A DNA stretch of 64,000 bases, from positions 265 to 64,264 of the forward strand of contig JBDOMM010000038.1 of assembly GCA_039832695.1 (NCBI GenBank). Direction: 5' to 3'. Numbering within the stretch: the first letter of the stretch is position 1; each line of letters starts with the position of its first letter. Below, piece after piece: positions 1 to 64,000 of this stretch. Source of the stretch: Bacillus sp. (in: firmicutes) (lineage in GTDB: Bacteria; Bacillota; Bacilli; Bacillales; Cytobacillaceae). The notes beneath the pieces were generated by a model. The model ran no database searches, had not been told where the DNA came from, and saw only the letters and a program-made list of their open reading frames with translations. The position numbers were made by a program, and so were the translations under genes.

Positions 1-31
1 AGGTTGACTCAGTCAACCTCTTCTTTACTAT

Positions 32-1726
32 TTATAGTTTTTTATCATCAACCGAATTCAACCAATTTTCAATTTCACCAACGACAGATTCTACGCAGCC
101 ATTTTCAAAAGGAGAAATAAGGTTTGCTTCTTCCACTAGTTTAGTAAATGACAAACTTCCTCCTAGTTTACAAAGCTTTACATAATCACTCCAAGCCTCT
201 TCTTGATTTTCTCTTGATCGTTTCCAAAATTGGAAGGCACAAATTTGTGCAAGAGTATAATCGATATAATAAAAAGGTGAATTGTAAATATGGCTTTGAC
301 GCTGCCAGAAGCCGCCGTTTTCTAAGTATTCATTCCCATCATAATCCTTATGAGGCAAGTACTTCTTCTCAATTTCTCTCCATTGAAGGTTACGCTCCTG
401 CGGTGTTGCTGTAGGATTTTCATATACCCAATGCTGGTATTCATCCACGGAGACTCCATATGGAAGGAATAGTAGGGCCTCGCTCAAATGCGAGAACTTA
501 TACTTATCTGTATCCTCCTTGAAGAAAAGCTCCATCCAAGGCCATGTAAAGAATTCCATACTCATGGAATGAATTTCACATGCTTCATAGGTTGGCCAAT
601 AGTATTCTGGAATTTCAAAGTGACGGCTAGAGTATACTTGGAAAGCATGCCCAGCTTCGTGTGTTAATACATCGATATCTCCAGATGTTCCATTGAAATT
701 TGAAAAAATAAATGGAGCTTTATTGTTTTCAATAAATGTACAATAACCGCCAGCAGCTTTTCCTTTTTTAGCAACTAAATCCATAAGGTTATTGTCTTGC
801 ATAAAACGGAAAAACGCTCCTGTTTCCTCTGAAAGTTCTTCATACATTTTTTGACCATTTTCAATGATCCATTCTGGACTGCCTTTTGGAACGGCATTTC
901 CTGTCTTAAAAATAAAGCCTTCATCATAGTATTTTAATTGGTCCAAACCAATTCTTTCTTGCTGACGAGCTTTTAGTTTTGTAGCTATTGGAACAATAAA
1001 ATCCTTCACCTGCTGACGGAAATTCGCTACCATTTCTGCATTGTAGTCTGTTCTCATCATTCGATAGTAACCTAGCTCTACAAAGTTTTTATAGCCAAGT
1101 GTCTGAGCAATCTCTGTTCTTACTTTTACTAAATCATCAAAAATTCGATCAAGCTCTGCTTGATGTTCAGCGAAAAAGCCAAATCTTGCTTCATTTGCTC
1201 GCTTTCTCATTTCTCTATCAGTTGATTCGGTAAATGGCTGCAATTGAGTTAATGTTCTTTCTTCACCTTCGAAGTCAATCTTTGCCGATGCTATTAGTTT
1301 TGTATATTCAGTGGACAAGCGATTTTCTTTTTGGAGTAATGGGACGATCTCAGGCTTAAATGTCTTCAACTGTCCTTCTGCAAGGGAAAATAACTGCTTA
1401 CCCCATTTTCGTTCTAGCTCTGGACGGAATGGTGATTCCACCAATGCTTGATAATACTTTGTAGCCAACCCCTCAATCTCAGGCTGAATTTCATCCATAA
1501 AGTCTTGTTCCTGCTTGTAAAATTCATCGTTTGTATCAATAGAGTGCCGAATGTAACATAAATTGAACATGGTACCGAGGTCATTTCTAACTGCGTTAAT
1601 TTCATGCATGACTCCACTTTGCTCTTCAACAGACGATGCGCTATTAAAGCGTTTAAGTAAAGTATCAAATTTGGCTGAAACTTCTTCTAAATTCGGACGT
1701 ACATATGTATAGTTTTCAAAGCTCAT
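32..1726 (-). CDS. M3 family oligoendopeptidase (PepF-like)
   Basis: HEAGH zinc motif plus downstream EIHSMSMEF; start refined to ATG 1726 (MSFENY) behind a GGGGG RBS. Confidence 0.92.
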   Translation of the reverse strand: MSFENYTYVRPNLEEVSAKFDTLLKRFNSASSVEEQSGVMHEINAVRNDLGTMFNLCYIRHSIDTNDEFYKQEQDFMDEIQPEIEGLATKYYQALVESPFRPELERKWGKQLFSLAEGQLKTFKPEIVPLLQKENRLSTEYTKLIASAKIDFEGEERTLTQLQPFTESTDREMRKRANEARFGFFAEHQAELDRIFDDLVKVRTEIAQTLGYKNFVELGYYRMMRTDYNAEMVANFRQQVKDFIVPIATKLKARQQERIGLDQLKYYDEGFIFKTGNAVPKGSPEWIIENGQKMYEELSEETGAFFRFMQDNNLMDLVAKKGKAAGGYCTFIENNKAPFIFSNFNGTSGDIDVLTHEAGHAFQVYSSRHFEIPEYYWPTYEACEIHSMSMEFFTWPWMELFFKEDTDKYKFSHLSEALLFLPYGVSVDEYQHWVYENPTATPQERNLQWREIEKKYLPHKDYDGNEYLENGGFWQRQSHIYNSPFYYIDYTLAQICAFQFWKRSRENQEEAWSDYVKLCKLGGSLSFTKLVEEANLISPFENGCVESVVGEIENWLNSVDDKKL

Positions 1727-1819
1727 TAAAGATCCCCCTATCTTTATTTCTACCTTATAATTCTTCGACACTCTACCATCATATTCCTTTTACAAAAAAA
1801 ATACGACCTTTTGGCCGTA

Positions 1820-2260
1820 TTAAAATTTACCTGCAGGTATACCTAATTTTTTTAATAGTTCAATCGCTTCTGATTTTTCCGTATCAGTTAGACTCGACAT
1901 AAGTTGATCAATTTGCTCTGCATGTTCAGGAAAAATATCTTGAATGAACGCTCTTCCCTCTTCCGTAATTTGAGCATATGTTACTCTGCGATCCTTTGGA
2001 CACGCAATTCTTTTTAACATCCCTTTTTGCTCAAGCTTGTCGACTACGTAGGTAATACTTCCGCTAGCTAGCAAAATTTTTCCACCAATTTGCTGCATTG
2101 GCTGGTCTCCTTTATGATAAAGAAGCTCTAATACTGCAAATTCAGTAGGGTTTAAACCGCTTGCTTGAATCACTTTATTCACATGTTCATTAATCGCTTT
2201 ATATGCTCTTGAAAGGACAATAAATAACTTTAATGACTTAGCGACTGAATCATTCTCCAT
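1820..2260 (-). CDS. mhqR: MarR-family repressor, MhqR orthologue
   Basis: SLKLFIVLSRAY...GLNPTEFAVLELLYHKGDQP...LASGSITYVVDKLE is close to recalled B. subtilis MhqR; syntenic with spo0E/mtn. Confidence 0.85.
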   Translation of the reverse strand: MENDSVAKSLKLFIVLSRAYKAINEHVNKVIQASGLNPTEFAVLELLYHKGDQPMQQIGGKILLASGSITYVVDKLEQKGMLKRIACPKDRRVTYAQITEEGRAFIQDIFPEHAEQIDQLMSSLTDTEKSEAIELLKKLGIPAGKF

Positions 2261-2382
2261 AAGAACTCATCCTTTAGATTTGTTTTAAAAATTATCTCGA
2301 TTTCAAAATTATTATAAAAAAATTTTATGATGATGTCAATTTCCATAATTAATTTAAAAACGAGACCCATCATAGGTCTCGT

Positions 2383-3372
2383 CTACTTTGTTTTTACAAT
2401 AGTATCTTTTTGAATAATTCTTTGCTTGATCTCATTTATTATTTGATTTAATCGTTCGTCTCTGTCTTCTGGGGCAATCTTCTTTTGAAATACTGAATAA
2501 AGAGTAATATCTCTTAGCTTTAAGAAAAGTGGTAAATGTGTCTCCCAATTCTCAGGTAATGTATTAAACTCCTTATATCCTTCGATAAAATATGTAAGGA
2601 AATTGCTTGCAAAGTCTGTCTTTTCTTGTTCATCCGCATTCCGCAAACCATAAAAAATAGAATAATAAAGCGGGATGGCAATATCCGATGCAAACCAATG
2701 GTAGCTACAATCGTCAAAATCAAACACATGTACATTCTTTCCGTCATAAAAGAAGTTACCAGAATGAATATCTGTATGGATTAGACCAAAGTTGTCTTTC
2801 GTTTGAGGAAGCTCCCATAGCTCTTTCATAAGGTCATTTGTATTCTTAATAATTTCCGGTTCATCTGGAAAATATGTTTCAACATCGATAAGTTCTTCCT
2901 CATGCCAAAAAGGACGTAATTTCATCCCTTTTTTCGGCTGATATTCCTTCGTTACTGCATGCATTTGACCCGTAACTCTACCCCAAGCAGAAAACAATTC
3001 GTTATTGAATTGATCGGAGTTGACTTTTACAGGGACCCCTTCTACCTTTGTATAAAGACAAGCAAAAAAACTGGACCCATCCGCTGCCTCCAGAGTTTCT
3101 ATTAATTGTCCATTTTTGGAAGGAAATACTTTTGGACAATAAACACCATGTTCGTTCAGGTAGTTCATCCAATCCAGCTCGGCTTCTATGCCAGCCCTAT
3201 TTCGATGGGAGCTATGGGTAATTCTTAAAACCGCTGGATGGTCATTATGAACTACTTCGAATACATAATTCTCAAAGTCTCCTAACTTCTTTACTATTGA
3301 TCCTAATTCAAAATTCGTTAAAAATTGATTGATTACTTCTTGAGTAAATAATACTTCAACAGACTTTTCCAT
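2383..3372 (-). CDS. APH/choline-kinase-like phosphotransferase (YerI/AmiN-like)
   Basis: Brenner motif HTDIHSGN and metal-binding VFDFDD; LRITHSSHR N-lobe. Confidence 0.8.
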   Translation of the reverse strand: MEKSVEVLFTQEVINQFLTNFELGSIVKKLGDFENYVFEVVHNDHPAVLRITHSSHRNRAGIEAELDWMNYLNEHGVYCPKVFPSKNGQLIETLEAADGSSFFACLYTKVEGVPVKVNSDQFNNELFSAWGRVTGQMHAVTKEYQPKKGMKLRPFWHEEELIDVETYFPDEPEIIKNTNDLMKELWELPQTKDNFGLIHTDIHSGNFFYDGKNVHVFDFDDCSYHWFASDIAIPLYYSIFYGLRNADEQEKTDFASNFLTYFIEGYKEFNTLPENWETHLPLFLKLRDITLYSVFQKKIAPEDRDERLNQIINEIKQRIIQKDTIVKTK

Positions 3373-3506
3373 AAATCCCCCTAATTAACCAGTTCTCCCT
3401 TCATTATAATTTAATAATTCCGAATTTAGAAATAAATATTTCTTATTTTCGGTAATCGGTAGTAAGATATGGATAGCAATAAATTTGCATTTTAATAGAA
3501 GAAGGG

Positions 3507-4757
3507 ATGTCAATGAGTCAACAAGCAGCGTTACCCGTAAAAAGTCCAAAAGCTTCAGAGTCTACCATATTTAAAATCCTCTTTATCATCGGGCTTTGTC
3601 ATTTATTGAATGATGCCATCCAAGCTGTTGTTCCAGCTATGTTTCCGATTTTAGAAAAATCGATGGGATTAAGCTTTACGCAACTAGGGATCATTGCTTT
3701 TTCATTAAACATGGTTTCCTCTGTCATGCAGCCAGTAGTTGGATTTTTAACTGACAAAAAGCCCATGCCATATGCTCTGCCTATTGGACTAAGCTTCACT
3801 TTACTTGGAATACTTGCTCTTGGATTTGCTTCGAACTTTGCTTGGATTGTTTTATCCGTGGTATTGATTGGTCTTGGTTCAGCTGTGTTTCATCCTGAAG
3901 GGTCCAGAGTCGCCTATATGGCAGCTGGAAATCGCCGTGGACTTGCTCAATCGATTTATCAAGTCGGAGGAAATACAGGCCAGGCATTGGCTCCAGTAAT
4001 TACGGCGCTCATTTTAGTACCTCTTGGACAAATTGGTGCGTCTTGGTTTACGCTTGTCGCTGCTCTAGCTGTGATTTTATTAATTTATATTGCAGGTTGG
4101 TATAATCAAAGGCTGAGTCATTCTCCCAAACCGGCAAAAGCAAAAAATACCAGCGTGGACAAAAAGGTCGGTTTATCCAAAGAAGTAAAACGTACAATTG
4201 TTTTTATCTTATTACTAATCTTTGCAAGAACGTGGTACACCTCCGGAATGACCAATTTCTATACCTTTTATGCTATTAAAGAATATGAATTTACCATTAA
4301 ACAATCACAGCTCTTCTTATTTGCTTTTCTTGTTTCTGGTGCAATTGGCACCTTCTTTGGAGGTCCACTTGCTGACCGTTTTGGAAAAAAACAGATTATC
4401 GCCTTTTCCATGCTAGCGACCATTCCATTTTCCATTCTGATTCCTTATGTATCGCCAACGATGGCATTTATCTTTTTAATTATTACTGGTTTTATTTTAA
4501 TGACCAGTTTTTCTGTTACAGTCGTCTATGCTCAAGAATTAGTTCCAGGGAAAATTGGTACAATGTCTGGATTAACAGTAGGTCTCGCATTTGGCATGGG
4601 GGCAATTGGATCAGTGGGATTAGGATATATTGCTGACTGGATTGGTTTACAGTCGATGATTACCTGGCTTGGGTTACTACCGCTACTCGGGTTAATCGCC
4701 TTTTTACTACCTTCTGATCAAAAGGTATGGGAGTGGAATCAACAAAACAAAGGATAG
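3507..4757 (+). CDS. MFS transporter, Fsr/YfnC-like
   Basis: About 12 hydrophobic segments; HLLND, FHPEGSR and GPLADRFGKK motifs typical of Fsr-type MFS. Confidence 0.85.
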   Translation: MSMSQQAALPVKSPKASESTIFKILFIIGLCHLLNDAIQAVVPAMFPILEKSMGLSFTQLGIIAFSLNMVSSVMQPVVGFLTDKKPMPYALPIGLSFTLLGILALGFASNFAWIVLSVVLIGLGSAVFHPEGSRVAYMAAGNRRGLAQSIYQVGGNTGQALAPVITALILVPLGQIGASWFTLVAALAVILLIYIAGWYNQRLSHSPKPAKAKNTSVDKKVGLSKEVKRTIVFILLLIFARTWYTSGMTNFYTFYAIKEYEFTIKQSQLFLFAFLVSGAIGTFFGGPLADRFGKKQIIAFSMLATIPFSILIPYVSPTMAFIFLIITGFILMTSFSVTVVYAQELVPGKIGTMSGLTVGLAFGMGAIGSVGLGYIADWIGLQSMITWLGLLPLLGLIAFLLPSDQKVWEWNQQNKG

Positions 4758-4771
4758 GCTTTTGCCTATCC

Positions 4772-5302
4772 TTATTTTATTTCTTGTATTCTTTTGTACA
4801 GTTCTGCTTTTTCTTCATCTGATAACATTCTTTCTGCCATTGGAAATAGGACATTTTCTTCTTTGGAGAAATGTTCAGTTAAGATGAAGTAGGCATTTTG
4901 AATAAGCTCAGCTAACTTTTTCTTTTCCTCAGTGGTCGCTTCAGTACCTTGTGCTCTTTCTAAAAATGAAGCGATGTTTGCTTTCGCTTGATCATGTTCG
5001 TACTCCATTACAGCAATGGGACCTGAGGTTGTTCCAATATAAGCCCCCATCATTGGGAAAAGGACTCCTTCTTCTCGTTCGGAATGTGGATCTAATGCAG
5101 CCTTAAATTCTTTCACCTGTTCGATTAATTCTTTAAAATCTTGTTCTACATTTACTTCTTGATCAATGTTTTGAGTTAAAGTATATAGTTTCTCCAATTG
5201 CTCTAATAATGGAGGATGCTCACTTTTTAATTGTTTTAATCCTTCGCTTAATTCTCCCTGGGGCATACCGCCAAACGCACTCATGCAGCCACTCATTTTC
5301 AT
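4772..5302 (-). CDS. Hemerythrin/HHE cation-binding domain protein
   Basis: Duplicated H-x3-EE-x2-LFPM motif (HSEREEGVLFPM, HFSKEENVLFPM) plus EH residues. Confidence 0.85.
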   Translation of the reverse strand: MKMSGCMSAFGGMPQGELSEGLKQLKSEHPPLLEQLEKLYTLTQNIDQEVNVEQDFKELIEQVKEFKAALDPHSEREEGVLFPMMGAYIGTTSGPIAVMEYEHDQAKANIASFLERAQGTEATTEEKKKLAELIQNAYFILTEHFSKEENVLFPMAERMLSDEEKAELYKRIQEIK

Positions 5303-5357
5303 TCACCTCTTATTATTAATTTGTGTCTTAAGTATAAAATTAACGAAAAAAGGATGT

Positions 5358-5373
5358 AGTGATAGAGGTCACA
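5358..5373 (-). promoter_or_regulatory. Fnr-type box (class II geometry) for the hemerythrin gene
   Basis: AGTGA-TAGAGG-TCACA against TGTGA-N6-TCACA; -10 TATACT at 5336-5331 on minus; centre 29.5 bp from the -10 start. Confidence 0.7.
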
Positions 5374-5520
5374 TTTCTGCGAAATGAGGGAATGATTGTA
5401 GAATTTATGTCATTTTTATGAAACCGTTTTAATTTTTTTGAAAATTTAACATTTATCACACAAAAATTGTTTGAAAGTTTCATATAATGAAGATAGAACA
5501 TGAAAGGGAGGTCCAAACAT

Positions 5521-5868
5521 ATGAAAACCCCAAATTATCATGACTTTTACCAAAAGGCATTAATCCCAATTGGTTATAACGATTTAATCGCCTTAAAGGA
5601 ATCAGATGCTTACATCCCTAACTCTCCTTACACACATTGGCTTATTGCCGTAGAAGGGGTCCAACTCCCACAGCCTACCATCTACTATAATTGGAAAGTT
5701 AGCATATACCCCGCTGATTGTGATGGCGACTTCAATTGGAAAAAACCTTACTACTGTTCTGTAAATATGGAATTAATGGATCAAGCCGATAAATTAGCTT
5801 CTTCATTAGTCTCTTCCGGCAAAAAAGATGAGCTTTCTTCCTCAACCCTTCTAGAAAAAATAAGTTAA
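5521..5868 (+). CDS. Hypothetical protein (115 aa)
   Basis: ORF with GGAGG RBS before ATG 5521 and TATAAT at 5483-5488; no family recognised. Confidence 0.7.
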   Translation: MKTPNYHDFYQKALIPIGYNDLIALKESDAYIPNSPYTHWLIAVEGVQLPQPTIYYNWKVSIYPADCDGDFNWKKPYYCSVNMELMDQADKLASSLVSSGKKDELSSSTLLEKIS

Positions 5869-5994
5869 GCCCCTAACATCCTATCTTCTGCTTCACCTTC
5901 TTTTTACCCTCACTTGTGAAAAAACCTACATATAGTGGTATTAAAGCTTTTTATTATTCTAATCTTCATCCCATCTCTGGCATGGAACCCTTTT

Positions 5995-6735
5995 CGGTAA
6001 AGTAGACTGCGTTTCTACGTTACCGATTTCCCTTTTTCACAAACACTTGGGTCACGGAGACCCTTTTTACGTGACCGTTTCCTCTTTTTCTCATTCACTT
6101 GGGTCACGTAGACCGCCTCTATGTTACCGTTTCCTCTTTTTATCAATCACTTGGGTCACGTAGACCGCCTCTATGTTACCCATTCCTCTTTTTCTCAATC
6201 ACTTGGGTCACGTAGACCCTTTCTACGTGACCGTTTCCTCTTTTTCTCAATCACTTGGGACACGTAGACCCTTTCTACGTTACCGTTTCCTCTTTTTCTC
6301 AATCACTTGGGTCATGTAGACCCTTTCTACGTTACCGTTTCCTCTTTTTCTCAATCACTTGGGTCACTTAGACCGCCTCTACGTTACCGTTTCCTCTTTT
6401 TCTCAATCACTTGGGTCACGTAGACCGTCTCTATGTTACCCATTCCCCTTTTTCTCAATCACTTGGGTCACGTAGACCGTCTCTATGTTACCCATTCCCC
6501 TTTTTCTCAATCACTTGGGTCACGTAGACCGCCTCTACGTTACCGTTTCCTCTTTTTCTCATTCACTTGGGTCACGTAGACCGCCTCTACGTTACCGTTT
6601 CCTCTTTTTCTCATTCACTTGGGTCACGTAGACCGCCTCTACGTTACCGTTTCCTCTTTTTCTCATTCACTTGGGTCACGTAGACCGCCTCTACGTTTCC
6701 CTTTCCTCTTTTTCACAATCACTTGGGTCAAGTAG
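5995..6735. repeat. 52-bp tandem repeat array, about 14 units, each with an 11-bp hairpin
   Basis: CACTTGGG recurs at 6044, 6096, 6148 ... 6720 (exact 52-bp period); consensus CACTTGGGTCACGTAGACCGCCTCTACGTTACCGTTTCCTCTTTTTCTCAAT. Confidence 0.97.
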
Positions 6736-6800
6736 TGCTGATTACTTCTTAGTATATATACATTCCCCAAACCATTTTTTTTTTTCAAATCCCAATAAAT

Positions 6801-6844
6801 AAAAAAGTGCTGTTTACGATTCCTCGTAAACAGCACTTTTTTTC
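6801..6844. terminator. Bidirectional intrinsic terminator after fixX
   Basis: AAAAGTGCTGTTTACGA-TTCC-TCGTAAACAGCACTTTT with flanking A/T tracts. Confidence 0.85.
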
Positions 6845-6846
6845 AT

Positions 6847-7131
6847 CTAAGCCAATCTAAATACGATTCCATGGCCACCCTTTGGATATTCCCACTTAAT
6901 GTTTTGATACGGACAACCAATTCGGCAGCTTCCACATTCATGACAGCCTTCGTAGCCAACCTGCATCCTTGTTCCTTCCCACTTATACACTTCTGCTGGG
7001 CAAAATACTGTACAAAGTTTATCAGGACATTGGGTCATGCACACATCATGATCGAGCACGGTCAAATGGGACTTCGTGTCACACTTAAAACGGAGAAGAT
7101 ACTGTTTTTCTTCAATATTCTTCGTTGACAT
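6847..7131 (-). CDS. fixX: Ferredoxin-like protein FixX
   Basis: CMTQCPDKLCTVFCP and CHECGSCRIGCP cysteine clusters; TAATG overlap with the fixC stop. Confidence 0.88.
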   Translation of the reverse strand: MSTKNIEEKQYLLRFKCDTKSHLTVLDHDVCMTQCPDKLCTVFCPAEVYKWEGTRMQVGYEGCHECGSCRIGCPYQNIKWEYPKGGHGIVFRLA

Positions 7132-8426
7132 TATTTCACCGCCTTCCAAGCACGATAAATATCTTGCAATACTCGAATCGTTCCTCTTTCCGAAGTGACG
7201 CTCTTCATAATCTGCTTTTGCTTTTCCCGTTTTGGCGTTCCATCTACAGTAAAGAATTTGCTCATGGCTTTGTTCATCATTGGTACATATTCATTGAAGT
7301 ATTGTGGATACTTCTCAAACGTATGTGCAGCATCCTTATATTTCTCTAAATCTTTAATAATGAAACTATCATATAATTTCTCACGGTAAAGATTTAAACT
7401 AGACTCTGAGAAATCTCCCCGATGTTTCGCCTCTATTACAGTTTCAGCGGCTAACATACCAGAATGCATCGCCATGTTTGAACCTTCACGGTGAATGGCA
7501 TTAACTAACTGAGCAGCATCACCAACAACGACTACTCCATTTCCAGCTACCTTAGGAACGGAGCGGTACCCGCCTTCTGGGATGAGATGGGCAAGATATT
7601 CTGCCGATTCTCCACCAGCAATTAATGGTTTTACCATAGGGTGTGTTTTCAAGTAATCTAGCAGCTCATACGGCTTTAATTTCGCTTTAATCATACTAGA
7701 AAGTGTGGTACCTACCCCAATGTTAATGCTTTCTTTATTTGTGTAAATAAAGGCTGTACCAAGATTTCCTTTTGTTGAATCCCCAAAGATTTCAATCGTA
7801 CAACCTTGACCATCTTCAAGGTTAAATCTGTCATTAATCTTTTCTTTTGGTAAATTTACCACTTCCATAACGGTTAGTGCTACTTCATCTGGTCGGAATT
7901 CTTTATGGAAGCCCAACTGTTTGGATAAGAGTGAGTTTACTCCATCAGCAAGCACGACAACATCCGCGTATACTTCTCCATCTGGGCGGTCCGTGCGCAC
8001 ACCTACCACCTTGCCATTTTCAACAATACACTCAGTAACAACAGTTTCGTTGATAAGAAGTGCTCCTGCCTGGACGGCTTTTTGAGCAAACCATTGGTCA
8101 AACTGCGCCCGAAGAACAGTAAAGTTATTATACGGCTCTACACCCCATTCAAGACCTTTGTAACCGAATGAAACGACCGATTCTTTATCCATCATCCAGA
8201 AACGCTGTTCAATCACAGGCCTTTCTAGAGGTGCTTCCTTCCAAAACTCAGGAATTAACTCTTCCATTTGTTTTCGGTATAGCACACCACCCATTACGTT
8301 TTTAGCACCTGGATATTCTCCACGTTCAATCAGTAACACGTTTAAGCCATTCCTTGCACATGTAAGAGCACAGGCTGTACCCGCAGGTCCCGCCCCAACA
8401 ATGATCACATCAAATTTTTCAGGCAT
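7131..8426 (-). CDS. fixC: FAD-dependent ETF:quinone oxidoreductase FixC
   Basis: GAGPAG Rossmann motif, ERGEYPGAKNVMGG, VGDAAQLVN; position in etfB-etfA-fixC-fixX order. Confidence 0.9.
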   Translation of the reverse strand: MPEKFDVIIVGAGPAGTACALTCARNGLNVLLIERGEYPGAKNVMGGVLYRKQMEELIPEFWKEAPLERPVIEQRFWMMDKESVVSFGYKGLEWGVEPYNNFTVLRAQFDQWFAQKAVQAGALLINETVVTECIVENGKVVGVRTDRPDGEVYADVVVLADGVNSLLSKQLGFHKEFRPDEVALTVMEVVNLPKEKINDRFNLEDGQGCTIEIFGDSTKGNLGTAFIYTNKESINIGVGTTLSSMIKAKLKPYELLDYLKTHPMVKPLIAGGESAEYLAHLIPEGGYRSVPKVAGNGVVVVGDAAQLVNAIHREGSNMAMHSGMLAAETVIEAKHRGDFSESSLNLYREKLYDSFIIKDLEKYKDAAHTFEKYPQYFNEYVPMMNKAMSKFFTVDGTPKREKQKQIMKSVTSERGTIRVLQDIYRAWKAVK

Positions 8427-9450
8427 AGCTTAATTCACCGCCTTTTTCAATTCTGAGTTGCTTAAATTGCTCGATAAGTTTAGGGACAATTTCTAAAGCG
8501 TCTCCTACAATTCCATAAGTCGCAACATCAAAAATCGGAGCATTCGGATCCTTGTTGATTGCGATGATGAATTCGGAATTCTTCATACCGACAACATGTT
8601 GTATAGCTCCAGAAATACCGATGGCAAAATAAATTTTTGGTGTAACTGTTTCTCCTGTTTGACCCACTTGCTGTTCGTGCGGGAGCCATCCGGCTTCTAC
8701 CACATCGCGTGTACCGCCAACACTGGCACCTATTGTATCTGCCAACTCATGTATTAGCTGGAAGTTTTTTAGATCTCCCATACCTTTTCCACCACATACG
8801 ATGACATGCGCCTCCGCTAAATTGGCTTTTTTTGTTACGTCATTCACAATTTGGAGTACTTTTGTACGCATATCCTCTTCTTGAAGTGAAATCTTTTCTT
8901 CAATGATTTCTCCAATTCTATTTGAATCCGGTTCTAAAGCCTTCATTACTTTCGGCCTTACTGTAGCCATTTGCGGACGATGCTTTTTACAAAGGATGGT
9001 TGCCATAATATTTCCGCCAAAAGCCGGTCTGCTTGCTTCTAGCAATCTATTAGTGGTATCTACATCCAGCATTGTCGTATCCGCAGTTAACCCCGTGTTT
9101 AAATCGGTTGCCACAGCGCTAGCTAAGTCCTTTCCATTTGGTGTTGCACCATATAGGATAATCTCTGGCAAGTATTTTTGAGCCAGTAGCATAACCCCTC
9201 TCATATATGACTCAGTCCGATACTGTTTTAACACTGGATGGTCAATGACATACACCACATCAGCACCAAAGGATATCACCTGGTTTGCTAAAGGTTTTAT
9301 CTCATTTCCGAGTAAAAAACCTGCTAATGGAACTTGGAGTTTATCTGCCAACTTCCTCCCGGCCCCAAGCAACTCTAGTGATACACCCTCAATTTTCCCA
9401 TCAGATTGTTCGATAAAGACCCAGACTCCACGATAATCGTCTAGATTCAT
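8419..9450 (-). CDS. fixB: Electron transfer flavoprotein alpha subunit FixB
   Basis: RPAFGGNIMATI, QVGQTG, GISGAIQHVVGM and AINKDPNAPIF motifs. Confidence 0.92.
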   Translation of the reverse strand: MNLDDYRGVWVFIEQSDGKIEGVSLELLGAGRKLADKLQVPLAGFLLGNEIKPLANQVISFGADVVYVIDHPVLKQYRTESYMRGVMLLAQKYLPEIILYGATPNGKDLASAVATDLNTGLTADTTMLDVDTTNRLLEASRPAFGGNIMATILCKKHRPQMATVRPKVMKALEPDSNRIGEIIEEKISLQEEDMRTKVLQIVNDVTKKANLAEAHVIVCGGKGMGDLKNFQLIHELADTIGASVGGTRDVVEAGWLPHEQQVGQTGETVTPKIYFAIGISGAIQHVVGMKNSEFIIAINKDPNAPIFDVATYGIVGDALEIVPKLIEQFKQLRIEKGGELSYA

Positions 9451-9484
9451 ATAAACCCCTCCTTGCAGCAGTAGATAATCCTTA

Positions 9485-10309
9485 TTATTTAGAAGACTGG
9501 AATGTTAAAAGGTCCTTTTTCTCCATTAAGACTTCCATGAGCTGCTCTACTTGCTCATCAGCAGTTCCCTCTAGTCTTTTTCCACCCTCTGGCCGTGGAG
9601 GTGTAAACATCTTACCAACAATGGTTGGCGAACCTTTTAGTCCTAGTTGGGAGCGATCGACATTCTCAAGATCACTTACTGCCCAGATGATTGGTTCATA
9701 TTTTGCTGCATTAATCATGTTTGGCATCGGTGAATAATCAATTTCATTAATTTCTTTTTCAACTGTTAACAAGCATGGCAGTTCTGACTGAATTAATTCA
9801 TATCCATTAGTTAATTTTCGTTTAATTAATACCGTTCTCTCTGCTTCATTCACTTCTGTTACCTCAATGACATTTGTTACAGGAGGAATATCCAGTCGTC
9901 TTGCGATACCAGGTCCTACCTGACCTGTATCTCCATCGATAGCATGTTTCCCACAAATCACAATATCTACTGGGAGTTCCTTACCAATTCTCTCTAAAGC
10001 TTTATATAAGGCATAACTTGTAGCAAGTGTATCTGCTCCGGCAAAAGCCCGATCAGTAATCAGATAGCCTCTATCTGCACCAATTTCAACACTTTTTTTA
10101 ATAACAGCTGTTGCCTGTGGCGGTCCCATTGACAGGACCGAAATGGTGCCACCTGTTTTTTCCTTAATTTTCACAGCTTCTTGAACAGCATGTGCATCAT
10201 AAGGATTCAAAATGGCCGGGGCACTCCGGCGGTCGAGTGTGTTTGTTTTTGGGTTGATTTTAATGATTTTTGTATCGGGTACTTGTTTGACACATACGAC
10301 AATGTGCAT
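9485..10309 (-). CDS. fixA: Electron transfer flavoprotein beta subunit FixA
   Basis: IVVCVKQVPD, NPYD, GADTLATS, DGDTGQVGP; start refined to ATG 10309 with GGAGG RBS. Confidence 0.92.
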   Translation of the reverse strand: MHIVVCVKQVPDTKIIKINPKTNTLDRRSAPAILNPYDAHAVQEAVKIKEKTGGTISVLSMGPPQATAVIKKSVEIGADRGYLITDRAFAGADTLATSYALYKALERIGKELPVDIVICGKHAIDGDTGQVGPGIARRLDIPPVTNVIEVTEVNEAERTVLIKRKLTNGYELIQSELPCLLTVEKEINEIDYSPMPNMINAAKYEPIIWAVSDLENVDRSQLGLKGSPTIVGKMFTPPRPEGGKRLEGTADEQVEQLMEVLMEKKDLLTFQSSK

Positions 10310-10345
10310 GTAGGACTTTCCCTCCTCCATATAAACTAAGATTGT

Positions 10346-10410
10346 TGAAAGCGTTTGCTTACTTTGGTTATAAAAAATGCTTTTATTAACGATATATGAA
10401 CCGTAACACA
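10346..10410 (-). promoter_or_regulatory. fixA upstream region: cre-like site (10346-10359), -10 TATAAC (10372-10367), degenerate Fnr-like box (10395-10410)
   Basis: TGAAAGCGTTTGCT against the cre consensus; TGTGT-TACGGT-TCATA on minus (2 mismatches). Confidence 0.45.
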
Positions 10411-10704
10411 AGCATAGTACCAAACAATGGTGGTTTTCTTTATTTTCTTTCTAAAATTCATCAAAAAATGGATAAGATCTGCAGCATAACTAATTTTGTG
10501 TAGATTCAAAGGCGTAGGTAAAAATAATAAATAAGTTGATGTCATAACTAATTGTGGTAAAATATGGAGTTAATCATGGTGTGAGTTTGTCTTTAAATAG
10601 TACTAATATAACTATAAGAAATATTGGGATATAAACAATGATAAAAATCACAGTCGTGTCTAAAAATGTAGCTTTTCTGCTGAAAACAAAAAAGGAGGAA
10701 AGAA

Positions 10705-11436
10705 ATGACTGAGGTAATATTCGGAAGTGTTCTCTCTGCCTTATCAACAGGGGCTGGGGCTTTAATAATTTTGTTTATCCACCATTCAATAACACATCGG
10801 TGGAAGGACGTATTATTAGCCTTTAGCGCTGGAATTATGATGGCTGCTTCTACGATTGGCTTAATTCCGGAGGCTCTCAAATATGGAGGTTTTATTTCAC
10901 TTTTTGTTGGAGTGTGGTTAGGGGTTGGTGTGCTAACTCTTCTTGAAAAATATATTCCGCATATTGATTTGCAGCATACTAAAAGTGGCATTCAATTTGA
11001 TGAAAAAGCTTTGTTAATTATTTCAGCAATAACTCTGCATAATATCCCGGAAGGCTTGTCTGTAGGTGTTAGCTATGCTTCTTCAGAAGGAGATACTGGC
11101 AATTTAATAGCAATGGCAATCGGGTTCCAAAATGCTCCTGAAGGCCTTCTTGTCGCTCTCTTTTTAATCAATCAGCAAATAAGTAAATGGAAGGCCTTCA
11201 TCATTGCAACCTTAACGGGCGCTATTGAAATTGTTACTTCATTATTAGGGTATTTATTAACGTCATATGTTCAAGGCCTTGTTCCATACGGCCTTTCCTT
11301 TGCGGCAGGTGCGATGCTTTTTATCATTTATAAAGAATTAATTCCCGAAAGTCACGGAGATGGGAATGAGCGGGTATCAACCTATGCTTTTATAATGGGG
11401 CTTCTACTTATGGTTCTAATCATTGATATATATTAA
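10705..11436 (+). CDS. ZIP family metal transporter (ZupT/GufA-like)
   Basis: LHNIPEG and FQNAPEG motifs, PHID loop, multiple TM helices. Confidence 0.9.
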   Translation: MTEVIFGSVLSALSTGAGALIILFIHHSITHRWKDVLLAFSAGIMMAASTIGLIPEALKYGGFISLFVGVWLGVGVLTLLEKYIPHIDLQHTKSGIQFDEKALLIISAITLHNIPEGLSVGVSYASSEGDTGNLIAMAIGFQNAPEGLLVALFLINQQISKWKAFIIATLTGAIEIVTSLLGYLLTSYVQGLVPYGLSFAAGAMLFIIYKELIPESHGDGNERVSTYAFIMGLLLMVLIIDIY

Positions 11437-11464
11437 TAGAAGTAGTGTCACATCATCCATGCCA

Positions 11465-11707
11465 TTAGACTAAAACTTTAGGCCAAATCATGATCATTTG
11501 CTTAAATGCAATCTTTACTTCTTCATTTGGCCTAGAAGCTTGTCCCATTTCTCTATGGTACGCATTTATTAGCTCATCTAGCTCCTGGCTGTATTTTATT
11601 GTTTCCTCACTTGTATATCCTAGCGTATTTGCACTATTTATCATTAATTCCCTTTTGGCCCTGATCTGTTCTATCATTTCATATTGGTTATTACTATCCT
11701 TGTACAA
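11465..11707 (-). CDS. spo0E: Spo0E-family aspartyl-phosphate phosphatase
   Basis: SQELDELIN signature; TTG start at 11707 with AGGAGG RBS; syntenic next to mtnD. Confidence 0.8.
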   Translation of the reverse strand: MYKDSNNQYEMIEQIRAKRELMINSANTLGYTSEETIKYSQELDELINAYHREMGQASRPNEEVKIAFKQMIMIWPKVLV

Positions 11708-12071
11708 TGTTATCCTCCTACTCAGTACCCTTTTACTGTAATACACTAAAAAAGTTAACTACTTGAAAGATTATGACAAGAATTTCTATAAAAGTAAATA
11801 CATTCGCAAAAGTAGACAAAACATTCTAATTCTTTCGTTTTTCGACAATTTCCTATGTTTTTTTCAAGTATTTACGACATTTTTTTCCTTAAACCTTAGG
11901 GTGCTTTTTGACAAAAAATAGAAGTGAGAAAATAATAGAGAAAAGTTATGAACAAGTATCTATATTTTTGTTCGCTATATAAAACAGTTGATAATGTTTT
12001 ACCAAAATACTTCCAATCCCAAAATAATTAGACAAAAAAACTGGCCGCATCTGCAACCAGTTTTTTTGTTC

Positions 12072-12605
12072 TTATTGCTTTACTTCTTCCTTTTCGTAAA
12101 TTGGAACCCAGCCTTCTGTTGTGACAAAAATTCTTACCGCGACAACCTTTCTATCTTCTTCTAATGTAAAGTAGTGTCTTGTGTTTTCTGGTACTGAGAT
12201 TAAATCACCCGGATTTAAATGGACTTCAAAAAACTCTCCATCTTTTCCTTGAATGACAAAAACACCGTGACCACTTACGATAAAACGAACTTCATCATCA
12301 GTGTGATGGTGCTCGTTTTTAAAATTAGTAAGTAATACGTCCAGATTAGGGGTATTATCAGATAATGAAATCACATCCTGTGCTTTATATCCCCGTCTGG
12401 CAGAAATATCGGCTATTTCTGCTTCGAAAGAATTTAAAATCTCTTCTTTTTCTTCATCATTTAAAAGATATTTTTCTACTAATGATGCTGGGAGTTTGTT
12501 AATATCCCAATTTTCATAAATGACTTCCTGACTTTCTAGGAAGCTTGCAACTGCCTCCTGCTCATGAATTTGATCATCTTTCTGTTGAAATGTAATATAC
12601 GCCAT
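12072..12605 (-). CDS. mtnD: Acireductone dioxygenase
   Basis: Cupin EHHHTDDEVRF and HYFTL motifs; mtn operon context. Confidence 0.93.
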   Translation of the reverse strand: MAYITFQQKDDQIHEQEAVASFLESQEVIYENWDINKLPASLVEKYLLNDEEKEEILNSFEAEIADISARRGYKAQDVISLSDNTPNLDVLLTNFKNEHHHTDDEVRFIVSGHGVFVIQGKDGEFFEVHLNPGDLISVPENTRHYFTLEEDRKVVAVRIFVTTEGWVPIYEKEEVKQ

Positions 12606-12649
12606 TATAAATCAGCCTCACTTTTTTATTTTTGTTCCTGTCAACTTGT

Positions 12650-12781
12650 CTGTTGATTTCCGCTCCAGGCGCTTCGCTTTCCGTGGGTGTTTCGGCGAGC
12701 CTCCTCGGCGCTTACGCCTGCGGGGTCTCCCCTGAACCATACTCCCACAGGAGTCTTCGCGCCTTCCGCTCCAATCAACAG
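12650..12781. mobile_element. 132-bp GC-rich dispersed repeat / MITE-like element with terminal inverted repeats
   Basis: CTGTTGATT...AATCAACAG ends; internal direct repeat TTCCGCTCCA (12658, 12764); 82/132 GC by hand count; resembles a multi-copy intergenic element recalled from Bacillaceae. Confidence 0.65.
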
Positions 12782-12822
12782 GTGTGTCAAATCAACACAG
12801 GACTTTAAACTTGTCTTCTCTT

Positions 12823-13452
12823 TTAGACTACCTTAAATAGTTGATATGGTTTATGTTCGAGTAATCTCAATTGGTAACGGAATAAAAATTCGGATGCTTC
12901 AAGTATTTTTTTCGCTTCGAATGCATTCCGGCCCCAGACTGTGATTCCATGATTCCGAATTAATACGGCTCCGCTATCTTCGGAAACATGCTCTGAAAAT
13001 TTATTTGCCAATGTAGGAATGTGTGCAAAATTACGGATAATCGGTATCTTTAAAACAGCATCTTCTTCCCATTTATCAAAGGCTTTAATTAATTCTTGGC
13101 CTTTAAAGGTAACCTCACCATGGTCACCATAGACCTCTGAAATTACATTATTATCAATCGTATGGACATGTAGGCTACAACCAGCATTGGTTTTACGATA
13201 AATTTCCACATGAAGTAGTGTCTCTGCAGACGGTTTTAAATGAGTCTCTTCTACAGGACGACCAAATTCATCCACAAGTAAAAAGTCTTCAGATGTCCGC
13301 TTGCGTTTATCCTTACCGCTTGCTGTTACCAAAAATTGAAGCGGATGATCACTTACCTTAATTGCAAGGTTTCCACTTGTGCCCATAAACCAATCTCTCT
13401 CTGCCAATTCATCCTTGATATCGGCTAATTCTGCCCATCTTTCCTTTAACAT
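12823..13452 (-). CDS. mtnB: Methylthioribulose-1-phosphate dehydratase
   Basis: [27 protein letters not shown] (class II aldolase fold). Confidence 0.93.
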
Positions 13453-14120
13453 GTTAGCTCACCCACCTCAATTCTTTTATTTATTTCCTCGATACAATCG
13501 AAGAAAGTACAAAACCCTTGATGGTTAATACCCCATTCCACACATTTTTCCTGAAGCAAATCCCTTGCTAACACAAAGTCAGCATGTTTAGCCGCCTCGA
13601 GATCCGTTACAGAATCGCCAATTACGATTTTAAAACTTTCATGTGGATGGTTTAGTTTACGCATAATGCTTGGCTTACAACAACCACAATCATTGTTACA
13701 ATAGGAATCGCATTCATGCGGCCAGAGAATTTTGATGGTCTCTCCTGAAAAATCCGAATGATTACAATAAACTCCATCAAATGGGGCGTATTCTGACAGG
13801 ATTGGATGTACAAAAAAATCTATCCCTCCACTTACAATATAGAGTGGTATCCCTTTTTCACGTACAAAAGCTACAAACTCCTTGAAACCAGGTCTAATTT
13901 TTGCATTTTCAATTGCAAACTCCGTTATTTCTTTCTTCTTATCACTAGGCAATAAGGAAAATAATTTCCCTACACCCTCATTAACGGAAATTTGTCGCGA
14001 AAGAATTAAATCCTTAATTTCCACCCATTCGGGAGGAGCAAATTTTTTCATTATGGCAATGATGTTATCACTTTCAGTAACGGTCCCGTCAAAATCACAA
14101 TAAATAACCGGCTTTGTCAT
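13446..14120 (-). CDS. mtnX: 2-hydroxy-3-keto-5-methylthiopentenyl-1-phosphate phosphatase
   Basis: HAD motif CDFDGT, CGCCKP, IGDSVTD. Confidence 0.93.
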
Positions 14121-15332
14121 CTATACCGTCACCTCAGCATTTCCCCATAGCTTTAGCGCAGTTTTTAGTTCATCATACTGTTTAGCCCCTTCTGCTAATG
14201 TCAATCCTCGCAGATTTGCATCAACAGCTTGGCGGAAGGCACGACCTCCTCCACGAGCACCATCTGGATGACCATGAACGCCGCCACCAGCATTGATCAC
14301 TGAGTCAATACCAAAATCACGGATTAACAAGGAAACCAATCCAGGATGAATTCCTGCTGATGGTACTGGAAATGCCTTCTTAAAAACATCCTCTTTTGTT
14401 AACTCACTTGCAATTGAAAGGGCCGCAGTTTTCTCTAGCGCCACCGTTCCATATGGTGATGGGAAAAGGGATAAATCAGCACCTGCATAACGAAGCAGCT
14501 TCCCAAGAAGTAAGGAATGGGAAAGACCAAATTCCGGCGACGAGGTTAATGCCCCGCTAACAGCAGGATGAGCCATTAACGGTAACCCTATTTCATTGTC
14601 CTCTCTCAACTCTTGTAGAACATCCAATCCATAGGAGAACACATTAAATAATAATAAATCGCCACCAAGTTCAGCGGCCTTTTTTGCCTTATCCTTCAAT
14701 TGTGATGTTCTTCCTGTTAGGTTTACTGCATATAGGGTTCTGTGCCCGGTTTCTTCATGGACCTCTCTTAAGACTTGTTTCCCCGCTGTTATTCTTTGCT
14801 CAAAAGGAGTAAGCGCGTTTTCAAATAGGATTTCATCGTCCTTGACTAAATCCACTCCACCTAGAGCTTGTTGCTTTAACTGCTCTGCTAAAAAGTGAAT
14901 ATCCTTACCAAGCACTCCTTTAAAAATGCTCATAACTAGTGGTCTATCATAAACGTTTATTTTTTCTCGAATCCCTTCGATACCGAATCTAGGACCAGGA
15001 AAATGACTTTTTAATACATCATCAAACTGTAAATCTAGTAATTTTATTTTTCCATCTAGTGATAATTTTCCGAAAACAGTGGTTAGAATCGCCGGTAAAT
15101 CATTAGAGAAATTTAGGGTTGGATAAGCAATTCGTATAATCGCCTGACCCTCTTTTTCAGAATCTTTCCCCTCAATGGAAACGACTCTGCCCTTATGCTT
15201 ACGCAGTTGGTTTTGTTCGAGTTCAGGCAGGTTGGTCCAAGAACCAACGGTTAATCCAAGGGCTATTTCTTCTGCTTTTTTCTCTGGATTTTTTTCATCA
15301 TGTACAAGATATGTGGCAATTATTTCAGACAT
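14121..15332 (-). CDS. mtnW: RuBisCO-like protein, 2,3-diketo-5-methylthiopentyl-1-phosphate enolase
   Basis: [13 protein letters not shown] motif, [22 protein letters not shown]. Confidence 0.95.
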
Positions 15333-15360
15333 TTTTTCTACTTCCCTTCAAAAAAACATA

Positions 15361-15386
15361 AAAAACCTCTTCGAAAAGAAGAGGTT
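15361..15386 (-). terminator. Riboswitch-controlled terminator upstream of mtnW
   Basis: AACCTCTTC-TTTTC-GAAGAGGTT followed by a T tract on minus. Confidence 0.8.
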
Positions 15387-15405
15387 AGCATAAAAAAACT
15401 AACAT

Positions 15406-15514
15406 CTTCTCATCTTTCAGCCAGTCGCTGCAAGAATTAGCACCGTGCTTAACTTTAGTTAAGTCGGTTGCCGGGCTTCATAGGGCTTTTCCCTCCACCT
15501 GCTCTTGATAAGAA
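15406..15514 (-). ncRNA. SAM-I (S-box) riboswitch controlling mtnWXBD
   Basis: CTTATCAAGAGCAGGTGGAGGGA..GCCC.ATGAAGCCCGGCAACCG...CGGTGCTAATTC...GAAAGATGAG; sigA promoter TTGACA(15591-15586)-N17-GATAAT. Confidence 0.96.
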
Positions 15515-15592
15515 AACGATTCGTAATTATTCACATTTGTAAGTTGTAAAACTTTATTTTGGATTATCGCAAGAAAAAAAACATTTGTCAAC

Positions 15593-16771
15593 TCATTTTT
15601 TGAACATTTCTAAACAACTAATTCTTCTGACAGCTTCAGCCAACCGATCTTCGGATGATAATAACCCTACACGAACAAAGCCCTCACCGAATTCACCAAA
15701 ACCAATACCAGGTGCAACCATTATGTGTGCTTGGTCTAGCAGGATTTCAGCAAATTGTGCGGATGTGTACCCGTCTGGTACCTTAAGCCATGCAAAAAAG
15801 GAACCGTTAGGCGCTTTCACATCCCACCCAATCGAACGTAGGCCGTTAATTAACACATCTTTTCTGCGTTCATACAGTTCGTTTAATTCTCTTACACAAT
15901 CCTGAGATGCTGTTAAGGCAGTTGCTGCTGCTTCCTGAACGGCTCCAAATAAACTTACATAAAGATGATCCTGAAGAAGTTCAATCGCTGAAATCACACT
16001 CTCATTCCCCACAGCAAAGCCAACACGCCAGCCCGCCATATTATAGGTTTTAGATAATGTGTAAATCTCGATTCCTACTTCTTTTGCCCCTTCGGTTTCT
16101 AGGAAACTGATTGGTCTATGGCCGTCGAAACCGATGGCACCGTAAGCAAAATCATGAACAACACAAATATTGTGATCGTTTGCCAGTTTCACTGTTTCTT
16201 CGAAAAATTCTTCGGTGGCAACAGCACCAGTAGGATTATTTGGGTAATTCAGAAACATGACCTTTGCTTTTGATAACGTATCGGAAGAAAGTTCGTTGTA
16301 GTCAGGTAAAAATGCATTTTCCTCCCTCAATGGCATTGTAACCATTTCCGCTTTTGCCAGAGCCACACCTGACCAATAATCTGGATAACCGGGATCTGGC
16401 ACAAGAATGGTATCCCCTGGATTCAACAAACACTGTGGAATCTCAACAAGCCCTGCTTTGCCGCCAAAAAGAATAGCCACTTCCTTATCAGGATTGATTG
16501 TTACACCATACTCTCTCAAGTAAAAATCGGCTGCTGCTTGCTTTAAATATCTATGCCCCTGAAAAGGAGAATATTTGTGATTGATTGGATTAGCTGCCGC
16601 CTCCTGTAATTTTGACACGATATGCTCAGGCGTTGGCTGATCTGGATTTCCTTGTCCTAAATTTATAACGTCATGCCCTTCGGCAATATACTCTCCAACC
16701 TTCTTTACAAGGCCTGCAAAAAATTGTTTTGGCAGACTATTTAAAAGCTCTGATGGTGGAAATTGTTTCAT
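15593..16771 (-). CDS. mtnE: PLP-dependent transaminase of methionine salvage
   Basis: NLGQGNPD, NYPNNPTG, HDFAY, SKTYNMAGWRVG; start refined to 16771; synteny. Confidence 0.9.
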   Translation of the reverse strand: MKQFPPSELLNSLPKQFFAGLVKKVGEYIAEGHDVINLGQGNPDQPTPEHIVSKLQEAAANPINHKYSPFQGHRYLKQAAADFYLREYGVTINPDKEVAILFGGKAGLVEIPQCLLNPGDTILVPDPGYPDYWSGVALAKAEMVTMPLREENAFLPDYNELSSDTLSKAKVMFLNYPNNPTGAVATEEFFEETVKLANDHNICVVHDFAYGAIGFDGHRPISFLETEGAKEVGIEIYTLSKTYNMAGWRVGFAVGNESVISAIELLQDHLYVSLFGAVQEAAATALTASQDCVRELNELYERRKDVLINGLRSIGWDVKAPNGSFFAWLKVPDGYTSAQFAEILLDQAHIMVAPGIGFGEFGEGFVRVGLLSSEDRLAEAVRRISCLEMFKK

Positions 16772-16891
16772 CACTCTCTCACCTGCTAACTCTTTACAAA
16801 TTTTTGTTGAAATTCTAGTCACAAATGATATAACTTTTATAACAGCTTGTAAAGAAAAAATTCTGATATTTCGAACCGGAGGGAAAATTCC

Positions 16892-17677
16892 TTGAAATTA
16901 AATATTTCTTGTATACAAATGGATATCGCCTTTGGTAATCCAACTGAAAACTACCTTGCCGCAGAAAGACTAATCGAAAAGGCAATGGAAACCAAACCTG
17001 ACATTCTCGTCTTACCTGAACTTTGGACCACCGGTTATGACTTAACACGACTTGATGAAATTGCAGATAAGCAAGCGAAACAAACGATACAGTTTCTACA
17101 AGAGGCAGCTAAAAAGTATCAAGTTCATTTCGTGGGAGGATCCGTTGCAAACCGTAATGAAAACGGAGTAAAAAACACTTTGATCATCATTAACAAAGAA
17201 GGCCAATTGGTCCACCAATATAGTAAATTGCATTTATTTAAGCTCATGGATGAGCACCTTTACTTAGAGGCAGGTACACAAAAAGGCTTATTCCAATTAG
17301 ACAATCAGTCGTTTGCTGGAGTTATTTGTTATGACATTCGTTTTCCAGAATGGATCCGAGCTCATAGTTCAGAGGGGGCTGAGGCACTATTTGTTGTCGC
17401 GGAATGGCCTAAATCTCGCCTAACTCACTGGAGAGCCTTGTTAATTTCTCGTGCCATTGAAAATCAATGCTATGTAATTGCATGTAATCGTTCTGGAAGC
17501 GACCCTAATAACAAATTTGCCGGGCACAGTATGATAATTGATCCTTGGGGTGAAGTCATCGCTGAAGCTGGTGAGGCCGAAGAAATTCTATCTGCTGAAT
17601 TAAATATGGACCTTGTCAAAGATATTCGTAGCCAAATTCCAATCTTCGCTGATAGAAAGCCAGAATATTACCGTTAG
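16892..17677 (+). CDS. mtnU: Carbon-nitrogen hydrolase (omega-amidase)
   Basis: Nitrilase-superfamily triad LPE, YSKLHLF, ICYDIRFPE; synteny. Confidence 0.9.
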   Translation: MKLNISCIQMDIAFGNPTENYLAAERLIEKAMETKPDILVLPELWTTGYDLTRLDEIADKQAKQTIQFLQEAAKKYQVHFVGGSVANRNENGVKNTLIIINKEGQLVHQYSKLHLFKLMDEHLYLEAGTQKGLFQLDNQSFAGVICYDIRFPEWIRAHSSEGAEALFVVAEWPKSRLTHWRALLISRAIENQCYVIACNRSGSDPNNKFAGHSMIIDPWGEVIAEAGEAEEILSAELNMDLVKDIRSQIPIFADRKPEYYR

Positions 17678-17785
17678 ACTGTTTTAAAAGTTAAAAATTA
17701 ATATTGTTTTCAAAATTTTGTTGACACCTCTCTTTTCAACCTGTTATAGTTTTTATCATACTGAAAAAATAGAATATTAGATTTA

Positions 17786-17943
17786 CTCTTATCACGAGCA
17801 GGCTGAGGGATTTGGCCCTTTGAAGCCCAGCAACCGACCATACCACAACTAAAGTGGCGCGCTAAAGAATATGAATGCGCAGGAAACTTTATATGGCACG
17901 GTGCTAATTCCAACAGAAGGATGTCCTTTCTGAGAGATAAGAG
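17786..17943 (+). ncRNA. SAM-I riboswitch controlling mtnK, with enlarged P3
   Basis: CTCTTATC..GAGCAGGCTGAGGGA..GGCCC..TGAAGCCCAGCAACCG...CGGTGCTAATTCC...GAGATAAGAG; promoter TTGACA 17721-N18-TATAGT; terminator 17966-17996. Confidence 0.95.
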
Positions 17944-18047
17944 GTGTGAAGAATAGATCTCTTCTAGCCTCTTTCAGATAAGAAAGAGGCTTTTTTGTGC
18001 GCAAAGCCAAAGCACAACTGAGCCTCCAAATTTAGGAGGAATTGAAA

Positions 18048-19232
18048 ATGAGTCTACTAAAACAATCAACTTACCAACCGTTAACTGAAGCCACTGCTAT
18101 TAACCTAGCACTTGATTTGAATATTTTTACAGAAAAAGCAGACCTCACTTGTAAGGAAATAGGTGATGGCAATCTTAATCTTGTCTTTCACTTGGTCGAT
18201 CAAGAATCAGGAAAAAGTGTCATTATCAAACAAGCGCTCCCTTATGCAAAGGTCGTGGGAGAAAGCTGGCCATTAACACTTAAACGGGCAACCATCGAAG
18301 CAGAGGCCTTAAAGATTTTTGGTCAAATTGCACCAAACTACGTTCCAAAGGTCTACTACACGGATGAAGTTCTAGCGGTAACTGTTATGGAGGACTTGTC
18401 TCATCTTTTAATTGCTCGAACTGGCTTTATTAGAGGCGAAACGTACCCGCTTATTTCTAAGCACTTAGGAGAATATCTCGCTAAAACAATATTTTTCACT
18501 TCAGATTATGCCTTAACCCCTGCTGTAAAAAAGGCACAGGTACAGAAATTTATTAACCCAGAGCTTTGTAAGATAACTGAAGATTTAATCTTTACAGATC
18601 CGTTCTATGATGCGGAAACAAATGAATTTGAGGCTGGCTTGAAGCCTGAAGTAGAAGAGCTTTGGCGGGATGAAGAGCTAAAGTTCCACGTGAATGTATT
18701 GAAAAGAACCTTCTTAACTGAGGCTGAATCACTACTTCATGGAGATTTGCATACTGGAAGTGTTTTTGCTGACAATATTGAAACAAAAGTAATCGATCCT
18801 GAATTTGCCTATTATGGACCAGCTGGTTTTGATATTGGTCAAGTATTTGCCAATCTACTCTTCCAAGTTATTGTGAATGTACCTAAGCGCGATTTGTTTC
18901 TAACTCATGTTGAAACAGTGTGGAATGTTTTTGAAGAACAATATACTCAATTATGGAATACTGAAAATAAAGAACCATTAGCTAAAACACCTTCATTCTT
19001 ACAATTTCAACTGGCTAAATTCTTCAAAGATTCAATCGGCTTTGCCGGTTGCGAGTTAATCAGAAGAACTATTGGTCTCGCTCATGTAGCTGATTTAGAT
19101 GGAATTGCGGATGAAGGATCAAAATTAGCTGCCAAACGTTTAACGTTAAAGTTAGGAAAAGTCCTTGTAAAACAGCGAAAAGAAATAAAAGACCTTACTG
19201 CGTTCATTCGTACAGTCAAAGAACTATTTTAA
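18048..19232 (+). CDS. mtnK: S-methyl-5-thioribose kinase
   Basis: EIGDGNLNLVF, KQALPY, HGDLHTGS, DPEF; ATG 18048 fits the AGGAGG spacing. Confidence 0.93.
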   Translation: MSLLKQSTYQPLTEATAINLALDLNIFTEKADLTCKEIGDGNLNLVFHLVDQESGKSVIIKQALPYAKVVGESWPLTLKRATIEAEALKIFGQIAPNYVPKVYYTDEVLAVTVMEDLSHLLIARTGFIRGETYPLISKHLGEYLAKTIFFTSDYALTPAVKKAQVQKFINPELCKITEDLIFTDPFYDAETNEFEAGLKPEVEELWRDEELKFHVNVLKRTFLTEAESLLHGDLHTGSVFADNIETKVIDPEFAYYGPAGFDIGQVFANLLFQVIVNVPKRDLFLTHVETVWNVFEEQYTQLWNTENKEPLAKTPSFLQFQLAKFFKDSIGFAGCELIRRTIGLAHVADLDGIADEGSKLAAKRLTLKLGKVLVKQRKEIKDLTAFIRTVKELF

Positions 19233-19243
19233 TGAAGAAACAG

Positions 19244-19275
19244 GAGGTTGACTAGTTTACAGTCAACCTCTCTTT
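19244..19275. terminator. Bidirectional terminator between mtnK and the ArsR gene
   Basis: GAGGTTGACT-N7-AGTCAACCTC. Confidence 0.75.
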
Positions 19276-19277
19276 AA

Positions 19278-19871
19278 TTATGGCTTTGCCCACATTTCTT
19301 CTGGGTTTAATTCATAGATACTGTTTTCTCGATACATATAATGATTAATAATGAATTCTCGTCGGATCGTTGCAAAATCATCATGGAACTGCTTAATATA
19401 CTCGTTTAAATCTTTTTCTTCATACTTTGTTCCTGCTTTCAACCCCTTCACGATATGCTCAAATACGATTAATTTTTTCTTTCTTTGTGCCGGTATGCTT
19501 TTTAATTTTCCATCCTTCGTAAAGAAATTATCCAAGACCTTTTGTCTTTCCATACTAGCCTCTACCATGTTTCCAAGCTCCTCTCCTCTTTTTTCAAGCA
19601 GCTGTGTAAGTACTTGTGCCTGCTGTTTAATCATTGATTCATTTAAATAGAAGTAAATCGTATTTTTATCTCTTCTTTCATACACAACATGAATTTCCCT
19701 TAATTTTTTTAAATGATGAGTAATGGTCGGAGCTGTTAGCCCAAGTTTGCCAGCGATCGCCTGACCATGCAAAGGCCCTTTCGCTAAAAGAGCAACAATT
19801 CTTACTCTTGTTGGATCACCCATAGTTTTGTAAAAGGCTACTAAACGGTTTAGCTGCATCATCGTATACAC
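19278..19871 (-). CDS. ArsR-type HTH regulator fused to a DUF2087-like domain
   Basis: GDPTRVRI...TITHHLKKL HTH; C-terminal Y.EK.LNEYI..FHDDFATIRRE. Confidence 0.8.
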   Translation of the reverse strand: MYTMMQLNRLVAFYKTMGDPTRVRIVALLAKGPLHGQAIAGKLGLTAPTITHHLKKLREIHVVYERRDKNTIYFYLNESMIKQQAQVLTQLLEKRGEELGNMVEASMERQKVLDNFFTKDGKLKSIPAQRKKKLIVFEHIVKGLKAGTKYEEKDLNEYIKQFHDDFATIRREFIINHYMYRENSIYELNPEEMWAKP

Positions 19872-19985
19872 CCCTAATTTCGATATTCATCTAATTAGAT
19901 ATATATCAAAATTTAATTTTTCTGTCAATAAGAAAGCAAAAGAAAAAGCAAAGTGCGCATGACACTTTGCTTTCTCTAGCACCAA

Positions 19986-22280
19986 TTATAGAAGTGGATT
20001 CTCGTGTTTAGCCTTTAATCGCTGCCATCTTTTTTCAACTTCATCCTTAAACTCTTCTAAAATAGGTTTATTTTCATCTTTTAATAAGTGTTTTGTTTTG
20101 CCCATATATTTCAACCACTCTGCCAATGGTATCCGTTTGTTCTTTTCCTCCGGATTGTAAGTGATTGTTGTAACCCCTTGCTCTACTTCGTAAAGTGGGA
20201 AGAAACATGAATTTACAGCTGCTTCAACAATTGTGGCACCGTATCGATCATCTGATTTCCAGTTTAGCGGGCAAGTAATTAGAAGCTTTCCATATACAGT
20301 TCCTACATTCTGTGCGTACCACTGAGCTTTTGCCCCTTTTTTAATAAGATCTTGAGGGAATGCTTCTGAGCCTGTAAACACATAAGGGATATTGGTTGAT
20401 GCCATAATCTGTGCAGTATCCTTATGATGGAACGCCTTTCCTCTTTGCATTTTTCCGACTCCAGATGTACTTGTCATATGACCAATCGGTGTGGAATACG
20501 ACATTTGCGAACCAGTATTCATGTACCCTTCATTATCATACTCAAGCATTATTAGCTTATGTCCTCGAAGTGCCGTACCGATTGCTGAACCCATACCGAT
20601 ATCCATACCGCCATCTCCGGTAATCATAACAAACGTTGCATCATCAGATACTTGGATTTCACCGCGCCGCTTTAGTTCCATAAATGCCTCAACTGTACCC
20701 GATAGGGTTGCTGCACCATTTTGGAATAAGTTATGAATCATTGTTTGCTTATGTGAAGTATGCGGATAAGCTGTTGTTGTCACATAAGCACAACCTGTTT
20801 GGAATAATGTAACAATATCTCCTTCAATGCCTTTAAAGAACAGCTCCAGACCAGCAAATATGCCACATCCGGGACATGCACCATGACCTGAGGCAATCCT
20901 CTTTGGTTTACCAGTAAGGGCACGAAGCGGAGGGATTTTCACCTTTAACTTATTCGTTTCCTCGTCCATTTTCACATCAATTAATCCTGATTTATATACA
21001 TCACCATGTTGCGGTAAAATAACTGGCTTTAGTATTTTCTCAGGGTTACCTGGGATATGGCCATAGTAATCAAATGGTTTCTCGGCATAGCCTTTCGTCT
21101 TTGCTTCAATGGCCATTTCAAAAAACTTCTCAGCATCACTTGCATAGAAATCTTTTCCACCAAGGCCGAAAACACGGCTTAGTACAATAGTTTGGTTATT
21201 ACGGTCATCCTGTAAAGCCGACTTAACTTCATGCGTTAAGTTAGGGCCATTGGCTCCATAAGAATCTGCCCGTTCACCAATTAGCAAGGATTTTACATTT
21301 TTTAGTGCTTCTCGAATCTCCTTGGCAGGGAACGGACGAATAATATTCGGACTGATGACCCCGGCTTTAATTCCCTTGGCACGGAGCTGGTCCACTACAT
21401 CTTTAGCTGATTCTGCTGCAGAATTTAATAGGAAGAGAGCCACTTCTGCATCTTCCATTTTATATAAATCAAGAACAGGGTATTCCCTACCAGATAATTT
21501 TGCATACTCTGCTGCCACTTCTTTAAATACCTCTCCGGCATTATACATAGCTTCGGATTGTTGGAAGTGATTATTGATAAAGTCATCACCGCTCATATGT
21601 GCCCCAATAGTAACCGGTTTTTTAGGATCTCTGGCAAAATTATAATCAGTTGGGCAATCACCAACAAATTGTTGAACAACGCGGCGATCCTTGAAGTATT
21701 CTACCCTGCGCTTTTGATGGGAAGTGAAAAATCCATCATATGCAACAATCACCGGTAAGCGTACCTTAGAATGTTCAGCAATTTTTAATGCCATGATATT
21801 CATATCATATACAGCTTGAGGTGTTTTAGCAGTTAAAATAACCCATCCAGTGTTTAATGCATAGTAAAGGTCCGAATGGTCTCCTCGGATATCTAACGGT
21901 CCGCTAACTGAGCGTGTAACTAAATTCATTACCATTGGAAAACGTGTTCCTGATTGTACAGGTAGCTGTTCAATCATGTAGAGTAAACCATTCGCACTCG
22001 TAGCATTAAATACGCGTGCACCTGTTGCAGCTGCACCATAACAAATCCCGGCAGAACCATGCTCCCCATCTGCAGGGATTAACTTGATATCATGCTCACC
22101 ACGTGTTTTCATTTGATCCAGGAATTGAGCCACCTCAGTAGATGGTGTTATTGGGAAATAGCCCATGATATGATAATTGATTTGGGCTGCAGCCATTGCT
22201 GCCATTTCGTTACCTGATTCAAACGTTGAAATTTGCTCAGCCATCGCTTGTGTTGTTAATTTATCTTCCATAATTGCCAT
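19986..22280 (-). CDS. Pyruvate/2-oxoacid:ferredoxin oxidoreductase, fused alpha+beta subunit
   Basis: FPITPSTE and ADGEHGS (alpha); ACPGCG, GDGG, YDNEGYMNTG TPP motif and CP (beta). Confidence 0.9.
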   Translation of the reverse strand: MAIMEDKLTTQAMAEQISTFESGNEMAAMAAAQINYHIMGYFPITPSTEVAQFLDQMKTRGEHDIKLIPADGEHGSAGICYGAAATGARVFNATSANGLLYMIEQLPVQSGTRFPMVMNLVTRSVSGPLDIRGDHSDLYYALNTGWVILTAKTPQAVYDMNIMALKIAEHSKVRLPVIVAYDGFFTSHQKRRVEYFKDRRVVQQFVGDCPTDYNFARDPKKPVTIGAHMSGDDFINNHFQQSEAMYNAGEVFKEVAAEYAKLSGREYPVLDLYKMEDAEVALFLLNSAAESAKDVVDQLRAKGIKAGVISPNIIRPFPAKEIREALKNVKSLLIGERADSYGANGPNLTHEVKSALQDDRNNQTIVLSRVFGLGGKDFYASDAEKFFEMAIEAKTKGYAEKPFDYYGHIPGNPEKILKPVILPQHGDVYKSGLIDVKMDEETNKLKVKIPPLRALTGKPKRIASGHGACPGCGIFAGLELFFKGIEGDIVTLFQTGCAYVTTTAYPHTSHKQTMIHNLFQNGAATLSGTVEAFMELKRRGEIQVSDDATFVMITGDGGMDIGMGSAIGTALRGHKLIMLEYDNEGYMNTGSQMSYSTPIGHMTSTSGVGKMQRGKAFHHKDTAQIMASTNIPYVFTGSEAFPQDLIKKGAKAQWYAQNVGTVYGKLLITCPLNWKSDDRYGATIVEAAVNSCFFPLYEVEQGVTTITYNPEEKNKRIPLAEWLKYMGKTKHLLKDENKPILEEFKDEVEKRWQRLKAKHENPLL

Positions 22281-23293
22281 TAGAAACTACCTCCTGTTAC
22301 ATAAGGAAAGTTTTGCTTCACGCGGTTAGCGTCAGCATATCCAATCATTTCTCGTAGATCCCCAAGAGCATCGGTTGGACATGCCTCTACGCATTTTAAA
22401 CAGCCTTTACAATATTGATAATCAATTCCTTTTAGGAACATTTGCTTTCGGCCGCGCTTATCTTCTCCCTCTTCCCAAACGAAACAGAAATCTGGGCAAA
22501 CGTTGTCACAAGCCGCACAATTAATACATGTTTCTTGTTTGAACTCCGGAAGAAATCCTTGTCGTGAACCACTTAAATCCTTGAAGACACTATTTGCTTG
22601 AGCCAGGAGGACTCCTCCAATTTCCTGAGTTGTATACCCTAGCATTGGAAGTGGACGAGTGAATGACTTCCCCTCTGCCCCTTCAGGCACCTCATAAGTC
22701 TTAAATTTCACTTCATTATATCCTCGGTCAAACGTCCGGATATTTGGTTCAACCAGATGTGGGTATTTTTTTGTAAATGTTTTTCGAATAACATCTCTCA
22801 TTGATTCTGGATCTAAAAAGTCTAGTATTCTGTATAATGCTCCAAGCATTGCTGTATTTACTTTTGTTTTTTCTTCTACCGCAATGCTGAGTGCATCAAT
22901 GATAGCCAAAGTTCCATTTTCAAGCTGTAAATCCTTTTTCACTTCATCAAATTCTCTTGCTGTATTTACCAGAACAATTCCCTCAGCATCTAAGCCGCTT
23001 ACGACATTCACTGTCTTATATAAAGCCTCATGGAAAACTCCAACAATATGTGGTTGTTCAATTGGGCTATGATCTCTAATTTCTACATCCGGATCACAAA
23101 AACGGACAAAACTCTTTACGGGAGACCCTTTTTTCTCTGACCCATAGGATGAAAAGTTGGATCCTCTTAATCCAAGACTAAGAACACCTGCCTCAGCCAA
23201 CATTTTTCCAGCAAGGTTTGCCCCCAAGCCGCCAATTGATTCAAGTCGGATTTCAAAAAATCCAAGTTCATTTTTTTTCGGTAAAATAGCCAT
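22280..23293 (-). CDS. 2-oxoacid:ferredoxin oxidoreductase, fused gamma+delta subunit
   Basis: GGLGA, YGSEKKGSPV (gamma); two CxxCxxCxxxCP clusters (delta); start refined to 23293. Confidence 0.9.
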   Translation of the reverse strand: MAILPKKNELGFFEIRLESIGGLGANLAGKMLAEAGVLSLGLRGSNFSSYGSEKKGSPVKSFVRFCDPDVEIRDHSPIEQPHIVGVFHEALYKTVNVVSGLDAEGIVLVNTAREFDEVKKDLQLENGTLAIIDALSIAVEEKTKVNTAMLGALYRILDFLDPESMRDVIRKTFTKKYPHLVEPNIRTFDRGYNEVKFKTYEVPEGAEGKSFTRPLPMLGYTTQEIGGVLLAQANSVFKDLSGSRQGFLPEFKQETCINCAACDNVCPDFCFVWEEGEDKRGRKQMFLKGIDYQYCKGCLKCVEACPTDALGDLREMIGYADANRVKQNFPYVTGGSF

Positions 23294-23371
23294 ACTATCC
23301 CTCCCCATTGTTAAAAACGCATAAAAATTAACTTCCCCACGAGTATTGTATGGCATTCTACTTTTTAAAGC

Positions 23372-23387
23372 TGTGACAAAAGTCAAA
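23372..23387 (-). promoter_or_regulatory. Fnr-type box (class II geometry) for the oxidoreductase operon
   Basis: TGTGA-CAAAAG-TCAAA; -10 TACAAT at 23350-23345 on minus, centre 29.5 bp from the -10 start. Confidence 0.7.
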
Positions 23388-23625
23388 CAACAAAGAAAAT
23401 ATTTGAAACACATTCATATACGGTTTAAAAAACATTAATATAACTGGATTTATTCCAATAAATAATTATATAACAGAAAATCAGTTGTAGTATAACAGAG
23501 CGTTCTACCTGTAAACTAAACATTATCCGATGAATCCAACTTGTTAGAACTGTTTATCAGCTATCATTTTTGTTGAAAATAAGGTATAATTATATTTTGT
23601 TTTATTATTGAAAAGGAGCTAGTTT

Positions 23626-25365
23626 ATGAATGTAATTTGTTCGACGTTGAATGCAAAGTTCATACACACAAACCTTGCTATTCGCTATTTAAAGGCTTAT
23701 GCCGCTCCCGAATTTAAGATACAGCTTAAGGAATATACAATTAAAGATCCCGTAATAAACATTGTTTCAGATCTTTATCAATCAAAACCGAATGTGATTG
23801 GGTTTAGTTGTTATATTTGGAACATCGAAGAAACACTTAAAGTGGTCAATATGCTTAAAAAAATTGACCCATCTATCATTATTGTCTTGGGGGGGCCTGA
23901 GGTCAGCTATGATACGATGGAATGGATGGAAAAATATCCTGAGATAGATTTTATTGTAATGGGTGAAGGTGAACTTACCTTTAAACAATTGCTAACAGAA
24001 ATTGAAACTTCAAACGATTTCCGCAATGTTCATGGTATCGCGTACCGATCTGCTGACAAGGTTCTTATCACTCCACAAAAGAATAAGCTTGACCTCAAAG
24101 AACTTCCATCCCCTTACCGCCTTCCAGAAGATATTTCTGATTTAGGCAAGAGGGTAACTTATATCGAAACTAGCAGGGGCTGTCCATTTAGCTGCCAATT
24201 TTGTCTCTCATCCATTGAGGTTGGGGTTCGATATTTTGACAGAGAAAAAATCAAGTCAGATATTAGGTATCTAATGGAGCATGGAGCAAAAACGATTAAA
24301 TTTGTTGACCGTACCTTTAATATCAGCCGAAGCTATGCAATGGAAATGTTCCGTTTCTTAATTGATGAACACCATCCAGGCACAGTTTTTCAATTTGAAA
24401 TCACTGCCGACATCATGAGACCAGAAGTAATTAATTTTCTTAATCAGGAGGCTCCAAAAGGGTTATTCCGATTTGAAATTGGGGTTCAATCAACCAATGA
24501 TTACACCAATGAGCTGGTTATGCGGAAACAAAATTTTGCCAAGCTCACTAGGACGGTAACGATGGTTAAAGAAGGCGGCAAAATAGATCAGCATCTCGAT
24601 TTAATTGCTGGTCTTCCAGAAGAGGATTATTCTTCCTTCCGAAAAACTTTTAATGATGTATTCGAGATGAGACCTGAGGAATTACAATTAGGGTTCTTAA
24701 AGATGCTTCGTGGGACTGGTGTGCGCTTGCGTGCAAAAGAACAACAATATGTTTATATGGACCATTCTCCATATGAAATTCTGAGCAATAATGTTCTTTC
24801 CTTTGACGACATTGTAAGAATTAAACAGGTGGAAGATGTATTAGAAAAATACTGGAATGACCACAGAATGGATCACACAGTCGAATATTTGGTCAGTCAT
24901 GTATTTTCTTCTCCTTTTGATTTCTTTCAAGAGTTCGGCAGCTATTGGGATGAACGCGGTTGGTCAAGAATTGGTCATCAGTTAGAGGACTTATTCCGTA
25001 GGCTGTACTCATTCCTAGAACAAAAAAAGGTGAAAAGCCTTGATGTCGTGGCTGGTTTAATGAAATATGATTACTTAATCAATCACAAATACAAGCCTAG
25101 AAAACCTTGGTGGGAAGCTAGTTTTGAAAAAGGCCAACGCAACGAATTCTATAAACAAATCATTGAGAATCCTAACATCTTAGGAAATGAATTCGTCAAA
25201 TTAAACCTTGAGGAAAAGGAATTATTTAAGCATACGATGCTAGATGAGATTTCATTTAATTTATCACATTATTTAGAGACGGGAGAAATTGTTAACCAGC
25301 CTTCAAGCTTGTTGGCATACTTTAATCCGACAATTAACCAAACCCTTATCTTTTCTACGAAATAA
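23626..25365 (+). CDS. B12-binding radical SAM protein (DUF4080-type C-terminus)
   Basis: N-terminal GFSCYIWN/GGPEVS cobalamin-binding-like domain; SRGCPFSCQFC cluster motif. Confidence 0.88.
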   Translation: MNVICSTLNAKFIHTNLAIRYLKAYAAPEFKIQLKEYTIKDPVINIVSDLYQSKPNVIGFSCYIWNIEETLKVVNMLKKIDPSIIIVLGGPEVSYDTMEWMEKYPEIDFIVMGEGELTFKQLLTEIETSNDFRNVHGIAYRSADKVLITPQKNKLDLKELPSPYRLPEDISDLGKRVTYIETSRGCPFSCQFCLSSIEVGVRYFDREKIKSDIRYLMEHGAKTIKFVDRTFNISRSYAMEMFRFLIDEHHPGTVFQFEITADIMRPEVINFLNQEAPKGLFRFEIGVQSTNDYTNELVMRKQNFAKLTRTVTMVKEGGKIDQHLDLIAGLPEEDYSSFRKTFNDVFEMRPEELQLGFLKMLRGTGVRLRAKEQQYVYMDHSPYEILSNNVLSFDDIVRIKQVEDVLEKYWNDHRMDHTVEYLVSHVFSSPFDFFQEFGSYWDERGWSRIGHQLEDLFRRLYSFLEQKKVKSLDVVAGLMKYDYLINHKYKPRKPWWEASFEKGQRNEFYKQIIENPNILGNEFVKLNLEEKELFKHTMLDEISFNLSHYLETGEIVNQPSSLLAYFNPTINQTLIFSTK

Positions 25366-25381
25366 GCCGGGACATCCCGGC

Positions 25382-25501
25382 TTATTTATTTTTTTTATGG
25401 CCCTTTTTGGTTTCGTAAAGCGCCTTACCATTTACATCTCCATATTCAACACTGAATTCTTCTACTGGAATACGTGGAGGAGTTTTACGCCGGCCGCCCA
25501 T
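25382..25501 (-). CDS. 39-aa microprotein MGGRRKTPPRIPVEEFSVEYGDVNGKALYETKKGHKKNK
   Basis: Hand-translated; ATG overlaps the upstream stop (TGATG); shares an EFSxE motif with the upstream ORF. Confidence 0.55.
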   Translation of the reverse strand: MGGRRKTPPRIPVEEFSVEYGDVNGKALYETKKGHKKNK

Positions 25502-25662
25502 CAGCTTCTTCCCTTTTTTCCTTGTTTTGAATTGCGATTAGCAAATCTAATGGCATTATTATTGTCAGCAAATTCTGCAGAGAACTCACTTTCCTGTACA
25601 TTCTTATGGGGTGTTTTTGAATATTTGGTTACTGCATCAAATTCAGCTTTGCGTTTTGCCAT
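25501..25662 (-). CDS. 53-aa YfhD-like microprotein
   Basis: Hand-translated MAKRKAEFDAVTKY...ESEFSAEFADNNNA...; AGGAGG RBS. Confidence 0.65.
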   Translation of the reverse strand: MAKRKAEFDAVTKYSKTPHKNVQESEFSAEFADNNNAIRFANRNSKQGKKGRS

Positions 25663-25794
25663 AAAGGAACCCTCCTAATAGTTAATTAATACAGAAATAG
25701 TTTTAACAAAATAGGTCTAATCATCCTTTCCTTATTTTTCTTAAATAAAATTACACTATAGGCAAAAAATAAGAAAAAATAGGAGTGATTGAAC

Positions 25795-26154
25795 ATGAAT
25801 GACGAATCAAAACAAACTAAACCGATGTTAGATGATGTGGCAATAAATGAAACCATGCCACATCAAATCAATGCGCCAAGCTTTGAAGGAACGGGTATTA
25901 AAATGGAAGATCCCTTTGTCAATAAATTTGGTGTAACAATTGGAGACAGTTTGTATGCTTCAAAGAACTCTCCATTAGAAAATTGGTCCGAGGATACCGA
26001 TCCCTCGATAATGGCTGGGGATGAATGGGTTCATCCTACAAATGATATTGGATGGAATACCACTGAGAATCGGGAGCTATTGGAAAGTAAAAGAAAACCA
26101 CAAGCAGTCCCGTTTATGCATCCAACAAAGGATGTAAGTAAAGGAACGGATTAA
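25795..26154 (+). CDS. Acidic sporulation-type protein (DUF3905-like)
   Basis: ETMPHQI, NWSEDTDPSIMAGDEWVHPTNDIG, FMHPTKDV. Confidence 0.7.
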   Translation: MNDESKQTKPMLDDVAINETMPHQINAPSFEGTGIKMEDPFVNKFGVTIGDSLYASKNSPLENWSEDTDPSIMAGDEWVHPTNDIGWNTTENRELLESKRKPQAVPFMHPTKDVSKGTD

Positions 26155-26265
26155 TAATTAGTACCAATAACGAAAAACATTACCACTTATGAAATGTTTG
26201 ATGAAATTAAATAATACTTATACAGAGGAAAGAAACCTCTGTATAAAATAAGGAGTTGATTACAC

Positions 26266-26466
26266 ATGGCTAATAGTAGCAATAAACTTTTAGTACCTGG
26301 AATTGAGCAATACCTCGATCAAGTTAAATATGAAATCGCTCAAGAGTTTGGCGTACAATTGGGTTCAGATACAGTTTCAAGAGCAAATGGATCAGTAGGC
26401 GGCGAGATAACTAAGAGACTTGTTCAGCAAGCCCAAGCTCAACTATCTGGACAATCTACGAAATAA
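26266..26466 (+). CDS. sspD: Alpha/beta-type small acid-soluble spore protein
   Basis: [10 protein letters not shown] and [16 protein letters not shown] signatures; next to rsgI as in B. subtilis. Confidence 0.9.
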
Positions 26467-26510
26467 CAATTGAATAAACATGGAAAAAAGTCCGGTTAAT
26501 CACCGGACTT

Positions 26511-27614
26511 TTAATTGTTTTTTCGATTATTATTACCATTCTCTTTATTGTCGTTATCGTGACGATTATTATTTCGTTCATCGTTACTATGATTATTGGA
26601 ATTGTGGGTATTATTGTTATAATTGTTATTATTGTTATTCTGTCTATAATTGTTACTTTGATTTGAGTTATTATGCCCATTAGTCTTCCAATTTGAATCG
26701 CTTTGTTTTCTGTATTCTCCTTGGTTTTGCTTCGAATTTTCCTCTTCCATCTTTTTTAAATATCCTGGAGAATTCGCGTTTCTATCCCATTTTCCCTTTT
26801 CTTCACCTTTATCCCAACCTGACTGTGTATCATTTTGTTTCTTTGATTGTCCAGGTGAGGTTGAGTTAACTGATGGTGTTTGTGCCGGAACAGTAGTTTT
26901 TTCTTTTTCTTTCTCTTTCCCAATATCCATGTTCTGTTGTTTGGATTTTTCTTGAGAAAATTGGTATTTCCCGTTAGAAATACCTTGTTTATGCGCTTCT
27001 TCTAATCCCTTTTTGTTACCGGTTAAGACAATTAGTTCTACCTTTTCCTTATTAACCGAGGCTTCAATCTTATCTAATTTACGCTGTAGTTTTTCTTCTA
27101 CCTTTTCTTCAGGCTGCTCGATACGAACCGTAGAAATAAGGACTTGGGTATTTTCTTTTAAGTAACCACTCTTTTTCATCTCAGCAAAAATAACTTTGGT
27201 TAATTCCGAAACATCTTTGTTCTTCCAATGCTTTAAACGCGAAATAATATCTTTTCCTTCTTTATTGAATCCGCTTAATTTCACAACCTGCATTTTTTTA
27301 TTCACACCCATTTCAACACTTGGGTTAGCATCAATGGACATATATGCATAGGCCTTATCATCTTGGTACATAGGAATAAACGTCCCAATAAAAACCATAA
27401 GTACAGCCATAACGATCCAGACGGTTTTAAGTCTAAATATATTTCTAAATGACCTTTTGGTCATAGATCCATTAATGCTTTCCATCGGAAAAAAATAAAT
27501 TTCTTCTCCAATTGAATAGGGCTGGCTCTGTTTTCTTGCACGCAAAAATTCACCTTCGGGGGTTAAAAGCGTTAGAAAACCATCTTCTATTTCCATAATT
27601 ATTCCTTTTTTCAT
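26511..27614 (-). CDS. rsgI: Anti-sigma-I factor with Asn-rich disordered tail
   Basis: LTPEGEF N-terminal domain, TM helix, YMSIDANPS autoproteolysis motif, downstream of sigI. Confidence 0.9.
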   Translation of the reverse strand: MKKGIIMEIEDGFLTLLTPEGEFLRARKQSQPYSIGEEIYFFPMESINGSMTKRSFRNIFRLKTVWIVMAVLMVFIGTFIPMYQDDKAYAYMSIDANPSVEMGVNKKMQVVKLSGFNKEGKDIISRLKHWKNKDVSELTKVIFAEMKKSGYLKENTQVLISTVRIEQPEEKVEEKLQRKLDKIEASVNKEKVELIVLTGNKKGLEEAHKQGISNGKYQFSQEKSKQQNMDIGKEKEKEKTTVPAQTPSVNSTSPGQSKKQNDTQSGWDKGEEKGKWDRNANSPGYLKKMEEENSKQNQGEYRKQSDSNWKTNGHNNSNQSNNYRQNNNNNNYNNNTHNSNNHSNDERNNNRHDNDNKENGNNNRKNN

Positions 27615-28357
27615 ATCTCTAGCACCCCCTTGATATAATCCTTCATATAGACGTAATCACTTGATAAAATCAGTGAAATGGCAATAATATATTTTCTATT
27701 ACGTTCAATTGTTTTTCTACTAACATTCACCATTTTTTCAAGTTGCTTAATTGGCAGTCGCTTTTTTTCAAATAAGAAATCCTTTAGTTCTTGGTCAGCC
27801 ACTAACATCTTTGCCGTTAGTATTGCATTCCTTCTGGCATCTGCATGCTTTGGTGAATTTTCAACAAGATCACTAAAGCTCAAATCAAAAGTGGTTAATA
27901 AGGCTTGAAAATGTATGATCTCATCTTTCCTTAATTGGTCATCATTCTTTTTATGATAATCGTCTAGAGAAAGCTCATTAACAATGATTGTTCCTGCTGT
28001 TTCTTCTTCTTGTACAGAATTAGTTAAATCAATACTAATATGTTGATTTTTGGATTGTTTACGAATATAGTCAATTACTCTTCGTTTTATGATGATCTCT
28101 GAAAAACTCAACAAAGAGCTTCCACGTTCTGGAGAATATTTTTCAATTGCTTCATTAAATGCTATAAGCCCTATGCTAAATTCATCATCGGTTTCATAGA
28201 TATATCTCCTACATACGGAAGATACCGTTTTTGCAATAAAAGGCTTGTAGGAATCAATGACTTCGTTTAATAAGAATTGATCACCCTGTTGAATTTGAAC
28301 AACCATTTCTTCCAAAGTTCTTTTTTTCTTTTTAGCCATAAACAATAAACTTAGCAT
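27611..28357 (-). CDS. sigI: RNA polymerase sigma factor SigI
   Basis: DDEFSIGLIAFNEAI, IKRRVIDY, PKHADAR, SRKTIERNRKYIIA. Confidence 0.95.
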   Translation of the reverse strand: MLSLLFMAKKKKRTLEEMVVQIQQGDQFLLNEVIDSYKPFIAKTVSSVCRRYIYETDDEFSIGLIAFNEAIEKYSPERGSSLLSFSEIIIKRRVIDYIRKQSKNQHISIDLTNSVQEEETAGTIIVNELSLDDYHKKNDDQLRKDEIIHFQALLTTFDLSFSDLVENSPKHADARRNAILTAKMLVADQELKDFLFEKKRLPIKQLEKMVNVSRKTIERNRKYIIAISLILSSDYVYMKDYIKGVLEI

Positions 28358-28501
28358 ACGCTCACCTCTATTCGACCAATTATAACATACGATTGTTACC
28401 TTGGACTTTTTTGGGGTAAGCATTTAAAAAAAGATAGTACCAATAGCGGATTACTTTCCCAGTTATTGTTTATGGGGCCTATTTCTTATTTCCTATCTTA
28501 T

Positions 28502-28518
28502 ATTACATTGTTTTTACA
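28502..28518 (-). promoter_or_regulatory. WalR-type direct repeat upstream of sigI
   Basis: TGTAAA-AACAA-TGTAAT on minus fits TGTWAH-N5-TGTWAH. Confidence 0.55.
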
Positions 28519-28657
28519 ATCCTTTAACATCCCTCATTTTTTCTTATTGCGATCGCTATTTCACTACATTAATACGTTACAATTGTTACAGTTTTGGGGG
28601 TTTCCTAAAAAATTTCCAAAATAAAAAGCCTTAAACCAGATTATCCGATTTAAAGCT

Positions 28658-29137
28658 TCACCCATCTAACTTCTTATTTTTGCTGAAAAAGAATAATAAA
28701 TATTTAATAAAGAACCCAATTATTAGTCCTGGTATTAAGAAAAGCATAGGTAAAAAAACAGGTCCAGGATGAACATGAAATACAGTAACCTTAGGTGATA
28801 CCATTAAGCCAACAGTGACAAAGTAAGCGCATGATACGAATGGCAAGAATGAATATCTTTCATTCTCTGGCATAGCGGCACGATAACCATCCCACATTGA
28901 AAACATATAAAGACACGGATAAAACATAAGCCATTGGTAGTCAATAACAGCTTCAGCCTGTTCAATTTTACCTAGGAAGCTGTACATTATGGCTAGGTTA
29001 AAGTTGCTCATTACATTCACAAGTATTTCTAAGAAGACAAACAAAATCCCTTTTATAAACTGTCCTATGATTAATTGGCTGAAACCTGGGAACGCAATAT
29101 TCCATAAAACGGCCTCTAATCTGCTCATCTTTTTCAT
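28658..29137 (-). CDS. Hypothetical membrane protein
   Basis: LWNIAFPGFSQL, YQWLMFYPCLYMFSMWD; 4 hydrophobic segments. Confidence 0.75.
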   Translation of the reverse strand: MKKMSRLEAVLWNIAFPGFSQLIIGQFIKGILFVFLEILVNVMSNFNLAIMYSFLGKIEQAEAVIDYQWLMFYPCLYMFSMWDGYRAAMPENERYSFLPFVSCAYFVTVGLMVSPKVTVFHVHPGPVFLPMLFLIPGLIIGFFIKYLLFFFSKNKKLDG

Positions 29138-29291
29138 AATGTTATCCCGCTTCTTTAGGCATTTTTTTAAGTAAATAACTGTTCAATTTAGCTTATCCAG
29201 TCTAAGGCCAAAATAAAAGGCTGAACAAAATTTTTCCCAAGTATATGGAAAAAACAGCGAAGAAATTTTCCCCGCTGTTTTAAATAAGAAT

Positions 29292-30869
29292 CTATTCGTG
29301 CTGATCCATTGGATTATATAGTTTAACTGTTGGATTTTTCTCCTGGAACCATCTAAGAGCAAATTCATTTTCAAATAAAAATACATAATGGTCGTAACGA
29401 TCTTTTACCAGCATGCTACGAGCACTCGATAAATTCTCATCAACTTCACCTTCTACCCAACGGGCAATCTTCGAACCCACTCGTTCCATTAAAACCTCTG
29501 CGTTATATTCATTTCTCATTCGATGTTCAAAAACTTCAAATTGCAACTGACCTACAGCGCCTAAGAGGTATTCTTCCATCCTAACAGTCTTAAAGAGCTG
29601 AATCGCTCCTTCTTGAACAAGCTGCTGAATACCTTTATAAAAGGATTTTTGCTTCATTACGTTTTTAGCAGAAACCCTCACATACAATTCAGGTGTAAAC
29701 TGCGGCAATCTTTCATATTGGAAATTATCTTTACCGGTTGTCAGTGTATCTCCAATCTGATATGTTCCCGTGTCATACAATCCAATAATATCTCCACTAA
29801 CTGCCTCATCCACTGTATTTCTTTCTTCAGCCATAAATGAGGTAGATTGAGAAAGCTTGAGCTGTTTCCCTAGACGAGGGATATTGACAGTCATCCCTCT
29901 CTCAAATTTACCTGAGCATACACGCACAAAGGCAATTCGATCACGATGTGCAGGGTTCATGTTCGCTTGAATCTTGAATACAAATCCTGAAAATTGTTCT
30001 CCTAATGGATCAATTTCTCCTATTGAAGAATTACGTGCTTTCGGTGGCGGAGCAAATTGCAGGTAGGATTCAAGGAAAGTCTGTACCCCAAAGTTTGTTA
30101 AAGCACTTCCAAAGAATACAGGGGTAAGTGCACCCGCTGCAATTTTCTCTGCTGAGAATTCATTACCAGCTTCATTTAATAGCATGATTTCATCCAATGT
30201 TTGATCGTAAAGTCCGGATGATTTTAACGGATGATCACCAGCAATTTCTCCCTCATCATTTAATGGGATAAATCGCTCATCATCATTCACACGGAACTGT
30301 TCCACTCGATTGTTGAATCGGTCATAGATGCCAAGGAATTCTTTCCCCATGCCAATTGGCCAATTCATAGGATAGGATTCAATTCCTAATACTTCTTCTA
30401 GCTCTGCAAGAAGCTCGAGGGGAGCTTTACCTTGTCGATCAAGCTTGTTCATAAATGTAAAGATAGGAATACCGCGCATACGGCATACTTTAAATAGCTT
30501 GAGTGTTTGTTCCTCAATCCCCTTAGCAGAGTCCACAATCATCACTGCACTGTCAACTGCCATTAAAGTTCTGTAAGTATCTTCACTGAAATCCTGGTGA
30601 CCAGGTGTATCCAGAATATTGACTCGGAACCCATCATAATCAAACTGCATCACACTGGAGGTTACGGAAATTCCCCGTTGCTTTTCAATTTCCATCCAGT
30701 CACTCGTTGCAAATTTACCTGTCTTCTTAGCTTTTACAGTCCCTGCATCACGAATGGCTCCACCAAATAATAATAATTTCTCCGTTAGTGTCGTTTTTCC
30801 GGCATCCGGGTGGGAAATAATCGCAAATGTCCGGCGCGACAATACTTCTTCTTTAAAATTGTTACCCAT
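29292..30869 (-). CDS. prfC: Peptide chain release factor 3
   Basis: [28 protein letters not shown]; start refined to 30869. Confidence 0.97.
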
Positions 30870-31057
30870 CTTGTCTTCCTCTCTTTTGACAATAAATAAA
30901 TTTTTTGTCCATAAGTTCAATCTTATCTCTCAAACGTGAACTTTGCAATATTTCAATTCACCAGCATAGATTATTTCTTTTATCCAGGTAAGGAAAAGAA
31001 TATAATGTATGTAAGCGGAAATAAATTGCCGTTAAATGTTCGTACTTGGGAGGAACC

Positions 31058-31309
31058 ATGGATACTACAACAATCGATTTAGATTTATTACGAAAAGCGT
31101 TCGAAGCTGTCCTCGTACAGAATAACGTGTCCTTCAGAAAAATTGGTATTGCAGAAGAAGGCGACCAACTATTATTTTTGTATGAAGGAAAGGACGAAAA
31201 AGTTCATGTTTTTAAATGGAGTAAAGCATCAAGTGTAGGAGTAAGTATTGGTGTACTTGCTCAAAGTGTATTAATGCCAATTATTCCTCATCTTCGCTTA
31301 TTATCTTAA
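31058..31309 (+). CDS. Small hypothetical protein
   Basis: GGAGG RBS before ATG 31058; followed by a hairpin terminator. Confidence 0.65.
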   Translation: MDTTTIDLDLLRKAFEAVLVQNNVSFRKIGIAEEGDQLLFLYEGKDEKVHVFKWSKASSVGVSIGVLAQSVLMPIIPHLRLLS

Positions 31310-31440
31310 TTCATATACACTTACCATCACCATGGTAGGTGTTTTCTTTTATCTACCTTTCACTTCCACCGATTCCCACATCCATTTTATTGGAAAATGC
31401 CCTATAATTAAGTATGACTTTGAGAAAGGAGATGACACTT

Positions 31441-33180
31441 ATGAACCGAAGTAAAAAAATAGTTTCAAAGCTTATTCCGCTAGTAACAGCGTTATTAATT
31501 ATCATCTCAGGCATCATTTGGTTTATTCAATCGACTAATAGCCAAACGACAATCCCTTTCTCTTCAGTAGAAGAAACCATAAAAGCACAAAACGGAAAAC
31601 CCGTTAACTTAATAGAACAACCAGACGGTAGTTTATATATAAAAGCAGGAAATGAAGAGTACGTATCCCATGTTCCACCTAACAGCCAAATGGTGGATAA
31701 GTTGATAGAAAAATACAATATTGAATATTCTTATTCCACTAGCAGCCGATATGGAAAATGGATAATGCTAGGTGTCATTTTACTATTTACCGGGGCAGCT
31801 ATTACATTGCAAAAAACTAAAGGTGGATTCAGCCTTCGTAACTCGATGAAAAGCAGTGTAGCTAAATCTCGTCCATTGCCTACCATTTCATTAAAAGATG
31901 TAGGTGGGCTTGGTGAAGAAATGAAAGAGGAAATACTGCAAACACTTTCTACGTTAAAGGAACCTGAACGGGCATTGAAATTAGGCATTAAACCTCCTAA
32001 AGGGATCTTACTTTACGGACCTCCCGGGACTGGTAAAACATTATTAGCACAAGCAATTGCTCGTGAACTGAATGCATCCTTTTTCTCTTCAAGTGGCTCT
32101 GCATTTAATGAACTTTTTGTTGGAGTTGGTGCGAGTCGAGTTCGGTCCCTGTTCCAAGCAGCTAGAAAACAGGCACCAGCAGTAATATTCATAGATGAAG
32201 TGGATGCTTTAGCCGGAAGACGTAAAGCTCATGGCGGGGAAGAAGCAGAAAAAACTCTAACTGAACTACTTGTACAGCTTGATGGAGGCCATATAAATGA
32301 TGGGATCTTATTTGTTGCCGCAACAAATAGAAAAGATATGTTAGATGAAGCCTTCCTTCGTCCCGGAAGAATAGATTTTTCTTTCCATGTACCACTACCA
32401 GATACAAAAGGAAGAAAAGAAATTATTGATATTCATACTAGAGGGAAAGCACTAGCTGAGGATGTTTATGCTTCATTAGATGATTTGGCAGAAAGTACCT
32501 CAGGCTTCTCTGGAGCAGAATTACAATCCCTTTTTGAAACCGCAAGCAGACGAGCGGTTCGAAACAATCAAGAAACCATAAAAAAACAAGACCTTGATTA
32601 TGCATTAGATCGAACCATTTTAGGAAGTACGTCTCGTTCTTTAAAGGATCAAGCAACCAAACGGAGAGTTGCGATACACGAGGCTGGACATGCAATTGTC
32701 GCATCCCTAACAAAGCCTGGTTCTGTTAGAAAAGCAACAATTATTCCACGTGGAGAAGCGCTTGGTTATGTTGCACCTATCCCCCAAGAGCTCCATTTAT
32801 CCACACATTCGGATTTACTTGACCGTGTTGCCATGGTGTTAGCAGGCGGAGTGGCAGAAAGATTGTTATTAGGTGAACATAGCATCGGCGTTAGCGGCGA
32901 TGTACAGCAGGCAAAACAACTGATTGAACAAATGGTTGATACTGGCTTACTCGAAGATGGCTTTACTTTGACTTTTAATAAAACTGACAAAGAAGCTAAA
33001 ATGCAGGAGCTTTTTGCAAAAGGCTTAGAAAAAGCGGAAAATTTGATTCAAACTCATTATGATCAGTATCAGCAATTAGTTGATGCATTATTAAAGAAAG
33101 AAACACTAGAAGGTTCCGAAGTAGAAGCCATTGTTCGGAACTCCACGAAATCAATAACTGAAGAACTTGTATTAGCCTAG
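31441..33180 (+). CDS. FtsH-like membrane AAA+ zinc metalloprotease (paralogue)
   Basis: 2 TM helices, GPPGTGKT, FVG pore loop, FIDEVD, ATNR..LD.A.LRPGR.D, HEAGH, SGD. Confidence 0.9.
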   Translation: MNRSKKIVSKLIPLVTALLIIISGIIWFIQSTNSQTTIPFSSVEETIKAQNGKPVNLIEQPDGSLYIKAGNEEYVSHVPPNSQMVDKLIEKYNIEYSYSTSSRYGKWIMLGVILLFTGAAITLQKTKGGFSLRNSMKSSVAKSRPLPTISLKDVGGLGEEMKEEILQTLSTLKEPERALKLGIKPPKGILLYGPPGTGKTLLAQAIARELNASFFSSSGSAFNELFVGVGASRVRSLFQAARKQAPAVIFIDEVDALAGRRKAHGGEEAEKTLTELLVQLDGGHINDGILFVAATNRKDMLDEAFLRPGRIDFSFHVPLPDTKGRKEIIDIHTRGKALAEDVYASLDDLAESTSGFSGAELQSLFETASRRAVRNNQETIKKQDLDYALDRTILGSTSRSLKDQATKRRVAIHEAGHAIVASLTKPGSVRKATIIPRGEALGYVAPIPQELHLSTHSDLLDRVAMVLAGGVAERLLLGEHSIGVSGDVQQAKQLIEQMVDTGLLEDGFTLTFNKTDKEAKMQELFAKGLEKAENLIQTHYDQYQQLVDALLKKETLEGSEVEAIVRNSTKSITEELVLA

Positions 33181-33274
33181 CCTAGAAGAGACTAACTTTA
33201 GTTAGTCTCTTTTTTAAAGAAGTTTTGTTTTATGTATTACGTGGTAAACTATAGGGAAACTTCGAATAAGGGAT

Positions 33275-33703
33275 GTGATAGGGTTGTTAGGTAAAAAGTT
33301 CCTAATTGAAAAAGAACAGAAAGTATACAATAAGGAAGCAAGTAATTACATCGACAATCCGAAAAAAATTTCAGGGTTGTTGAATAAGGCTATAACCAAA
33401 GCAAATTTGCGGTATAAGGGCTTAGGGGAAGCACGCGAAAAACTGCAGTTATTATTTGACTTGATAAAGGCTTACTCTAAAGGCGAATATAAAGATGTTT
33501 CCAAAAGTACAATTATTACGGTTATTGGTGCCATTCTCTATTTTGTCTCTCCATTTGATTTCGTTCCTGATTTTGTGATTGGTCTTGGGATTATCGACGA
33601 TGCAGCCGTGATTGGCTATACCGTTAAAAAGATAGCTGGAGAACTAGAAGCATTCCAGCAGTGGAAAAATCCAAAAGTAATAAATAAAACCCCGCTTGAA
33701 TAA
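33275..33703 (+). CDS. DUF1232/YkvA-family protein
   Basis: YFVSPFDFVPDF..GLG..DDAAV motif. Confidence 0.85.
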   Translation: MIGLLGKKFLIEKEQKVYNKEASNYIDNPKKISGLLNKAITKANLRYKGLGEAREKLQLLFDLIKAYSKGEYKDVSKSTIITVIGAILYFVSPFDFVPDFVIGLGIIDDAAVIGYTVKKIAGELEAFQQWKNPKVINKTPLE

Positions 33704-33718
33704 TAAGCGGGGTTTTCC

Positions 33719-34267
33719 TTAACTGGCGAATCTATGGTTGCCTATTTCTTCTGTAACCGGTCTTGTACGAAGCCATTTGCTGTCTGTTTGATCTGGATTA
33801 AAAAAATAAAGAGCTTTAGTCACTTTTCCATCCTTCTCAATTGCTTCTTCTACAGCTTTTTTAGCTTCCTCCCCTGCCGGTTTATTAATCATGCCATTGT
33901 CAACGGGTTGAAATTGTTTATCTTGATAGATTACCTGCTGAATAGAATCTGGAAATTGTTCATTATCTACTCGGTTAAGCACAACCGCAGCGACAGCAAC
34001 CTTACCTTGATAAGGTTCTCCCTTTGCTTCAGCTGTTACTAACCTAGCTAACAAGTCCTTTTCTTTCTCCGTAATTTTCATTTTTTTCAATTCATCTTTG
34101 GAATTCCCGTATTGTACAGAGATTTCTCTTAGCGTTTCACGTTTTGTCACTTTATGAACCTTAGTAGGATCTATATTTTTAGCATCTACGGTTAAAGGTA
34201 CATTAGCATAATTCAGCAGGATGAAGAAGACAACGACAGATAATAAAAAAGAAACCATTCGTTTCAT
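33719..34267 (-). CDS. Cell wall hydrolase (SleB/CwlJ Hydrolase_2 family, YkvT-like)
   Basis: LLARLVTAEAKGEPYQGKVAVAAVVLNRV, QFQPV, IGNHRF; signal peptide and LysM-like remnant. Confidence 0.9.
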   Translation of the reverse strand: MKRMVSFLLSVVVFFILLNYANVPLTVDAKNIDPTKVHKVTKRETLREISVQYGNSKDELKKMKITEKEKDLLARLVTAEAKGEPYQGKVAVAAVVLNRVDNEQFPDSIQQVIYQDKQFQPVDNGMINKPAGEEAKKAVEEAIEKDGKVTKALYFFNPDQTDSKWLRTRPVTEEIGNHRFAS

Positions 34268-34437
34268 TACATGTCCCCCTTTATCCATTTCATTTTTTTC
34301 AACCTACTAACCGTAACATGAATAGCTGTCATGTCCAACCACAAAAACTTTCCATGGAAAAAAAGGAAAAGCAAGGAAGCATCCTTGCTTTTCTATGAGG
34401 CAATATTAATACCTTACCTCAATATATTTTTCATTGA

Positions 34438-34584
34438 CTACCATCTAAAGCAAGCTGCACCTACGATAATTAAAAGAATGAATAATACAACGATTAAAGC
34501 GAATCCACCGCCAAAACCGCAACCTCCATATCCGTAACCACCGTAGCCACAGCAACCTCCACCATAACCATATCCACCAAACAT
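34438..34584 (-). CDS. YjcZ/SscA-family sporulation microprotein (48 aa)
   Basis: Hand-translated GY-rich N-terminus plus [18 protein letters not shown]; GGAGG RBS. Confidence 0.9.
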
Positions 34585-34606
34585 TTAAATTCCTCCTTTT
34601 ATATTA

Positions 34607-34711
34607 TTAATAGAATGGGGTACACCAAGAAGCACCAATAATGATTAACAAAATAAATAAAACGACTAGTAGGGCAAATCCGCCGCCATAGCCACCCACT
34701 GCACCAGACAT
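34607..34711 (-). CDS. YjcZ/SscA-family sporulation microprotein (34 aa)
   Basis: Hand-translated [34 protein letters not shown]; GGAGG RBS. Confidence 0.9.
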   Translation of the reverse strand: MSGAVGGYGGGFALLVVLFILLIIIGASWCTPFY

Positions 34712-34950
34712 TTACATTACCTCCTTTTCTTAATTCCTTATATCTATATTCACCTAGATAAAAATGTGCGATAGACATATATCCCTAATAGTACATTTTG
34801 TAAAAAAAGAATAAGCCCATCTTTATGCTATAGGCAGATGCCATTTTGGTATTACTGTCCCTTAGTTATATCGAGTCTCTTTACAAAGTTGACTTTTATC
34901 TGCAGATTCCTTACCATGATTGACATCAACCATAGTTAGGGGTCAATTCA

Positions 34951-35787
34951 TTGAGATCATTTGCAACCATTATAATCTTAATTTTTATGGTCGCTTATCG
35001 AATCGGAAAAAAATTATCCAAGGATGGGAAAGGTCAATCACTGATTAAAATTGGTCACCGGGGAGCAGCCGCATATTGTCCGGAGAATACTTATGCTTCT
35101 TTTAATAAAGCGTTAGAGTTAGGGATAGATTACCTTGAAATCGACATTCAGATGACAAAAGATGGGGAAATTGTTGTAATCCATGATCCAACGGTTAATC
35201 GAACCACAAATGCAAAGGGAAGAGTGAAGGATTTTACCTTAAGGGAAATACAAAAACTCGATGCAGGCAGTTGGTTTCATCCTACATTTTCAAACGAAAG
35301 AATCCCTTCATTTTCTGAATTCCTTGATACGTATGCTGGTAAAGTGGGATTATTAATTGAATTAAAAAAGCCCTCTTTGTATCCAGGCATTGAAGAAAAG
35401 GTAGCCAGTGAACTATTGAAGAGAGGACTTGATACAGGGGAGGATGATCAAATTATTGTTCAATCCTTTGATCAAAATGCAATGAAAAACTTCCATCACC
35501 TCCTTCCAAAAGTACCAATTGGCATTTTAGTAAAGAAAGCAGCGATTAACGGTTTGTCACATAAAGAACTTTCATCCTATTCAAATTACGCTACCTATGT
35601 AAATCCAAAAGTGACAATGGTTAATAAAAGACTCATCCGAAGAATTCACCATTATGGTTTTAAAACCATGATTTGGACAGTGAATAAAAATAGTGATATT
35701 CGCCGGTTAAAGCATTTCTCTGTTGATGGAATGATAAGTGACTATCCAGATTTACTCTCCAATAAAAAAGACAGCTCACCTTATTAG
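34951..35787 (+). CDS. Glycerophosphodiester phosphodiesterase (GDPD)
   Basis: IGHRGAAAYCPENT, LEIDIQMTKDG..VVIHD, IELK. Confidence 0.92.
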   Translation: MRSFATIIILIFMVAYRIGKKLSKDGKGQSLIKIGHRGAAAYCPENTYASFNKALELGIDYLEIDIQMTKDGEIVVIHDPTVNRTTNAKGRVKDFTLREIQKLDAGSWFHPTFSNERIPSFSEFLDTYAGKVGLLIELKKPSLYPGIEEKVASELLKRGLDTGEDDQIIVQSFDQNAMKNFHHLLPKVPIGILVKKAAINGLSHKELSSYSNYATYVNPKVTMVNKRLIRRIHHYGFKTMIWTVNKNSDIRRLKHFSVDGMISDYPDLLSNKKDSSPY

Positions 35788-35804
35788 GTATGAGCTGTCT
35801 TTTT

Positions 35805-36638
35805 TTATAGGAAAACTACTAGATATATAACTATAGCAAGTACAATTCGATACAAAGCAAACGGCATTAACTTAATTTTATTGATCAGTTTTAAGAAAAA
35901 GCGAATCGATAATAACGCAAAAATAAAAGCACTAATAAATCCAGCAATAAAGAACGGAAGAGCATCCAAAGTCATATATTGCCAGTTTTTTAACAACGAA
36001 AGCAAACTTGCCCCAGCCATAATCGGTACAGCCATAATAAAGGTAAAATCAGCTGCTGCACGGTGGCTCATCCCCACTAAAACACCACCTGAGATGGTTG
36101 AACCCGAACGAGAAAAGCCTGGCCAAAGCGAGAAGCATTGAAATAGCCCAACAGCTATAGCTTGTCCATAGGATATTTGATCAACTGTTTGTACTTTAGG
36201 TTTTTTTGGTCCAATTAAATCAGCAAGAATCATAAACACGGCACCAATAACTAACCCAATTAATACAGTAGCCGTGGAAAATAAATGATCATCAATATAA
36301 TCGTTAAAGAGTACACCTAAAACTCCTGCAGGAATTAAGCCTACTATTACATGGGTTAGTTTTAGACGATTTTCTTTCTTTTCATGCCCTTTTCTAAATC
36401 GTCCTAATCCTAACAAGTCAAAAAAACGTTCCCAAAAGGTAACAACAACTGCAAGGATAGATCCAAGCTGAATAACCACCTTAAAAGTATTGGCTCCATG
36501 TTGTGTTAGAAATTTTTCAGATTTAAGCCATAAATCGTCAACAATGATCATGTGTCCGGTTGAAGAAACAGGTGCGAATTCTGTAGCACCTTCCACTAGT
36601 CCCAGAATAATTGCTTTAATATACAAAAGTAATTCCAT
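35805..36638 (-). CDS. uppP: Undecaprenyl-diphosphate phosphatase
   Basis: GLVEGATEFAPVSSTGH, PGFSRSGSTI. Confidence 0.95.
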   Translation of the reverse strand: MELLLYIKAIILGLVEGATEFAPVSSTGHMIIVDDLWLKSEKFLTQHGANTFKVVIQLGSILAVVVTFWERFFDLLGLGRFRKGHEKKENRLKLTHVIVGLIPAGVLGVLFNDYIDDHLFSTATVLIGLVIGAVFMILADLIGPKKPKVQTVDQISYGQAIAVGLFQCFSLWPGFSRSGSTISGGVLVGMSHRAAADFTFIMAVPIMAGASLLSLLKNWQYMTLDALPFFIAGFISAFIFALLSIRFFLKLINKIKLMPFALYRIVLAIVIYLVVFL

Positions 36639-36775
36639 GTTGTTAAATTCTCCTAACTTTTTTAATGCTAAAAAAATATAGTTATGACAAATAACTCTCC
36701 CATTTTACTCATTAACCAATTGAATAGCAATAATTTTTTTGAAAATAATAAAGTCACTTTTCTATTGTATAACGT

Positions 36776-37957
36776 TTATTGAATAATTCCCAATCTTATT
36801 GCCTTCACTGCTACTTCCGTTCTATTTTGTGCGTTTAGTCTTTTCATGATATTGGATATGTAATCTCTAACTGTAAACTCACTTAAATAAAGCTTTAAAG
36901 CAGCTTCCGCAGTGGAAGCACCTTCAGCCAGCAGTTTAATAATTTCAATTTCTCTAGGTGATAAGGATATCGAATCCGCTTCTGTATATTTTGGTTTCTT
37001 TATATCTGCTCCAATAAATTTTGATAAGAGTTCTCCTGAGCTTTGCCCAAACTTCATTAATGCCGGGAATAAGCTTGTATCAACCGTAAATTGTTTTCCG
37101 GGACCTTTATCTAGAACGACACCACCAATTATTTTCCCCTCTTCTGGTACATAAATCGGGACTATCATTAATGAGGTGAGTCCAAATTTTTCTACATATT
37201 TTCCAGGGAGTGCATTCTCGGCAACAGGGATATAAATAGGCTGAAAATTTTTCATTTCATGTCCCTGTGACTTTAATTTCACAAGACTCTCATTAAGAAC
37301 TGGAATATTACTTATTTTTTCGGCAATCGCTTGAATCTCATTAGTATCTAAATGATGACCAAACAACCCCACCCCTACACTTTCTTTATTGGTAAACTTA
37401 AAAAGGGCACATCGCTCAAAGGGGAGAAAATAGCCAAAACCAAAGGAAATATTTTCAACTGATTCCTGAAAATTTTGCGAGCGAATGATCCACTCATTAA
37501 ATAAGATAACTGCATCTTTCCAAATACTTGACGTCTCCTTTTCGGAATTAAACAGCATCACTTCGCCAATTTTTGAAAATAAATAATGGACAGAAGGATG
37601 CAATTTAGAGGAGTAGGCGATTCTAGATTTTAATACCTTATGGGCTGCGTTTTCCAACAGGTTCAAATGAAATATTAAAGCCTCAGGTTCTGGTTTCCGT
37701 CCGAAATGGGAATACCAATCATCTTGCAGTTCATTTAACATTCTATAGATATCAACTGTTTCATCATTAATTAACTGAAAAAATTTTAAAAGAGACTCAC
37801 TAATAAATTCAAATACAGCAGTTGATTTTTTCTTTGTATTTTTAAGGGATTGGAGCATTAATCTCCATTCCTCATTAAGGTCTATTTGATATTGATATAA
37901 AAGTTTAACAGCATCTTTTAAAAGATTATCCAAATGGTGGTTTAATGACCTCGACAT
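36776..37957 (-). CDS. Large LuxR-type C-terminal HTH regulator with GAF-like sensory region
   Basis: C-terminal LSPREIEIIKLLAEG...SEFTVRDYISNIMKRL..QNRTEVAVKAIRLG; no receiver domain recognised. Confidence 0.85.
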   Translation of the reverse strand: MSRSLNHHLDNLLKDAVKLLYQYQIDLNEEWRLMLQSLKNTKKKSTAVFEFISESLLKFFQLINDETVDIYRMLNELQDDWYSHFGRKPEPEALIFHLNLLENAAHKVLKSRIAYSSKLHPSVHYLFSKIGEVMLFNSEKETSSIWKDAVILFNEWIIRSQNFQESVENISFGFGYFLPFERCALFKFTNKESVGVGLFGHHLDTNEIQAIAEKISNIPVLNESLVKLKSQGHEMKNFQPIYIPVAENALPGKYVEKFGLTSLMIVPIYVPEEGKIIGGVVLDKGPGKQFTVDTSLFPALMKFGQSSGELLSKFIGADIKKPKYTEADSISLSPREIEIIKLLAEGASTAEAALKLYLSEFTVRDYISNIMKRLNAQNRTEVAVKAIRLGIIQ

Positions 37958-38130
37958 TTCACACACTCTCCATTCAATGAACATCTACGCTGTTATTTTT
38001 TAGTAATAAACCCATAGAATGTATCTATACATAATTCCGTTAATCACGTCAAAATTCCTGCTTATATTCTATGAATTTCTCTATTTCGCAGGATAATATT
38101 CTTAGAAAACCTCCAAAAAACAGGAAAAAC

Positions 38131-38148
38131 TTCCTACAAATGTAGGGA
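38131..38148. promoter_or_regulatory. Inverted repeat, candidate LuxR-family binding site
   Basis: TTCCTACA-AA-TGTAGGGA just upstream of TTTCTA-N17-TAAAAT, between the divergent genes. Confidence 0.5.
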
Positions 38149-38251
38149 TTTCTAAATTTACAAACTTATCTTAAAATTGTGACGAGTAGTGTAAGCATTT
38201 ATATTTTTCCTGCTTACCCTTTCAAAAAATGAAATAAAAGGAGGAAAGAGA

Positions 38252-38863
38252 ATGAATTTAGCAACAGAAACAGTCATTATTGGGGGGCAAACGGTAAAGA
38301 AAAGGCTTTTATTTGCGTTATTAGGTGGATTTGTATTCTTTGGTTCACTACTGGGCCTGTTTGGAGTAACCGGTGTAGCGGCCGCTGTGCCACTAAGTGG
38401 TGTTGGGGAATTTACTGTAAGTTTCGATAAAATGGTAGGAAAAGACTTTCAATTATTAGGCGGAATGGCTGATAGTGTTTCACGACAAAATAACCCTGTC
38501 GCTGTTAATAAGATTAAACACGCTACTATTTATGGCTTAGAAATTTCTAAAGAAGTCTCTATTCCAGGACTGCCAACTTTCAGAGTAGTAATCGAATCAA
38601 AAAATCCTGATAATCCAGTTGAAATTGACGGGTTATTACAAAAAGCTACTGTTGTTTCAGGTGATGCTGTGTTTACTAACATGGAAATGAAAGAAACATA
38701 TGTTGCTGATAAAGATCCATTAACACAAGCAGCTGAGGGCTTCACTCAAAGTGCAAACACAATTACTATTAACAAAGGTGTTTTAAAAACCTTATACCTC
38801 TGGCAGGATAAAGTATCTTTATCTAATATGAAAGTGTTCTTTGAAATTCCAGACAAGAAATAA
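38252..38863 (+). CDS. Secreted beta-rich protein, DUF6230-like
   Basis: GGQTVKKR + hydrophobic stretch + GVAAA leader, similar to recalled actinobacterial DUF6230 leaders; beta-pattern body. Confidence 0.65.
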   Translation: MNLATETVIIGGQTVKKRLLFALLGGFVFFGSLLGLFGVTGVAAAVPLSGVGEFTVSFDKMVGKDFQLLGGMADSVSRQNNPVAVNKIKHATIYGLEISKEVSIPGLPTFRVVIESKNPDNPVEIDGLLQKATVVSGDAVFTNMEMKETYVADKDPLTQAAEGFTQSANTITINKGVLKTLYLWQDKVSLSNMKVFFEIPDKK

Positions 38864-38892
38864 CCATAACCATCATAGAAAATTGAGTAAGG

Positions 38893-39342
38893 ATGATAAA
38901 AATGAATTCTACTTATTCAAAACGTGAGAGGTTTAAGAATTGGAGAGCAAGGCGCCCTTTTTGGGGGGCGACCTTGTCATCCCTTTCAGGACTAATCATT
39001 TTATACGTACCAGCACAGCTTTATGAACTTGCAGCAACCCCTGGTAGCACATTGTTTGCAGGCTTCTTTCTAGGAGGCTTAACAATGCTAATGGGCGTTT
39101 TGGCATTTTTTATGCCTAGATTATCAACATTGCTTGGAATTTTAGCTATGTTCGCGGCAGTTCTTTCCATTTTAGGTGCATTAGGAGGGCTTTTCATCGG
39201 AACCATTCTCGGAATCATTGGTGGAGCAATGATGATTGCTTGGAAACCTGAGATTGCACAAAGGGAAACAAGTATACAATCACAACCTGATCAAATAGCT
39301 GAAAAAGAAGTGGCATCTGGAAAGGACGTTTTACCGGATTAA
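38893..39342 (+). CDS. Membrane protein, DUF6114-like
   Basis: WRARRPFWG and LGGLFIGTILGIIGGAMMIAW motifs; 4 TM. Confidence 0.75.
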   Translation: MIKMNSTYSKRERFKNWRARRPFWGATLSSLSGLIILYVPAQLYELAATPGSTLFAGFFLGGLTMLMGVLAFFMPRLSTLLGILAMFAAVLSILGALGGLFIGTILGIIGGAMMIAWKPEIAQRETSIQSQPDQIAEKEVASGKDVLPD

Positions 39343-39345
39343 AAT

Positions 39346-39936
39346 TTGATTGCATTCGCAGAAATGGTGATGGCTTTGAAACATAGAAACAGTACTTATA
39401 AAATCCTAATTATTTTGATTACTACATTAGGCGGATTACTCTTCTTAACAAAGGATAGTTATGCCAGTAACCCAACAGTAGTTGGATTTATCATTGAAGC
39501 TAGCAAATTGGAAGGAACACTACAAAATCCAGTAATGACTGTTGGTAATACTGCTGTTGAAAAAAATCGTTCCATGTTGGAATTAAAATTTGATAACCTT
39601 TCATCAGAGGACTTAGTGATCAGAAAAATAATTAAAACCTCAAAAGGTTTGGTCACTACCACTATGACTTCTAAAGAAAAAATTATTTTCCAAAATCTAA
39701 CTTTATCCGTGACCAACGCAGAATTCAGCGAACCTTTTGACCCTGAAATCGGAAACATTGGTCTAAAAAACGTAAAACTTTTAGCACATAATGTGAAAAC
39801 AGATAGCTCTCAGCTCCCCCAATTTCAACTAAGTTTTAATGAGGGTGGCCAGGTGGAGTTAGAACCAAAAAGTGAGGCGGAGCTTCTTCAAATGAAAGCA
39901 GGTTTAGAACAATTAATTTCAAATACTAATCAATAA
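39346..39936 (+). CDS. Secreted beta-rich hypothetical protein, possible distant paralogue of 38252
   Basis: Signal-peptide-like N-terminus (true start possibly TTG 39376); GFIIEASKLEG resembles GEFTVSFDKMVG. Confidence 0.65.
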   Translation: MIAFAEMVMALKHRNSTYKILIILITTLGGLLFLTKDSYASNPTVVGFIIEASKLEGTLQNPVMTVGNTAVEKNRSMLELKFDNLSSEDLVIRKIIKTSKGLVTTTMTSKEKIIFQNLTLSVTNAEFSEPFDPEIGNIGLKNVKLLAHNVKTDSSQLPQFQLSFNEGGQVELEPKSEAELLQMKAGLEQLISNTNQ

Positions 39937-39978
39937 AAAGAAGCGATGCTATAGAAAGCATCGCTTCTTCCATTTACA

Positions 39979-41151
39979 TTAATCATTAATAATTCTCATC
40001 ACACGTCCATTAAATTTTTTCTGATAGTAGCCTTGTGTCATATCGGCAATGGCAATACCTGTTGAGCTTTGTGAACCAATGAATTTTCCACCGCCAAGAT
40101 AAATTCCTACATGCCCATCTATTTTATATGTGTCAAAGAAAACCAAATCACCTGGTCGTGCCTCACTAACTGCAACCCTCGTTCCAGTATTCTTTAATAG
40201 ATCTGTATGTGCACCTACTTTTATTCCTGCTTGTGCAAACGCCCAAGCTACAAATGCAGAACAGTCGAATCTTCCCTGAGAAATATCGTACTCATTTCTC
40301 CCCCCTCCAAAAACATAAACAGAATTGCCAATATACTTTTCTCCTGCATGGATAACCATGTTTATTGCTTCATTGGATGTCGTGGGGATGGCTAAATTTA
40401 AACTATATGTATGCGCTTCTAAAGGACTGTTTACCTCTACAGTAAGAGCAGTATCTTTCTGAAGTAATTCAGCCTTCTCTAATAATTTTTCTTGCTCTCT
40501 CTGTTTTAACTCTTCTTTTAAAGCATCATTCTGTTGTTTTTGTTCTAAGATTTGCGACTGCATTCCTTCGAGTTCTATTTTTAGATTTTTTAAATCACCT
40601 AGTTTTTTCTCTACCAACTCTTGTTTCTTTTCAAGATCTGCTTGATCATCTTTATGTTGTTGTATTAGATCCTGGTCGGCCTCTACGATGGTGGCAACAG
40701 CACCTAAGCGGTCAACAAAATCACGAAAGCTAGAGGACCCTAGTAGAACATCAAAATAACTAACATTTCTTCCGCTCACCTGTAATGCCAAGGCTCTCTT
40801 TTTTAATACCTCATTTCTTTTGGCCACTCTTTCCTTTACGAGCGTAACCTCCTGTTGCAACATTTCCACTTCCAACTGAGTGGATTTTACTTTTTCTTCA
40901 GTTTCGGTAATCATATTACTATTATCCTTAATCGCTTGTTCGACCCTATTAATTTGCTCTGTAATTTTTTCCAATTCATTTTGAACTTGTAAAAGTTCCA
41001 CATTATTTTTGGAAATCTCCGTTTGAACATTCGAACGTTGCTCCTGAATTGGGGTTATTTCCTCTGCCTTAGTTTTTTGTGTTGGAAAGATGCATATGGT
41101 TCCAAGCCCAACTATTATCGCCGCACTGACTACTGCAACCTTTTTAATCAA
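39979..41151 (-). CDS. Coiled-coil NlpC/P60 (C40) peptidoglycan endopeptidase, CwlO-like
   Basis: Signal peptide, long heptad coiled coil, YVFGG..FDCS and GHVGIYLG; WalR-like box TGAAAT-N5-TGTAAT at 41316-41300. Confidence 0.88.
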   Translation of the reverse strand: MIKKVAVVSAAIIVGLGTICIFPTQKTKAEEITPIQEQRSNVQTEISKNNVELLQVQNELEKITEQINRVEQAIKDNSNMITETEEKVKSTQLEVEMLQQEVTLVKERVAKRNEVLKKRALALQVSGRNVSYFDVLLGSSSFRDFVDRLGAVATIVEADQDLIQQHKDDQADLEKKQELVEKKLGDLKNLKIELEGMQSQILEQKQQNDALKEELKQREQEKLLEKAELLQKDTALTVEVNSPLEAHTYSLNLAIPTTSNEAINMVIHAGEKYIGNSVYVFGGGRNEYDISQGRFDCSAFVAWAFAQAGIKVGAHTDLLKNTGTRVAVSEARPGDLVFFDTYKIDGHVGIYLGGGKFIGSQSSTGIAIADMTQGYYQKKFNGRVMRIIND

Positions 41152-41470
41152 TGGTTCCCCCTGCCTCTTTTTAAGGACTTTTTACTCATCTGGCAAATGG
41201 ATTTATATAAGAAAATATTTACAAAATTTTACCAATATCATCCTATTTCATCCTAGTTAGAAGTATATCACCAAATATTGTCAGATTAGTTATGAATTTA
41301 TTACATTTGTATTTCATTGGTAATTTTTACGAATATATTTCGAACAAAGTACAAAGATGAAATAAAAAAACCACAATCTTAACTATTTAATAGTGATTGT
41401 GGTTCTAGCTTCTGTATAGAATTTTTATGAGTATCAATGTTGTTTATAGCTCCTTAATTTCTATTCTAAA

Positions 41471-42070
41471 TCACGGCGTTTTAACGAGTTCTTTAATACT
41501 GTTTTTTCCCCGCTCGACAAGATTTAAATGAGTATTCCTTGCAAGTTTAATATACTCTTTTCTTACCTCGAACCATGCGTGTCTTCGTTCGCGGGCAAAT
41601 GCAATGCTAGATTCGGCATTTTTTTCAAAGTTATCTTCCAAACGATCAACCATATGGAAAATAGATTTAATTGGAGTTAATGCCAATTTTTCTAACTGCC
41701 CTGATACTTCTTTTAACTGATTCTTAAGTTCTTGACGGTCATTAGAGAAAATTTCTTCATCCTTCGGTTCATCCTTAGCAGCATTAAATTGATGCATTAA
41801 TTCGGATACCATTTCTTTGTTTGTTTTCTTGGACTGACTATACAATTTTGCAATTGAAGTTCTATATTGCTTATTAAACTTAATAACCTCTTTTAATGCA
41901 TTAATATATGCGTCCTCACGATTTTCTCTAAGCTGTTGTGCACGCTCACGTGACAATTCAAACTGATCCCAAAATGTGTTAACAAATGATCCTGCTTTCA
42001 TCGATTCCTCTACTATTGGAGTTGCTTTTTCATCAACAGCTGGGACCTTTTCAATTTTCTTCTGCACCAT
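41471..42070 (-). CDS. Phasin-like granule protein (PhaP-like)
   Basis: All-helical, Cys-free; FVNTFWDQF resembles the Bacillus PhaP N-terminus; overlaps the phaQ end. Confidence 0.6.
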   Translation of the reverse strand: MVQKKIEKVPAVDEKATPIVEESMKAGSFVNTFWDQFELSRERAQQLRENREDAYINALKEVIKFNKQYRTSIAKLYSQSKKTNKEMVSELMHQFNAAKDEPKDEEIFSNDRQELKNQLKEVSGQLEKLALTPIKSIFHMVDRLEDNFEKNAESSIAFARERRHAWFEVRKEYIKLARNTHLNLVERGKNSIKELVKTP

Positions 42071-42491
42071 CGTCCTTCCTCCTCCTTTTTCCATTGTTTT
42101 CTTTCTCTATGGGATCCTTCTTTTGAAATGAAGGAATATAGAGCTCAAGGAAACTGGTATACATCTTAAAGAATTGATCTAAGAGGGATTGGTACGTTTC
42201 TAGTTGGTTCGCATAGCCTTTTAAATATGTAACACCAGCTTTTGTAATAGAGTATCTTCTTTTTGCGGGACCACTCCCTGTTGTATCCCATTCTGATGAA
42301 ACAAGCTCGTCTTTTTCTAGTTGCCTAAGTAATCTGTATAAATTCCCTTGGTCAAGTGTTTTGAACCCGAATGTCTCCAATCTTTGGCTAAGTTCATAAC
42401 CATGGAGTGAAACTTTACTAAGAAGCAATAAAATAAATGGCAGCACAAAATTTTTTGATGGATTAACAGCTGGATTGTCTTGGTTCACCAT
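42051..42491 (-). CDS. phaQ: PadR-family PHB-responsive repressor
   Basis: LHGYEL.Q.L..FGF..LDQGNLYRLLRQLEKD.L.SS.WDT...GPA.R.Y matches recalled PhaQ. Confidence 0.85.
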   Translation of the reverse strand: MVNQDNPAVNPSKNFVLPFILLLLSKVSLHGYELSQRLETFGFKTLDQGNLYRLLRQLEKDELVSSEWDTTGSGPAKRRYSITKAGVTYLKGYANQLETYQSLLDQFFKMYTSFLELYIPSFQKKDPIEKENNGKRRRKDDGAEEN

Positions 42492-42639
42492 ATCTTTATC
42501 ACCTCACCTATATGTATTTTACACCTATAAGTAATATTTTGTCAATACAGTAAATAAATATGAATAAATGCCAAATTAAAAGGTTTACAATATACTAAAA
42601 TTGGTTATAAACTAAATAAAAATGAAAAGGTGGTGTAAA

Positions 42640-43422
42640 ATGGAAAAATCTAAATGGAGCAAAATGGGAATCCCATACTTACATTTTGGAAGTGGAGAAC
42701 CATTGGTACTTATCCATGGGTTAGGTGAAGTGAAAGAAGGATGGAAAAATCAATTCGAATTAGCTGATCAATTTGAGTTAATTATTCCCGATTTGAGAGG
42801 TCATGGTGAGTGTTCAAAAATAGATGGTATTACGATTCACAACTTTGCTTCTGACATTATTGGACTATTAAAAGAGTTAGAAATTGAAAACGCTCACATA
42901 CTCGGTTACTCTATGGGTGGAGCCGTTGCACAAGAAATTTACCGCCAAGTCCCCAACCTCTGCCGTTCTCTCTTGTTGGTTAGCACCTTTCACTATTTCC
43001 CAAAAAAGCTAAAAAGACTATTATATAACAATCGAAAGGCTAAGTTTGAAGCTGTTACAGCTGCTGGTAAACAAACCGATTTTATTTCAAAAATGGCTCT
43101 ATACTCATGGAATAAAGAAACGAAAGAAATATTTAGCCACTCATTTCACCCAAAACATCACATATTTCTACAATCCTTGAACACATGTCTGGATGTAAAT
43201 AATTTGTCCTTACTGCCAAAAATAAACATTCCAACGTTAATCATAGGTGGCCAGTACGACTCTGTATTACCTGTTTGGATTCAAGCATGCATGCACAAGT
43301 TAATTCTGCCTTCCGAATTTATTATCATGAGAAATACTGGGCATATTGCCAAGTTAGAAGCCAAAGACAGATTTAACTACTTGCTCCGCAAGTTCCTAAT
43401 TCAGCAAAAGTCAGTTGCATAA
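42640..43422 (+). CDS. Alpha/beta hydrolase, candidate intracellular PHA depolymerase/esterase
   Basis: HGLG oxyanion motif, DLRGHG, GYSMGG nucleophile, YD and TGH triad residues. Confidence 0.75.
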   Translation: MEKSKWSKMGIPYLHFGSGEPLVLIHGLGEVKEGWKNQFELADQFELIIPDLRGHGECSKIDGITIHNFASDIIGLLKELEIENAHILGYSMGGAVAQEIYRQVPNLCRSLLLVSTFHYFPKKLKRLLYNNRKAKFEAVTAAGKQTDFISKMALYSWNKETKEIFSHSFHPKHHIFLQSLNTCLDVNNLSLLPKINIPTLIIGGQYDSVLPVWIQACMHKLILPSEFIIMRNTGHIAKLEAKDRFNYLLRKFLIQQKSVA

Positions 43423-43461
43423 AAAACGGGAAGGGTAATGTCCTTCCCGTTTTTTATGCAT

Positions 43462-44520
43462 TTAGTGTGAATGAGATGAAAGCCATTGGTCAGCAAATTT
43501 GGCAAACATTCCTGTTAAAGCAAGGGAAACATGTCCGCCTTCAAATACCTGATATGTTTTATCTTCACTTGATATCATATTCATAATTGGCACACTTTGC
43601 TGTTCTAATACTAGAGTATCTCTAGATGTCGAAAAAACAAAAGTCGGGCACTCAATATTTTTTAAATCTACTTTTCTGCCACCGATTTCTAATTCACCTT
43701 TTAGTAGTTTATTATCTTTGTAGAAATCATTAAATAACTGTTTAAAGGCTGCACCTGCAAACGAAGCTGTATCCTTTGTCCATTTATCCATCCTGCGCCA
43801 TTTTTCTACATACTCAGGATCGTGGGCCCGGGTTATTAGGTTAACCCAAGGACTGATATAAACGGGCGAAAGCCCTCTAAACATGAGGTACATATATTCC
43901 GATGGAATTACCCCATACACATCAGAAAACCGGTTAAAGTCCATCGCACCCTTTTGTAATCCTTTTAACCACTTATGTGGAACAATCCCAACACTAAAAT
44001 CAATCGGAACGGTTGCAAGAACTAGATTTCTGATTGGTAGTTTCGTAATAGAGGTAAAAATGGCTGAAATGGTTCCTCCTAGGCAATAACCAACCATCGA
44101 AATACCCTTTGCTCCTGAATGTCTAAGTGCCCGTTTTACAGCATTTTCTAAGTAATCAATGATATAATTATCAAGGGTTATATCACGATCTTCATATCCT
44201 GGTGAACCCCAGTCTAAAAAATAAACATCATAGCCTCGCCCTGTTAAACCACCCACAACACTGCTACCCTCACCAATGTCTAAAATATATGATTTATTAA
44301 GCAGTGAATAGACTAAGAATATAGGAATTTCATATCTTTTATCTTTAGCAGGATGATAATATAAGGTGGATTTATTCTTTTTCCAAATTATTTCTCTTGG
44401 TGTTGGAGTAATATCTGGTTTAGGCTCTGTAAGAACCTTATATACTTGATTCCATCTTGCAGTTTCTTTTTCTATATCAAGCTGGGGAATAAAATTAGGA
44501 CCCAGTGCTTTTATACTCAT
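43462..44520 (-). CDS. phaC: Class III/IV-type PHA synthase catalytic subunit
   Basis: TPREIIW, YSLLNKSYILD, LDWG, GYCLGG catalytic Cys, RD and GGH triad. Confidence 0.88.
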   Translation of the reverse strand: MSIKALGPNFIPQLDIEKETARWNQVYKVLTEPKPDITPTPREIIWKKNKSTLYYHPAKDKRYEIPIFLVYSLLNKSYILDIGEGSSVVGGLTGRGYDVYFLDWGSPGYEDRDITLDNYIIDYLENAVKRALRHSGAKGISMVGYCLGGTISAIFTSITKLPIRNLVLATVPIDFSVGIVPHKWLKGLQKGAMDFNRFSDVYGVIPSEYMYLMFRGLSPVYISPWVNLITRAHDPEYVEKWRRMDKWTKDTASFAGAAFKQLFNDFYKDNKLLKGELEIGGRKVDLKNIECPTFVFSTSRDTLVLEQQSVPIMNMISSEDKTYQVFEGGHVSLALTGMFAKFADQWLSSHSH

Positions 44521-44541
44521 CCTCATTCTCACCTTTCACAT

Positions 44542-45018
44542 TTATTTAGATGCGCCGGCACCTGTGAGCACTAGCTCTTTTTCTTTTTCTTTTCCCTTTC
44601 CTTTCGCGAGAATACTTTTTATTGATGCAAGCTCTGCTTTAATGTCTTTTAATTGTGACAACTCTTGATTAACAGCTTTAAGAACTTCCAAGTACTCATT
44701 ATTAAGTGAACTCATGCTATCCTGTAAATTCCAGATTTGTTCCTCTAATTTATCTATTTTCTCCTCCGATTGAATAGAAATCTTCGCTACATCTGCCACA
44801 TCTTTTTTTGTCGGTATATTCATTAAGCCAGCCATTAGCTCATGGTTTTTTCTTAATAACTCCATATAACGAGCATGGCTCTCGGTACCGGTTTTCAGGA
44901 GGCGGACAAACTCATTGTTGTCCGTCATCATATACAAAAGACCATTTAATTGCCTCTCCCACATTTCACTAATCCGCTTAACCCCCACAAATGGGTCATA
45001 TGTTTTATCTTTAGTCAT
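44542..45018 (-). CDS. phaR: Class IV PHA synthase accessory subunit
   Basis: YDPF..., NIPTKKDVADVA..I..EEKIDKLEE motif of Bacillus PhaR; directly upstream of phaC. Confidence 0.8.
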   Translation of the reverse strand: MTKDKTYDPFVGVKRISEMWERQLNGLLYMMTDNNEFVRLLKTGTESHARYMELLRKNHELMAGLMNIPTKKDVADVAKISIQSEEKIDKLEEQIWNLQDSMSSLNNEYLEVLKAVNQELSQLKDIKAELASIKSILAKGKGKEKEKELVLTGAGASK

Positions 45019-45038
45019 CTTGCATCTCCCCTTTAAAT

Positions 45039-45686
45039 CTATGATTGAAGTTCTTCGGTTTTTTCTAAATATTTATTAATTGGGAACATAACCGTTTTTA
45101 TTTGTCTCGCAAAAAGGTTGACAAAGCCCCTCTGGCTTTCATAAATTAAATTCCCAGCTTGTTTAACAGTATGAATATATTGCACCCTGCCTTTTTTCCT
45201 CAATGAGATGTATTGGTCGATCATTTCTATATATTTATCCATTGTTAAATAGCTATGAACCGTATGACACGGTGCACTAAGAATTGAGATTGTTTTCTTT
45301 TGGATTTTATCAATCTGAGCATTTATTTCCTCATAAGATCGAACCGGAGAAAAATGTTGAAGACTAGTCGTAGACATTAGGAATTCCTCTCGTGCCATTC
45401 TCTCCCATTCAGCAAATTCTTTATTAAATTTTTCTGTTATCTCCTTCACGTTTCCCTGATTTCTTTTTATACTCTCAGCGAATAACTTTGCTTCTTTTAA
45501 AAATACTTCATCGCGAAAATCAGCTCGTTTCGCCCATTCATCTAGTTCTCCAAAAGCATGCCGCCAAAGTATATCCAAACTAGAAAGCTGTTCTAGTTCG
45601 TCATGTTCTTCATGTATTTCTTCCTTCTGTTCCGTATTCTCATTGGTATCCTGTGATTCTGTTTCTTTATTTGGCAAATTAATCAC
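45039..45686 (-). CDS. Helical hypothetical protein, second phasin-like candidate
   Basis: Acidic N-terminus, SLDILW motif, amphipathic helices; upstream of phaR on the same strand. Confidence 0.55.
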   Translation of the reverse strand: MINLPNKETESQDTNENTEQKEEIHEEHDELEQLSSLDILWRHAFGELDEWAKRADFRDEVFLKEAKLFAESIKRNQGNVKEITEKFNKEFAEWERMAREEFLMSTTSLQHFSPVRSYEEINAQIDKIQKKTISILSAPCHTVHSYLTMDKYIEMIDQYISLRKKGRVQYIHTVKQAGNLIYESQRGFVNLFARQIKTVMFPINKYLEKTEELQS

Positions 45687-45788
45687 GTCCTATATTATTA
45701 ATTTTAAATTTTTGAATTTTGAATTTTTCTAAGATGGATTATATATAGAAAACTTTGAAGTAGTTCATGTGGGAGTTTGAGATTGTGG

Positions 45789-47420
45789 TTAAACATGTAG
45801 TTGTTCTTCATCTTTACGTAACATCCGTCTCAATAATTTACCTACGGATGATTTTGGCAGTTCATCAAGAATTTCGATCTCTTTTGGAACCTTATAGGGT
45901 GCTAAGTTAACCTTAGCAAATTCAATTAGTATTTCAGGCGTTACAAGAATGCCAGTCTTTAACTTAACAAAAGCCTTAACCGTTTCCCCTCTGTAACTGT
46001 CTGGTGCACCAATAACAATGGCTTCCTCAACTGCCTCGTGCTGGTAGAGCACTTCTTCGATTTCACGTGGATACACATTATAGCCGCTGGCAATGATAAT
46101 ATCTTTCTTACGATCCAAAATGTAAAAATACCCATCCTCATCCATTTTCGCAATGTCTCCAGTGAAGAGCCAACCATCTCTTAAGACCATTTCCGTATCA
46201 CCAGGCCGTTTCCAGTAGCCCTTCATTACCTGCGGTCCACGTAGGATTAATTCGCCCGCTTCCCCAATTGGGACATCTTCAATACCATGGGCAGTTTGTG
46301 TTACAATTCTAGCTTCAGTTCCTGGCAAAGGAATACCAACGCTTCCTAATTTTCTTGGTAAGAATGGTGGTGTAGAGATTGCCGATGGTGCCGTTTCTGA
46401 TAATCCATACCCGTCTGCCAATCTTACTCCAACTCTTTTCTCAAAGGACCTTACCTGCTCGACCGGAAGAGGTGCTCCTCCGCTGCTTAAATAATAGATA
46501 TCTCCTAAGTTGCTTGCCTCTAAATCAGGGTGACTATTAAAAGCGAAAATCATTGTTGGGACTGCTGTCAGTTGAAATGGTTTTTCCCTTTTAACCAGTT
46601 CTAATACTTCATTCACATCAAACCTAGGTAAAATCAGCTGATTACAGCCAATCCTAATGGCAGAAAGTGCATTACAAGAAAGTCCATACACGTGGAACAT
46701 CGGAAGTACACTCACAATTTTAAAATTTTCAGGCTTCTCTTCCACCGCATTGTAGGTAAAGTCACATACTTGAATAATATTTGCTAACAAGTTGTGATGG
46801 GTAAGCATAACCCCTTTAGATACTCCAGTTGTCCCACCGGTGTATTGTAAAATAGCGACATCCTCAGCTATATCAATCGGAATTTCAGGAATGACATTAT
46901 CATGTGTAAGAAAATCCTCAAAGTAAACATCCCCATCAGCAAGTTGAATTCTATTAGCACCAAAACCAACAACAATAATCCTCTTTAAAGAAGTCTTTGG
47001 TTGAACCCTCTTTACTCTAGAATAGAAATCTTCAAATACAACCATATACTCTGCCTCAGAATCATTTAACACATATTCTATTTCTCTTTCCACGTACATC
47101 GGATTGACTTGAACAGAAATAACACCTAGCCTAAACCCTGCAAAAAGACTAAATATATAATGAGGGCAGTTTGGCAGCATAATGGCGAGACGTTCTCCCT
47201 TTTTTAAACCAATCCGATATAAAGAGGCAGCAAACCATTCAGAGATCATTTTGGTTTCCTTATAGCTCCAAGATCTTCCATAAAAGGTAAGGGCCGGCCT
47301 TTCATTGTGAATATTGGCTGCCTGCTTTAAAAGATCAAATAATGAATCGTACTCAATCGAAACCGTTTCACTAATCCTTGGGTCGTAAAATTTTAACCAT
47401 GGTTTTTTTTGATATTCCAT
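45789..47420 (-). CDS. Long-chain-fatty-acid--CoA ligase (FadD/LcfA family)
   Basis: LQYTGGTTGVSKG, GYGLSE, GPQVMKGYW, FTGD, DRKKD, GKLLRR. Confidence 0.92.
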   Translation of the reverse strand: MEYQKKPWLKFYDPRISETVSIEYDSLFDLLKQAANIHNERPALTFYGRSWSYKETKMISEWFAASLYRIGLKKGERLAIMLPNCPHYIFSLFAGFRLGVISVQVNPMYVEREIEYVLNDSEAEYMVVFEDFYSRVKRVQPKTSLKRIIVVGFGANRIQLADGDVYFEDFLTHDNVIPEIPIDIAEDVAILQYTGGTTGVSKGVMLTHHNLLANIIQVCDFTYNAVEEKPENFKIVSVLPMFHVYGLSCNALSAIRIGCNQLILPRFDVNEVLELVKREKPFQLTAVPTMIFAFNSHPDLEASNLGDIYYLSSGGAPLPVEQVRSFEKRVGVRLADGYGLSETAPSAISTPPFLPRKLGSVGIPLPGTEARIVTQTAHGIEDVPIGEAGELILRGPQVMKGYWKRPGDTEMVLRDGWLFTGDIAKMDEDGYFYILDRKKDIIIASGYNVYPREIEEVLYQHEAVEEAIVIGAPDSYRGETVKAFVKLKTGILVTPEILIEFAKVNLAPYKVPKEIEILDELPKSSVGKLLRRMLRKDEEQLHV

Positions 47421-47462
47421 CTTATTCCCCTCCTCATTATTCTTTCAGCTTTGAAGAAAGCG

Positions 47463-50066
47463 TTATACTCCTTTAAAAGCTCGTTGATAAATTTCAGCTA
47501 GTTCACTCACAAATGGCTGTTTTGGATTGGCGATGGTATCTTGATCATCAAATGCTCGTTCTGCCATTTCAAGAACCTTGCTTTCGAATACGGACTTAGA
47601 AACACCATTTCCCTCTATACTCATTTGAATATCTAATTCTTTAGCAAGTTTGGTAATAGCATGAATTAAGCTCTCGATTCCTTCTTCCGTTGTACTAGCA
47701 GGCAATCCTAGTATTTTGGCAATTTCACAATAGCGTTTATCAGCAATAAAGTATTCATATTTAGGATACGTCATAAATTTATTTGGTTTAGCTGAATTGT
47801 ACCGTATCACATGTGGTAAAAGAATTGCATTGGCACGTCCATGTGGAATAGTAAATTCGGCACCAAGTACGTGTGCTAAGCTATGGTTAATTCCTAAAAA
47901 TGAATTAGCGAATGCCATTCCAGCTATGGTTGATGCATTATGCATTTTTTCTCGAGCTAATTCGTCACTTCCATCCCGATATGCTCTTGGCAAATACTCA
48001 AAGACCAACTGAATGGCTTTTAAGGCCAAGCCGTCCGTATAATCATTTGCTAAAACAGAGACATATGCTTCAATAGCATGGGTCAATACATCCATCCCTG
48101 TATCAGCAGTCACATGTTTTGGAACAGACATTACAAACTGTGGGTCAATAATTGCCACATCCGGTGTTAGTTGAAAATCTGCAAGCGGGTATTTAATGTT
48201 TGCTTTTTTATCCGTAATAACAGAAAAGGCTGTTACTTCTGAACCTGTACCTGAAGTCGTTGGAATGGCAACAAATTTTGCTTTCCCACGTAGAACTGGG
48301 AATTTAACCACTCGCTTATTCGGATCAAAGAATTTTTTAGTCAAACTATGGAAATCTGTCTCTGGATGTTCGTAAAACAACCACATTGCTTTTGCGGCAT
48401 CCATGACCGACCCGCCACCGAGGGCAATAACGACATCAGGTTGAAAACCTCTCATTCTATCTGCGCCCTTCATAACTGTCTCAATACTAGGCTCTGGTTC
48501 AATTTCAGAAAATATCTCATATTGAACCTTATTTGGATTCTTATCAAGATAATAAATAACCTTGTCTACAAAACCATTTCCCAAAGAGCTTCCGCTTGTA
48601 ACAAGAAATGCTTTCGAAATTTTCGGGATAGAGGCAAGCATCTGAATTGAATTTTTCTCGAAGAATATCTGGGATGGGACCTTAAACCATTGTGTAAATG
48701 TTCGTCTTTTGGCTACCTTTTTAATATTGATAAGATTAGCTGCTCCAACATTCTGTGACACTGAATTTCCTCCATAGGATCCACATCCTATCGTTAAGGA
48801 CGGGAGTGAAGTGTTATAGATATCACCGATGGCTCCATGGGTAGAAGGAGTGTTGACAATAATACGGCCTGCCTTCATGCGCATTGCGAATCTATCAACT
48901 AGAGTTTGGTCAGCTGTATGTATGGCTGCAGAATGTCCAAGTCCCCCATACTCCAGCGTTTCTTCCGCAATCAATAACCCTTCCGAAAAACTATCAACCT
49001 TATAGCAGGCTAGGATTGGACTGAGTTTTTCACAAGAAAGTGGAAATTTTGGACCTACCCCCTCTAATTCAGCAATTAGAATCTTCGTATTTACAGGAAC
49101 ATTCACTCCTGCCATTTTTGCAATCATGTAAGCTGGTAAACCAACGATTAATTGATTAATAGAATTCGTTTTCTCGAAAATGGCCACTTTTTCTATGAGT
49201 TTTCGTTCTTCTTCATTTAGGAAATAGCACTGATTTTCAATCATTACCTGTTTTACTTCATTGTAAATTTCTTGATCAATGATCAGTGCTTGTTCTGAAG
49301 CACAAATCATTCCATTATCGAAGGTTTTAGATAAAATTACATCATTGACTGCTCGTTTGATGTTTGCAGTTTTCTCAATATAACAAGGAACATTCCCTGC
49401 TCCAACACCTATTGCTGGTTTACCAGAGCTATAAGCAGCTTTTACCAAATTAGGTCCACCTGTTGCTAAGATGAGGGAAATCTTTGGATGTATCATTAGA
49501 GCTTGGAAGGCTTCGTGAGAAGGTAACTCAATCCATTGAATACAATTCTCAGGAGCGCCTGCCCGTATGGCGGCATTCTTTAATAAGGAGGCAGTCTCTG
49601 TGCAGCATTGTTGAGCATATTTAGGAAAGGCAAAAATGATAGGGTTTCTTGTTTTAAGTGAAATAAGAGATTTGAAGATTACAGTTGATGTTGGATTGGT
49701 AATTGGAATGACACCTGCGATGACACCTACTGGTTCAGCCATCTCTACCATTCCTTCATTTTCGTTTTCGCTAATGACACCTACTGTTTTCATATCCCTT
49801 ATATTGTTGTAGATAAATTCTGTAGCAAACATATTTTTAAAAACCTTGTCTTCGTAAACTCCTCTTCTTGTTTCATTTACAGCGAGTTTTGCTAAATGCC
49901 TATGATTTTCAAGTGCAGTAACAGCCATTTGCTTAATAATTTCATCAACCATCTCTTGGGTAAAACAGCGAAAGGCTTCAAGTGCTTTTACCGCGTTATT
50001 TGCTAACGAGTCAATCATCGCCGCAACCGTTTGGGTTTCAAGTACCACTCTTTCTTCTACTGACAT
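47463..50066 (-). CDS. adhE: Bifunctional acetaldehyde-CoA/alcohol dehydrogenase
   Basis: PITNPTST, GMICASEQ, GCGSYGGNS linker, GGGSVMDAAK, PTTSGTGSE, HSLAH. Confidence 0.93.
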   Translation of the reverse strand: MSVEERVVLETQTVAAMIDSLANNAVKALEAFRCFTQEMVDEIIKQMAVTALENHRHLAKLAVNETRRGVYEDKVFKNMFATEFIYNNIRDMKTVGVISENENEGMVEMAEPVGVIAGVIPITNPTSTVIFKSLISLKTRNPIIFAFPKYAQQCCTETASLLKNAAIRAGAPENCIQWIELPSHEAFQALMIHPKISLILATGGPNLVKAAYSSGKPAIGVGAGNVPCYIEKTANIKRAVNDVILSKTFDNGMICASEQALIIDQEIYNEVKQVMIENQCYFLNEEERKLIEKVAIFEKTNSINQLIVGLPAYMIAKMAGVNVPVNTKILIAELEGVGPKFPLSCEKLSPILACYKVDSFSEGLLIAEETLEYGGLGHSAAIHTADQTLVDRFAMRMKAGRIIVNTPSTHGAIGDIYNTSLPSLTIGCGSYGGNSVSQNVGAANLINIKKVAKRRTFTQWFKVPSQIFFEKNSIQMLASIPKISKAFLVTSGSSLGNGFVDKVIYYLDKNPNKVQYEIFSEIEPEPSIETVMKGADRMRGFQPDVVIALGGGSVMDAAKAMWLFYEHPETDFHSLTKKFFDPNKRVVKFPVLRGKAKFVAIPTTSGTGSEVTAFSVITDKKANIKYPLADFQLTPDVAIIDPQFVMSVPKHVTADTGMDVLTHAIEAYVSVLANDYTDGLALKAIQLVFEYLPRAYRDGSDELAREKMHNASTIAGMAFANSFLGINHSLAHVLGAEFTIPHGRANAILLPHVIRYNSAKPNKFMTYPKYEYFIADKRYCEIAKILGLPASTTEEGIESLIHAITKLAKELDIQMSIEGNGVSKSVFESKVLEMAERAFDDQDTIANPKQPFVSELAEIYQRAFKGV

Positions 50067-50150
50067 CTTCATTCCCTCCAAACACATTTACTCCTATTGG
50101 CTAAAATATATCATTTAGAAATTCCGAAAATTGTCGAATCATGCAAGAAA

Positions 50151-50170
50151 ACGAATGAGTACTCATTCAT
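50151..50170. promoter_or_regulatory. FadR(YsiA)-like TetR operator upstream of adhE
   Basis: ACGAATGAGTACTCATTCAT; perfect 16-bp palindrome GAATGAGTACTCATTC; close to the WTGAATGAMTANTCATTCAN consensus. Confidence 0.7.
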
Positions 50171-50257
50171 TTCATAGAATGTTCAAAAATTGGAGGAACT
50201 CTTTCCAAAATAAAAAGAGGCCGACTTAAATGAGTCAGCCTCCGATTCAGTTGGGTA

Positions 50258-53014
50258 TCAGCCAGTATTCCTTAATCCAGCAGATATACCACTTATAGTT
50301 AGAAGAACTTGTGTGAGCAATTCATCATTCTCTCCTTCTTGTTTCCTTAATTCTTTAATTAACTCAACTTGAAGGTGGTTTAATGGGTCAACATAAGGAT
50401 TACGTCTATGAACCGATTCTTGAATATTTGGAGTATGATCCAGCAATTCATTATCCCCTGTTATTTTCAATAAAATAGCTTTCGTTCTTTCATATTCTTC
50501 TAAAATATTCGTAAAAATTCTATCTGAGATTGCTTTATCTTGAACAAGAGTTAAATATTCCTTCGCAGTGGTAATATCAGCTTTCATTAACGCCATGTGT
50601 AAATTATCAATCGTTGATCGAAAAAATGGCCACTTCTCATACATTTGTTGTAAGAGCTGAAGATTTCCAGCACTTTTTGAAGCAAAAGTGTCTAGTCCAG
50701 TTCCAGCAGCATACCATGCAGGAAGCAATTGCCTGCTTTGTGTCCACGCAAACACCCATGGAATTGCCCTTAAATCCTCAAAACGACCTCGATTTTTTCT
50801 ACTCATTGGTCTTGAACCAATATTTAGGTCACCTAATTCCCTTAATGGTGTTGCTTCATTAAAGTATGTTAAGAAGTCTGGATCTCCAAATACTAATGAT
50901 TGATATTTCCCCAAAGAAATACCCGCAATTTCTTCAATGGTTTCTTCCCAAATAGGATCTCGGTGATATCCTGACTCTTTTGATACATGTGTTGCTGCAA
51001 GCAGTAAGGTAGATGTCGCCTGCTCTAGACTACGGTAAGCAATATCCTCAAGCAAATACCTTGACGATAATACTTCCCCCTGTTCGGTAATCTTTACACC
51101 ATCTCCAATTGTTTCAGCCGGTTGAGATAAGATGCTCTTATTTAATGGACCGCCGCCACGGCCAAGCGAACCACCGCGGCCGTGGAAGAATTTAAGGCCA
51201 ATATCATACTGCTTAGCCATTTTATGAATTTCAATTTGGGCTCTATACAGCTTCCAATTGGCAGTAAGTGTTCCACCATCTTTGCTACCATCAGAGTATC
51301 CTAGCATGATTTCCTGTTGGTCCCCTAAAATTTTCAAATGATTGCGGTACAATGGCATTTCAAAGAGAGTTTCCATAATCTTAGGACCCGCAACAAGGTC
51401 ATCAATTGTTTCCAGCAATGGAGCTACATTTAAATGACTTTCTAAAGTGCCGTCTGCGTGAAGTCGATAAATTCCTGCCTCTTTTGCAAGAACTAGAACT
51501 TCAAGCAAGTCACTTGGTGATTTAGTCATACTAACAAGGTAGACAGAAATGGATCGTTTCCCAAACACTTCATGTGCCTCTTTGATCATTTGGAATACTT
51601 TAATCATTTCTTGCGTTTCCGCAGAATAATCTTCATTCAAAAGTAGCACAGGGCGTGGATCCATTAAGATATTTTGTAAAATCTTTATTTTTTCTTCTTC
51701 AAGTAGTTCCGCATAGTTTTCAGTAATTCTTACTTTGCGAAGAATCTCTGTAATAGCCGCTTCGTGTTCCCCACTATGGTTACGAATATCCAATGTTGCT
51801 AAATGGAAGCCAAATAACTGAACTTGACGAATCAGCTTCTGAATAATTTTTAATTCATGCGCAGCAGGGTGATGCATCTTTAAACTTCTTTTAATAAGAT
51901 ATAAGTCTTCTAATAATTCCTCTGCAGATTTATATCCTAATTCTGAGGACCCTACATGCTTAACTCGTTCAATAATAAGTGCAAAGGCCCGACGATACAC
52001 TTCCGCTTTATTAGGCCATTTTTTCTCTTCTTTTAAGTAAATATCTTCTTTTTCTTCGATAAAAGTAAGTAATTCTTCACTAACCTCTACACGTGTAGTG
52101 GCCTGGCTGTATCTCTTCATTAGGTCGACTAATACATTCTTATACTTCTTTAGTACCAATCTTCTTTGTTTATTTAAGGTTTCCCATGTGACCTCGTGGG
52201 TAACATTCGGGTTGCCGTCACGGTCTCCGCCGATCCATGAACCGAAACGAAGGAAATTAGGAACTTCCCATGCAGCATGAGAATAATACTTACCTAAATT
52301 GTCGGCCACTTCCTGGTGTATCTCCGGAAGCACCTCAAAAAGTGTTTGATCAAAATAATACAATCCATTTCTTACTTCATCCAACACAGTTGGCTTATGC
52401 TGACGCAGTTCATCGGTTTGCCATAGAATCGTCACTTCATTAAACAAGCTTTCTTCAAGCTTTTTTCTTTCCCTGCTAGTTAACAAAGGATGATCTAGAC
52501 TTTTTAAGATGTCAGCGATTCGCTGTTGAATTTCAAGAATGGAGCGCTTAGTCGCCTCAGTTGGATGAGCCGTGATGACCAATTCTAAGGATAGCGTATG
52601 TAAAACTTTTTGAATCACATCTTCATTAATATCATTCTCTTTAAGAGAAAGAATCGCACTCTCAATGGATGCAGGCTGTACAATATTATCATCTTGAAGC
52701 TGATATTCCCTCCGTCTTCTGATGCGATGGTTTTGTTCAGCTGCGTTTATCAAATGGAAATACATAGAAAAAGCACGGATAATTTGTCTTCTCATCGGAG
52801 AGCTTAGATTAGCGATTTCTTCTTTTAAATTAGTATAAATTTCTTGATCAAAGTGAGTTCTTAAAGTCTTTGACATCAATCTAATTTTCTCTACTTTTTC
52901 GAATAATTCAGATCCACCATGATTGACAAGAATTTCACCAAGCATTTTTCCAAGTAATTTCACATCACGACGCAACGGAAGACTGCTGTCATTTACTTTT
53001 AATTCTGTTGCCAT
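50258..53014 (-). CDS. ppc: Phosphoenolpyruvate carboxylase
   Basis: VITAHPTE, SWIGGDRDGNP, MLGYSDGSKDGG, FHGRGGSLGRGG, LRAIPWVFAWTQ, GLRNTG. Confidence 0.97.
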   Translation of the reverse strand: MATELKVNDSSLPLRRDVKLLGKMLGEILVNHGGSELFEKVEKIRLMSKTLRTHFDQEIYTNLKEEIANLSSPMRRQIIRAFSMYFHLINAAEQNHRIRRRREYQLQDDNIVQPASIESAILSLKENDINEDVIQKVLHTLSLELVITAHPTEATKRSILEIQQRIADILKSLDHPLLTSRERKKLEESLFNEVTILWQTDELRQHKPTVLDEVRNGLYYFDQTLFEVLPEIHQEVADNLGKYYSHAAWEVPNFLRFGSWIGGDRDGNPNVTHEVTWETLNKQRRLVLKKYKNVLVDLMKRYSQATTRVEVSEELLTFIEEKEDIYLKEEKKWPNKAEVYRRAFALIIERVKHVGSSELGYKSAEELLEDLYLIKRSLKMHHPAAHELKIIQKLIRQVQLFGFHLATLDIRNHSGEHEAAITEILRKVRITENYAELLEEEKIKILQNILMDPRPVLLLNEDYSAETQEMIKVFQMIKEAHEVFGKRSISVYLVSMTKSPSDLLEVLVLAKEAGIYRLHADGTLESHLNVAPLLETIDDLVAGPKIMETLFEMPLYRNHLKILGDQQEIMLGYSDGSKDGGTLTANWKLYRAQIEIHKMAKQYDIGLKFFHGRGGSLGRGGGPLNKSILSQPAETIGDGVKITEQGEVLSSRYLLEDIAYRSLEQATSTLLLAATHVSKESGYHRDPIWEETIEEIAGISLGKYQSLVFGDPDFLTYFNEATPLRELGDLNIGSRPMSRKNRGRFEDLRAIPWVFAWTQSRQLLPAWYAAGTGLDTFASKSAGNLQLLQQMYEKWPFFRSTIDNLHMALMKADITTAKEYLTLVQDKAISDRIFTNILEEYERTKAILLKITGDNELLDHTPNIQESVHRRNPYVDPLNHLQVELIKELRKQEGENDELLTQVLLTISGISAGLRNTG

Positions 53015-53156
53015 ACCATTCACCTTCCCTTAGTCAAAAAATTCGCTAAATTTTTATATATAAATATAACATAAATTTACCCATCATGTGAAAGAAATAA
53101 CTTACTTTTTTAAAAAAAGAAAAAAAACTGCACCAAGCAGGCTTTGAAAATAGGAA

Positions 53157-54239
53157 TTATGCTTTTCTATCAATGACTAGTACATAGGTTTTCCGATCAT
53201 CATCACTGTAGGATACTACAACAGAAATAACCGTTTTGTTATCATCATCTAACTTAATAGTTTTGCTTGTGCTACCTTCAATTAAAATGGTGGAATTGCT
53301 GTAGTTTGCTTTTGGGGCTATTGTGATAGAATCAACATTACTGTCGACAGCCACATGATACGTAAATTCATTAGCAGAAAATGCACTGTCCCATGTACCT
53401 ACATTAACTGTTAATGAGGAAAGAGTTGCTTTACTGACTTTAGCTGCTACGGAGCTATTACTTTGTTGGTTCATAGTTGGTAGAAAAGAATTGGTTCTAT
53501 TATTTTGGGATGCAGTGGATGACTTCAAGATAGACGATCCATCTCTGGTCACATTTAATGTATAGGTCCTTTTTTCACCATTTTCTGCGGTAACAACAAT
53601 AAGTATGACCGTTTTTCCGACTGGTAATTCTTCGGTGGTACTATCTCCTTTTAAGTTAGACCCATTTACCTGAATACTTGATGTGGGTTCAGCTGCAGTG
53701 GGTGTGATAGTAAGAGAAGGAACGTCGTTTGCTACTTCCACATCATACACGGACACGTCAGATGAAAAGACTGGTGTGAGCTTTCCATTTGATAATTCGA
53801 TATTTTTCAAGAGATTATTAGCGTTTTGTTTTCTAGTGACGGTAAGGGTGTAGGTGTTCGCTGGATGGGTACCGTTAGTCACTGTAATGAGGAATTTGTT
53901 TTCTCCTGTTTGAAGTGAAAAGGTGCTAGCTATACCGCTCTTTATCGACGTGTCATTAATTGTAATAACGGAATCTGGATTGCTACTTTCAACGAGTAGA
54001 GTCATTTCCTTTGTCTGATTGTCAACATTGGCGGAGTATTCTTTCACATCTGTTGTAAAATCACGATTGAGTTTAACCCCTTCAATTTGCAAGTTTGAAA
54101 GTGTATTCCAAGATTCATTCTCCTGTACAACAACTGTACTTTCAGCAAAGGCTGTAGGTATGTAAGAGTAATTCCCTATTCCAACTATAGAAGCAATCAT
54201 GATCATGTTTATTCGTTTTTTTGATTTCTTCGGAAACAT
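53157..54239 (-). CDS. Secreted protein with three cadherin-like beta-sandwich repeats
   Basis: Signal peptide; repeated L..L.....F......Y...V ... TY.L.V.R units; S/N/T-rich linker. Confidence 0.8.
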   Translation of the reverse strand: MFPKKSKKRINMIMIASIVGIGNYSYIPTAFAESTVVVQENESWNTLSNLQIEGVKLNRDFTTDVKEYSANVDNQTKEMTLLVESSNPDSVITINDTSIKSGIASTFSLQTGENKFLITVTNGTHPANTYTLTVTRKQNANNLLKNIELSNGKLTPVFSSDVSVYDVEVANDVPSLTITPTAAEPTSSIQVNGSNLKGDSTTEELPVGKTVILIVVTAENGEKRTYTLNVTRDGSSILKSSTASQNNRTNSFLPTMNQQSNSSVAAKVSKATLSSLTVNVGTWDSAFSANEFTYHVAVDSNVDSITIAPKANYSNSTILIEGSTSKTIKLDDDNKTVISVVVSYSDDDRKTYVLVIDRKA

Positions 54240-54362
54240 ACTTTTTCCTCCCGCAACAATAATTTAGACTAACATTATCACTGGAGGCTTAAGAAAAACT
54301 TAACTTTTTACCCATAGCAAAAAAAAATGACTCATTCGCCTTGAACAAGTCATACTTTCTTC

Positions 54363-54815
54363 CTATCTTCTATTAAATTCTTCTAATTTAGTAGAAATAG
54401 CTACTGCCACTTCTTCATCAGATTTTTGAATGGCTTTTTTAAAGAGTGTATTAGCAAGCGTTCCCATAGGACCGGTGGCATTAATTTCAAGGAACCCTGT
54501 CACTCGTGTTTTATTTCTATTCATTGCTTTTGCTTCGAAATATCCTTCACCTAAGTATTTTTCATTGGAACGTTTTAATTCAAAGCTTACCCTTGCCGGC
54601 TCATTCCACTCAATATTGTCAATAATTAAACTAACCTTTTTCTTCATAATGCCTAGGAGGTCGCTTTTGAACTCCCAGAAGATTTGGTTGTCGTTTACTA
54701 CTTCATGTTGAATATAACCCGGAACCAATGGTGCCCAGTTACTTGGATCCCGAATAAATCTCCAGATTACATCAATTGGGATATCTAATTCTACATGTTG
54801 TAATTCACTTGGCAT
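54363..54815 (-). CDS. SRPBCC/CoxG-family protein
   Basis: IDVIWRFI.DPSNWAPLVPG START-like motif; start refined to 54815. Confidence 0.8.
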   Translation of the reverse strand: MPSELQHVELDIPIDVIWRFIRDPSNWAPLVPGYIQHEVVNDNQIFWEFKSDLLGIMKKKVSLIIDNIEWNEPARVSFELKRSNEKYLGEGYFEAKAMNRNKTRVTGFLEINATGPMGTLANTLFKKAIQKSDEEVAVAISTKLEEFNRR

Positions 54816-54919
54816 TTGTATCCCTCTTTCATAATCAAAGTAAAAGACCTTCAAGTATGTGAAGGTCCTTTTAAAAATATATATGTTTAATAAACAGTTT
54901 ATAGAAGAAATAATCAAAA

Positions 54920-55546
54920 CTAACTAATGGATGCAAGAAAAAAGTTGAGATGGTTCTCCATCTTATATTCTACTTCCCCTGTATCTTTGTTGTCGTACTT
55001 CAGGAGTAGATATTCTGTCATCATTGTAAATAACGGATACTGATACTCTATGGCCAAAATTCTTGCATTTTGCTGACTAAGCTTTCCTTCCTTGATGAAG
55101 TTCTGAAACGCCATTTCCAAGAACTCAATAGTTCCATTATATACATCATTCATAATAATCTCTCTAGCCCTTTGGTCACGAAATTGCTCAATATTTAGTA
55201 TTCTCCACATTTTTTCGTGCAACGGTTCTTCAACAGCCTGTTTAAAATGAATGATCCCCTGGGTTAAAAATTGGTTGATTGTCACACTTTTACTAATAGC
55301 CTCTAGGGTAAGCAAATTAGGCCTTGTTTTGGAATGGTGTTCACGAAATAACGCATAAATCCATTCTAAAATTTCATCCTTTGACTTAAAGTGATTATAT
55401 AAAGCACTTTCTTTTATCCCAACGACTTTGGTAAGCTCCCGAACGGATACGGCAGAAAAACCTTTATGAGAAAATAGTTCAATTGAAGCCACAAGGATTT
55501 TATATTTTGTACTGTTTACATCAAGGTCTGTTACTGGATGATTCAT
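54920..55546 (-). CDS. TetR/AcrR-family regulator
   Basis: ELFSHKGFSAVSVREL..VGIKESALYNHFKSKDEIL. Confidence 0.93.
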   Translation of the reverse strand: MNHPVTDLDVNSTKYKILVASIELFSHKGFSAVSVRELTKVVGIKESALYNHFKSKDEILEWIYALFREHHSKTRPNLLTLEAISKSVTINQFLTQGIIHFKQAVEEPLHEKMWRILNIEQFRDQRAREIIMNDVYNGTIEFLEMAFQNFIKEGKLSQQNARILAIEYQYPLFTMMTEYLLLKYDNKDTGEVEYKMENHLNFFLASIS

Positions 55547-55562
55547 CCGAAAAAACTCCCTT

Positions 55563-56339
55563 TTATTTCATTGTCAATAACAAAAGCTGTACCACAAGCT
55601 GAAGGTCCATAAGAAAATGAGCAATCGCAATGGGCAATAAGCGATTAGTTTTAGAGTAAATCAACCCTAAAATCAGAGCTAATGGTAAAAAGGATAAAAA
55701 CCGCCACATCATGTAAGGTCCATCAAAAACTAATGGTAAGGCAACATGTTGGAAAGCCAAGAACAATCCCGATAGTAGAATGGCTAACCACAGTTTTCCT
55801 GACCTTTCCTTTATCCTTGGAAGTGCGTAGCCAATATATGTGGGCGTTTCCACAAGACCATTGGAGATGGGAAACAAAACTAAGGCTATTGCAGCTGCCC
55901 ACAATGGAAGCTTTTGAAACATCACTTCTGGTGGTGTAAAGGATCCTAATAATATATAAGAGAATAGAAACAAGGGAATAGCCCCTGCAAGAAAACCAAC
56001 AACAATGAGCGATAACGTTTCAAGTGTATCTTTTTTTGCCCGGCCTTTTTTGTAGTTAAAAATGGAAAGATACGAATAGCCTTCCATTTTCAAGAAACTC
56101 CTTAAAATGAGAAAAGTAACAATATTGGCGAATATGGCTTGAAATGGCCACCATTTCTCCGCTTCATGTAGGGGAGAACTTTTTCCTGCCAGGGCAAAGA
56201 TCCCAACGAATAGGGCACCAAATATGATAAATAAAATCGTTCTCATTACTAATGAGATGACAATTCTTCCGCCCATGTTGTTCTCATAATTTACTGTCCT
56301 CACCTGGATACTATTCGAACTCAATAATTCCTTTTTCAT
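55563..56339 (-). CDS. CPBP (Abi/CAAX)-family intramembrane protease-like protein
   Basis: VETPTYIGY (EE motif degenerate), FLAFQH, IAHFLMD; multi-TM. Confidence 0.7.
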   Translation of the reverse strand: MKKELLSSNSIQVRTVNYENNMGGRIVISLVMRTILFIIFGALFVGIFALAGKSSPLHEAEKWWPFQAIFANIVTFLILRSFLKMEGYSYLSIFNYKKGRAKKDTLETLSLIVVGFLAGAIPLFLFSYILLGSFTPPEVMFQKLPLWAAAIALVLFPISNGLVETPTYIGYALPRIKERSGKLWLAILLSGLFLAFQHVALPLVFDGPYMMWRFLSFLPLALILGLIYSKTNRLLPIAIAHFLMDLQLVVQLLLLTMK

Positions 56340-56373
56340 GTTACACCTCTTGGAATAATTTTCATATCTCCAA

Positions 56374-56391
56374 TGAATTAACGTTCGTTCA
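56374..56391. promoter_or_regulatory. Operator copy 1 (TGAATTAACGTTCGTTCA)
   Basis: 16 bp identical to 57290-57305; imperfect palindrome TGAA..AACGTT..TTCA. Confidence 0.65.
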
Positions 56392-56409
56392 CAAGGTCCG
56401 CAAAAAAAA

Positions 56410-57243
56410 TTAGGTTTGGAACAATTCTCCTTGAACGGCTCTAATATATCGATCAGCTGATAATTGAACGGATTGATTTGCATCTTCCTTTACAGTCTTA
56501 TGAAAGGCATTATAAATTCGATTAAATGATAAGGGCTTAACCTTCTCTGCTATCTCTCTAACTGTTTTAGCAGGTAATGGAATCAAGTTAGGATAACTAT
56601 ACATAAAGCTTACCCACTTTCTATCGGCCACTACTTGAATGATATCTCCTGTTAAAAGGACGCCCTTCCCTTCGCTTCCATCCTCCCAGTGTAAAACAGC
56701 TCCACCTTTAAAATGTCCGCCTAATCTGTGAATAGTCATTCCCTCATGTAAGACTAGCTTTTCTCCAGACCATAGAATAATATGATCACTTGGATTCACA
56801 ATCCACTCCTTGTCATCCTCATGGATGTATATAGGGACATCAAATGCTTTTGCCCACTCAATCTGTGCTGAATAATAATGGGGATGTGAAAGAGCAATCG
56901 CGTTAATTCCTCCCATTTGATGAATCTCCTCAATCACTCTTTCATCAATATAGGTTATACAATCCCATAATACATTAAAGTCATTTCCTTTGATGAAGTA
57001 AGCTGTTTGACCGATTCCAAAAGAAGGTGACGTGGTGATACTGTACAAGTTTTCCTCTTCTAATAGAATTTTATATTTATATTGTTGTGACTCAATTAAC
57101 TTCTCTAGTGTTGTCCAGTCTTGCCCATTCGGGTTTACATATTGTCTTTCTTCCTCACAAATCATGCAAGAGCGAGGCGGACATGCGGAGTCTGGATATT
57201 GTGTTCCACACGTTGTGCACACAAATTTATTCACAAGGATCAT
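56410..57243 (-). CDS. MBL-fold hydrolase with N-terminal CxxC/CxxC zinc site (YmaE-like)
   Basis: CTTCG, CMIC, LSHPHYY, GGHFKGG, TGD. Confidence 0.8.
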   Translation of the reverse strand: MILVNKFVCTTCGTQYPDSACPPRSCMICEEERQYVNPNGQDWTTLEKLIESQQYKYKILLEEENLYSITTSPSFGIGQTAYFIKGNDFNVLWDCITYIDERVIEEIHQMGGINAIALSHPHYYSAQIEWAKAFDVPIYIHEDDKEWIVNPSDHIILWSGEKLVLHEGMTIHRLGGHFKGGAVLHWEDGSEGKGVLLTGDIIQVVADRKWVSFMYSYPNLIPLPAKTVREIAEKVKPLSFNRIYNAFHKTVKEDANQSVQLSADRYIRAVQGELFQT

Positions 57244-57287
57244 CCTTTCTTTAAACCAATTTGGATTTTTTTACCACTATTAATATA

Positions 57288-57313
57288 TTAATTAACGTTC
57301 GTTCATATGTCAA
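57288..57313 (-). promoter_or_regulatory. sigA promoter with operator copy 2 in the -35/-10 spacer
   Basis: TTGACA (57313-57308)-TATGAACGAACGTTAAT-TAATAT. Confidence 0.7.
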
Positions 57314-57381
57314 CGAATTGTATTATTTTGGATAAAAAAGAGACTGATCCCTAATTCATAAAGATCCAGTCTCTCCTATGT

Positions 57382-58563
57382 TTAATTTGTTATTGCCTGT
57401 TTTAAAAGAAATTGGTGGATTCTTTCTGCAGCGGTCGATAACCGGTCTGGCGGCTGTACCATAGCAATACGAACATACCCTTCCCCTAATTTTCCGAATG
57501 CATCACCTGGAATCACAGCCACACCGGCTTGATCAATTAATTCAAAGGCAAATTCTCGGGAGGTCCAGCCTGCGGGAATTTTAGTCCAAACGAACATCGT
57601 TGCAGGTGACTTTTCCACCTGCCAGCCACTTTTCCTTAGCCCAGATATTAATGTATCTCGACGGAATTCATATTCTTTTACCTGTTCACGAAGATATTGA
57701 AAGTCAGAGGTCAGTGCAGTTACCGCTGCCTTTTGGATTGGATAAAAAATTCCATAATCGATATGTGATTTTAATGAAGCAAGAATCTCTATTGCTTGCA
57801 CATTGCCAACCACATAACCAATTCGACAGCCAGCCATATTAAATGTTTTTGACAGTGAATTAAATTCAATTCCGACCTGTTTTGCTCCTGGAACCGACAT
57901 GAAACTAAGCTGGGGATTATCATCAAATATCAATTCTGAATAGGCAAAATCATGAACAACTAATATCCCATACTGCTTAGCGAAATCCACTACCTTTTCA
58001 AAAAACTCTCTATCTGCTAATGCAGTTACAGGGTTCCCAGGATAGCTGATGATCATCATTTTGGTTTTATGTAAAACTTCTACCGGAATTTCCTCCAGCT
58101 GGGGCAGGAACTTATTTTCAGCGACCAACGGCATAGGATAAATTATTCCACCTGCAATATTTACACTTGCCTCATATATCGGGTATCCAGGATCCGGAAC
58201 CAAAACATAATCTCCTGGATTAATAAATGCTGTAGCCAAATGTGCCAACCCATCCTGTGACCCCATTAACTGCAGGACTTCCTTTTCAGGGTTAAGATCA
58301 ACAGCATACCTTTGTTGATAAAAATAACTAACTGCTTCATGAAATTCTGGAATCCCTGTCAGAGTGTACCCATAGCGACTTGTGTCCTGAGCGGCCTCAA
58401 TCAATGTTTCCACAACAAACGATGGCGGCGGAAAATCAGGTGATCCTACACTTAAATCAATGACATCTTTCCCTCTTTTGATAGCTTCTTTTTTACGATT
58501 AGCTACTTCTTGAAAAATACTTGCTGACATTTTTTGTAGTTTTTCTGATGCAAAAAAATTCAT
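57382..58563 (-). CDS. Class I/II PLP aminotransferase (MtnE/DapL-like paralogue)
   Basis: DLSVGSPD, SYPGNP, HDFAY, SKTFNMAGCRIG. Confidence 0.88.
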   Translation of the reverse strand: MNFFASEKLQKMSASIFQEVANRKKEAIKRGKDVIDLSVGSPDFPPPSFVVETLIEAAQDTSRYGYTLTGIPEFHEAVSYFYQQRYAVDLNPEKEVLQLMGSQDGLAHLATAFINPGDYVLVPDPGYPIYEASVNIAGGIIYPMPLVAENKFLPQLEEIPVEVLHKTKMMIISYPGNPVTALADREFFEKVVDFAKQYGILVVHDFAYSELIFDDNPQLSFMSVPGAKQVGIEFNSLSKTFNMAGCRIGYVVGNVQAIEILASLKSHIDYGIFYPIQKAAVTALTSDFQYLREQVKEYEFRRDTLISGLRKSGWQVEKSPATMFVWTKIPAGWTSREFAFELIDQAGVAVIPGDAFGKLGEGYVRIAMVQPPDRLSTAAERIHQFLLKQAITN

Positions 58564-58727
58564 AGTTATTCCCCCCCGCAATCATTCCTGCAATAATATT
58601 GTTTATATTAACATAATTCAGATTATAACAGTCGAAGGATATGTATTCTATATTTCTAATTAACCATTGATTAATATCTATTCATAATTTAAGATTTGTA
58701 GATAGGTGAAAATTCAGAATAGTCTTT

Positions 58728-59387
58728 ATGATCATGGAGGTAACTGTATTGAAATTCTTTCAGTATTGTTTATTCTTTTTAGGGTTAACCTTTTTTGGCT
58801 TTGGCAACGCGATTGCGGTAAAAGTTAAATATCTTGGTCTACATCCGTGGGAAGTCCTAAATGTTGCTCTTTATGAACATTTTGGTTTGACTATTGGTAC
58901 ATGGGGTGTTGTCTGTGGTTTAATTCTAATCCTCGTTTCATTCTTCGTGGCTAGAAGCTATATCAATATTGGGACGATCTTAAATGCTTTGTGCATTGGC
59001 CCCATTATGGATTTTTTCCTTTGGTTGGATATTCTCCCGAAGGCAACACACACTTGGATTGATTACATTATTTTATTGGTTGCTATAGTTACAACCGGGA
59101 TTGGTGGTGGGATGTATGTGGCTGCAGGAATTGGTGCTGGCCCTCGTGATGGCTTTATGCTTTCCATTTCTGATAAAACAAGACTGTCTGTAAGCCAAGC
59201 AAGGATCATTGTAGAAAGCATGGTTTTAATTATAGGCTTTGTATTAAGCGGCCCGGTGTTTATTGCCACTTTTGTCTATACTTTTATTCAGAGTCCTGTT
59301 TTTCAACGTTCCTTAAAGCTGTTCCGTTCCTTGGTTGAAACTCTCAAAAAACGAAAAGACCATCAACCAGAAAGCATTATTCTTTAA
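58728..59387 (+). CDS. YczE/YyaS/YitT-family membrane protein
   Basis: LGLHPWEVL, GIGAGPRDGFML motifs. Confidence 0.85.
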   Translation: MIMEVTVLKFFQYCLFFLGLTFFGFGNAIAVKVKYLGLHPWEVLNVALYEHFGLTIGTWGVVCGLILILVSFFVARSYINIGTILNALCIGPIMDFFLWLDILPKATHTWIDYIILLVAIVTTGIGGGMYVAAGIGAGPRDGFMLSISDKTRLSVSQARIIVESMVLIIGFVLSGPVFIATFVYTFIQSPVFQRSLKLFRSLVETLKKRKDHQPESIIL

Positions 59388-59439
59388 CCACAAAAGGATC
59401 TCCACTCAACAAGAGGGAGGTCCTTTTAAATGGCTAGTA

Positions 59440-60624
59440 CTACGTTATATTTGAAGCATTTACCTTTTTTAGCCCCCTTAAAGAAAAACAGCTGACCAAA
59501 ATAATCAACGAAAATAAAAGGAATATATGGTTTACTCCAACTTTCGATATTAAAAAGCCTGTTGTCAATGCAGATGTAATTTTTACGATGGAGGCTAAGA
59601 TCGTTCTTAAACCAACAACTCTCCCTATATACTCTTTTGTTGAATTTAATTGAATTAGGGTTTGAGTAATAATTAGGTGGGACATTGTAAATAATCCGAG
59701 AACAAATATGAAAATTGCAGCTGTCATTTTAAAACTATTAAAATGTAATAAACCAGCTGTTGTTGCCATCCCCACCATGGTAATAACAAGCGACCATTGT
59801 TTATATCTTTTTAAAAAATAAGTAACAACAATTCCTGCGAGTATTCCCCCTACTGCAAAAGAAATATCAAATACCGAATATAATCCGCTGCCACCTTTAA
59901 ACACCCTTGCTAACGGTAAAAGGATGGTTGTGGTCATTTGGATACTAATACTATTTAAAATGGATAAAAAGAGGAGGTATCTCATTCCCTCCCGGTTCTT
60001 GATAAAATCCCATCCGGAAATCAGCTCTGAGTAGTATTGAATTTTACTCTGTTTCTTTTGTTTGGTATTGATCTCCTTCACCAAATAATAAAGAATTGCA
60101 GCTAATAGAAATGTCAGTGAGTTAATGAAGAAACTAAGGGCCAATGACAATTTTATCAGCAGCACTCCTGAAACAGCAGACCCTGTAATTAGTGCTCCTT
60201 CGTTAAGAGAAGAAGATTTGGAGATAACAAACGGAATATCTTTATCTTGGAATGATTCTTTTATAAAAGACTGCTCGGCAGGTTTGTAAATGGTGTAGCA
60301 GACAGCTAATAGAAACTGTAAAAAATAGATGAATAGCGTTGATTCAAAATGTAAAAGGATCAAAATTGACATGGTTAGTACAATGATGAAACGAAAGATG
60401 TCTGTCATGACGACAATCATTTTTGAATGATGATGATCAACATATACAGAAACAATTGGTGTTAATAGTATACTTGGCAAATAATATATGGCAATCATCA
60501 CACCTATTGAAAGTGCTTCACCTGTTAAATGATAGATATACCACATTATGGAAATTTGCTGAATGCCGTCTCCAAAGTTACTAATCATCGAACCCAGTAA
60601 ATAATATAATTTGTTATTTTTCAT
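59440..60624 (-). CDS. MFS transporter (MefA/H+ antiporter-like)
   Basis: SNFGD, VYVDHHHSKMIVVMTD, about 12 TM. Confidence 0.85.
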   Translation of the reverse strand: MKNNKLYYLLGSMISNFGDGIQQISIMWYIYHLTGEALSIGVMIAIYYLPSILLTPIVSVYVDHHHSKMIVVMTDIFRFIIVLTMSILILLHFESTLFIYFLQFLLAVCYTIYKPAEQSFIKESFQDKDIPFVISKSSSLNEGALITGSAVSGVLLIKLSLALSFFINSLTFLLAAILYYLVKEINTKQKKQSKIQYYSELISGWDFIKNREGMRYLLFLSILNSISIQMTTTILLPLARVFKGGSGLYSVFDISFAVGGILAGIVVTYFLKRYKQWSLVITMVGMATTAGLLHFNSFKMTAAIFIFVLGLFTMSHLIITQTLIQLNSTKEYIGRVVGLRTILASIVKITSALTTGFLISKVGVNHIFLLFSLIILVSCFSLRGLKKVNASNIT

Positions 60625-60805
60625 TTGGTATTCCCCCTTCCTTCGCCCGTTCTTATTGTAAGTATGAATGGCGATAAGGAAAATTACGGAATTTTTATTA
60701 CTTAACTTAAGAAAAACTTATTAGTCTAGTTTTAACCTTAGACAAATTACAAAAATGTAAAAAGCCGCTATCCATAAGGATAACGGCTGTAGTAAAGTCA
60801 ATGCG

Positions 60806-62287
60806 CTATAAAAATTCGACCTTTTCTAGTAGGTCTCCCCATGTGACTAGTGTTGGTGTTTTTTCACCGTTGAAGATCGGGTTTACAAAACTGAGTAGTT
60901 CCCCATGCTCAGAGCGAATTTCAAAGCGAATCCAGTTTACTTCTGATTTCTTTAGAGAAAATTGGTTTTGAATAATTTTTCCTTCAGCAATCTTGATATC
61001 TTTTACCGATTGACCATCTTTAATCCAATGAAGGGTCGCATTTACTGGGGTTTTCATGGGCATAATCTCGTACCAAACCTCGACCTCTTCCTTGTCACCA
61101 AAGCAATCTGTTAAATTACTCCCCGGAAAATAAGAGACTCCATCTACAATAATATTAATCATAAATTCTGGGCCTCTTGATACATACGCTCTGCCCCTTT
61201 TTACTCCATTTAATACAGACCTGGTTGTCAGGCCTTCACAATAAACGAATGTGGCAGGGTCCCCAATGACCGATGGAGGTCCCCCTTCCTCATACGACTC
61301 AGTAGGCAGTAAATGGGAATCGGAACCACCAATCCCATACATCCGATACCCATCATTCCATAATGTATTCCACAATATGAGTGCCTGTTCTGTCGCTTCC
61401 GGGTTATCCTTGTAGGTTGGGTCATTCCAAACTTCGATTACATCTATATCAGCTAACATAGTCTGACGATACTGCCACTCCCAAGGCTTTAGCATCGGAT
61501 GATTTATGCTGACAATGGCATCAGTTGCCTTGACCTCACGGATAATTCGGTTCATGCCTTCTTCTGTCTCCATACCGCCATCTGCACAAGATGGACGCCA
61601 ATCAACCCATTTCGTTAGACCGAGTGCATTAAAGTGTCCTTTTGAAGAAGTAATTTCCACACCTGGAATCACCATGATTTCATCATCAAGCCATTTTGTC
61701 GGCAGAATATTATGGTCGGTAGCAACAAAGAAATCTAAATTCATTTTTCTAGCTTGCTCCATCCCTTTTTCTGGTGTCATCTTTCCATCTGATTCCGTTG
61801 TATGTGTATGAAAATCCCCTTTATACCATCGTGTTTCTGTATTGAACAATTGATCTATTTGATAATCGTTTAAGAGAAAACCCTTAGCCATTCCGTCCTT
61901 CGACCAAGTTGAACCTTCCACACTATTTCCATCCTTTTGACCAAAACCGCCTACATAATCAACCGTATAATGGCGATTTTCAGAAGACGAAGGACTAAGA
62001 ATTTCTAGCGTCCAAGTTCCGGCGGCAAGTTTACCAGATACCGCTCCAAAGCATGTATTCTTAGGAAATTGCGAGAGCCATATAGTCTTAGGTTCATTAA
62101 TTACGAGCGATTGGGCCCTCAATTTTTGCTCAGAATCCCATAGTAAAATTGAATACCACCCTTTAACGGAAAAAGAAATAGTCAATTCAAGCCAGTCATA
62201 ATCAAACTCTAGTTCAAACGGTAAAGAGAAAGACGGTGCCTGTAACACACCGTCAATCTTTTTTGAGTACGAAGCAGTCAACGTCAA
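60806..62287 (-). CDS. PHP-domain metallohydrolase (CehA/McbA-like)
   Basis: GDFHTHTTESDG, ATDHN, GVEIT..KGH, NHP, GGSDSH. Confidence 0.85.
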   Translation of the reverse strand: MTLTASYSKKIDGVLQAPSFSLPFELEFDYDWLELTISFSVKGWYSILLWDSEQKLRAQSLVINEPKTIWLSQFPKNTCFGAVSGKLAAGTWTLEILSPSSSENRHYTVDYVGGFGQKDGNSVEGSTWSKDGMAKGFLLNDYQIDQLFNTETRWYKGDFHTHTTESDGKMTPEKGMEQARKMNLDFFVATDHNILPTKWLDDEIMVIPGVEITSSKGHFNALGLTKWVDWRPSCADGGMETEEGMNRIIREVKATDAIVSINHPMLKPWEWQYRQTMLADIDVIEVWNDPTYKDNPEATEQALILWNTLWNDGYRMYGIGGSDSHLLPTESYEEGGPPSVIGDPATFVYCEGLTTRSVLNGVKRGRAYVSRGPEFMINIIVDGVSYFPGSNLTDCFGDKEEVEVWYEIMPMKTPVNATLHWIKDGQSVKDIKIAEGKIIQNQFSLKKSEVNWIRFEIRSEHGELLSFVNPIFNGEKTPTLVTWGDLLEKVEFL

Positions 62288-62296
62288 TCCTCCTCT

Positions 62297-63598
62297 TTAT
62301 TTTTTCAATACTTTATCTAATGCCCTTTGTGCCTCTTTTTGAGCGTCCTTTAATGCTTCTTCTGCAGAAACACCTTCAATTTCTACTTTATCTGCAGCCT
62401 TTACTAATGCATCGTAAATTTTACCGCCAGTTGGATCAACAAATGGTGGTGTAGCGATTTGTGCCTGTTGTAAAGGAACATTGATTTGTGGATTCTTCTC
62501 AGCAAACTCTTTGTATGCTGGAACATCCTGTGCTGATTTTCTCACTGGAATATAACCAGAATTAATTGACCAATCTGCTGTGTTTTCAGCATTGGTGAAG
62601 AATTTTAACCACTTAAATGCTGCTTTCTTTTCTTTCTCAGATGCTAGAGCAGGAATTGCACCCATCTGCGCCCCTGCATGTGGAGCTGCTTCATGACCTT
62701 CCCAGCCCGGCTGTGGATATGCTGCTAAAATAGAGAAATCTAAATCTCCCTGGTCACCACTTGAACCAGTGTAACCTGCAGCACGCCCTTGCATTGCATC
62801 ATCGATTGTCTTATACCAATATTCCCAGCCCTGACCATCGTGATGGATTGTCATCGTCTTATCTTCTTGGATTCCTTTTCTGAAAAACTCCCATGCTTTT
62901 ACCCATTCTGGAGAATCGACTAACACCTTTTTCCCATCTTCACTTAAATATTTTGCACCATTACTAAGAGCTGCATCGATCATGTTATCTGGTCCCCACA
63001 TTGGTGCCCAACCATAGACCTCTGTCTTATCTCCACTTTTCTTTGTTAGTTGTTTTGTTACTTCTGCAAATGATTCCCAAGTCTTTAATTGTTCAGGAGC
63101 AATACCAGCCTTTTCAAACATATCCTTACGATAATAAAGAACTTGTGTTGTTCCATAAAGTGGTAATGCATACTGCTCTCCATTAATTGTTCCTTGTTGA
63201 TAAAAAGCATCAACAAAATCTTCTGGATGGAAGTCAGCATCCTCTTTTATGTATTTTGTGAGAGGCGCTAGAGTCCCTTTTTTCGCAAACGCATTCATTG
63301 GATCGTTTTTCAAAAGAACGGCAGCTGGAACCTTTTTAGCTGCAATAGCAGCTTGTAGCTTTTGTAGGGTTTCATCATACGATCCTTGGGCTACACCCTT
63401 AACTTTTACTTCGTTTTGGCTGGCATTAAATGCTTTAATTCTTTTTTCAACATTCTCACCAAGCTTACCACCTAATCCATACCAAAACTCAATTTCTACT
63501 GGTCCATTAGCAGATGACTTCTCTGAAGAACAGCCAGAAATCATCGAGACTAGTAATAAGACAATCAAACTAAATATTCCAATCTTTCTTGTAAACAT
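62297..63598 (-). CDS. CUT1 ABC substrate-binding lipoprotein (UgpB-like)
   Basis: Lipobox ISGC; IEFWYGLGG, YALP.Y..T..LYY.KD, NSGYIPVRKS. Confidence 0.88.
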   Translation of the reverse strand: MFTRKIGIFSLIVLLLVSMISGCSSEKSSANGPVEIEFWYGLGGKLGENVEKRIKAFNASQNEVKVKGVAQGSYDETLQKLQAAIAAKKVPAAVLLKNDPMNAFAKKGTLAPLTKYIKEDADFHPEDFVDAFYQQGTINGEQYALPLYGTTQVLYYRKDMFEKAGIAPEQLKTWESFAEVTKQLTKKSGDKTEVYGWAPMWGPDNMIDAALSNGAKYLSEDGKKVLVDSPEWVKAWEFFRKGIQEDKTMTIHHDGQGWEYWYKTIDDAMQGRAAGYTGSSGDQGDLDFSILAAYPQPGWEGHEAAPHAGAQMGAIPALASEKEKKAAFKWLKFFTNAENTADWSINSGYIPVRKSAQDVPAYKEFAEKNPQINVPLQQAQIATPPFVDPTGGKIYDALVKAADKVEIEGVSAEEALKDAQKEAQRALDKVLKK

Positions 63599-63613
63599 CT
63601 TTTTCTCCCCTTT

Positions 63614-64000
63614 TTATCCTTTTAACCCCTGATCGCTAATGCCAGAGATAATCCACTTTTGAACGAATATAAATAAAATCAGCAGCGGCAAGACAGCAAA
63701 GGTACTTGCAGCCATGATCAGTGGCCATTGTATTCCATAGGCACCTTCTTGAATAAAGAATTGCCTTAGCCCTGTAGTAATTAACATCTTGTTTTCACTT
63801 GTTGTAATTAATGTTGGCCATAGATAATTATTATAATTTTGGACAAAACTGATTAGCGCAAAGGTAATGAACGTTGCTTTCGTCGTTGGAAAAATAATCT
63901 TCCAAATAATAGTCCAGTGTGTTGCTCCATCTACCCTTGCCGCCTCAATTAATTCCTTTGGAACCTGGAGGAATGCCTGCCTGAACAGAAAAATCCCAAA
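63614..64000 (-). CDS. CUT1 ABC permease (UgpE-like), 5' part beyond the window edge
   Basis: Hand-translated FGIFLFRQAFLQVPKELIEAARVDGA (EAA loop) ... QKWIISGISDQGLKG*. Confidence 0.9.
   Translation of the reverse strand, partial: FGIFLFRQAFLQVPKELIEAARVDGATHWTIIWKIIFPTTKATFITFALISFVQNYNNYLWPTLITTSENKMLITTGLRQFFIQEGAYGIQWPLIMAASTFAVLPLLILFIFVQKWIISGISDQGLKG

Follow-up and report, generated by a model that had tools for sequence, protein, structure and literature searches.

A 52-bp tandem array of palindromic units in Bacillus sp. and its probable place among the constant-length satellites of Firmicutes

Tandem repeats of constant length (52 nt) and variable sequence have been described as 'satellites' of Bacillus and other Firmicutes (Subirana & Messeguer; PMC8161180, PMC8625621). 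The class is patchy, being found in about 30 % of Bacillus species and absent from B. subtilis and B. cereus, and in N. mesonae 88 % of 95 tandem repeats are 52 nt long (Subirana & Messeguer). These authors report transcription of the 52-nt repeats of B. coagulans and favour either a transcribed RNA or a nucleoid-protein polymer. Families with TCTACGTGACC...GGTCACGTAGA are listed in their supplement (Fam_87_52_6 and Fam_154_53_4).

In the present study, a stretch of 64,000 nucleotides of Bacillus sp. DNA, referred to here as the window, was found to carry one 52-bp array. It is very likely that this array is a member of the published class, within a GGTCACGTAGA-N5-TCTACGTKACC family of Neobacillus, Mesobacillus, and their relatives. 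Locus L008 is the published N. mesonae array at 122623-123151, and the large published B. coagulans family 1_52_139 has the core ACGTAGAC-N4-TCTAYGT in common with the window family. The preliminary description of the array, made without database searches, overlooked that the class was already published. Work by the same authors in the Journal of Bacteriology in 2020 reportedly also concerns 52-nt constant-length repeats. A full-text literature search for the motif returned only chance matches within primers. Added here to the published papers are the 27-bp palindrome and its hairpin, the half-palindrome ends of the arrays, their replication polarity, their silent, terminator-flanked setting, and an empty orthologous site.

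The array in the window and its insertion site

The array (5992-6735) is made up of a degenerate first unit, 13 full 52-bp units, and a truncated last unit. Tandem Repeats Finder places it at 6014-6735 with a period of 52, 13.9 copies, 92 % matches, 0 % indels, and a score of 1120, confirming the approximately 14 units at an exact 52-bp period given in the preliminary description. The full units (6044-6719), taken in the CACTTG register, start at 6044 to 6668 and all 12 spacings are 52. Each has a 27-bp palindrome, GGTCACGTAGA-N5-TCTACGTKACC, and after it a linker of 25 nt that is rich in pyrimidines on the + strand of the window. This is the unit anatomy reported before, and the identical copies noted then (6408 and 6460; 6512, 6564, and 6616) are likewise present, bearing out the view of hairpin-capable units with recent local duplication. 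The first unit (5992-6043) consists of GGTAAAGTAGA, a 7-nt loop, TCTACGTTACC, and a linker; its nhmmer score (5996-6042) is 29 bits, compared with 55-62 bits for the full units. The last unit (6720-6735) consists of a linker end and keeps only the 5′ arm, GGTCAAGTAG, and the right end of the array is a half-palindrome boundary typical of the family. With up to three mismatches, the 27-nt palindrome has nine matches in the window, where none are expected from shuffles, and it is found nowhere else in the 64 kb outside the array.

The array is real and non-coding. It is intergenic, between convergent genes, its unit length is no multiple of three, and the only ORF of at least 50 aa that touches it is a 57-aa minus-strand ORF (6663-6836) entering the last unit, in agreement with what had been concluded from the first reading.

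Most stems are imperfect. The A-T pair of the first unit had been interpreted as a replacement of a C-G pair; because in 11 of the 13 full units C4 is faced by a T at stem position 24, so that the + strand has a C.U and the - strand a G.A mismatch, the change instead mends a mismatch. This first unit also has one A.G mismatch in addition to its 7-nt loop. A perfect 11-bp stem is present in unit 6200 only, and one-sided changes disrupt pairs in units 6044, 6252, and 6356. The plus-strand G.U pairs that had been proposed are genuine in the four TCTATG units (6096, 6148, 6408, and 6460), but over the 235 hairpins of the family there is no strand preference, with 73 G.T wobbles, 61 A.C pairs (wobbles of the other strand), and 256 true mismatches.

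Genes near the array in the window are a hypothetical gene, one with a hemerythrin domain, one for an MFS transporter, and etf/fix genes. Converging on the array from one side is a gene (5521-5868, + strand) for a Neobacillus-specific hypothetical protein of 115 aa, taken from the second Met of an ORF listed from 5500, which has no Pfam family and is well expressed in paddy-soil metatranscriptomes. Between 5836 and approximately 5970 its coverage drops from 231-277 to 37 and on to 0; this drop sits where relatives have a terminator and where the window has the edge of the array. From the other side comes a fixX-like ferredoxin gene (6847-7149, - strand), the last gene of an etfB-etfA-fixC-fixX operon. 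Between fixX and the array lies a bidirectional intrinsic terminator (6801-6842), with a perfect 19-bp stem and A- and T-tracts, which is common to relatives that have no array. The array sits in a dead zone between the convergent genes, bounded on the fixX side by the terminator of the operon.

Four related Neobacillus genomes have the same genes, with 113-227 bp between them and no palindrome. The window array looks like a recent DNA insertion of variable copy number, at which neither a target-site duplication nor shared flanks were seen. A window-specific 'leader' of unique sequence (5945-5991), maybe decayed units, has no counterpart in the array-less orthologous loci, nor has a window-specific 'trailer' between the array and the terminator (6736-6800) a counterpart in orthologous loci. 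Movement of these two together with the array was considered and rejected, as neither resembles anything else in the data examined. There is some similarity between a conserved segment at 5891-5916 and the linker of the window array (CTTCTTTTTACCCTCACTTG versus CCTCTTTTTCTCAATCACTTG). Copying of the linker from this segment is rejected because the window linker is homologous to the linkers of loci L028, L029, L034, L041, and L044; the likeness may be due to chance in T-rich sequence.

The family in other genomes

A search for the unit across the genome and the Bacillaceae had been proposed in the preliminary description, and 57 more arrays were found in Neobacillus, Mesobacillus, and relatives. 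Outside the window, the palindrome is carried by 55 loci in approximately 30 genomes; as the loci were found by palindrome pattern, its conservation between loci is partly ascertainment. Across the 58 arrays, 237 of the 262 unit spacings are 52, 14 are 51, and three are 53, and the linkers differ between arrays. Related genomes have at least six canonical arrays each, and other 52-bp arrays with different palindromes share the same loci (the same 8-kb tiles).

Copy number differs between orthologous arrays, which have 8, 4, 2, and 2 units (in complete genomes, 8 at L001 and 2 at L019). The contig of a related strain is shorter by 364 and 105 bp, corresponding to 7 and approximately 2 units, although the shorter array in run X19 could be short-read assembly collapse. 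Some arrays are kept at orthologous sites across several species (L001, L009, L019, L048, and L050). Arrays are gained and lost on a species-to-strain time scale, and they lie in transcription-free gaps beside terminators. They are good VNTR markers, and also a source of false CRISPR calls and of assembly breaks in Neobacillus genomes.

There are no copies among 72,556 plasmids, 50,697 phages, and a viral contig collection. An origin from a plasmid, phage, or virus is rejected on the basis of these zero matches; iterons or parC-like centromeres of plasmids or phages, which would adjoin rep or par genes, are rejected on the same basis and because the contexts are chromosomal housekeeping genes. 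Among 327 ORFs within 4 kb of 55 loci there is no recurrent non-syntenic neighbour family. The clustering of these neighbours gave only ABC transporters and syntenic orthologues as candidate associated genes, and the linked transposase-like gene that had been suggested does not recur among them. The solo palindrome at L025 was considered as the operator of a cognate regulator and rejected, since it lies between the 3′ ends of two convergent genes and not in a promoter.

The palindrome arms vary approximately half as much as the loop and linker. Per-site diversity within arrays is 0.07-0.09 for the arms, compared with 0.20 for the loop and 0.16 for the linker, and 20 of 22 arrays show the lower value in the arms (p=1.6e-5). 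The information content per position is 1.76-1.86 bits for the arms, 0.66 for the loop, and 0.57 for the linker. At either end, arrays have half-palindromes. A lone 3′ arm is present one period ahead of the array in 21 out of 37 cases and a 5′ arm in 4 out of 36; one period past the last palindrome there is a lone 5′ arm in 24 out of 35 and a 3′ arm in 2 out of 35.

All units of an array are head-to-tail with the same linker polarity, and the orientation is shared by approximately 90 % of arrays. The purine-rich strand lies on the G-rich (leading-type) strand at 30 of 34 loci. For the 82 arrays of N. mesonae, the + strand is pyrimidine-rich in 20 of 25 before 2.62 Mb and purine-rich in 37 of 57 after it (Fisher p=4e-10), the orientation flipping sharply at one point of the scaffold. 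This replication orientation is about as strict as that of known polar chromosome motifs. The SpoIIIE/FtsK-type octamer GAGAAGGG has no exact match in any array consensus or in the window. A polar octamer in the purine-rich linkers was rejected as a candidate, since its presence at one mismatch in 12 of 37 consensus units is nothing unusual for purine-rich DNA.

Explanations for the array

The explanation favoured here, which is given an even chance of being correct, is that the array is a hairpin satellite acting at the DNA level, which is replication-polar, expands and contracts, and is recognised by a putative protein. How such an array arises and behaves can be proposed tentatively. The module would be 47 bp, TCTACGTGACC-25 nt-GGTCACGTAGA, with 11-bp inverted repeats at its ends, and successive modules joined through a variable 5-nt centre would generate the 27-bp palindromes. 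An array would be seeded by the insertion of at least one module, in the window after the split from a relative of 88 % identity. Stepwise growth and loss of 52 bp, by slipped-strand mispairing or unequal exchange, would then homogenise the linker of the array. A putative sequence-specific protein would recognise the arms, being either a binding protein or an enzyme (recombinase or nickase) that works on the centre of the palindrome, and the need for this proposed recognition would explain why the arms are conserved. The strong replication polarity suggests either a replication-coupled step on the lagging-strand template or selection tied to the direction of the fork or of genes.

The element is treated here as a tolerated, selfish-like satellite; 'selfish minisatellite / VNTR' was listed among the options of the preliminary description. 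However, a constant 52-bp period across unrelated palindromes suits a structural or host function better than selfish spread, and the retention of some arrays at orthologous sites in several species would agree with a function. The satellite explanation is also weakened by the transcription published for the B. coagulans repeats and by the lack of a target-site duplication or shared flanks at the window insertion.

It is quite unlikely, as a further step, that a 52-nt 'ruler' enzyme remodels the arrays at the palindrome centre or that a polar, chromosome-organising protein polymerises on the satellite DNA. In the first variant, an enzyme of the recombinase or nickase type on the lagging-strand template may add or remove whole modules, and the logic of array building may be comparable to that of CRISPR adaptation, but self-templated. 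If true, either variant would jointly account for a period that is invariant across unrelated palindromes, the half-palindrome ends, and the replication polarity of approximately 90 %.

A host architectural element is possible, if unlikely. Sites phased at 52 bp (approximately 5.0 turns) would bind a dimeric or polymerising nucleoid-associated protein and organise or anchor the chromosome, 'nucleoid stabilisation' being an idea of Subirana & Messeguer. The period of 52 (51-53), held across families with different palindromes, is in keeping with this, as are dyad-symmetric arms that are conserved in sequence where the centre and linker vary, the shielding of arrays from transcription, and the persistence of some at orthologous sites. 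T-tracts also recur in the linker, and the 10.4-bp harmonic is somewhat raised (power 21.7 versus 15.5±2.4, with 13 of 1000 shuffles as high), but only in 11 of 36 units is it stronger than the harmonics on both sides, and it is not dominant. Helical phasing of T-tracts within the unit, tried as a candidate in its own right, was set aside as a weak excess. Individual arrays are dispensable, since the window array is absent from the same site in close relatives, and the patchiness of the class, with none in B. subtilis or B. cereus, does not fit an architectural role. The several palindrome subfamilies that coexist in one genome would require several cognate proteins, and a symmetric site leaves the strict polarity and the half-palindrome ends unexplained.

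It is improbable that the units are stacked leaky terminators or insulators, in which the hairpin of the pyrimidine strand and its U-rich, C-rich, and G-poor tail would halt transcription running counter to the main direction of genes and replication, or read-through from the convergent gene. Three array sites, among them 6206-6232 and 6678-6696, do pass a simple terminator screen on the + strand, coverage of the 115-aa gene, which lies on the pyrimidine-sense strand, has dropped to 0 by the edge of the array, and the family orientation puts the terminator-like strand antisense to most genes. However, the strongest T-tract is 9-15 nt beyond the stem, post-stem positions 29-32 are T in only approximately 55-60 % of arrays, and 11 of the 13 window stems have a mismatch. 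Inward-pointing terminators adjoin 15 of 34 arrays (19 of 68 inward sides, compared with 4 of 68 outward sides); because many arrays already have a canonical terminator between themselves and the incoming gene, the array would be redundant in this role. Nor would termination explain why the period is fixed at 52 bp or why there are 14 copies.

A REP/REPIN-type element is similarly improbable. A RAYT-like Y1 HUH transposase, with its gene at another place in the genome, would cut and move single-stranded hairpins on the lagging-strand template, consistent with an extragenic palindrome family containing a GTAG motif, modules with inverted ends, an orientation linked to the direction of replication, and several coexisting subfamilies, as in REP families. 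Replication-linked orientation is said to be known for IS200/IS605-type single-strand transposition, from work by Ton-Hoang et al. in 2010. Against this, the GTAG is inside the stem beside the loop and not at the palindrome foot, the units are direct and do not alternate, and the 327 neighbouring ORFs include no recurrent transposase-like gene. The array boundaries also fall at the least conserved part of the unit, which would be odd for a sequence-specific nick site.

A multi-hairpin non-coding RNA, either an sRNA precursor or a protein sponge, was the lead option of the preliminary description and is the second hypothesis of Subirana & Messeguer. It is very improbable for the window family. 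Either strand folds far better than shuffled sequence does (+ strand, z=-7.2; - strand, z=-4.3), with many alternative pairings competing. Covariation is present as had been suspected, and is modest, with 26 double-sided changes compared with 12.6±2.6 in shuffles, but it cannot discriminate between a hairpin and a DNA site with dyad symmetry. Transcription is published for the B. coagulans repeats, and low-depth RNA contigs reach the window array in one run. However, in assembled metatranscriptome contigs, a poor measure that has no strand information, the window array has an RNA depth of 0-6 and the adjoining gene one of 80-315, and the L038 array has a depth of 0 between neighbours with 60-900 and 1,400-25,500. 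The isolate RNA runs X35, X36, and X40 cover flanking genes only, at very low depth. No promoter-like site pointing into the window array was found, and Rfam 15 gave nothing on the array, its matches (E=0.34-4.5) being on the terminator, within the gene with the hemerythrin domain, and a short way downstream of the 115-aa gene. Inward-pointing terminators beside many arrays also argue against an RNA, as do wobbles that show no strand preference and are outnumbered by mismatches, and arms that are conserved in sequence and not just in pairing. Selection on a plus-strand RNA structure, hinted at in the preliminary description, is unsupported given the dominance of mismatches, the folding of both strands, and the low RNA depth. 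The array probably acts, if at all, as DNA and not RNA, and is essentially untranscribed. The comparative facts argue against a small RNA for the window family and point to DNA-binding or DNA-processing proteins and to the replication fork.

A neutral VNTR, formed by chance duplication and unconstrained, is extremely improbable: contexts are random, as had been expected of such an array, relatives differ in its presence, and copy number varies, but the results argue strongly against it, with the same palindrome and 52-bp period at no fewer than 55 loci in approximately 30 genomes, arms half as variable as linkers, array boundaries always in the same phase, and the same polarity in approximately 90 % of arrays.

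Comparison with other known systems

The REP and BIME elements of enterobacteria and the REPINs of Pseudomonas, with their RAYT transposases, are short extragenic palindromes present in many copies and often in regular clusters. REPs are usually located at the 3′ ends of genes or between convergent genes, their copy number varies between strains, and families co-occur. Like these, whose imperfect palindromes are of 20-40 bp, the window family has an imperfect extragenic palindrome, here of 27 bp with 235 strand-oriented copies scored, and a replicative unit with inverted ends. REPs are defined by a tag, GTAG or CGTC, that is terminal in the palindrome (PMC3733652), whereas in the window family GTAG is at stem positions 7-10, by the loop, with its complement at 18-21, and is therefore internal and not terminal. 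In addition, the units here are strictly head-to-tail at one fixed period where those of REP/BIME alternate, no RAYT-like gene was found beside any array, and the host belongs to the firmicutes.

BOX elements of Streptococcus pneumoniae and MIRUs of Mycobacterium tuberculosis are dispersed and intergenic, with a module of approximately 45-53 bp in variable tandem, hairpins, and use as VNTR markers. BOX elements differ in having distinct boxA and boxC ends, and MIRUs in being within operons and containing small ORFs; unlike the window family, neither is known to have an invariant period across unrelated families or half-palindrome ends. In the neisserial intergenic mosaic elements, dRS3 inverted repeats separate less conserved RS segments, and the palindrome is a site of recombination or integration. 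There, however, the RS segments are 50-150 bp and dRS3 is 20 bp, and a cognate recombinase and phage are known.

The partly palindromic repeats of approximately 27 bp, regularly spaced by intervening segments of fixed length, resemble CRISPR. In contrast to CRISPR, the 'spacers' within an array are near-identical (diversity 0.16) and only 25 nt long, and there are dozens of arrays per genome. No cas-like neighbours are present at the window or among the neighbours elsewhere, and the array is not a CRISPR, as was recognised from the first reading.

With the class of Subirana & Messeguer, the window family shares non-coding units of 51-53 nt, a Bacillaceae host, and arrays that number in the tens in a genome and fall into several sequence families. 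In both, every unit combines a short conserved signal with its reverse complement, outside of which the sequence varies, and conservation between strains and species is only partial, array length seldom being kept. There is no difference in kind between the two: few satellite-like DNAs are abundant in bacteria, the 52-nt repeats being among them, and the window array adds no new kind to them.

Anatomy of the array and constraint on its arms

The array occupies positions 5992–6735 of the window, each unit being a 27-bp palindrome, with 11-bp arms about a 5-nt centre, and a 25-nt pyrimidine-rich linker. The preliminary description of a clean 52-bp tandem array is supported by Tandem Repeats Finder (6014–6735; period 52, 13.9 copies, 92 % matches, no indels, score 1120). 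In the register of that description, 13 full units (starts 6044 to 6668) are preceded by a degenerate unit (5992–6043) and followed by a final fragment containing the 5′ arm only (6720–6735). The identities that had been reported, of unit 6408 with 6460 and of 6512 with both 6564 and 6616, also hold. The 27-nt palindrome has nine matches at three or fewer mismatches, against none expected, and is not present elsewhere in the 64-kb window. Three more short tandem repeats, with periods of 24 bp (2.2 copies), 9 bp (5.2), and 15 bp (1.9), were seen at 26545–26655 and 45700–45728.

Convergent genes flank the array. Upstream, on the + strand, is the gene for a 115-aa hypothetical protein (5521–5868), which is present only in Neobacillus and has no Pfam family; the − strand on the downstream side carries fixX, which ends an etfB-etfA-fixC-fixX operon. 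A perfect bidirectional terminator (6801–6842) lies between fixX and the array. There are no promoter-like sites directed into the array and no Rfam match to it.

Changes in the stems had been described as compensatory, which is overstated: T24 faces C4 in 11 of the 13 full units, a mismatch whichever strand is considered, most of the other one-sided changes break pairs, and only unit 6200 has a perfect stem. The symmetry itself is maintained. In 100 distinct hairpins, 86.6 % of cells are paired and there are 26 double-sided changes, compared with 12.6±2.6 in column shuffles (0 of 500 as high). These are mostly C-G to A-U at pair 4–24, yet 47 % of sequences are unpaired there. A dyad-symmetric DNA site fits the maintained symmetry as well as a hairpin. 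The suggestion, from G-U pairs, of selection on a plus-strand structure is not borne out; G.T pairs number 73 across the family, A.C pairs 61, and true mismatches 256, so that wobbles are not tied to one strand. Folding is better than in shuffles for both strands (z=−7.2 and z=−4.3), with many competing alternative pairings between units. Pairwise diversity per site, within arrays of at least six units, is 0.07–0.09 for the arms against 0.16 for the linker and 0.20 for the centre; 20 of the 22 arrays show lower diversity in the arms (p=1.6e-5).

A dispersed family, its ends, and insertion history

Other arrays across the Bacillaceae, which the preliminary description had proposed to look for, were found at 55 further loci when one genome per species was scanned for the pattern GTCACGTAGACNNNNTCTAYGTKAC, with up to six loci per genome. 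The hosts are nearly all Neobacillus and Mesobacillus, with a few records labelled Priestia, Paenibacillus, or Oceanobacillus; no palindrome of this family was found in viral contigs, plasmids, or phages. Across 58 arrays, palindrome-to-palindrome spacing is 52 in 237 of 262 cases, 51 in 14, and 53 in three. The arms hardly vary (1.8 bits per position), compared with 0.66 for the centre and 0.57 for the linker, both of which differ from array to array and are homogeneous inside one array. One strand of the linker is pyrimidine-rich, with T-tracts, and TTC is conserved ahead of the next 5′ arm.

Different palindromes are used by other 52-bp arrays in the same loci (among them GGGCAACTAGA...TCTAGTTGCCC, GGGTAAATGAA...TTCATTTACCC, and GGTCGCATAG...CTATGAACC). 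At two loci (L007, 621–904; L023, 781–1120) arrays on different palindromes abut and the 52-bp register runs on across the change. At another (L020, 1–470) canonical units lie head-to-head with a GGTCGCATAG...CTATGAACC array, meeting at GGGAAAAGGGAACCCTTTTTCCC, a palindromic junction that suggests a local inversion between them. Locus L016 (2343–2673) has an array of 54-bp period, on a different, A+T-rich palindrome (TAATCAAACGTTTGATTA) with GTTTTTC after it, that may represent a sister class of hairpin satellite. At L025 (6779–6805) a perfect palindrome, AAACGGGTCACGTAGA-AGTAG-TCTACGTGACCCGTTT, extended and standing alone, lies between the 3′ ends of convergent genes without flanking half units and may be a founder or remnant site.

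One period ahead of the first full palindrome, 21 of 37 arrays have a lone 3′ arm and four of 36 a 5′ arm; one period past the last, 24 of 35 have a lone 5′ arm and two of 35 a 3′ arm, where about 1 % is expected at random. An array thus consists of a 47-bp module, TCTACGTGACC-25 nt-GGTCACGTAGA, repeated N times and joined via 5-nt centres, and one locus (L011) has exactly two modules. The ends seem to be set by an event at the palindrome centre, which could be a recombination, a nick, or the limits of the founding duplication.

Four orthologous loci with the same gene order, from an 88 %-identical metagenome relative, N. soli, N. cucumis, and Bacillus sp. S3, have only 113–227 bp from the 115-aa gene to the next gene and no palindrome. 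Their homology to the window ends at ~5944 and restarts at ~6796–6801, therefore ~850 bp (leader, array, and trailer) are window-specific; nothing similar to the leader and trailer was found elsewhere in the data compared. From these alignments, the array is probably a recent insertion of variable length. Copy number also differs: orthologous arrays in complete genomes vary independently (eight units in L001, two in L019), and in a ~97 %-identical strain (sequencing run X19) the locus is shorter by 364 bp (seven units) and ~105 bp, part of which may be short-read collapse.

The ~65 nt past the 115-aa gene (5880–5944) are 94–97 % identical in three array-less Neobacillus loci and 89 % in the fourth, which looks higher than the 3′ end of the coding region. 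This is possibly a 3′-UTR element, small RNA, or binding site, and has a weak likeness to the array linker (…CTTTTT…TCACTTG). In N. soli (L057, 4355–6120) a phage-type integrase and HTH_3 regulator adjoin fixX, in place of fixC elsewhere; the etf/fix operon appears to be interrupted by an integrated element.

Polarity and maintenance

Among the 34 loci with clear GC skew, 30, including that of the window, have the purine-rich array strand on the G-rich, leading-type strand. Of 35 genes lying downstream of the pyrimidine-rich strand, 28 converge on the array, and two contexts are divergent. For N. mesonae, 82 arrays (52–53 nt) were copied from the published Table S5 (NZ_KV440949.1). Before 2.62 Mb the + strand is pyrimidine-rich in 20 of 25 arrays and purine-rich in two; after it, purine-rich in 37 of 57 and pyrimidine-rich in four. 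Orientation switches between 2.58 and 2.65 Mb (Fisher p=4e-10), and GC-skew signs at 0.12 and 4.90 Mb suggest that this point is origin-like. In the TTGGAAACAC/CAATAG family T-tract polarity is opposite to that of other families on either side of the switch, which suggests that polarity is fixed family by family. Of the 82 arrays, 28 lie within 3.5–4.0 Mb.

It is most likely that the array works as DNA. The family is tentatively regarded, at slightly under even probability, as a tolerated, selfish-like hairpin satellite: insertion of modules with inverted ends would be followed by gain or loss in 52-bp steps, recognition by a putative protein would keep the arms, and polarity would reflect a replication-coupled step. 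The main rival, a host architectural role through helically phased protein binding, is unlikely; it is the best account of the invariant period, but a poor one of the patchy distribution and empty sites, the multiple palindrome subfamilies per genome, the polarity, and the half-palindrome ends, and the helical-phasing signal is weak.

Transcription, neighbouring genes, and the published 52-nt class

Leaky terminators, a REP/RAYT element, and an RNA rank lower than both the selfish satellite and the architectural role, and a purely neutral VNTR is effectively excluded. Terminator-like hairpins are directed at 15 of 34 arrays (inward sides 19/68, outward 4/68; about 8 % per strand in control windows). 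Linked genes had been suggested. When the 327 ORFs lying no more than 4 kb from arrays were compared all against all, only common transporter families and syntenic orthologues recurred, and no neighbour was a transposase, a recombinase, or Cas-like. Contigs from paddy-soil metatranscriptomes give the 115-aa gene a depth of 80–315 and the array 0–6 (two short pieces, one run). The array has no coverage in runs X35, X36, and X40, which carry the label of one coded organism and not of a metagenome. Likewise, in a soil metatranscriptome a second array (L038) and its unique leader have depth 0, between a left neighbour at 60–900, ending at 6212–6231, and a right neighbour at 1,400–25,500, ending at 7159 with adapter-marked ends. 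All of these are assembled contigs without strand information, in which low depth is compatible with a missed transcript; abundant RNA from these arrays is nevertheless unlikely.

The right-hand gene of L038 (7159–7800; contig depth ~25,000) stops sharply at its own terminator, 50 nt from the silent array. The 115-aa gene (5521–5868) ranks with the better covered genes in metatranscriptomes of rice paddies, and one of its contigs ends at 5886 with Illumina adapter sequence, which suggests a defined RNA end 18 nt past the stop codon; no terminator is apparent at 5886.

'Enigmatic' tandem repeats of constant 52-nt size and variable sequence have been described (Subirana & Messeguer, PMC8161180; also J Bacteriol 2020; PMC8625621). 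They are confined to Firmicutes, in about 30 % of Bacillus species; there are many families to a genome, the conserved signals are short and occur with 'their reverse', and strains share the repeats only in part (Subirana & Messeguer, PMC8161180). In B. mesonae NZ_KV440949.1, the source of L006, L008, and L049, 88 % of 95 tandem repeats are 52-nt (Subirana & Messeguer). Their proposals were a protein polymerising on DNA, or small RNAs and sponges; transcription was claimed for the B. coagulans repeats (Subirana & Messeguer), in contrast to the low depth on the window and L038 arrays. The supplement of Subirana & Messeguer lists this family (Fam_87_52_6, Fam_154_53_4, and N. bataviensis arrays), L008 being the entry at 122623–123151, and the major B. 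coagulans family has in common with it the core ACGTAGAC-N4-TCTAYGT. Membership of the 52-nt class is secure, and the window array is therefore a new member rather than a new class.

Follow-up and report, generated by a model that had tools for sequence, protein, structure and literature searches.

Our analyses indicate that the fixA-fixB-fixC-fixX operon of a soil Neobacillus probably specifies a functional EtfABCX complex that is membrane-associated and belongs to the electron-bifurcating group 2, with a proposed anaerobic role in a host that does not fix nitrogen; we assign this reading a probability of roughly 0.7. The operon lies on the minus strand at 6847-10309 of the window (the whole 64,000-nucleotide stretch of DNA that was analyzed), in a genome of 4.97 Mb that is 99.98% complete. 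It extends exactly from the fixX stop codon (6847) to the fixA ATG (10309), and with four subunit genes, each supported by domain matches, it bears out the original prediction of a complete fixABCX operon at this site. The packing is tight: fixC starts within the last 8 nt of fixB, and its stop codon is merged with the fixX start codon as TAATG. A ribosome binding site, GGAGGAGGG, is found at 10320-10328, 5′ of the fixA ATG at 10309, and a strong intrinsic terminator (6801-6842, minus strand), formed by a stem of 19 pairs with a T run behind it, lies directly 3′ of fixX. Four contiguous genes, one RBS-led first gene (fixA) and one terminator make up a single operon, which is intact, compact and translationally coupled. 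The terminator is probably bidirectional, as an A-tract and a T-tract flank its stem. Comparison with a congener gave dN/dS values of 0.02-0.06 for the operon genes, indicating that they are under purifying selection.

The ETF encoded by fixA and fixB is predicted to belong to the group-2, bifurcating kind, an assignment based on pairwise scores and on the group-2 motifs RPxFGG and SPTxV as defined in PMC10734219. FixA, the small ETF subunit (274 aa; 9485-10309, minus strand), matches the Pfam ETF domain at 1e-38, and its best PDB match is chain A of Thermotoga maritima EtfABCX (7KOE; 3.9e-66), compared with 7e-22 for human ETF-beta. Specifically, FixA scored 173-226 bits against bifurcating ETFs (7KOE, CarD, C. 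difficile, LctB and A. fermentans) and 66-81 bits against the human, Paracoccus and Methylophilus ETFs. FixB, the large subunit (343 aa; 8419-9450, minus strand; Pfam ETF and ETF_alpha), shows the same ranking of bifurcating above group-1 ETFs, with CarE first (5e-104), 7KOE_B second (2.6e-93) and human ETF-alpha at 5.5e-44. In contrast, the housekeeping ETF of this genome (on C43) best matches the Paracoccus and human ETFs, with 7KOE near the bottom.

The motifs point the same way, with one deviation. The EtfA segment that had been singled out as typical of bifurcating ETFs, RPAFGGNIMATI, corresponds to FixB residues 141-152 and contains the RPxFGG motif as RPAFGG (residues 141-146), a motif that the housekeeping ETF on C43 lacks; RPxFGG, SPTxV and the ranking of 7KOE and CarE as first matches support the earlier assessment. 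The Arg of RPxFGG lies in contact with N5 of the bifurcating FAD, and the T. maritima enzyme cannot reduce ferredoxin without it (PMC10734219). In the small subunit, the GxxSPTxV loop wraps the bifurcating FAD (PMC10734219), and the FixA segment GLKGSPTIV (residues 223-231, SPTIV from 227) aligns with GFFGSPTRV of 7KOE_A, keeping the group-2 SPTxV with the spacing of the first Gly off by one position relative to the motif as written in PMC10734219. A third motif, RxGV (Arg38 in the T. maritima small subunit), which adjoins the bifurcating flavin, holds in “most” group-2 sequences (PMC10734219). The aligned FixA segment reads RRSA, with the Arg kept, the Gly replaced by Ser and the Val by Ala, and the paralogue on C47 has RRTA at this position. 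From its homologues, we infer that FixA would hold the bifurcating FAD and oxidize NADH, and FixB, which has no N-terminal ferredoxin domain, would carry the electron-transferring FAD.

The remaining two subunits would provide the route to quinone. FixC (431 aa; 7131-8426, minus strand), annotated as an FAD-dependent ETF:quinone oxidoreductase subunit, matches the NCBIfam FixC-type FAD oxidoreductases (subfamilies at 1e-99 and 1e-95) and, over its full length, 7KOE_C (1.3e-132). FixX (94 aa; 6847-7131, minus strand) is a ferredoxin-like subunit with Pfam Fer4_ETF_QO and FixX domains, and matches 7KOE_D at 5.7e-28; no other protein of the genome matches PF05187. Eight cysteines, arranged as CxxxCxxxxxCxxxCP and CxxCxxCxxxCP, line up with their counterparts in the T. 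maritima chain, preserving two [4Fe-4S] cluster motifs. Bacillus-type cells use menaquinone. In the mechanism we propose, modeled on the homologous enzymes of T. maritima, P. aerophilum and A. vinelandii, NADH would reduce the bifurcating FAD in FixA; one electron would then run downhill through the FixB FAD, the two FixX [4Fe-4S] clusters and the FixC FAD to menaquinone, and the other, low-potential electron would pass to ferredoxin or flavodoxin. Such a complex may let NADH enter the menaquinone pool during anaerobic respiration, a role suggested by the presence of NarG in the genome (1809 bits), and may supply reduced ferredoxin or flavodoxin to ferredoxin-dependent enzymes, including three 2-oxoacid:ferredoxin oxidoreductases (OFORs) and radical-SAM enzymes.

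The closest known system is T. maritima EtfABCX (7KOE; PMC10734219), which matches the Neobacillus complex in its four subunits, their order and, approximately, their lengths, and has a large subunit likewise devoid of an N-terminal ferredoxin domain, and a menaquinone-type, non-nitrogen-fixing host. It is the best or near-best match for each chain and shares RPxFGG, SPTxV and the two FixX cluster motifs. However, T. maritima is a hyperthermophilic fermenter, whereas Neobacillus is a mesophilic, spore-forming facultative anaerobe whose RxGV segment reads RRSA and whose operon has a lineage-specific companion gene, h122 (see below). Moorella thermoacetica, like Neobacillus a menaquinone-containing Firmicute with anaerobic respiration, differs in being an acetogen whose CODH/ACS, a pathway not known from our analysis of Neobacillus, requires much ferredoxin. 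In a published parallel to the role proposed here, its EtfABCX genes show transcript increases of log2FC +3.7 to +4.3 under DMSO respiration (PMC13391211).

The strongest competing explanation, which we nevertheless consider unlikely, is that the complex is a plain ETF:menaquinone oxidoreductase that does not reduce ferredoxin, as in the E. coli Fix, Ydi and Ygc systems with their dedicated dehydrogenases. Electrons would then flow from one or more of the 11 acyl-CoA or other flavin dehydrogenases through FixAB and FixCX to menaquinone. Consistent with this, the genome encodes 11 acyl-CoA dehydrogenases and, with FixX carrying its sole Fer4_ETF_QO domain, no canonical ETF-QO; the leader has a cre-like site, in keeping with a catabolic gene, and RRSA deviates from the group-2 form of RxGV. 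Several observations argue against it. The original prediction had noted the lack of an adjacent acyl-CoA dehydrogenase gene; indeed, none of the 11 lies on the operon's contig, and neither in the window nor at 26 related loci does a dehydrogenase gene adjoin the operon. The E. coli FixABCX, YdiQRST and YgcNOQR systems likewise combine etf and fixCX genes in a set of four, in a host without nitrogenase, but they adjoin substrate pathways (carnitine, acyl-CoA). The NCBIfam models of E. coli-type FixA/FixB match the Neobacillus proteins weakly (NF002888, 78 bits against a cut-off of 219; NF002889, 124 against 549), and bifurcating ETFs score far better. The RPxFGG Arg required for ferredoxin reduction is also present. 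Finally, B. subtilis, included among our search controls, has neither FixCX nor an ETF-QO domain, which suggests that bacilli reoxidize the housekeeping ETF by another route.

For the bifurcating reading, the low-potential electron acceptor or donor had been described as unexplained. It is less puzzling than that, as the genome offers several candidates: Fer, two flavodoxins and the three OFOR loci. One of the latter, a two-chain OFOR (19986-23413, minus strand; alpha-beta chain 19986-22280, gamma-delta chain 22280-23413, both minus strand), lies in the same window, 9.7 kb upstream of the fix operon. Its domains (Pfam POR, Fer4, POR_N, PFOR_II and TPP_enzyme_C; NCBIfam PorA, PorB, PorC and PorD families) identify it as an OFOR, and it is a possible redox partner of the Fix complex. 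A stronger version of this idea, in which the complex mainly partners the neighboring OFOR and the two form one anaerobic module balancing ferredoxin from or for 2-oxoacid oxidation or synthesis, appears improbable. Apart from proximity, it draws on co-occurrence, with FixC in 29/40 OFOR-positive and 28/161 OFOR-negative genomes (n = 201; odds ratio about 12, the genomes being related and not independent), on the 4-20 kb spacing of the two loci in several related families, and on an Fnr-like site with 1 mismatch at 23372-23387 found in a pattern scan of the window. Yet the same survey contains 11 OFOR-positive genomes without FixC, and this OFOR is missing from 28 of the 57 FixC-positive genomes; with half of these lacking the neighboring OFOR type, no single ferredoxin consumer is implied. 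Close linkage is confined to related families and is lost in more distant genomes, suggesting shared synteny and not coupling, and confurcation from menaquinol to NAD+ would be thermodynamically unfavorable by the standard potentials quoted in PMC10734219. A PAS histidine kinase gene that recurs near the OFOR was judged unrelated to the fix operon.

The classical Fix role, feeding a nitrogenase encoded elsewhere in the genome, is recommended by the family name and by three sampled Bacillales genomes, all of one genus, that combine nifDK-like genes with FixC, but it is refuted for this genome, barring nif genes in unassembled sequence, by the lack of any match to the nifDK family (Oxidored_nitro) in the 99.98%-complete assembly, by NifH-family matches that are all weak and of P-loop type, and by the absence of nifDK-family genes from 54/57 FixC-positive Bacillales genomes. 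Thus, the absence of adjacent nif genes on which the original prediction had remarked extends to the whole genome, where nifHDK, the strict mark of a nitrogen-fixation Fix system, was not found; of the other genes proposed for a search, hydrogenases gave no match and flavodoxins gave two. Neither finding that would have counted against the original prediction, nifHDK elsewhere in the genome or an ETF of a non-bifurcating group, was obtained. The A. vinelandii and Rhodopseudomonas palustris FixABCX complexes, which share the subunit architecture and a presumed bifurcating mechanism (NADH as donor, quinone and flavodoxin or ferredoxin as acceptors), work for nitrogenase with ubiquinone as their quinone, in contrast to the complex of Neobacillus, which has no nitrogenase. 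A nitrogenase-free operon is in itself a known pattern and not surprising, having been published for T. maritima, Pyrobaculum, Moorella and Caldalkalibacillus (PMC6085437, PMC10734219, PMC7561548, PMC13391211).

FixC orthologues were present in 57/201 sampled Bacillales genomes, representing 30/99 sampled genera, and in all 24 Neobacillus congeners. Gene order is largely conserved across eight Neobacillus loci, reading Spo0E-(ZIP)-fixABCX-h122-hemerythrin-MFS-APH-MarR-M3 peptidase. The proposal that the operon interrupts a spo0E-mhqR backbone therefore stands relative to B. subtilis only and fails relative to the congeners, in which the position is conserved. This shared position, together with the occurrence of FixC in every congener and in 30 of the 99 Bacillales genera, points to an operon that is ancestral and not an insertion. 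A recent insertion or island was ruled out on the same conservation of position and on base composition, the GC content being only mildly raised (0.40-0.44 in the operon, about 0.36 in the flanks). A T. maritima-type complex is thus present in about one in four of the Bacillales genomes sampled, and nearly none of these has a nitrogenase. Few electron-bifurcating enzymes occur in organisms that tolerate oxygen; EtfABCX is one of them, and what it does in species that do not fix nitrogen is still described as unknown (PMC6085437). The Bacillales offer a genetically tractable, mesophilic group in which to ask about the identity of the acceptor and a role in anaerobic respiration.

Our analyses also revealed a companion gene of the operon in Bacillus relatives, which is new here. 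h122 (5521-5868, plus strand) encodes a 115-aa protein of no recognized family and is convergent with fixX. Searches of Pfam and NCBIfam gave no match, even at permissive thresholds, and neither a protein atlas, Foldseek against the PDB nor a full VIA-align scan gave an informative one; the AF2 model (pLDDT 86) has no clear fold match, its top structural hit, a phage SPO1 capsid chain (Z 7.5), falling inside the tool's stated noise range. A profile search found h122 in 38/201 Bacillales genomes. Each of the 38 also has FixC, and in 36 h122 lies within about 12 kb of fixC. In most loci h122 and fixX are tail-to-tail across a gap of 127-290 bp; in five genomes they are co-directional. h122 remains beside fixX where all other neighbors change, and it has been duplicated along with the operon. 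Given that it occurs only with fixABCX, keeps its place by fixX, is co-duplicated and is sometimes co-directional, we tentatively suggest that h122 might be an accessory dedicated to Bacillales EtfABCX and specific to this lineage, acting for instance in assembly, regulation or docking of the acceptor. If so, Bacillales EtfABCX would be a five-component system. Among uncharacterized genes, h122 is a specific candidate partner of the complex.

Upstream of fixA, a block conserved in seven Neobacillus loci forms a candidate control region (10345-10410, minus strand). An Rfam scan returned two SAM riboswitches only, with no match in the fix leader. The region includes a candidate Fnr-like box, TGTGT-N6-TCATA, with 2 mismatches (10395-10410), a candidate -10 element, TATAAC (10367-10372), and a cre-like site, AAGCAAACGCTTTCAA (10345-10360), all on the minus strand. 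The cre-like site agrees with 15/16 consensus positions, a match level reached by 7 sites in the window versus 2.5 expected. The pattern TGTGA-N6-TCACA is not enriched in the window when up to 2 mismatches are allowed (33 sites versus 30 expected), and the box upstream of fixA is accordingly a candidate by virtue of its conservation and position only. The genome encodes three Fnr paralogues, each carrying a Cys cluster at its C terminus. Judged from these elements, fix expression may be switched on under anoxia through the Fnr-like box, and good carbon sources may repress it through the cre site in the leader. An alternative extended -10 element, TGgTACTAT, is found at 10414-10422; if it is used, the Fnr-like box would lie downstream of the promoter and act as an operator.

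Four contiguous minus-strand genes, defined from the ORF listing and family scans, confirm the original prediction of a complete fixABCX operon at exactly 6847-10309: fixA (9485-10309, 274 aa), fixB (8419-9450, 343 aa), fixC (7131-8426, 431 aa) and fixX (6847-7131, 94 aa). Family alignments place the fixA start at the ATG at 10309, which has the RBS GGAGGAGGG just upstream, rather than at the TTG farther upstream that opens the mechanical ORF. The fixB and fixC genes overlap by 8 nt, the fixC stop and the fixX start have TAATG in common, and a hairpin of 19 pairs followed by a T run (6801-6842) lies directly after fixX. Measured against one congener, dN/dS was 0.02-0.06 across the four genes; thus, these are real genes under purifying selection.

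We compared each of the four products with all PDB sequences. A chain of the electron-bifurcating Thermotoga maritima EtfABCX was the top match for FixA (3.9e-66), FixC (1.3e-132) and FixX (5.7e-28), while FixB matched CarE first (5e-104) and chain 7KOE_B of the T. maritima complex second (2.6e-93). Bit scores were two- to three-fold lower for the non-bifurcating ETFs of human, Paracoccus and Methylophilus. The ranking was reversed for our internal control, the housekeeping ETF small subunit, for which Paracoccus was top and 7KOE near the bottom; its locus, on contig C43, has the B. subtilis-like context lcfA-fadR-fadB-etfBA-trxA-uvrC. T. maritima mutagenesis defined three motifs of group 2, the bifurcating ETF class, around the bifurcating flavin (PMC10734219). 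Two of these, RPxFGG and SPTxV, are found in the fixAB products, and the third, RxGV, is RRSA here, with the Arg kept. The segment originally singled out in FixB, RPAFGGNIMATI, is present exactly, at residues 141-152. FixX retains 8/8 cysteines of the two cluster motifs, and the E. coli-type FixA and FixB NCBIfam models matched only weakly.

The source genome (4.97 Mb, 55 contigs, 99.98% complete; the window lies on contig C24) contains no match to the nifDK family Oxidored_nitro, and its NifH-family matches are weak and of the P-loop type. Neither NiFe nor FeFe hydrogenases were found in it. None of its 11 acyl-CoA dehydrogenase genes is on C24, so that both absences originally noted, of adjacent nif genes and of an adjacent acyl-CoA dehydrogenase gene, hold. 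FixX carries the only Fer4_ETF_QO domain, and hence there is no canonical ETF-QO in the genome. Three ETF loci are present; the third (C47:106337-108187, equal to L003:43-1893) encodes a second group-2 EtfAB pair with RPAFGG and SPTIV and 7KOE as top PDB match, with neither fixCX nor a dehydrogenase gene adjacent. The large subunit of this pair and FixB from a congener's second complete fixABCX are sisters.

Such nitrogenase-free systems have been described. Poudel et al. found Fix homologues in 178 genomes, 33 of them Firmicutes, with 53% of the homologues from aerobes, and stated that the role of Fix in non-diazotrophs was not known (PMC6085437). The EtfABCX complexes of P. aerophilum and T. 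maritima, neither of which fixes nitrogen, were demonstrated to bifurcate from NADH to ferredoxin and menaquinone (PMC10734219). Caldalkalibacillus thermarum, an aerobic relative of Bacillus, has a Fix-class enzyme that was remarked on as "curious" (PMC7561548). In M. thermoacetica respiring DMSO, EtfABCX transcripts rose (log2FC +3.7 to +4.3) and menaquinone was the required electron destination (PMC13391211). The Neobacillus operon is therefore of a known kind, an ordinary, conserved EtfABCX of the published nitrogenase-free type, to which its broad Bacillales spread, candidate Fnr and CcpA control and linkage to a companion gene add modest interest.

FixC homologues 91-94% identical to that of the window are listed under Neobacillus names, among them N. 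niacini, N. drentensis, N. vireti and N. mesonae, and orthologues were found in 24/24 sampled congeners. Eight Neobacillus loci have largely preserved the gene order Spo0E-(ZIP)-fixABCX-h122-hemerythrin-MFS-APH-MarR-M3 peptidase. The operon had been described as interrupting a spo0E-mhqR backbone, which is true only relative to B. subtilis; given the congeners and the kept neighbor order, we rejected insertion. Overall, the original interpretation has partial support. Among 201 evenly drawn Bacillales genomes, FixC (E ≤ 1e-60) was present in 57, from 30 of 99 genera. As nifDK-family genes occurred in three of the 201, all of one genus, 54 of the 57 FixC-positive genomes have none. In one sampled genome, the FixC match (G124:C2:1510508-1511551) spans residues 84-431 alone and contains an in-frame TGA, and thus this copy is probably decaying.

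When all ORFs flanking 27 fix loci were clustered, the only neighbor persisting beyond close relatives, in 19 of the loci, was h122, a plus-strand gene for a 115-aa protein (5521-5868) annotated in the sources as a hypothetical protein and without a match in Pfam or NCBIfam. A profile (A1) built from 17 members matched 38 of the 201 Bacillales genomes, every one FixC-positive, and 0/144 FixC-negative genomes. Four GTDB families include genomes with and without FixC, and in these h122 follows FixC exactly. It lies within ~12 kb of fixC in 36 of the 38 genomes, usually tail-to-tail with fixX at 127-290 bp, in five genomes on the same strand and after fixX, and in one genome as two copies, one beside each of two fixABCX operons. 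Nineteen FixC-positive genomes lack h122, which is therefore dispensable. Residues F9, Y10, D21, H39, L41, G46, W58 and P76 are invariant, and AF2 modeled the protein confidently (pLDDT 86), with no clear solved relative found. We consider h122 a probable accessory factor. In this strain, the h122-fixX gap is 978 bp versus ~140 bp in the closest congener; the widening is accounted for by a tandem array (6014-6735; 52-bp unit, 13.9 copies, 92% match) between h122 and the fixX terminator, and the array is thus strain-specific.

The subunit set, motifs and conservation are observed, and by homology NADH would reduce the FixA flavin, with one electron passing from the FixB flavin through the FixX clusters and FixC flavin to menaquinone and the second to ferredoxin or flavodoxin. 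Operation in reverse, with menaquinol reducing NAD+, is unfavorable by the potentials quoted in PMC10734219. The genome encodes one Fer-type ferredoxin, two short flavodoxins and a CysJ-like protein. We propose anaerobic respiration and ferredoxin supply as the physiological setting because NarG (1809 bits) and Fnr paralogues are present and a block upstream of fixA with Fnr-like and cre-like sites is conserved. At least a dozen Crp/Fnr-family regulators were found, three with the Bacillus-Fnr C-terminal CxxCxxxxC cluster (C41:114379, C41:121430 and C43:189024). A fourth Crp/Fnr protein (C14:180351), with the Cys-rich N-terminal start MCCDPCCSHASSC, adjoins a flavodoxin gene (C14:181196).

The ~110-bp block, conserved within the genus, contains an Fnr-like box, TGTGT-N6-TCATA (10395-10410), centered 30.5 bp from a TATAAC -10 element (10367-10372). 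The cre-like site AAGCAAACGCTTTCAA (10345-10360) matches 15/16 consensus positions, a level reached seven times in the window versus 2.5 expected. The Fnr pattern at two mismatches shows no enrichment (33 observed versus 30 expected), and the box is a tentative candidate for Fnr control. If an alternative extended -10, TGgTACTAT (10414-10422), is used, the box would be an operator, not an activator site.

One of three POR_N loci in the genome lies inside the window and, by Pfam and NCBIfam, encodes a Por/Vor-type 2-oxoacid:ferredoxin oxidoreductase (OFOR) of two fused chains, gamma-delta (22280-23413) and alpha-beta (19986-22280), both on the minus strand. Across the 201 genomes, OFOR and FixC occurred together in 29, OFOR alone in 11, FixC alone in 28 and neither in 133, an odds ratio of ~12 among genomes that include non-independent relatives. 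The loci lie 4-20 kb apart in related families only. An OFOR-fixABCX link is possible, not required. Divergent from the OFOR is a plus-strand B12-binding radical-SAM/DUF4080 gene (23626-25365), and an Fnr-like box with one mismatch is located at 23372-23387.

A minus-strand hemerythrin/RIC-like gene (4772-5302) has YtfE/DnrN-type matches; its upstream region (5358-5433) contains an Fnr-like box with one mismatch (5358-5373) and a cre-like site (5418-5433). Two SAM-I riboswitches (15407-15514, minus; 17786-17943, plus) flank mtnW/X/B/D and mtnK, genes of methionine salvage; the second riboswitch is 158 nt long versus the 108-position model.

What the first reader, a model, noticed from the sequence alone, without database searches (positions are those of the whole stretch)
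38252..39936. DUF6230-DUF6114-like three-gene operon: candidate undescribed surface fibre or lipid-handling system
Two exported beta-rich proteins flank a 4-TM glycine-zipper membrane protein, under a dedicated divergent regulator and convergent with a peptidoglycan endopeptidase. The leader and WRARRPFWG motifs match a gene set I recall mainly from Actinobacteria, where members carry loose cholesterol-esterase labels. No catalytic triad is visible here. The layout (major subunit, membrane anchor or assembly factor, minor subunit) resembles a pilus/fibre system or an envelope-spanning hydrophobic-ligand conduit. To my knowledge the function is not established.
Basis: partly seen in the sequence, partly recalled or inferred. 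Interest (0 to 1): 0.66.

Follow-up and report, generated by a model that had tools for sequence, protein, structure and literature searches.

The report
Alkane-inducible-type envelope protein operon (DUF6230/DUF6114)
This is a real three-gene operon for two exported beta-sheet proteins and a small membrane protein; it corresponds to the alkane-induced "P16" locus of Geobacillus, so it probably handles very greasy compounds at the cell envelope, but its mechanism has not been shown.

Summary
Window 38252-39936 (+) carries three co-oriented genes.

- **g1:** DUF6230, 55 bits.
- **g2:** DUF6114, 99 bits.
- **g3:** no Pfam hit.
- **Flanks:** a divergent GAF/GerE(LuxR) regulator and a shared terminator.

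New findings:
1. g3 is a divergent DUF6230 paralogue (hhalign 99.7%, E 8e-27).
2. g1 is the counterpart of Geobacillus thermoleovorans P16. P16 is an abundant, insoluble-fraction protein whose 45-residue leader is cleaved and whose gene is induced by long-chain alkanes (PMC2676291).
3. DUF6230 directly followed by DUF6114 is a conserved pair in low-GC and high-GC loci.
4. Relatives add a sortase, an LPxTA-anchored DUF6230 paralogue and wall-anchored GDSL lipases.
5. A conserved palindrome lies about 44 bp upstream of the inferred transcription start.
6. Soil and rice-paddy RNA libraries cover exactly g1-g3, with g1 deepest in three of four runs.

No catalytic residues are conserved, and Foldseek finds no PDB match.

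Best reading (about 0.42): an inducible envelope module that binds or passes very hydrophobic substrates. A fibre remains untested. The NlpC/P60 neighbour is not part of the module. It is a new member of a catalogued, poorly understood kind. Interest 0.55.

The parts
36776..37984 (-). One-component regulator: N-terminal sensor region with a GAF-like domain plus a C-terminal GerE/LuxR helix-turn-helix. It is divergent from g1.
   Evidence: Pfam GerE 55.5 bits and GAF 19.5 bits, below the cut-off. GAF scores 32.8 bits, above the cut-off, in orthologue L057. PDB sequence matches cover only the helix-turn-helix, residues 340-401. A divergent copy is present in 10 of the 11 genome loci (the eleventh is too short) and in many low-GC metagenome loci.
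38133..38146 (.). Conserved 14-bp palindrome CCTACAAATGTAGG, the candidate operator of the LuxR-type regulator. Its centre lies about 44 bp upstream of the inferred transcription start.
   Evidence: It is kept in all aligned Neobacillus loci and, in degenerate form, in Geobacillus, Heyndrickxia and Scopulibacillus loci. It appears as inverted repeat I4. The operator role and its position relative to the start are inferred.
38172..38205 (+). Promoter region. It holds a conserved -10-like TAAAAT (38172-38177) within the conserved block TTATCATAAAATTGTGACGA. The consensus scan offers the alternative TTGTGA-17-TATATT (38177-38205).
   Evidence: Alignment of intergenic regions and promoter scan. 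RNA-library contigs begin at 38197-38214, with zero depth over 38003-38169.
38188..38220 (+). Hairpin in the 5' untranslated region, with arms AGTGTAAGCA and TGCTTACCCT.
   Evidence: Inverted repeat I6. The AAGC...GCTT arms recur in related loci. No Rfam family matches. Function not tested.
38252..38863 (+). g1: DUF6230 protein of 203 aa and counterpart of Geobacillus P16. The leader is residues 1-45 (38252-38386), with predicted cleavage A43-A44-A45|V46. The mature beta domain is 158 aa (38387-38860).
   Evidence: Pfam DUF6230 55.2 bits. It is 54% identical to the Geobacillus locus protein. Its predicted mature N-terminus VPLSGVGEFTVSFDKM matches the Edman sequence VPISGVGEFXVTFDKL of P16 at 12 of 15 defined positions by hand alignment; one search gives the corrected numbering (PMC2676291). 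The AF2 model is all-beta, with pLDDT 77-92 in the core. It has the highest RNA contig depth in three of four runs.
38902..39342 (+). g2: DUF6114 polytopic, glycine-rich membrane protein of 146 aa (listed as an ORF from 38893). It has a cytoplasmic W-R-x-R-R-P-F-W-G motif followed by about four hydrophobic spans.
   Evidence: Pfam DUF6114 99 bits. Conservation is shown and hydropathy. It always lies directly downstream of a DUF6230 gene.
39364..39936 (+). g3: divergent DUF6230-superfamily paralogue of 190 aa (listed as an ORF from 39346). It has a 34-residue signal peptide (SYA|SNP), a beta domain and a C-terminal amphipathic helix.
   Evidence: No direct Pfam hit. The family is small, with 58 representatives among 1.84 billion proteins. 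Distant members score above the DUF6230 cut-off: P0205 29.8 bits and P0209 33.8 bits. hhalign of the broad g3 family against the broad DUF6230 family gives 99.7%, E 8e-27 over 173 columns. The two HMMs detect each other's window protein. AF2 gives pLDDT 90-94 in the core and a helix at 177-194.
39936..39971 (.). GC-rich hairpin shared by the convergent g3 and NlpC/P60 genes, acting as a terminator in both directions.
   Evidence: Terminator scan: 15-pair stem. RNA contig depth falls to zero at 39840-40173.

Best explanation
This is an inducible cell-envelope module for dealing with very hydrophobic compounds.

Shown or strongly supported:
- g1, g2 and g3 form one transcription unit. It runs from a promoter just downstream of a conserved palindrome to a shared terminator, and g1 is usually the most abundant message.
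- g1 and g3 are paralogous DUF6230-fold beta proteins exported by the Sec pathway.
- In the Geobacillus counterpart P16, the 45-residue leader is removed, yet the mature protein stays with the insoluble or membrane fraction and accumulates to Coomassie-visible levels when cells grow on long-chain alkanes.
- g2 (DUF6114) is the obligate membrane partner of DUF6230 across phyla.

Inferred:
- The GAF-LuxR regulator binds the palindrome and activates transcription from a class II-like position when it senses a hydrophobic compound or its effect on the membrane.
- The mature g1 and g3 beta domains stay in the wall and membrane zone, docked directly or indirectly on g2.
- There they bind very hydrophobic molecules such as long alkanes or long-chain esters and hand them towards the membrane. 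The handover would be conceptually like the relay of haem through the wall by Isd proteins.
- The domains are non-enzymatic binding or structural modules.

The window carries the minimal version: it has no sortase, no wall-anchored paralogue and no lipase.
For: Families and paralogy.

Conserved pair and synteny across Bacillales and high-GC loci.

Counterpart of P16: plus PMC2676291. That paper shows a cleaved 45-aa leader by Edman sequencing and recovery in the insoluble fraction. It also shows transcript-level induction by C10-C34 alkanes, stronger with chain length, and no induction by palmitate, tributyrin, trimyristin, DCPK or paraquat.

Link to alkane metabolism:
- The P21 orthologue GK2770 sits next to the alkane monooxygenase GkR2loxI inside an alkane and beta-oxidation cluster (PMC10867098).
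- The same adjacency is echoed in metagenome locus L072, which has P21-like DUF6230, then DUF6114, then an RNR-small-chain-like gene.

Surface location: 15 of 17 long DUF6230 paralogues carry an LPxTA signal, a hydrophobic span and a basic tail. Sortase genes lie just upstream.

Lipid link: LPDTA/G-anchored GDSL lipases lie beside the module in 11 loci of several sequence types.

Non-enzymatic: across 87 unique DUF6230 sequences the only invariant residues are F54, V56, F66 and L128. Mature g1 has no Cys and one non-conserved His.

Regulation: the palindrome and the -10 block are conserved.

Expression: RNA-library contigs cover 38197-39877 only. Depth is zero over the upstream spacer and near zero over the regulator. 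g1 depth exceeds g2 and g3 depth in three of four runs.
Against: - No ligand binding, transport or phenotype has been shown for any family member, and knock-outs failed in Geobacillus (PMC2676291).
- Alkane induction could be an indirect membrane-stress response.
- Foldseek finds no significant PDB match for either model, so similarity to lipid-binding folds is not demonstrated. Weak LolA, Bet v 1, START and TULIP hits have probability at or below 0.12 and TM below 0.2.
- Nothing among the window genes examined relates to alkane oxidation. No sortase or GDSL-lipase homologue occurs anywhere in the window.
- The RNA evidence comes from assembled contigs of roughly 94%-identical relatives, which are a poor measure of abundance.
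- The g1-g2 and g2-g3 contacts are inferred from synteny only.
Confidence: 0.42

Rival explanations
1. Surface fibre or coat. g1 would be a self-polymerising major subunit in the manner of TasA or a pilus, for example by exchange of its conserved N-terminal strand. g3 would be a minor or tip subunit, and g2 the membrane assembly platform or anchor. In relatives the LPxTA paralogue would be the wall-anchored base.
For: - The layout is an abundant subunit, a membrane protein and a paralogue with a variable tail.
- Mature P16 lacks its membrane span yet is insoluble (PMC2676291).
- The first residues of the mature protein are the best-conserved part of the family: G52, F54, V56, G63 and F66.
- Relatives carry a wall-anchored paralogue with its own sortase.
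- g1 message exceeds g2 and g3 message in three of four runs.
Against: - No sequence or fold match to TasA/camelysin, pilins or BslA.
- No SipW-type peptidase was seen in the window or among the neighbouring genes scanned.
- P16 and P21 run as monomers on SDS-PAGE (PMC2676291).
- In the AF2 monomer the first long strand is an integral, confident part of the fold.
- No oligomer modelling was possible.
Confidence: 0.2
2. Envelope-stress protection. The module would be a membrane or wall reinforcement switched on by solvent-like perturbation, analogous in logic to LiaIH or Psp. The DUF6230 proteins would shield the membrane, with no role in substrate uptake.
For: - Induction comes late, only with membrane-active long alkanes, and with cell swelling (PMC2676291).
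- g2 is a small, glycine-rich polytopic membrane protein.
- The module occurs in many non-hydrocarbon-degrading soil Bacillaceae and in Actinobacteria-like loci whose surroundings are housekeeping genes.
- It is strongly expressed in ordinary soil and rice-paddy RNA libraries.
Against: - P21 lies next to alkane oxidation genes (PMC10867098).
- Wall-anchored lipases recur beside the module, which points to substrate acquisition rather than pure defence.
- Paraquat and other lipids do not induce P16 or P21 (PMC2676291).
Confidence: 0.18
3. Secreted lipolytic enzyme. g1 would be a non-classical cholesterol or long-chain esterase, like the Streptomyces enzymes that gave the family its label.
For: - The N-termini of P16 and P21 resemble the purified S. 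lavendulae cholesterol esterase (PMC2676291, citing Nishimura & Sugiyama 1994).
- A 'novel family of cholesterol esterases' from actinomycetes is cited in PMC4098958 (Xiang et al. 2007). I could not read that paper here.
Against: - No Ser, His, Asp or Cys is conserved across the family.
- A canonical high-GC member scoring 174 bits has no histidine in its mature part.
- g1 has no GxSxG or GDS motif, no Cys and one variable His.
- Kato et al. found negligible full-length similarity and rejected the esterase assignment.
- Expression is at structural-protein level, and the protein is in the insoluble fraction.
- A separate true lipase of the GDSL family is encoded next to the module in relatives.
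Confidence: 0.07
4. Secreted antibacterial protein with a polytopic immunity protein, under a LuxR-type regulator.
For: The gene pattern fits: a small secreted protein, a small multi-span membrane protein and a LuxR-family regulator.
Against: - The product is cell-bound and very abundant (PMC2676291).
- Paralogues are covalently wall-anchored in relatives.
- The locus sits at a stable chromosomal position across genera, with no export or processing genes among the neighbours examined.
- The regulator has no autoinducer-binding domain.
Confidence: 0.03

Closest known systems
P16 (and paralogue P21) of Geobacillus thermoleovorans B23; GK3040 and GK2770 of G. kaustophilus HTA426 (Kato et al. 2009, PMC2676291; PMC10867098)
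   Same: - DUF6230 protein of about 200 aa with a 45-residue leader and the same mature N-terminus, VP[IL]SGVGEF.V.FDK.
- 54% identical to a Geobacillus locus protein.
- Same neighbours: a divergent GerE-type regulator and a downstream DUF6114 gene.
   Different: - The window has a third gene, g3, a DUF6230 paralogue. The Geobacillus locus read here lacks it and has a Staygreen-family gene at that position.
- Alkane inducibility has not been tested for this organism.
- No alkane-oxidation genes were seen among the window genes examined.
- The published work did not describe DUF6114, the regulator or the operon.
Streptomyces 'cholesterol esterase' (S. lavendulae, Nishimura & Sugiyama 1994; 'novel family', Xiang et al. 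2007)
   Same: It is the source of the label on actinobacterial family members. Kato et al. report N-terminal similarity to P16 and P21. High-GC loci here carry canonical DUF6230 (up to 176 bits) followed by DUF6114.
   Different: - Full-length similarity to P16 and P21 is negligible by BLASTP (PMC2676291).
- No catalytic residues are conserved.
- High-GC members have a Cys pair (LCQS ... C-F) that g1 lacks.
- I could not read the two primary papers or confirm that the enzyme is a DUF6230 protein.
Isd haem-relay system of Staphylococcus (wall-anchored NEAT-domain paralogues, dedicated sortase, membrane importer)
   Same: The logic is similar. Several paralogous beta domains occur in different anchoring states: sortase-anchored, free and tailed. 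In relatives there is a dedicated sortase and a membrane component encoded together.
   Different: There is no sequence or fold relationship. No ABC importer is present, no ligand is known, and the window version has no sortase or anchored paralogue. This is an analogy, not membership.
TasA-TapA-SipW biofilm fibre operon of Bacillus
   Same: It is a three-gene layout of a major exported beta protein, a membrane protein and a minor exported protein, with a cell-associated insoluble product.
   Different: - No Peptidase_M73/TasA domain.
- No PDB fold or sequence match, although TasA structures should be in the PDB copy searched (my knowledge).
- g2 is not a signal peptidase, since it has no conserved catalytic Ser, Lys or His.
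LuxR-family one-component activators with lux-box operators
   Same: It has a C-terminal GerE/LuxR helix-turn-helix. A palindromic site lies about 44 bp upstream of the inferred start, overlapping a weak -35, as for class II LuxR-type activation. This comparison rests on established knowledge of LuxR promoters.
   Different: The sensor is a GAF-like region of about 330 aa, not an acyl-homoserine-lactone-binding domain and not a receiver domain. Binding and the ligand are untested.

Membership tests
Pfam DUF6230 (PF19741) | Profile match above the gathering score, for g1 | tested here: met
   55.2 bits against a cut-off of 27.5, residues 53-195.
Pfam DUF6230 (PF19741) | Profile match above the gathering score, for g3 | tested here: not met
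   g3 has no direct hit. Distant members of the g3 family pass the cut-off: P0205 29.8 bits and P0209 33.8 bits. hhalign gives 99.7%, E 8e-27. So g3 belongs to the superfamily but is not a Pfam member by score.
Pfam DUF6114 (PF19609) | Profile match above the gathering score, for g2 | tested here: met
   99 bits against a cut-off of 27.9, over the full model 1-106.
P16/P21 alkane-inducible proteins (Geobacillus) | Sequence orthology, including the experimentally determined mature N-terminus | tested here: met
   54% identity over the full length to the Geobacillus locus protein. 12 of 15 defined Edman positions are identical (hand alignment, PMC2676291). The regulator and DUF6114 context is the same.
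P16/P21 alkane-inducible proteins (Geobacillus) | Induction by long-chain alkanes and recovery in the insoluble or membrane fraction | not testable with these tools
   There is only environmental RNA evidence that the operon is expressed.
Serine esterase/lipase ('cholesterol esterase') | Conserved nucleophile-His-acid triad or a GxSxG/GDS motif | tested here: not met
   No conserved Ser, His, Asp or Cys in 87 unique sequences. No motif in g1 or g3.
TasA/camelysin fibres | Peptidase_M73/TasA domain or fold, with a SipW-type signal peptidase in the operon | tested here: not met
   No Pfam hit. No PDB sequence hit at E up to 10. No Foldseek hit at or below 1e-3. g2 lacks peptidase residues.
Sortase-assembled or sortase-anchored surface proteins | C-terminal LPXTG-type sorting signal and a sortase | tested here: not met
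   g1 and g3 have no LPxT motif. No sortase homologue occurs in the window. The feature is met only by paralogues in related loci.
Acyl-homoserine-lactone LuxR receptors / NarL-type response regulators | Autoinducer-binding domain or receiver domain N-terminal to the GerE helix-turn-helix | tested here: not met
   Only GerE and a weak GAF are found. PDB matches are confined to residues 317-402.
Known lipid-binding beta folds (LolA/LprG, Bet v 1/START, lipocalin, TULIP) | Significant structural similarity of the predicted fold | tested here: inconclusive
   Such folds appear only among non-significant Foldseek hits, with E at or above 0.05, probability at or below 0.12 and TM below 0.2. The models have mean pLDDT 70 and 74, and I could not inspect their coordinates.

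The most novel reading that the evidence does not exclude
The DUF6230/DUF6114 module could be a previously unrecognised way for Gram-positive bacteria to move extremely hydrophobic molecules through the thick wall. Candidates are long-chain alkanes and wax, sterol or other long-chain esters. Paralogous DUF6230 beta domains in different anchoring states would form a relay, or a hydrophobic lining, that hands substrate to the DUF6114 membrane protein. The states are sortase-anchored, free (g1) and tailed (g3). Wall-anchored GDSL lipases would feed the relay in the fuller versions. The unusually conserved, cleaved g1 leader would pair with DUF6114 during or after export.
Probability: 0.2. Interest if true: 0.85.

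Novelty: new member of a known kind. Interest (0 to 1): 0.55.

Why it matters
How Gram-positive bacteria take up long-chain alkanes and other very water-insoluble substrates across a thick hydrophilic wall is, to my knowledge, still poorly understood.

This locus ties several things together:
- Two Pfam families of unknown function.
- A 2009 protein-level observation, the alkane-induced P16 and P21.
- An old and probably misleading 'cholesterol esterase' label.
- A newly seen set of companions: a paralogous third gene, a GAF-LuxR regulator with a conserved operator, sortase-anchored paralogues and wall-anchored lipases.

That gives a compact, genetically tractable model. It consists of three genes, one regulator and one operator. 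It occurs in common soil Bacillaceae and appears well expressed in soil. It can be used to test whether there is a dedicated envelope route or coat for hydrophobic compounds, which is relevant to hydrocarbon bioremediation and lipid scavenging.

For genome annotation it supports three changes. The esterase label should be dropped from DUF6230 proteins. g3-type proteins should be recognised as DUF6230 relatives. DUF6230 and DUF6114 should be treated as a functional pair.

Tried and rejected
1. **TasA, BslA or pilin-like fold.** Foldseek against the PDB found nothing at or below 1e-3 for g1 or g3. Profile searches of PDB sequences found nothing meaningful.
2. **Fusion evidence that g2 and g3 interact.** High-GC DUF6114 proteins are often fused to a C-terminal beta domain of about 130 aa, which is a separate secreted protein in L086. 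That domain is not detectably related to g3 or g1 (hhalign 1.7% and 0.5%). It is a positional analogue only.
3. **The NlpC/P60 endopeptidase as part of the system.** Rejected, because the gene is absent or decayed in three related genomes and its RNA depth does not track that of the operon.
4. **A link to the neighbouring phaP/phaQ genes.** This adjacency occurs only in the Neobacillus group, not in the Geobacillus, Heyndrickxia or Scopulibacillus loci.
5. **A sporulation (sigma-K/GerE) promoter.** The CATA of the -10 block is not conserved, since the window has CTTA.
6. **Plasmid-borne copies, to get annotated actinobacterial context.** tblastn against PLSDB found none.
7. **Rfam element in the leader.** None found.
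8. **The primary cholesterol-esterase papers.** Neither is held in the library.
9. **Genome-collection scan.** Distant context came from the metagenome scan instead.
10. **Actinobacterial neighbourhoods.** These are housekeeping genes (ppiA, rhomboid, sortase, ABC exporters) and gave no functional hint.
Full report
**What is there**

The window is low-GC (about 0.35-0.39 across this region). Its closest named relative for g1 is Bacillus sp. SORGH_AS 510 at 97% identity, followed by Neobacillus species.

Three + strand ORFs occupy exactly the reported span:
- g1, 38252-38863, 203 aa.
- g2, listed from 38893. The more likely start is ATG 38902, because it lies 8 nt after an AAGGA ribosome-binding site and most homologues are 146 aa.
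- g3, listed from TTG 39346. The more likely start is ATG 39364, because homologues begin MV[MI]ALK.

A strong ribosome-binding site precedes g1. A 15-pair GC-rich hairpin at 39936-39971 separates g3 from the convergent gene.

Pfam places g1 in DUF6230 (55.2 bits) and g2 in DUF6114 (99 bits). g3 has no Pfam or NCBIfam family.

The divergent upstream gene (36776-37984, - strand) is a GerE/LuxR helix-turn-helix protein with a long N-terminal region and a weak GAF match. GAF scores above the cut-off in an orthologue. The convergent gene is a PcsB-type coiled coil plus NlpC/P60.

**g3 is a hidden paralogue of g1**

A first profile-profile comparison was only suggestive, at 17.5% probability, although the alignment was in register from the cleavage site.

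An exhaustive profile search showed that the g3 family is small, with 58 representatives among 1.84 billion proteins. Most distant members are 360-580 aa. They have the g3-like domain at the N-terminus followed by long low-complexity or helical-repeat tails.

Two of those distant members score above the DUF6230 gathering threshold across that domain, at 29.8 and 33.8 bits. With broader alignments, hhalign gives 99.7% probability and E 8e-27 over 173 columns. Each family's HMM also finds the other window protein.

So the operon encodes two DUF6230-fold proteins around one DUF6114 protein. AlphaFold2 models of both are all-beta with long strands, and g3 adds a C-terminal helix. Neither model has a significant match in the PDB.

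**The module elsewhere**

- In 10 of 11 Neobacillus/Bacillus genome loci the order regulator-g1-g2-g3 is kept. The eleventh is a 2-kb contig with no room for the regulator. The NlpC/P60 gene is missing in two loci and a remnant in one, so it is a neighbour and not a component.
- Geobacillus, Heyndrickxia and Scopulibacillus keep regulator-DUF6230-DUF6114. The last two also have a longer g3-type gene. Geobacillus has a Staygreen-family gene in that position instead.
- A metagenome scan with a DUF6114 alignment returned 77 loci. In nearly every one with upstream DNA, a DUF6230 gene directly precedes DUF6114. This includes loci with GC 0.64-0.72, where Pfam scores reach 176 and 123 bits.
- Many low- and mid-GC loci have two tandem DUF6230 genes. 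Fifteen of the 17 long copies end in LP[DSEL]TA, a hydrophobic span and a basic tail, which is a sortase sorting signal.
- A sortase gene lies upstream in five loci (Pfam-confirmed in four, 92-106 bits).
- LPDTA/G-anchored GDSL lipases (86-95 bits) sit beside the module in 11 loci of several sequence types.
- None of these extras is present in the window.

**Published evidence on an orthologue**

Kato et al. 2009 (PMC2676291) found two proteins, P16 and P21, that accumulate in Geobacillus thermoleovorans B23 grown on long-chain alkanes.
- Both are recovered in the insoluble fraction.
- Edman sequencing gave VPISGVGEFXVTFDKL for P16, after a 45-residue leader.
- Induction is at the transcript level and rises with alkane chain length. 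Palmitate, triacylglycerols, DCPK and paraquat do not induce.
- Knock-outs were not obtained.
- The authors noted N-terminal similarity to the Streptomyces lavendulae cholesterol esterase but negligible full-length similarity, and they rejected the esterase assignment.

The predicted mature end of g1 is A43-A44-A45|V46, giving VPLSGVGEFTVSFDKM. It also follows a 45-residue leader and matches the P16 sequence at 12 of 15 defined positions (hand alignment; numbering corrected). g1 is 54% identical to the DUF6230 protein of a Geobacillus locus with the same regulator and DUF6114 context.

A 2024 paper (PMC10867098) places the P21 orthologue GK2770 next to a newly characterised R2lox-type alkane monooxygenase, inside an alkane and beta-oxidation cluster. 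It calls P16 and P21 'alkane-inducible membrane transporters' and describes their AlphaFold models as a large beta barrel with an N-terminal helix.

Metagenome locus L072 echoes this arrangement: a P21-like DUF6230, then DUF6114, then an RNR-small-chain-like gene.

A full-text search for the two DUF names found one unrelated paper. I found no published description of the operon, DUF6114, the regulator or the sortase and lipase association.

**Regulation and expression**

The 267-bp spacer contains a 14-bp palindrome, CCTACAAATGTAGG (38133-38146). It is conserved in all aligned Neobacillus loci and is recognisable in the three other genera. A conserved block with a -10-like TAAAAT follows it.

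If transcription starts near 38184, the palindrome centre lies at about -44. That is the position typical of LuxR-type class II activators. This step is inference from established knowledge of LuxR promoters. The consensus scan also offers TTGTGA-17-TATATT, ending at 38205.

In four RNA-labelled soil and rice-paddy libraries, contigs cover 38197-39877 only. Depth is zero over 38003-38169 and near zero over the regulator. In three of the four runs g1 is deeper than g2 and g3: about 200 against 24, 356 against 30-71, and 200 against 90-119. In the rice-paddy run the depths overlap.

This supports one transcription unit with g1 as the main message. The caveats are that these are assembled contigs of roughly 94%-identical relatives, and that contig depth is a poor measure of expression.

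**Enzyme or not**

Across 87 unique DUF6230 sequences the only invariant residues are F54, V56, F66 and L128. No Ser, His, Asp or Cys is conserved. Mature g1 has no Cys, one variable His and no GxSxG or GDS motif. A canonical high-GC member has no His at all in its mature part.

A classical hydrolase is therefore very unlikely. DUF6114 likewise has no conserved catalytic-type residues; its invariant positions are Gly, Pro, Phe, Trp, Arg, Ala, Leu, Ile, Ser and Thr.

**Interpretation**

The best-supported reading is an inducible envelope module for very hydrophobic compounds. The exported DUF6230 paralogues stay in the wall and membrane zone and bind or pass such molecules. DUF6114 is their membrane partner. 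A GAF-LuxR activator controls the operon.

What is shown:
- The families, the paralogy and the conserved pairing.
- Leader cleavage, insolubility and alkane induction in the orthologue.
- Surface anchoring of paralogues, and lipase and alkane-oxygenase neighbours in relatives.
- Expression as one unit.

What is inferred:
- Ligand binding, the relay to the membrane, physical contact with g2, and the operator function.

I put this reading at about 0.42. The rivals are a self-assembling fibre or coat (0.20), a pure envelope-stress shield (0.18), a non-classical esterase (0.07) and a toxin-immunity pair (0.03).

**An unexplained feature**

The g1 leader is more conserved than its mature domain, with 74% against 66% mean pairwise identity. 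The conserved part includes the cytoplasmic stretch IIGGQTVKK. The g3 leader behaves normally, at 47% against 58%.

This suggests the g1 leader does more than target the protein for export. It may pair with the glycine-rich spans or the cytoplasmic WRxRRPFWG motif of DUF6114.

**Novelty and verdict**

The window instance is an ordinary member of catalogued families and a counterpart of a protein studied in 2009. I therefore rate it a new member of a known kind.

The kind itself remains mechanistically unknown, and the system-level picture assembled here appears undescribed. If the relay idea were right, it would be a new envelope transport principle for Gram-positive bacteria.

Interest 0.55.

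Noticed in passing
window 38252-38386 (g1 residues 1-45): The cleaved leader of g1 is more conserved than the mature protein (74% against 66% mean pairwise identity). It has invariant I9, G11, G12, T14, G26, F27, F29, G38, G41 and A43. The g3 leader is not conserved in this way (47% against 58%).
   Followed up: partly
window 41471-44532: A polyhydroxyalkanoate gene neighbourhood is present. It holds a PhaP_Bmeg phasin (100 bits), an overlapping PadR-type regulator (PhaQ-like) and two alpha/beta-hydrolase genes (42622-43422 and 43462-44532). The second hydrolase, at 356 aa, has the size of a class IV PHA synthase. The adjacency to the operon is kept only within the Neobacillus group.
   Followed up: partly
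window 39979-41151 (-): The PcsB-coiled-coil plus NlpC/P60 endopeptidase gene varies among close relatives. It is absent from L002 and L008 and reduced to a 39-residue remnant in L004. In the rice-paddy RNA library it is far more deeply covered than the operon.
   Followed up: partly
L012 6546-6995 (Geobacillus): A bacterial Staygreen-family gene (Pfam PF12638, 160 bits) follows DUF6114, where Neobacillus has g3. Staygreen proteins are best known as plant chlorophyll Mg-dechelatases. Its role here is unknown.
   Followed up: no
L083 4908-6275, L091 4866-6290, L085 181-1692; L086 2254-2952: In high-GC loci DUF6114 is often fused, through a Pro/Ser/Thr-rich linker, to a C-terminal beta domain of about 130 aa. 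In L086 that domain is a separate secreted protein. It has no Pfam family and no detectable relationship to DUF6230.
   Followed up: partly
L043, L058, L059, L067, L073 and L033-L036, L049-L050, L068-L071: These loci carry extended versions of the module. They add a sortase, LPxTA-anchored DUF6230 paralogues, LPDTA/G-anchored GDSL lipases (some with a bacterial surface Ig-like domain) and a further LPxTA protein of 529-720 aa with a weak DUF6801 match.
   Followed up: partly
window 38188-38220: A 10-bp-arm hairpin lies in the 5' untranslated region of g1. Its AAGC...GCTT arms recur in related loci, and it may be an mRNA stabiliser. No Rfam family matches.
   Followed up: no
window 37843 / 40528 (run X6): One contig of an RNA-labelled soil library joins 37843 to 40528 through 28 T-rich letters, skipping the start of the regulator gene, the whole operon and part of the P60 gene. 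It may be a strain lacking the module or an assembly chimera.
   Followed up: no
window 38902-39342 (g2 C-terminal tail): The otherwise variable cytoplasmic tail of DUF6114 keeps a short E-[VI]-A-[AST] motif in most Bacillales members, with E136 nearly invariant.
   Followed up: no
window 29292-36638: The upstream genes are housekeeping or envelope genes. They are peptide-chain release factor RF3, an FtsH-like AAA protease, a DUF1232 protein, a SleB-type cell-wall hydrolase, a glycerophosphodiester phosphodiesterase and undecaprenyl-diphosphatase (BacA/UppP).
   Followed up: no
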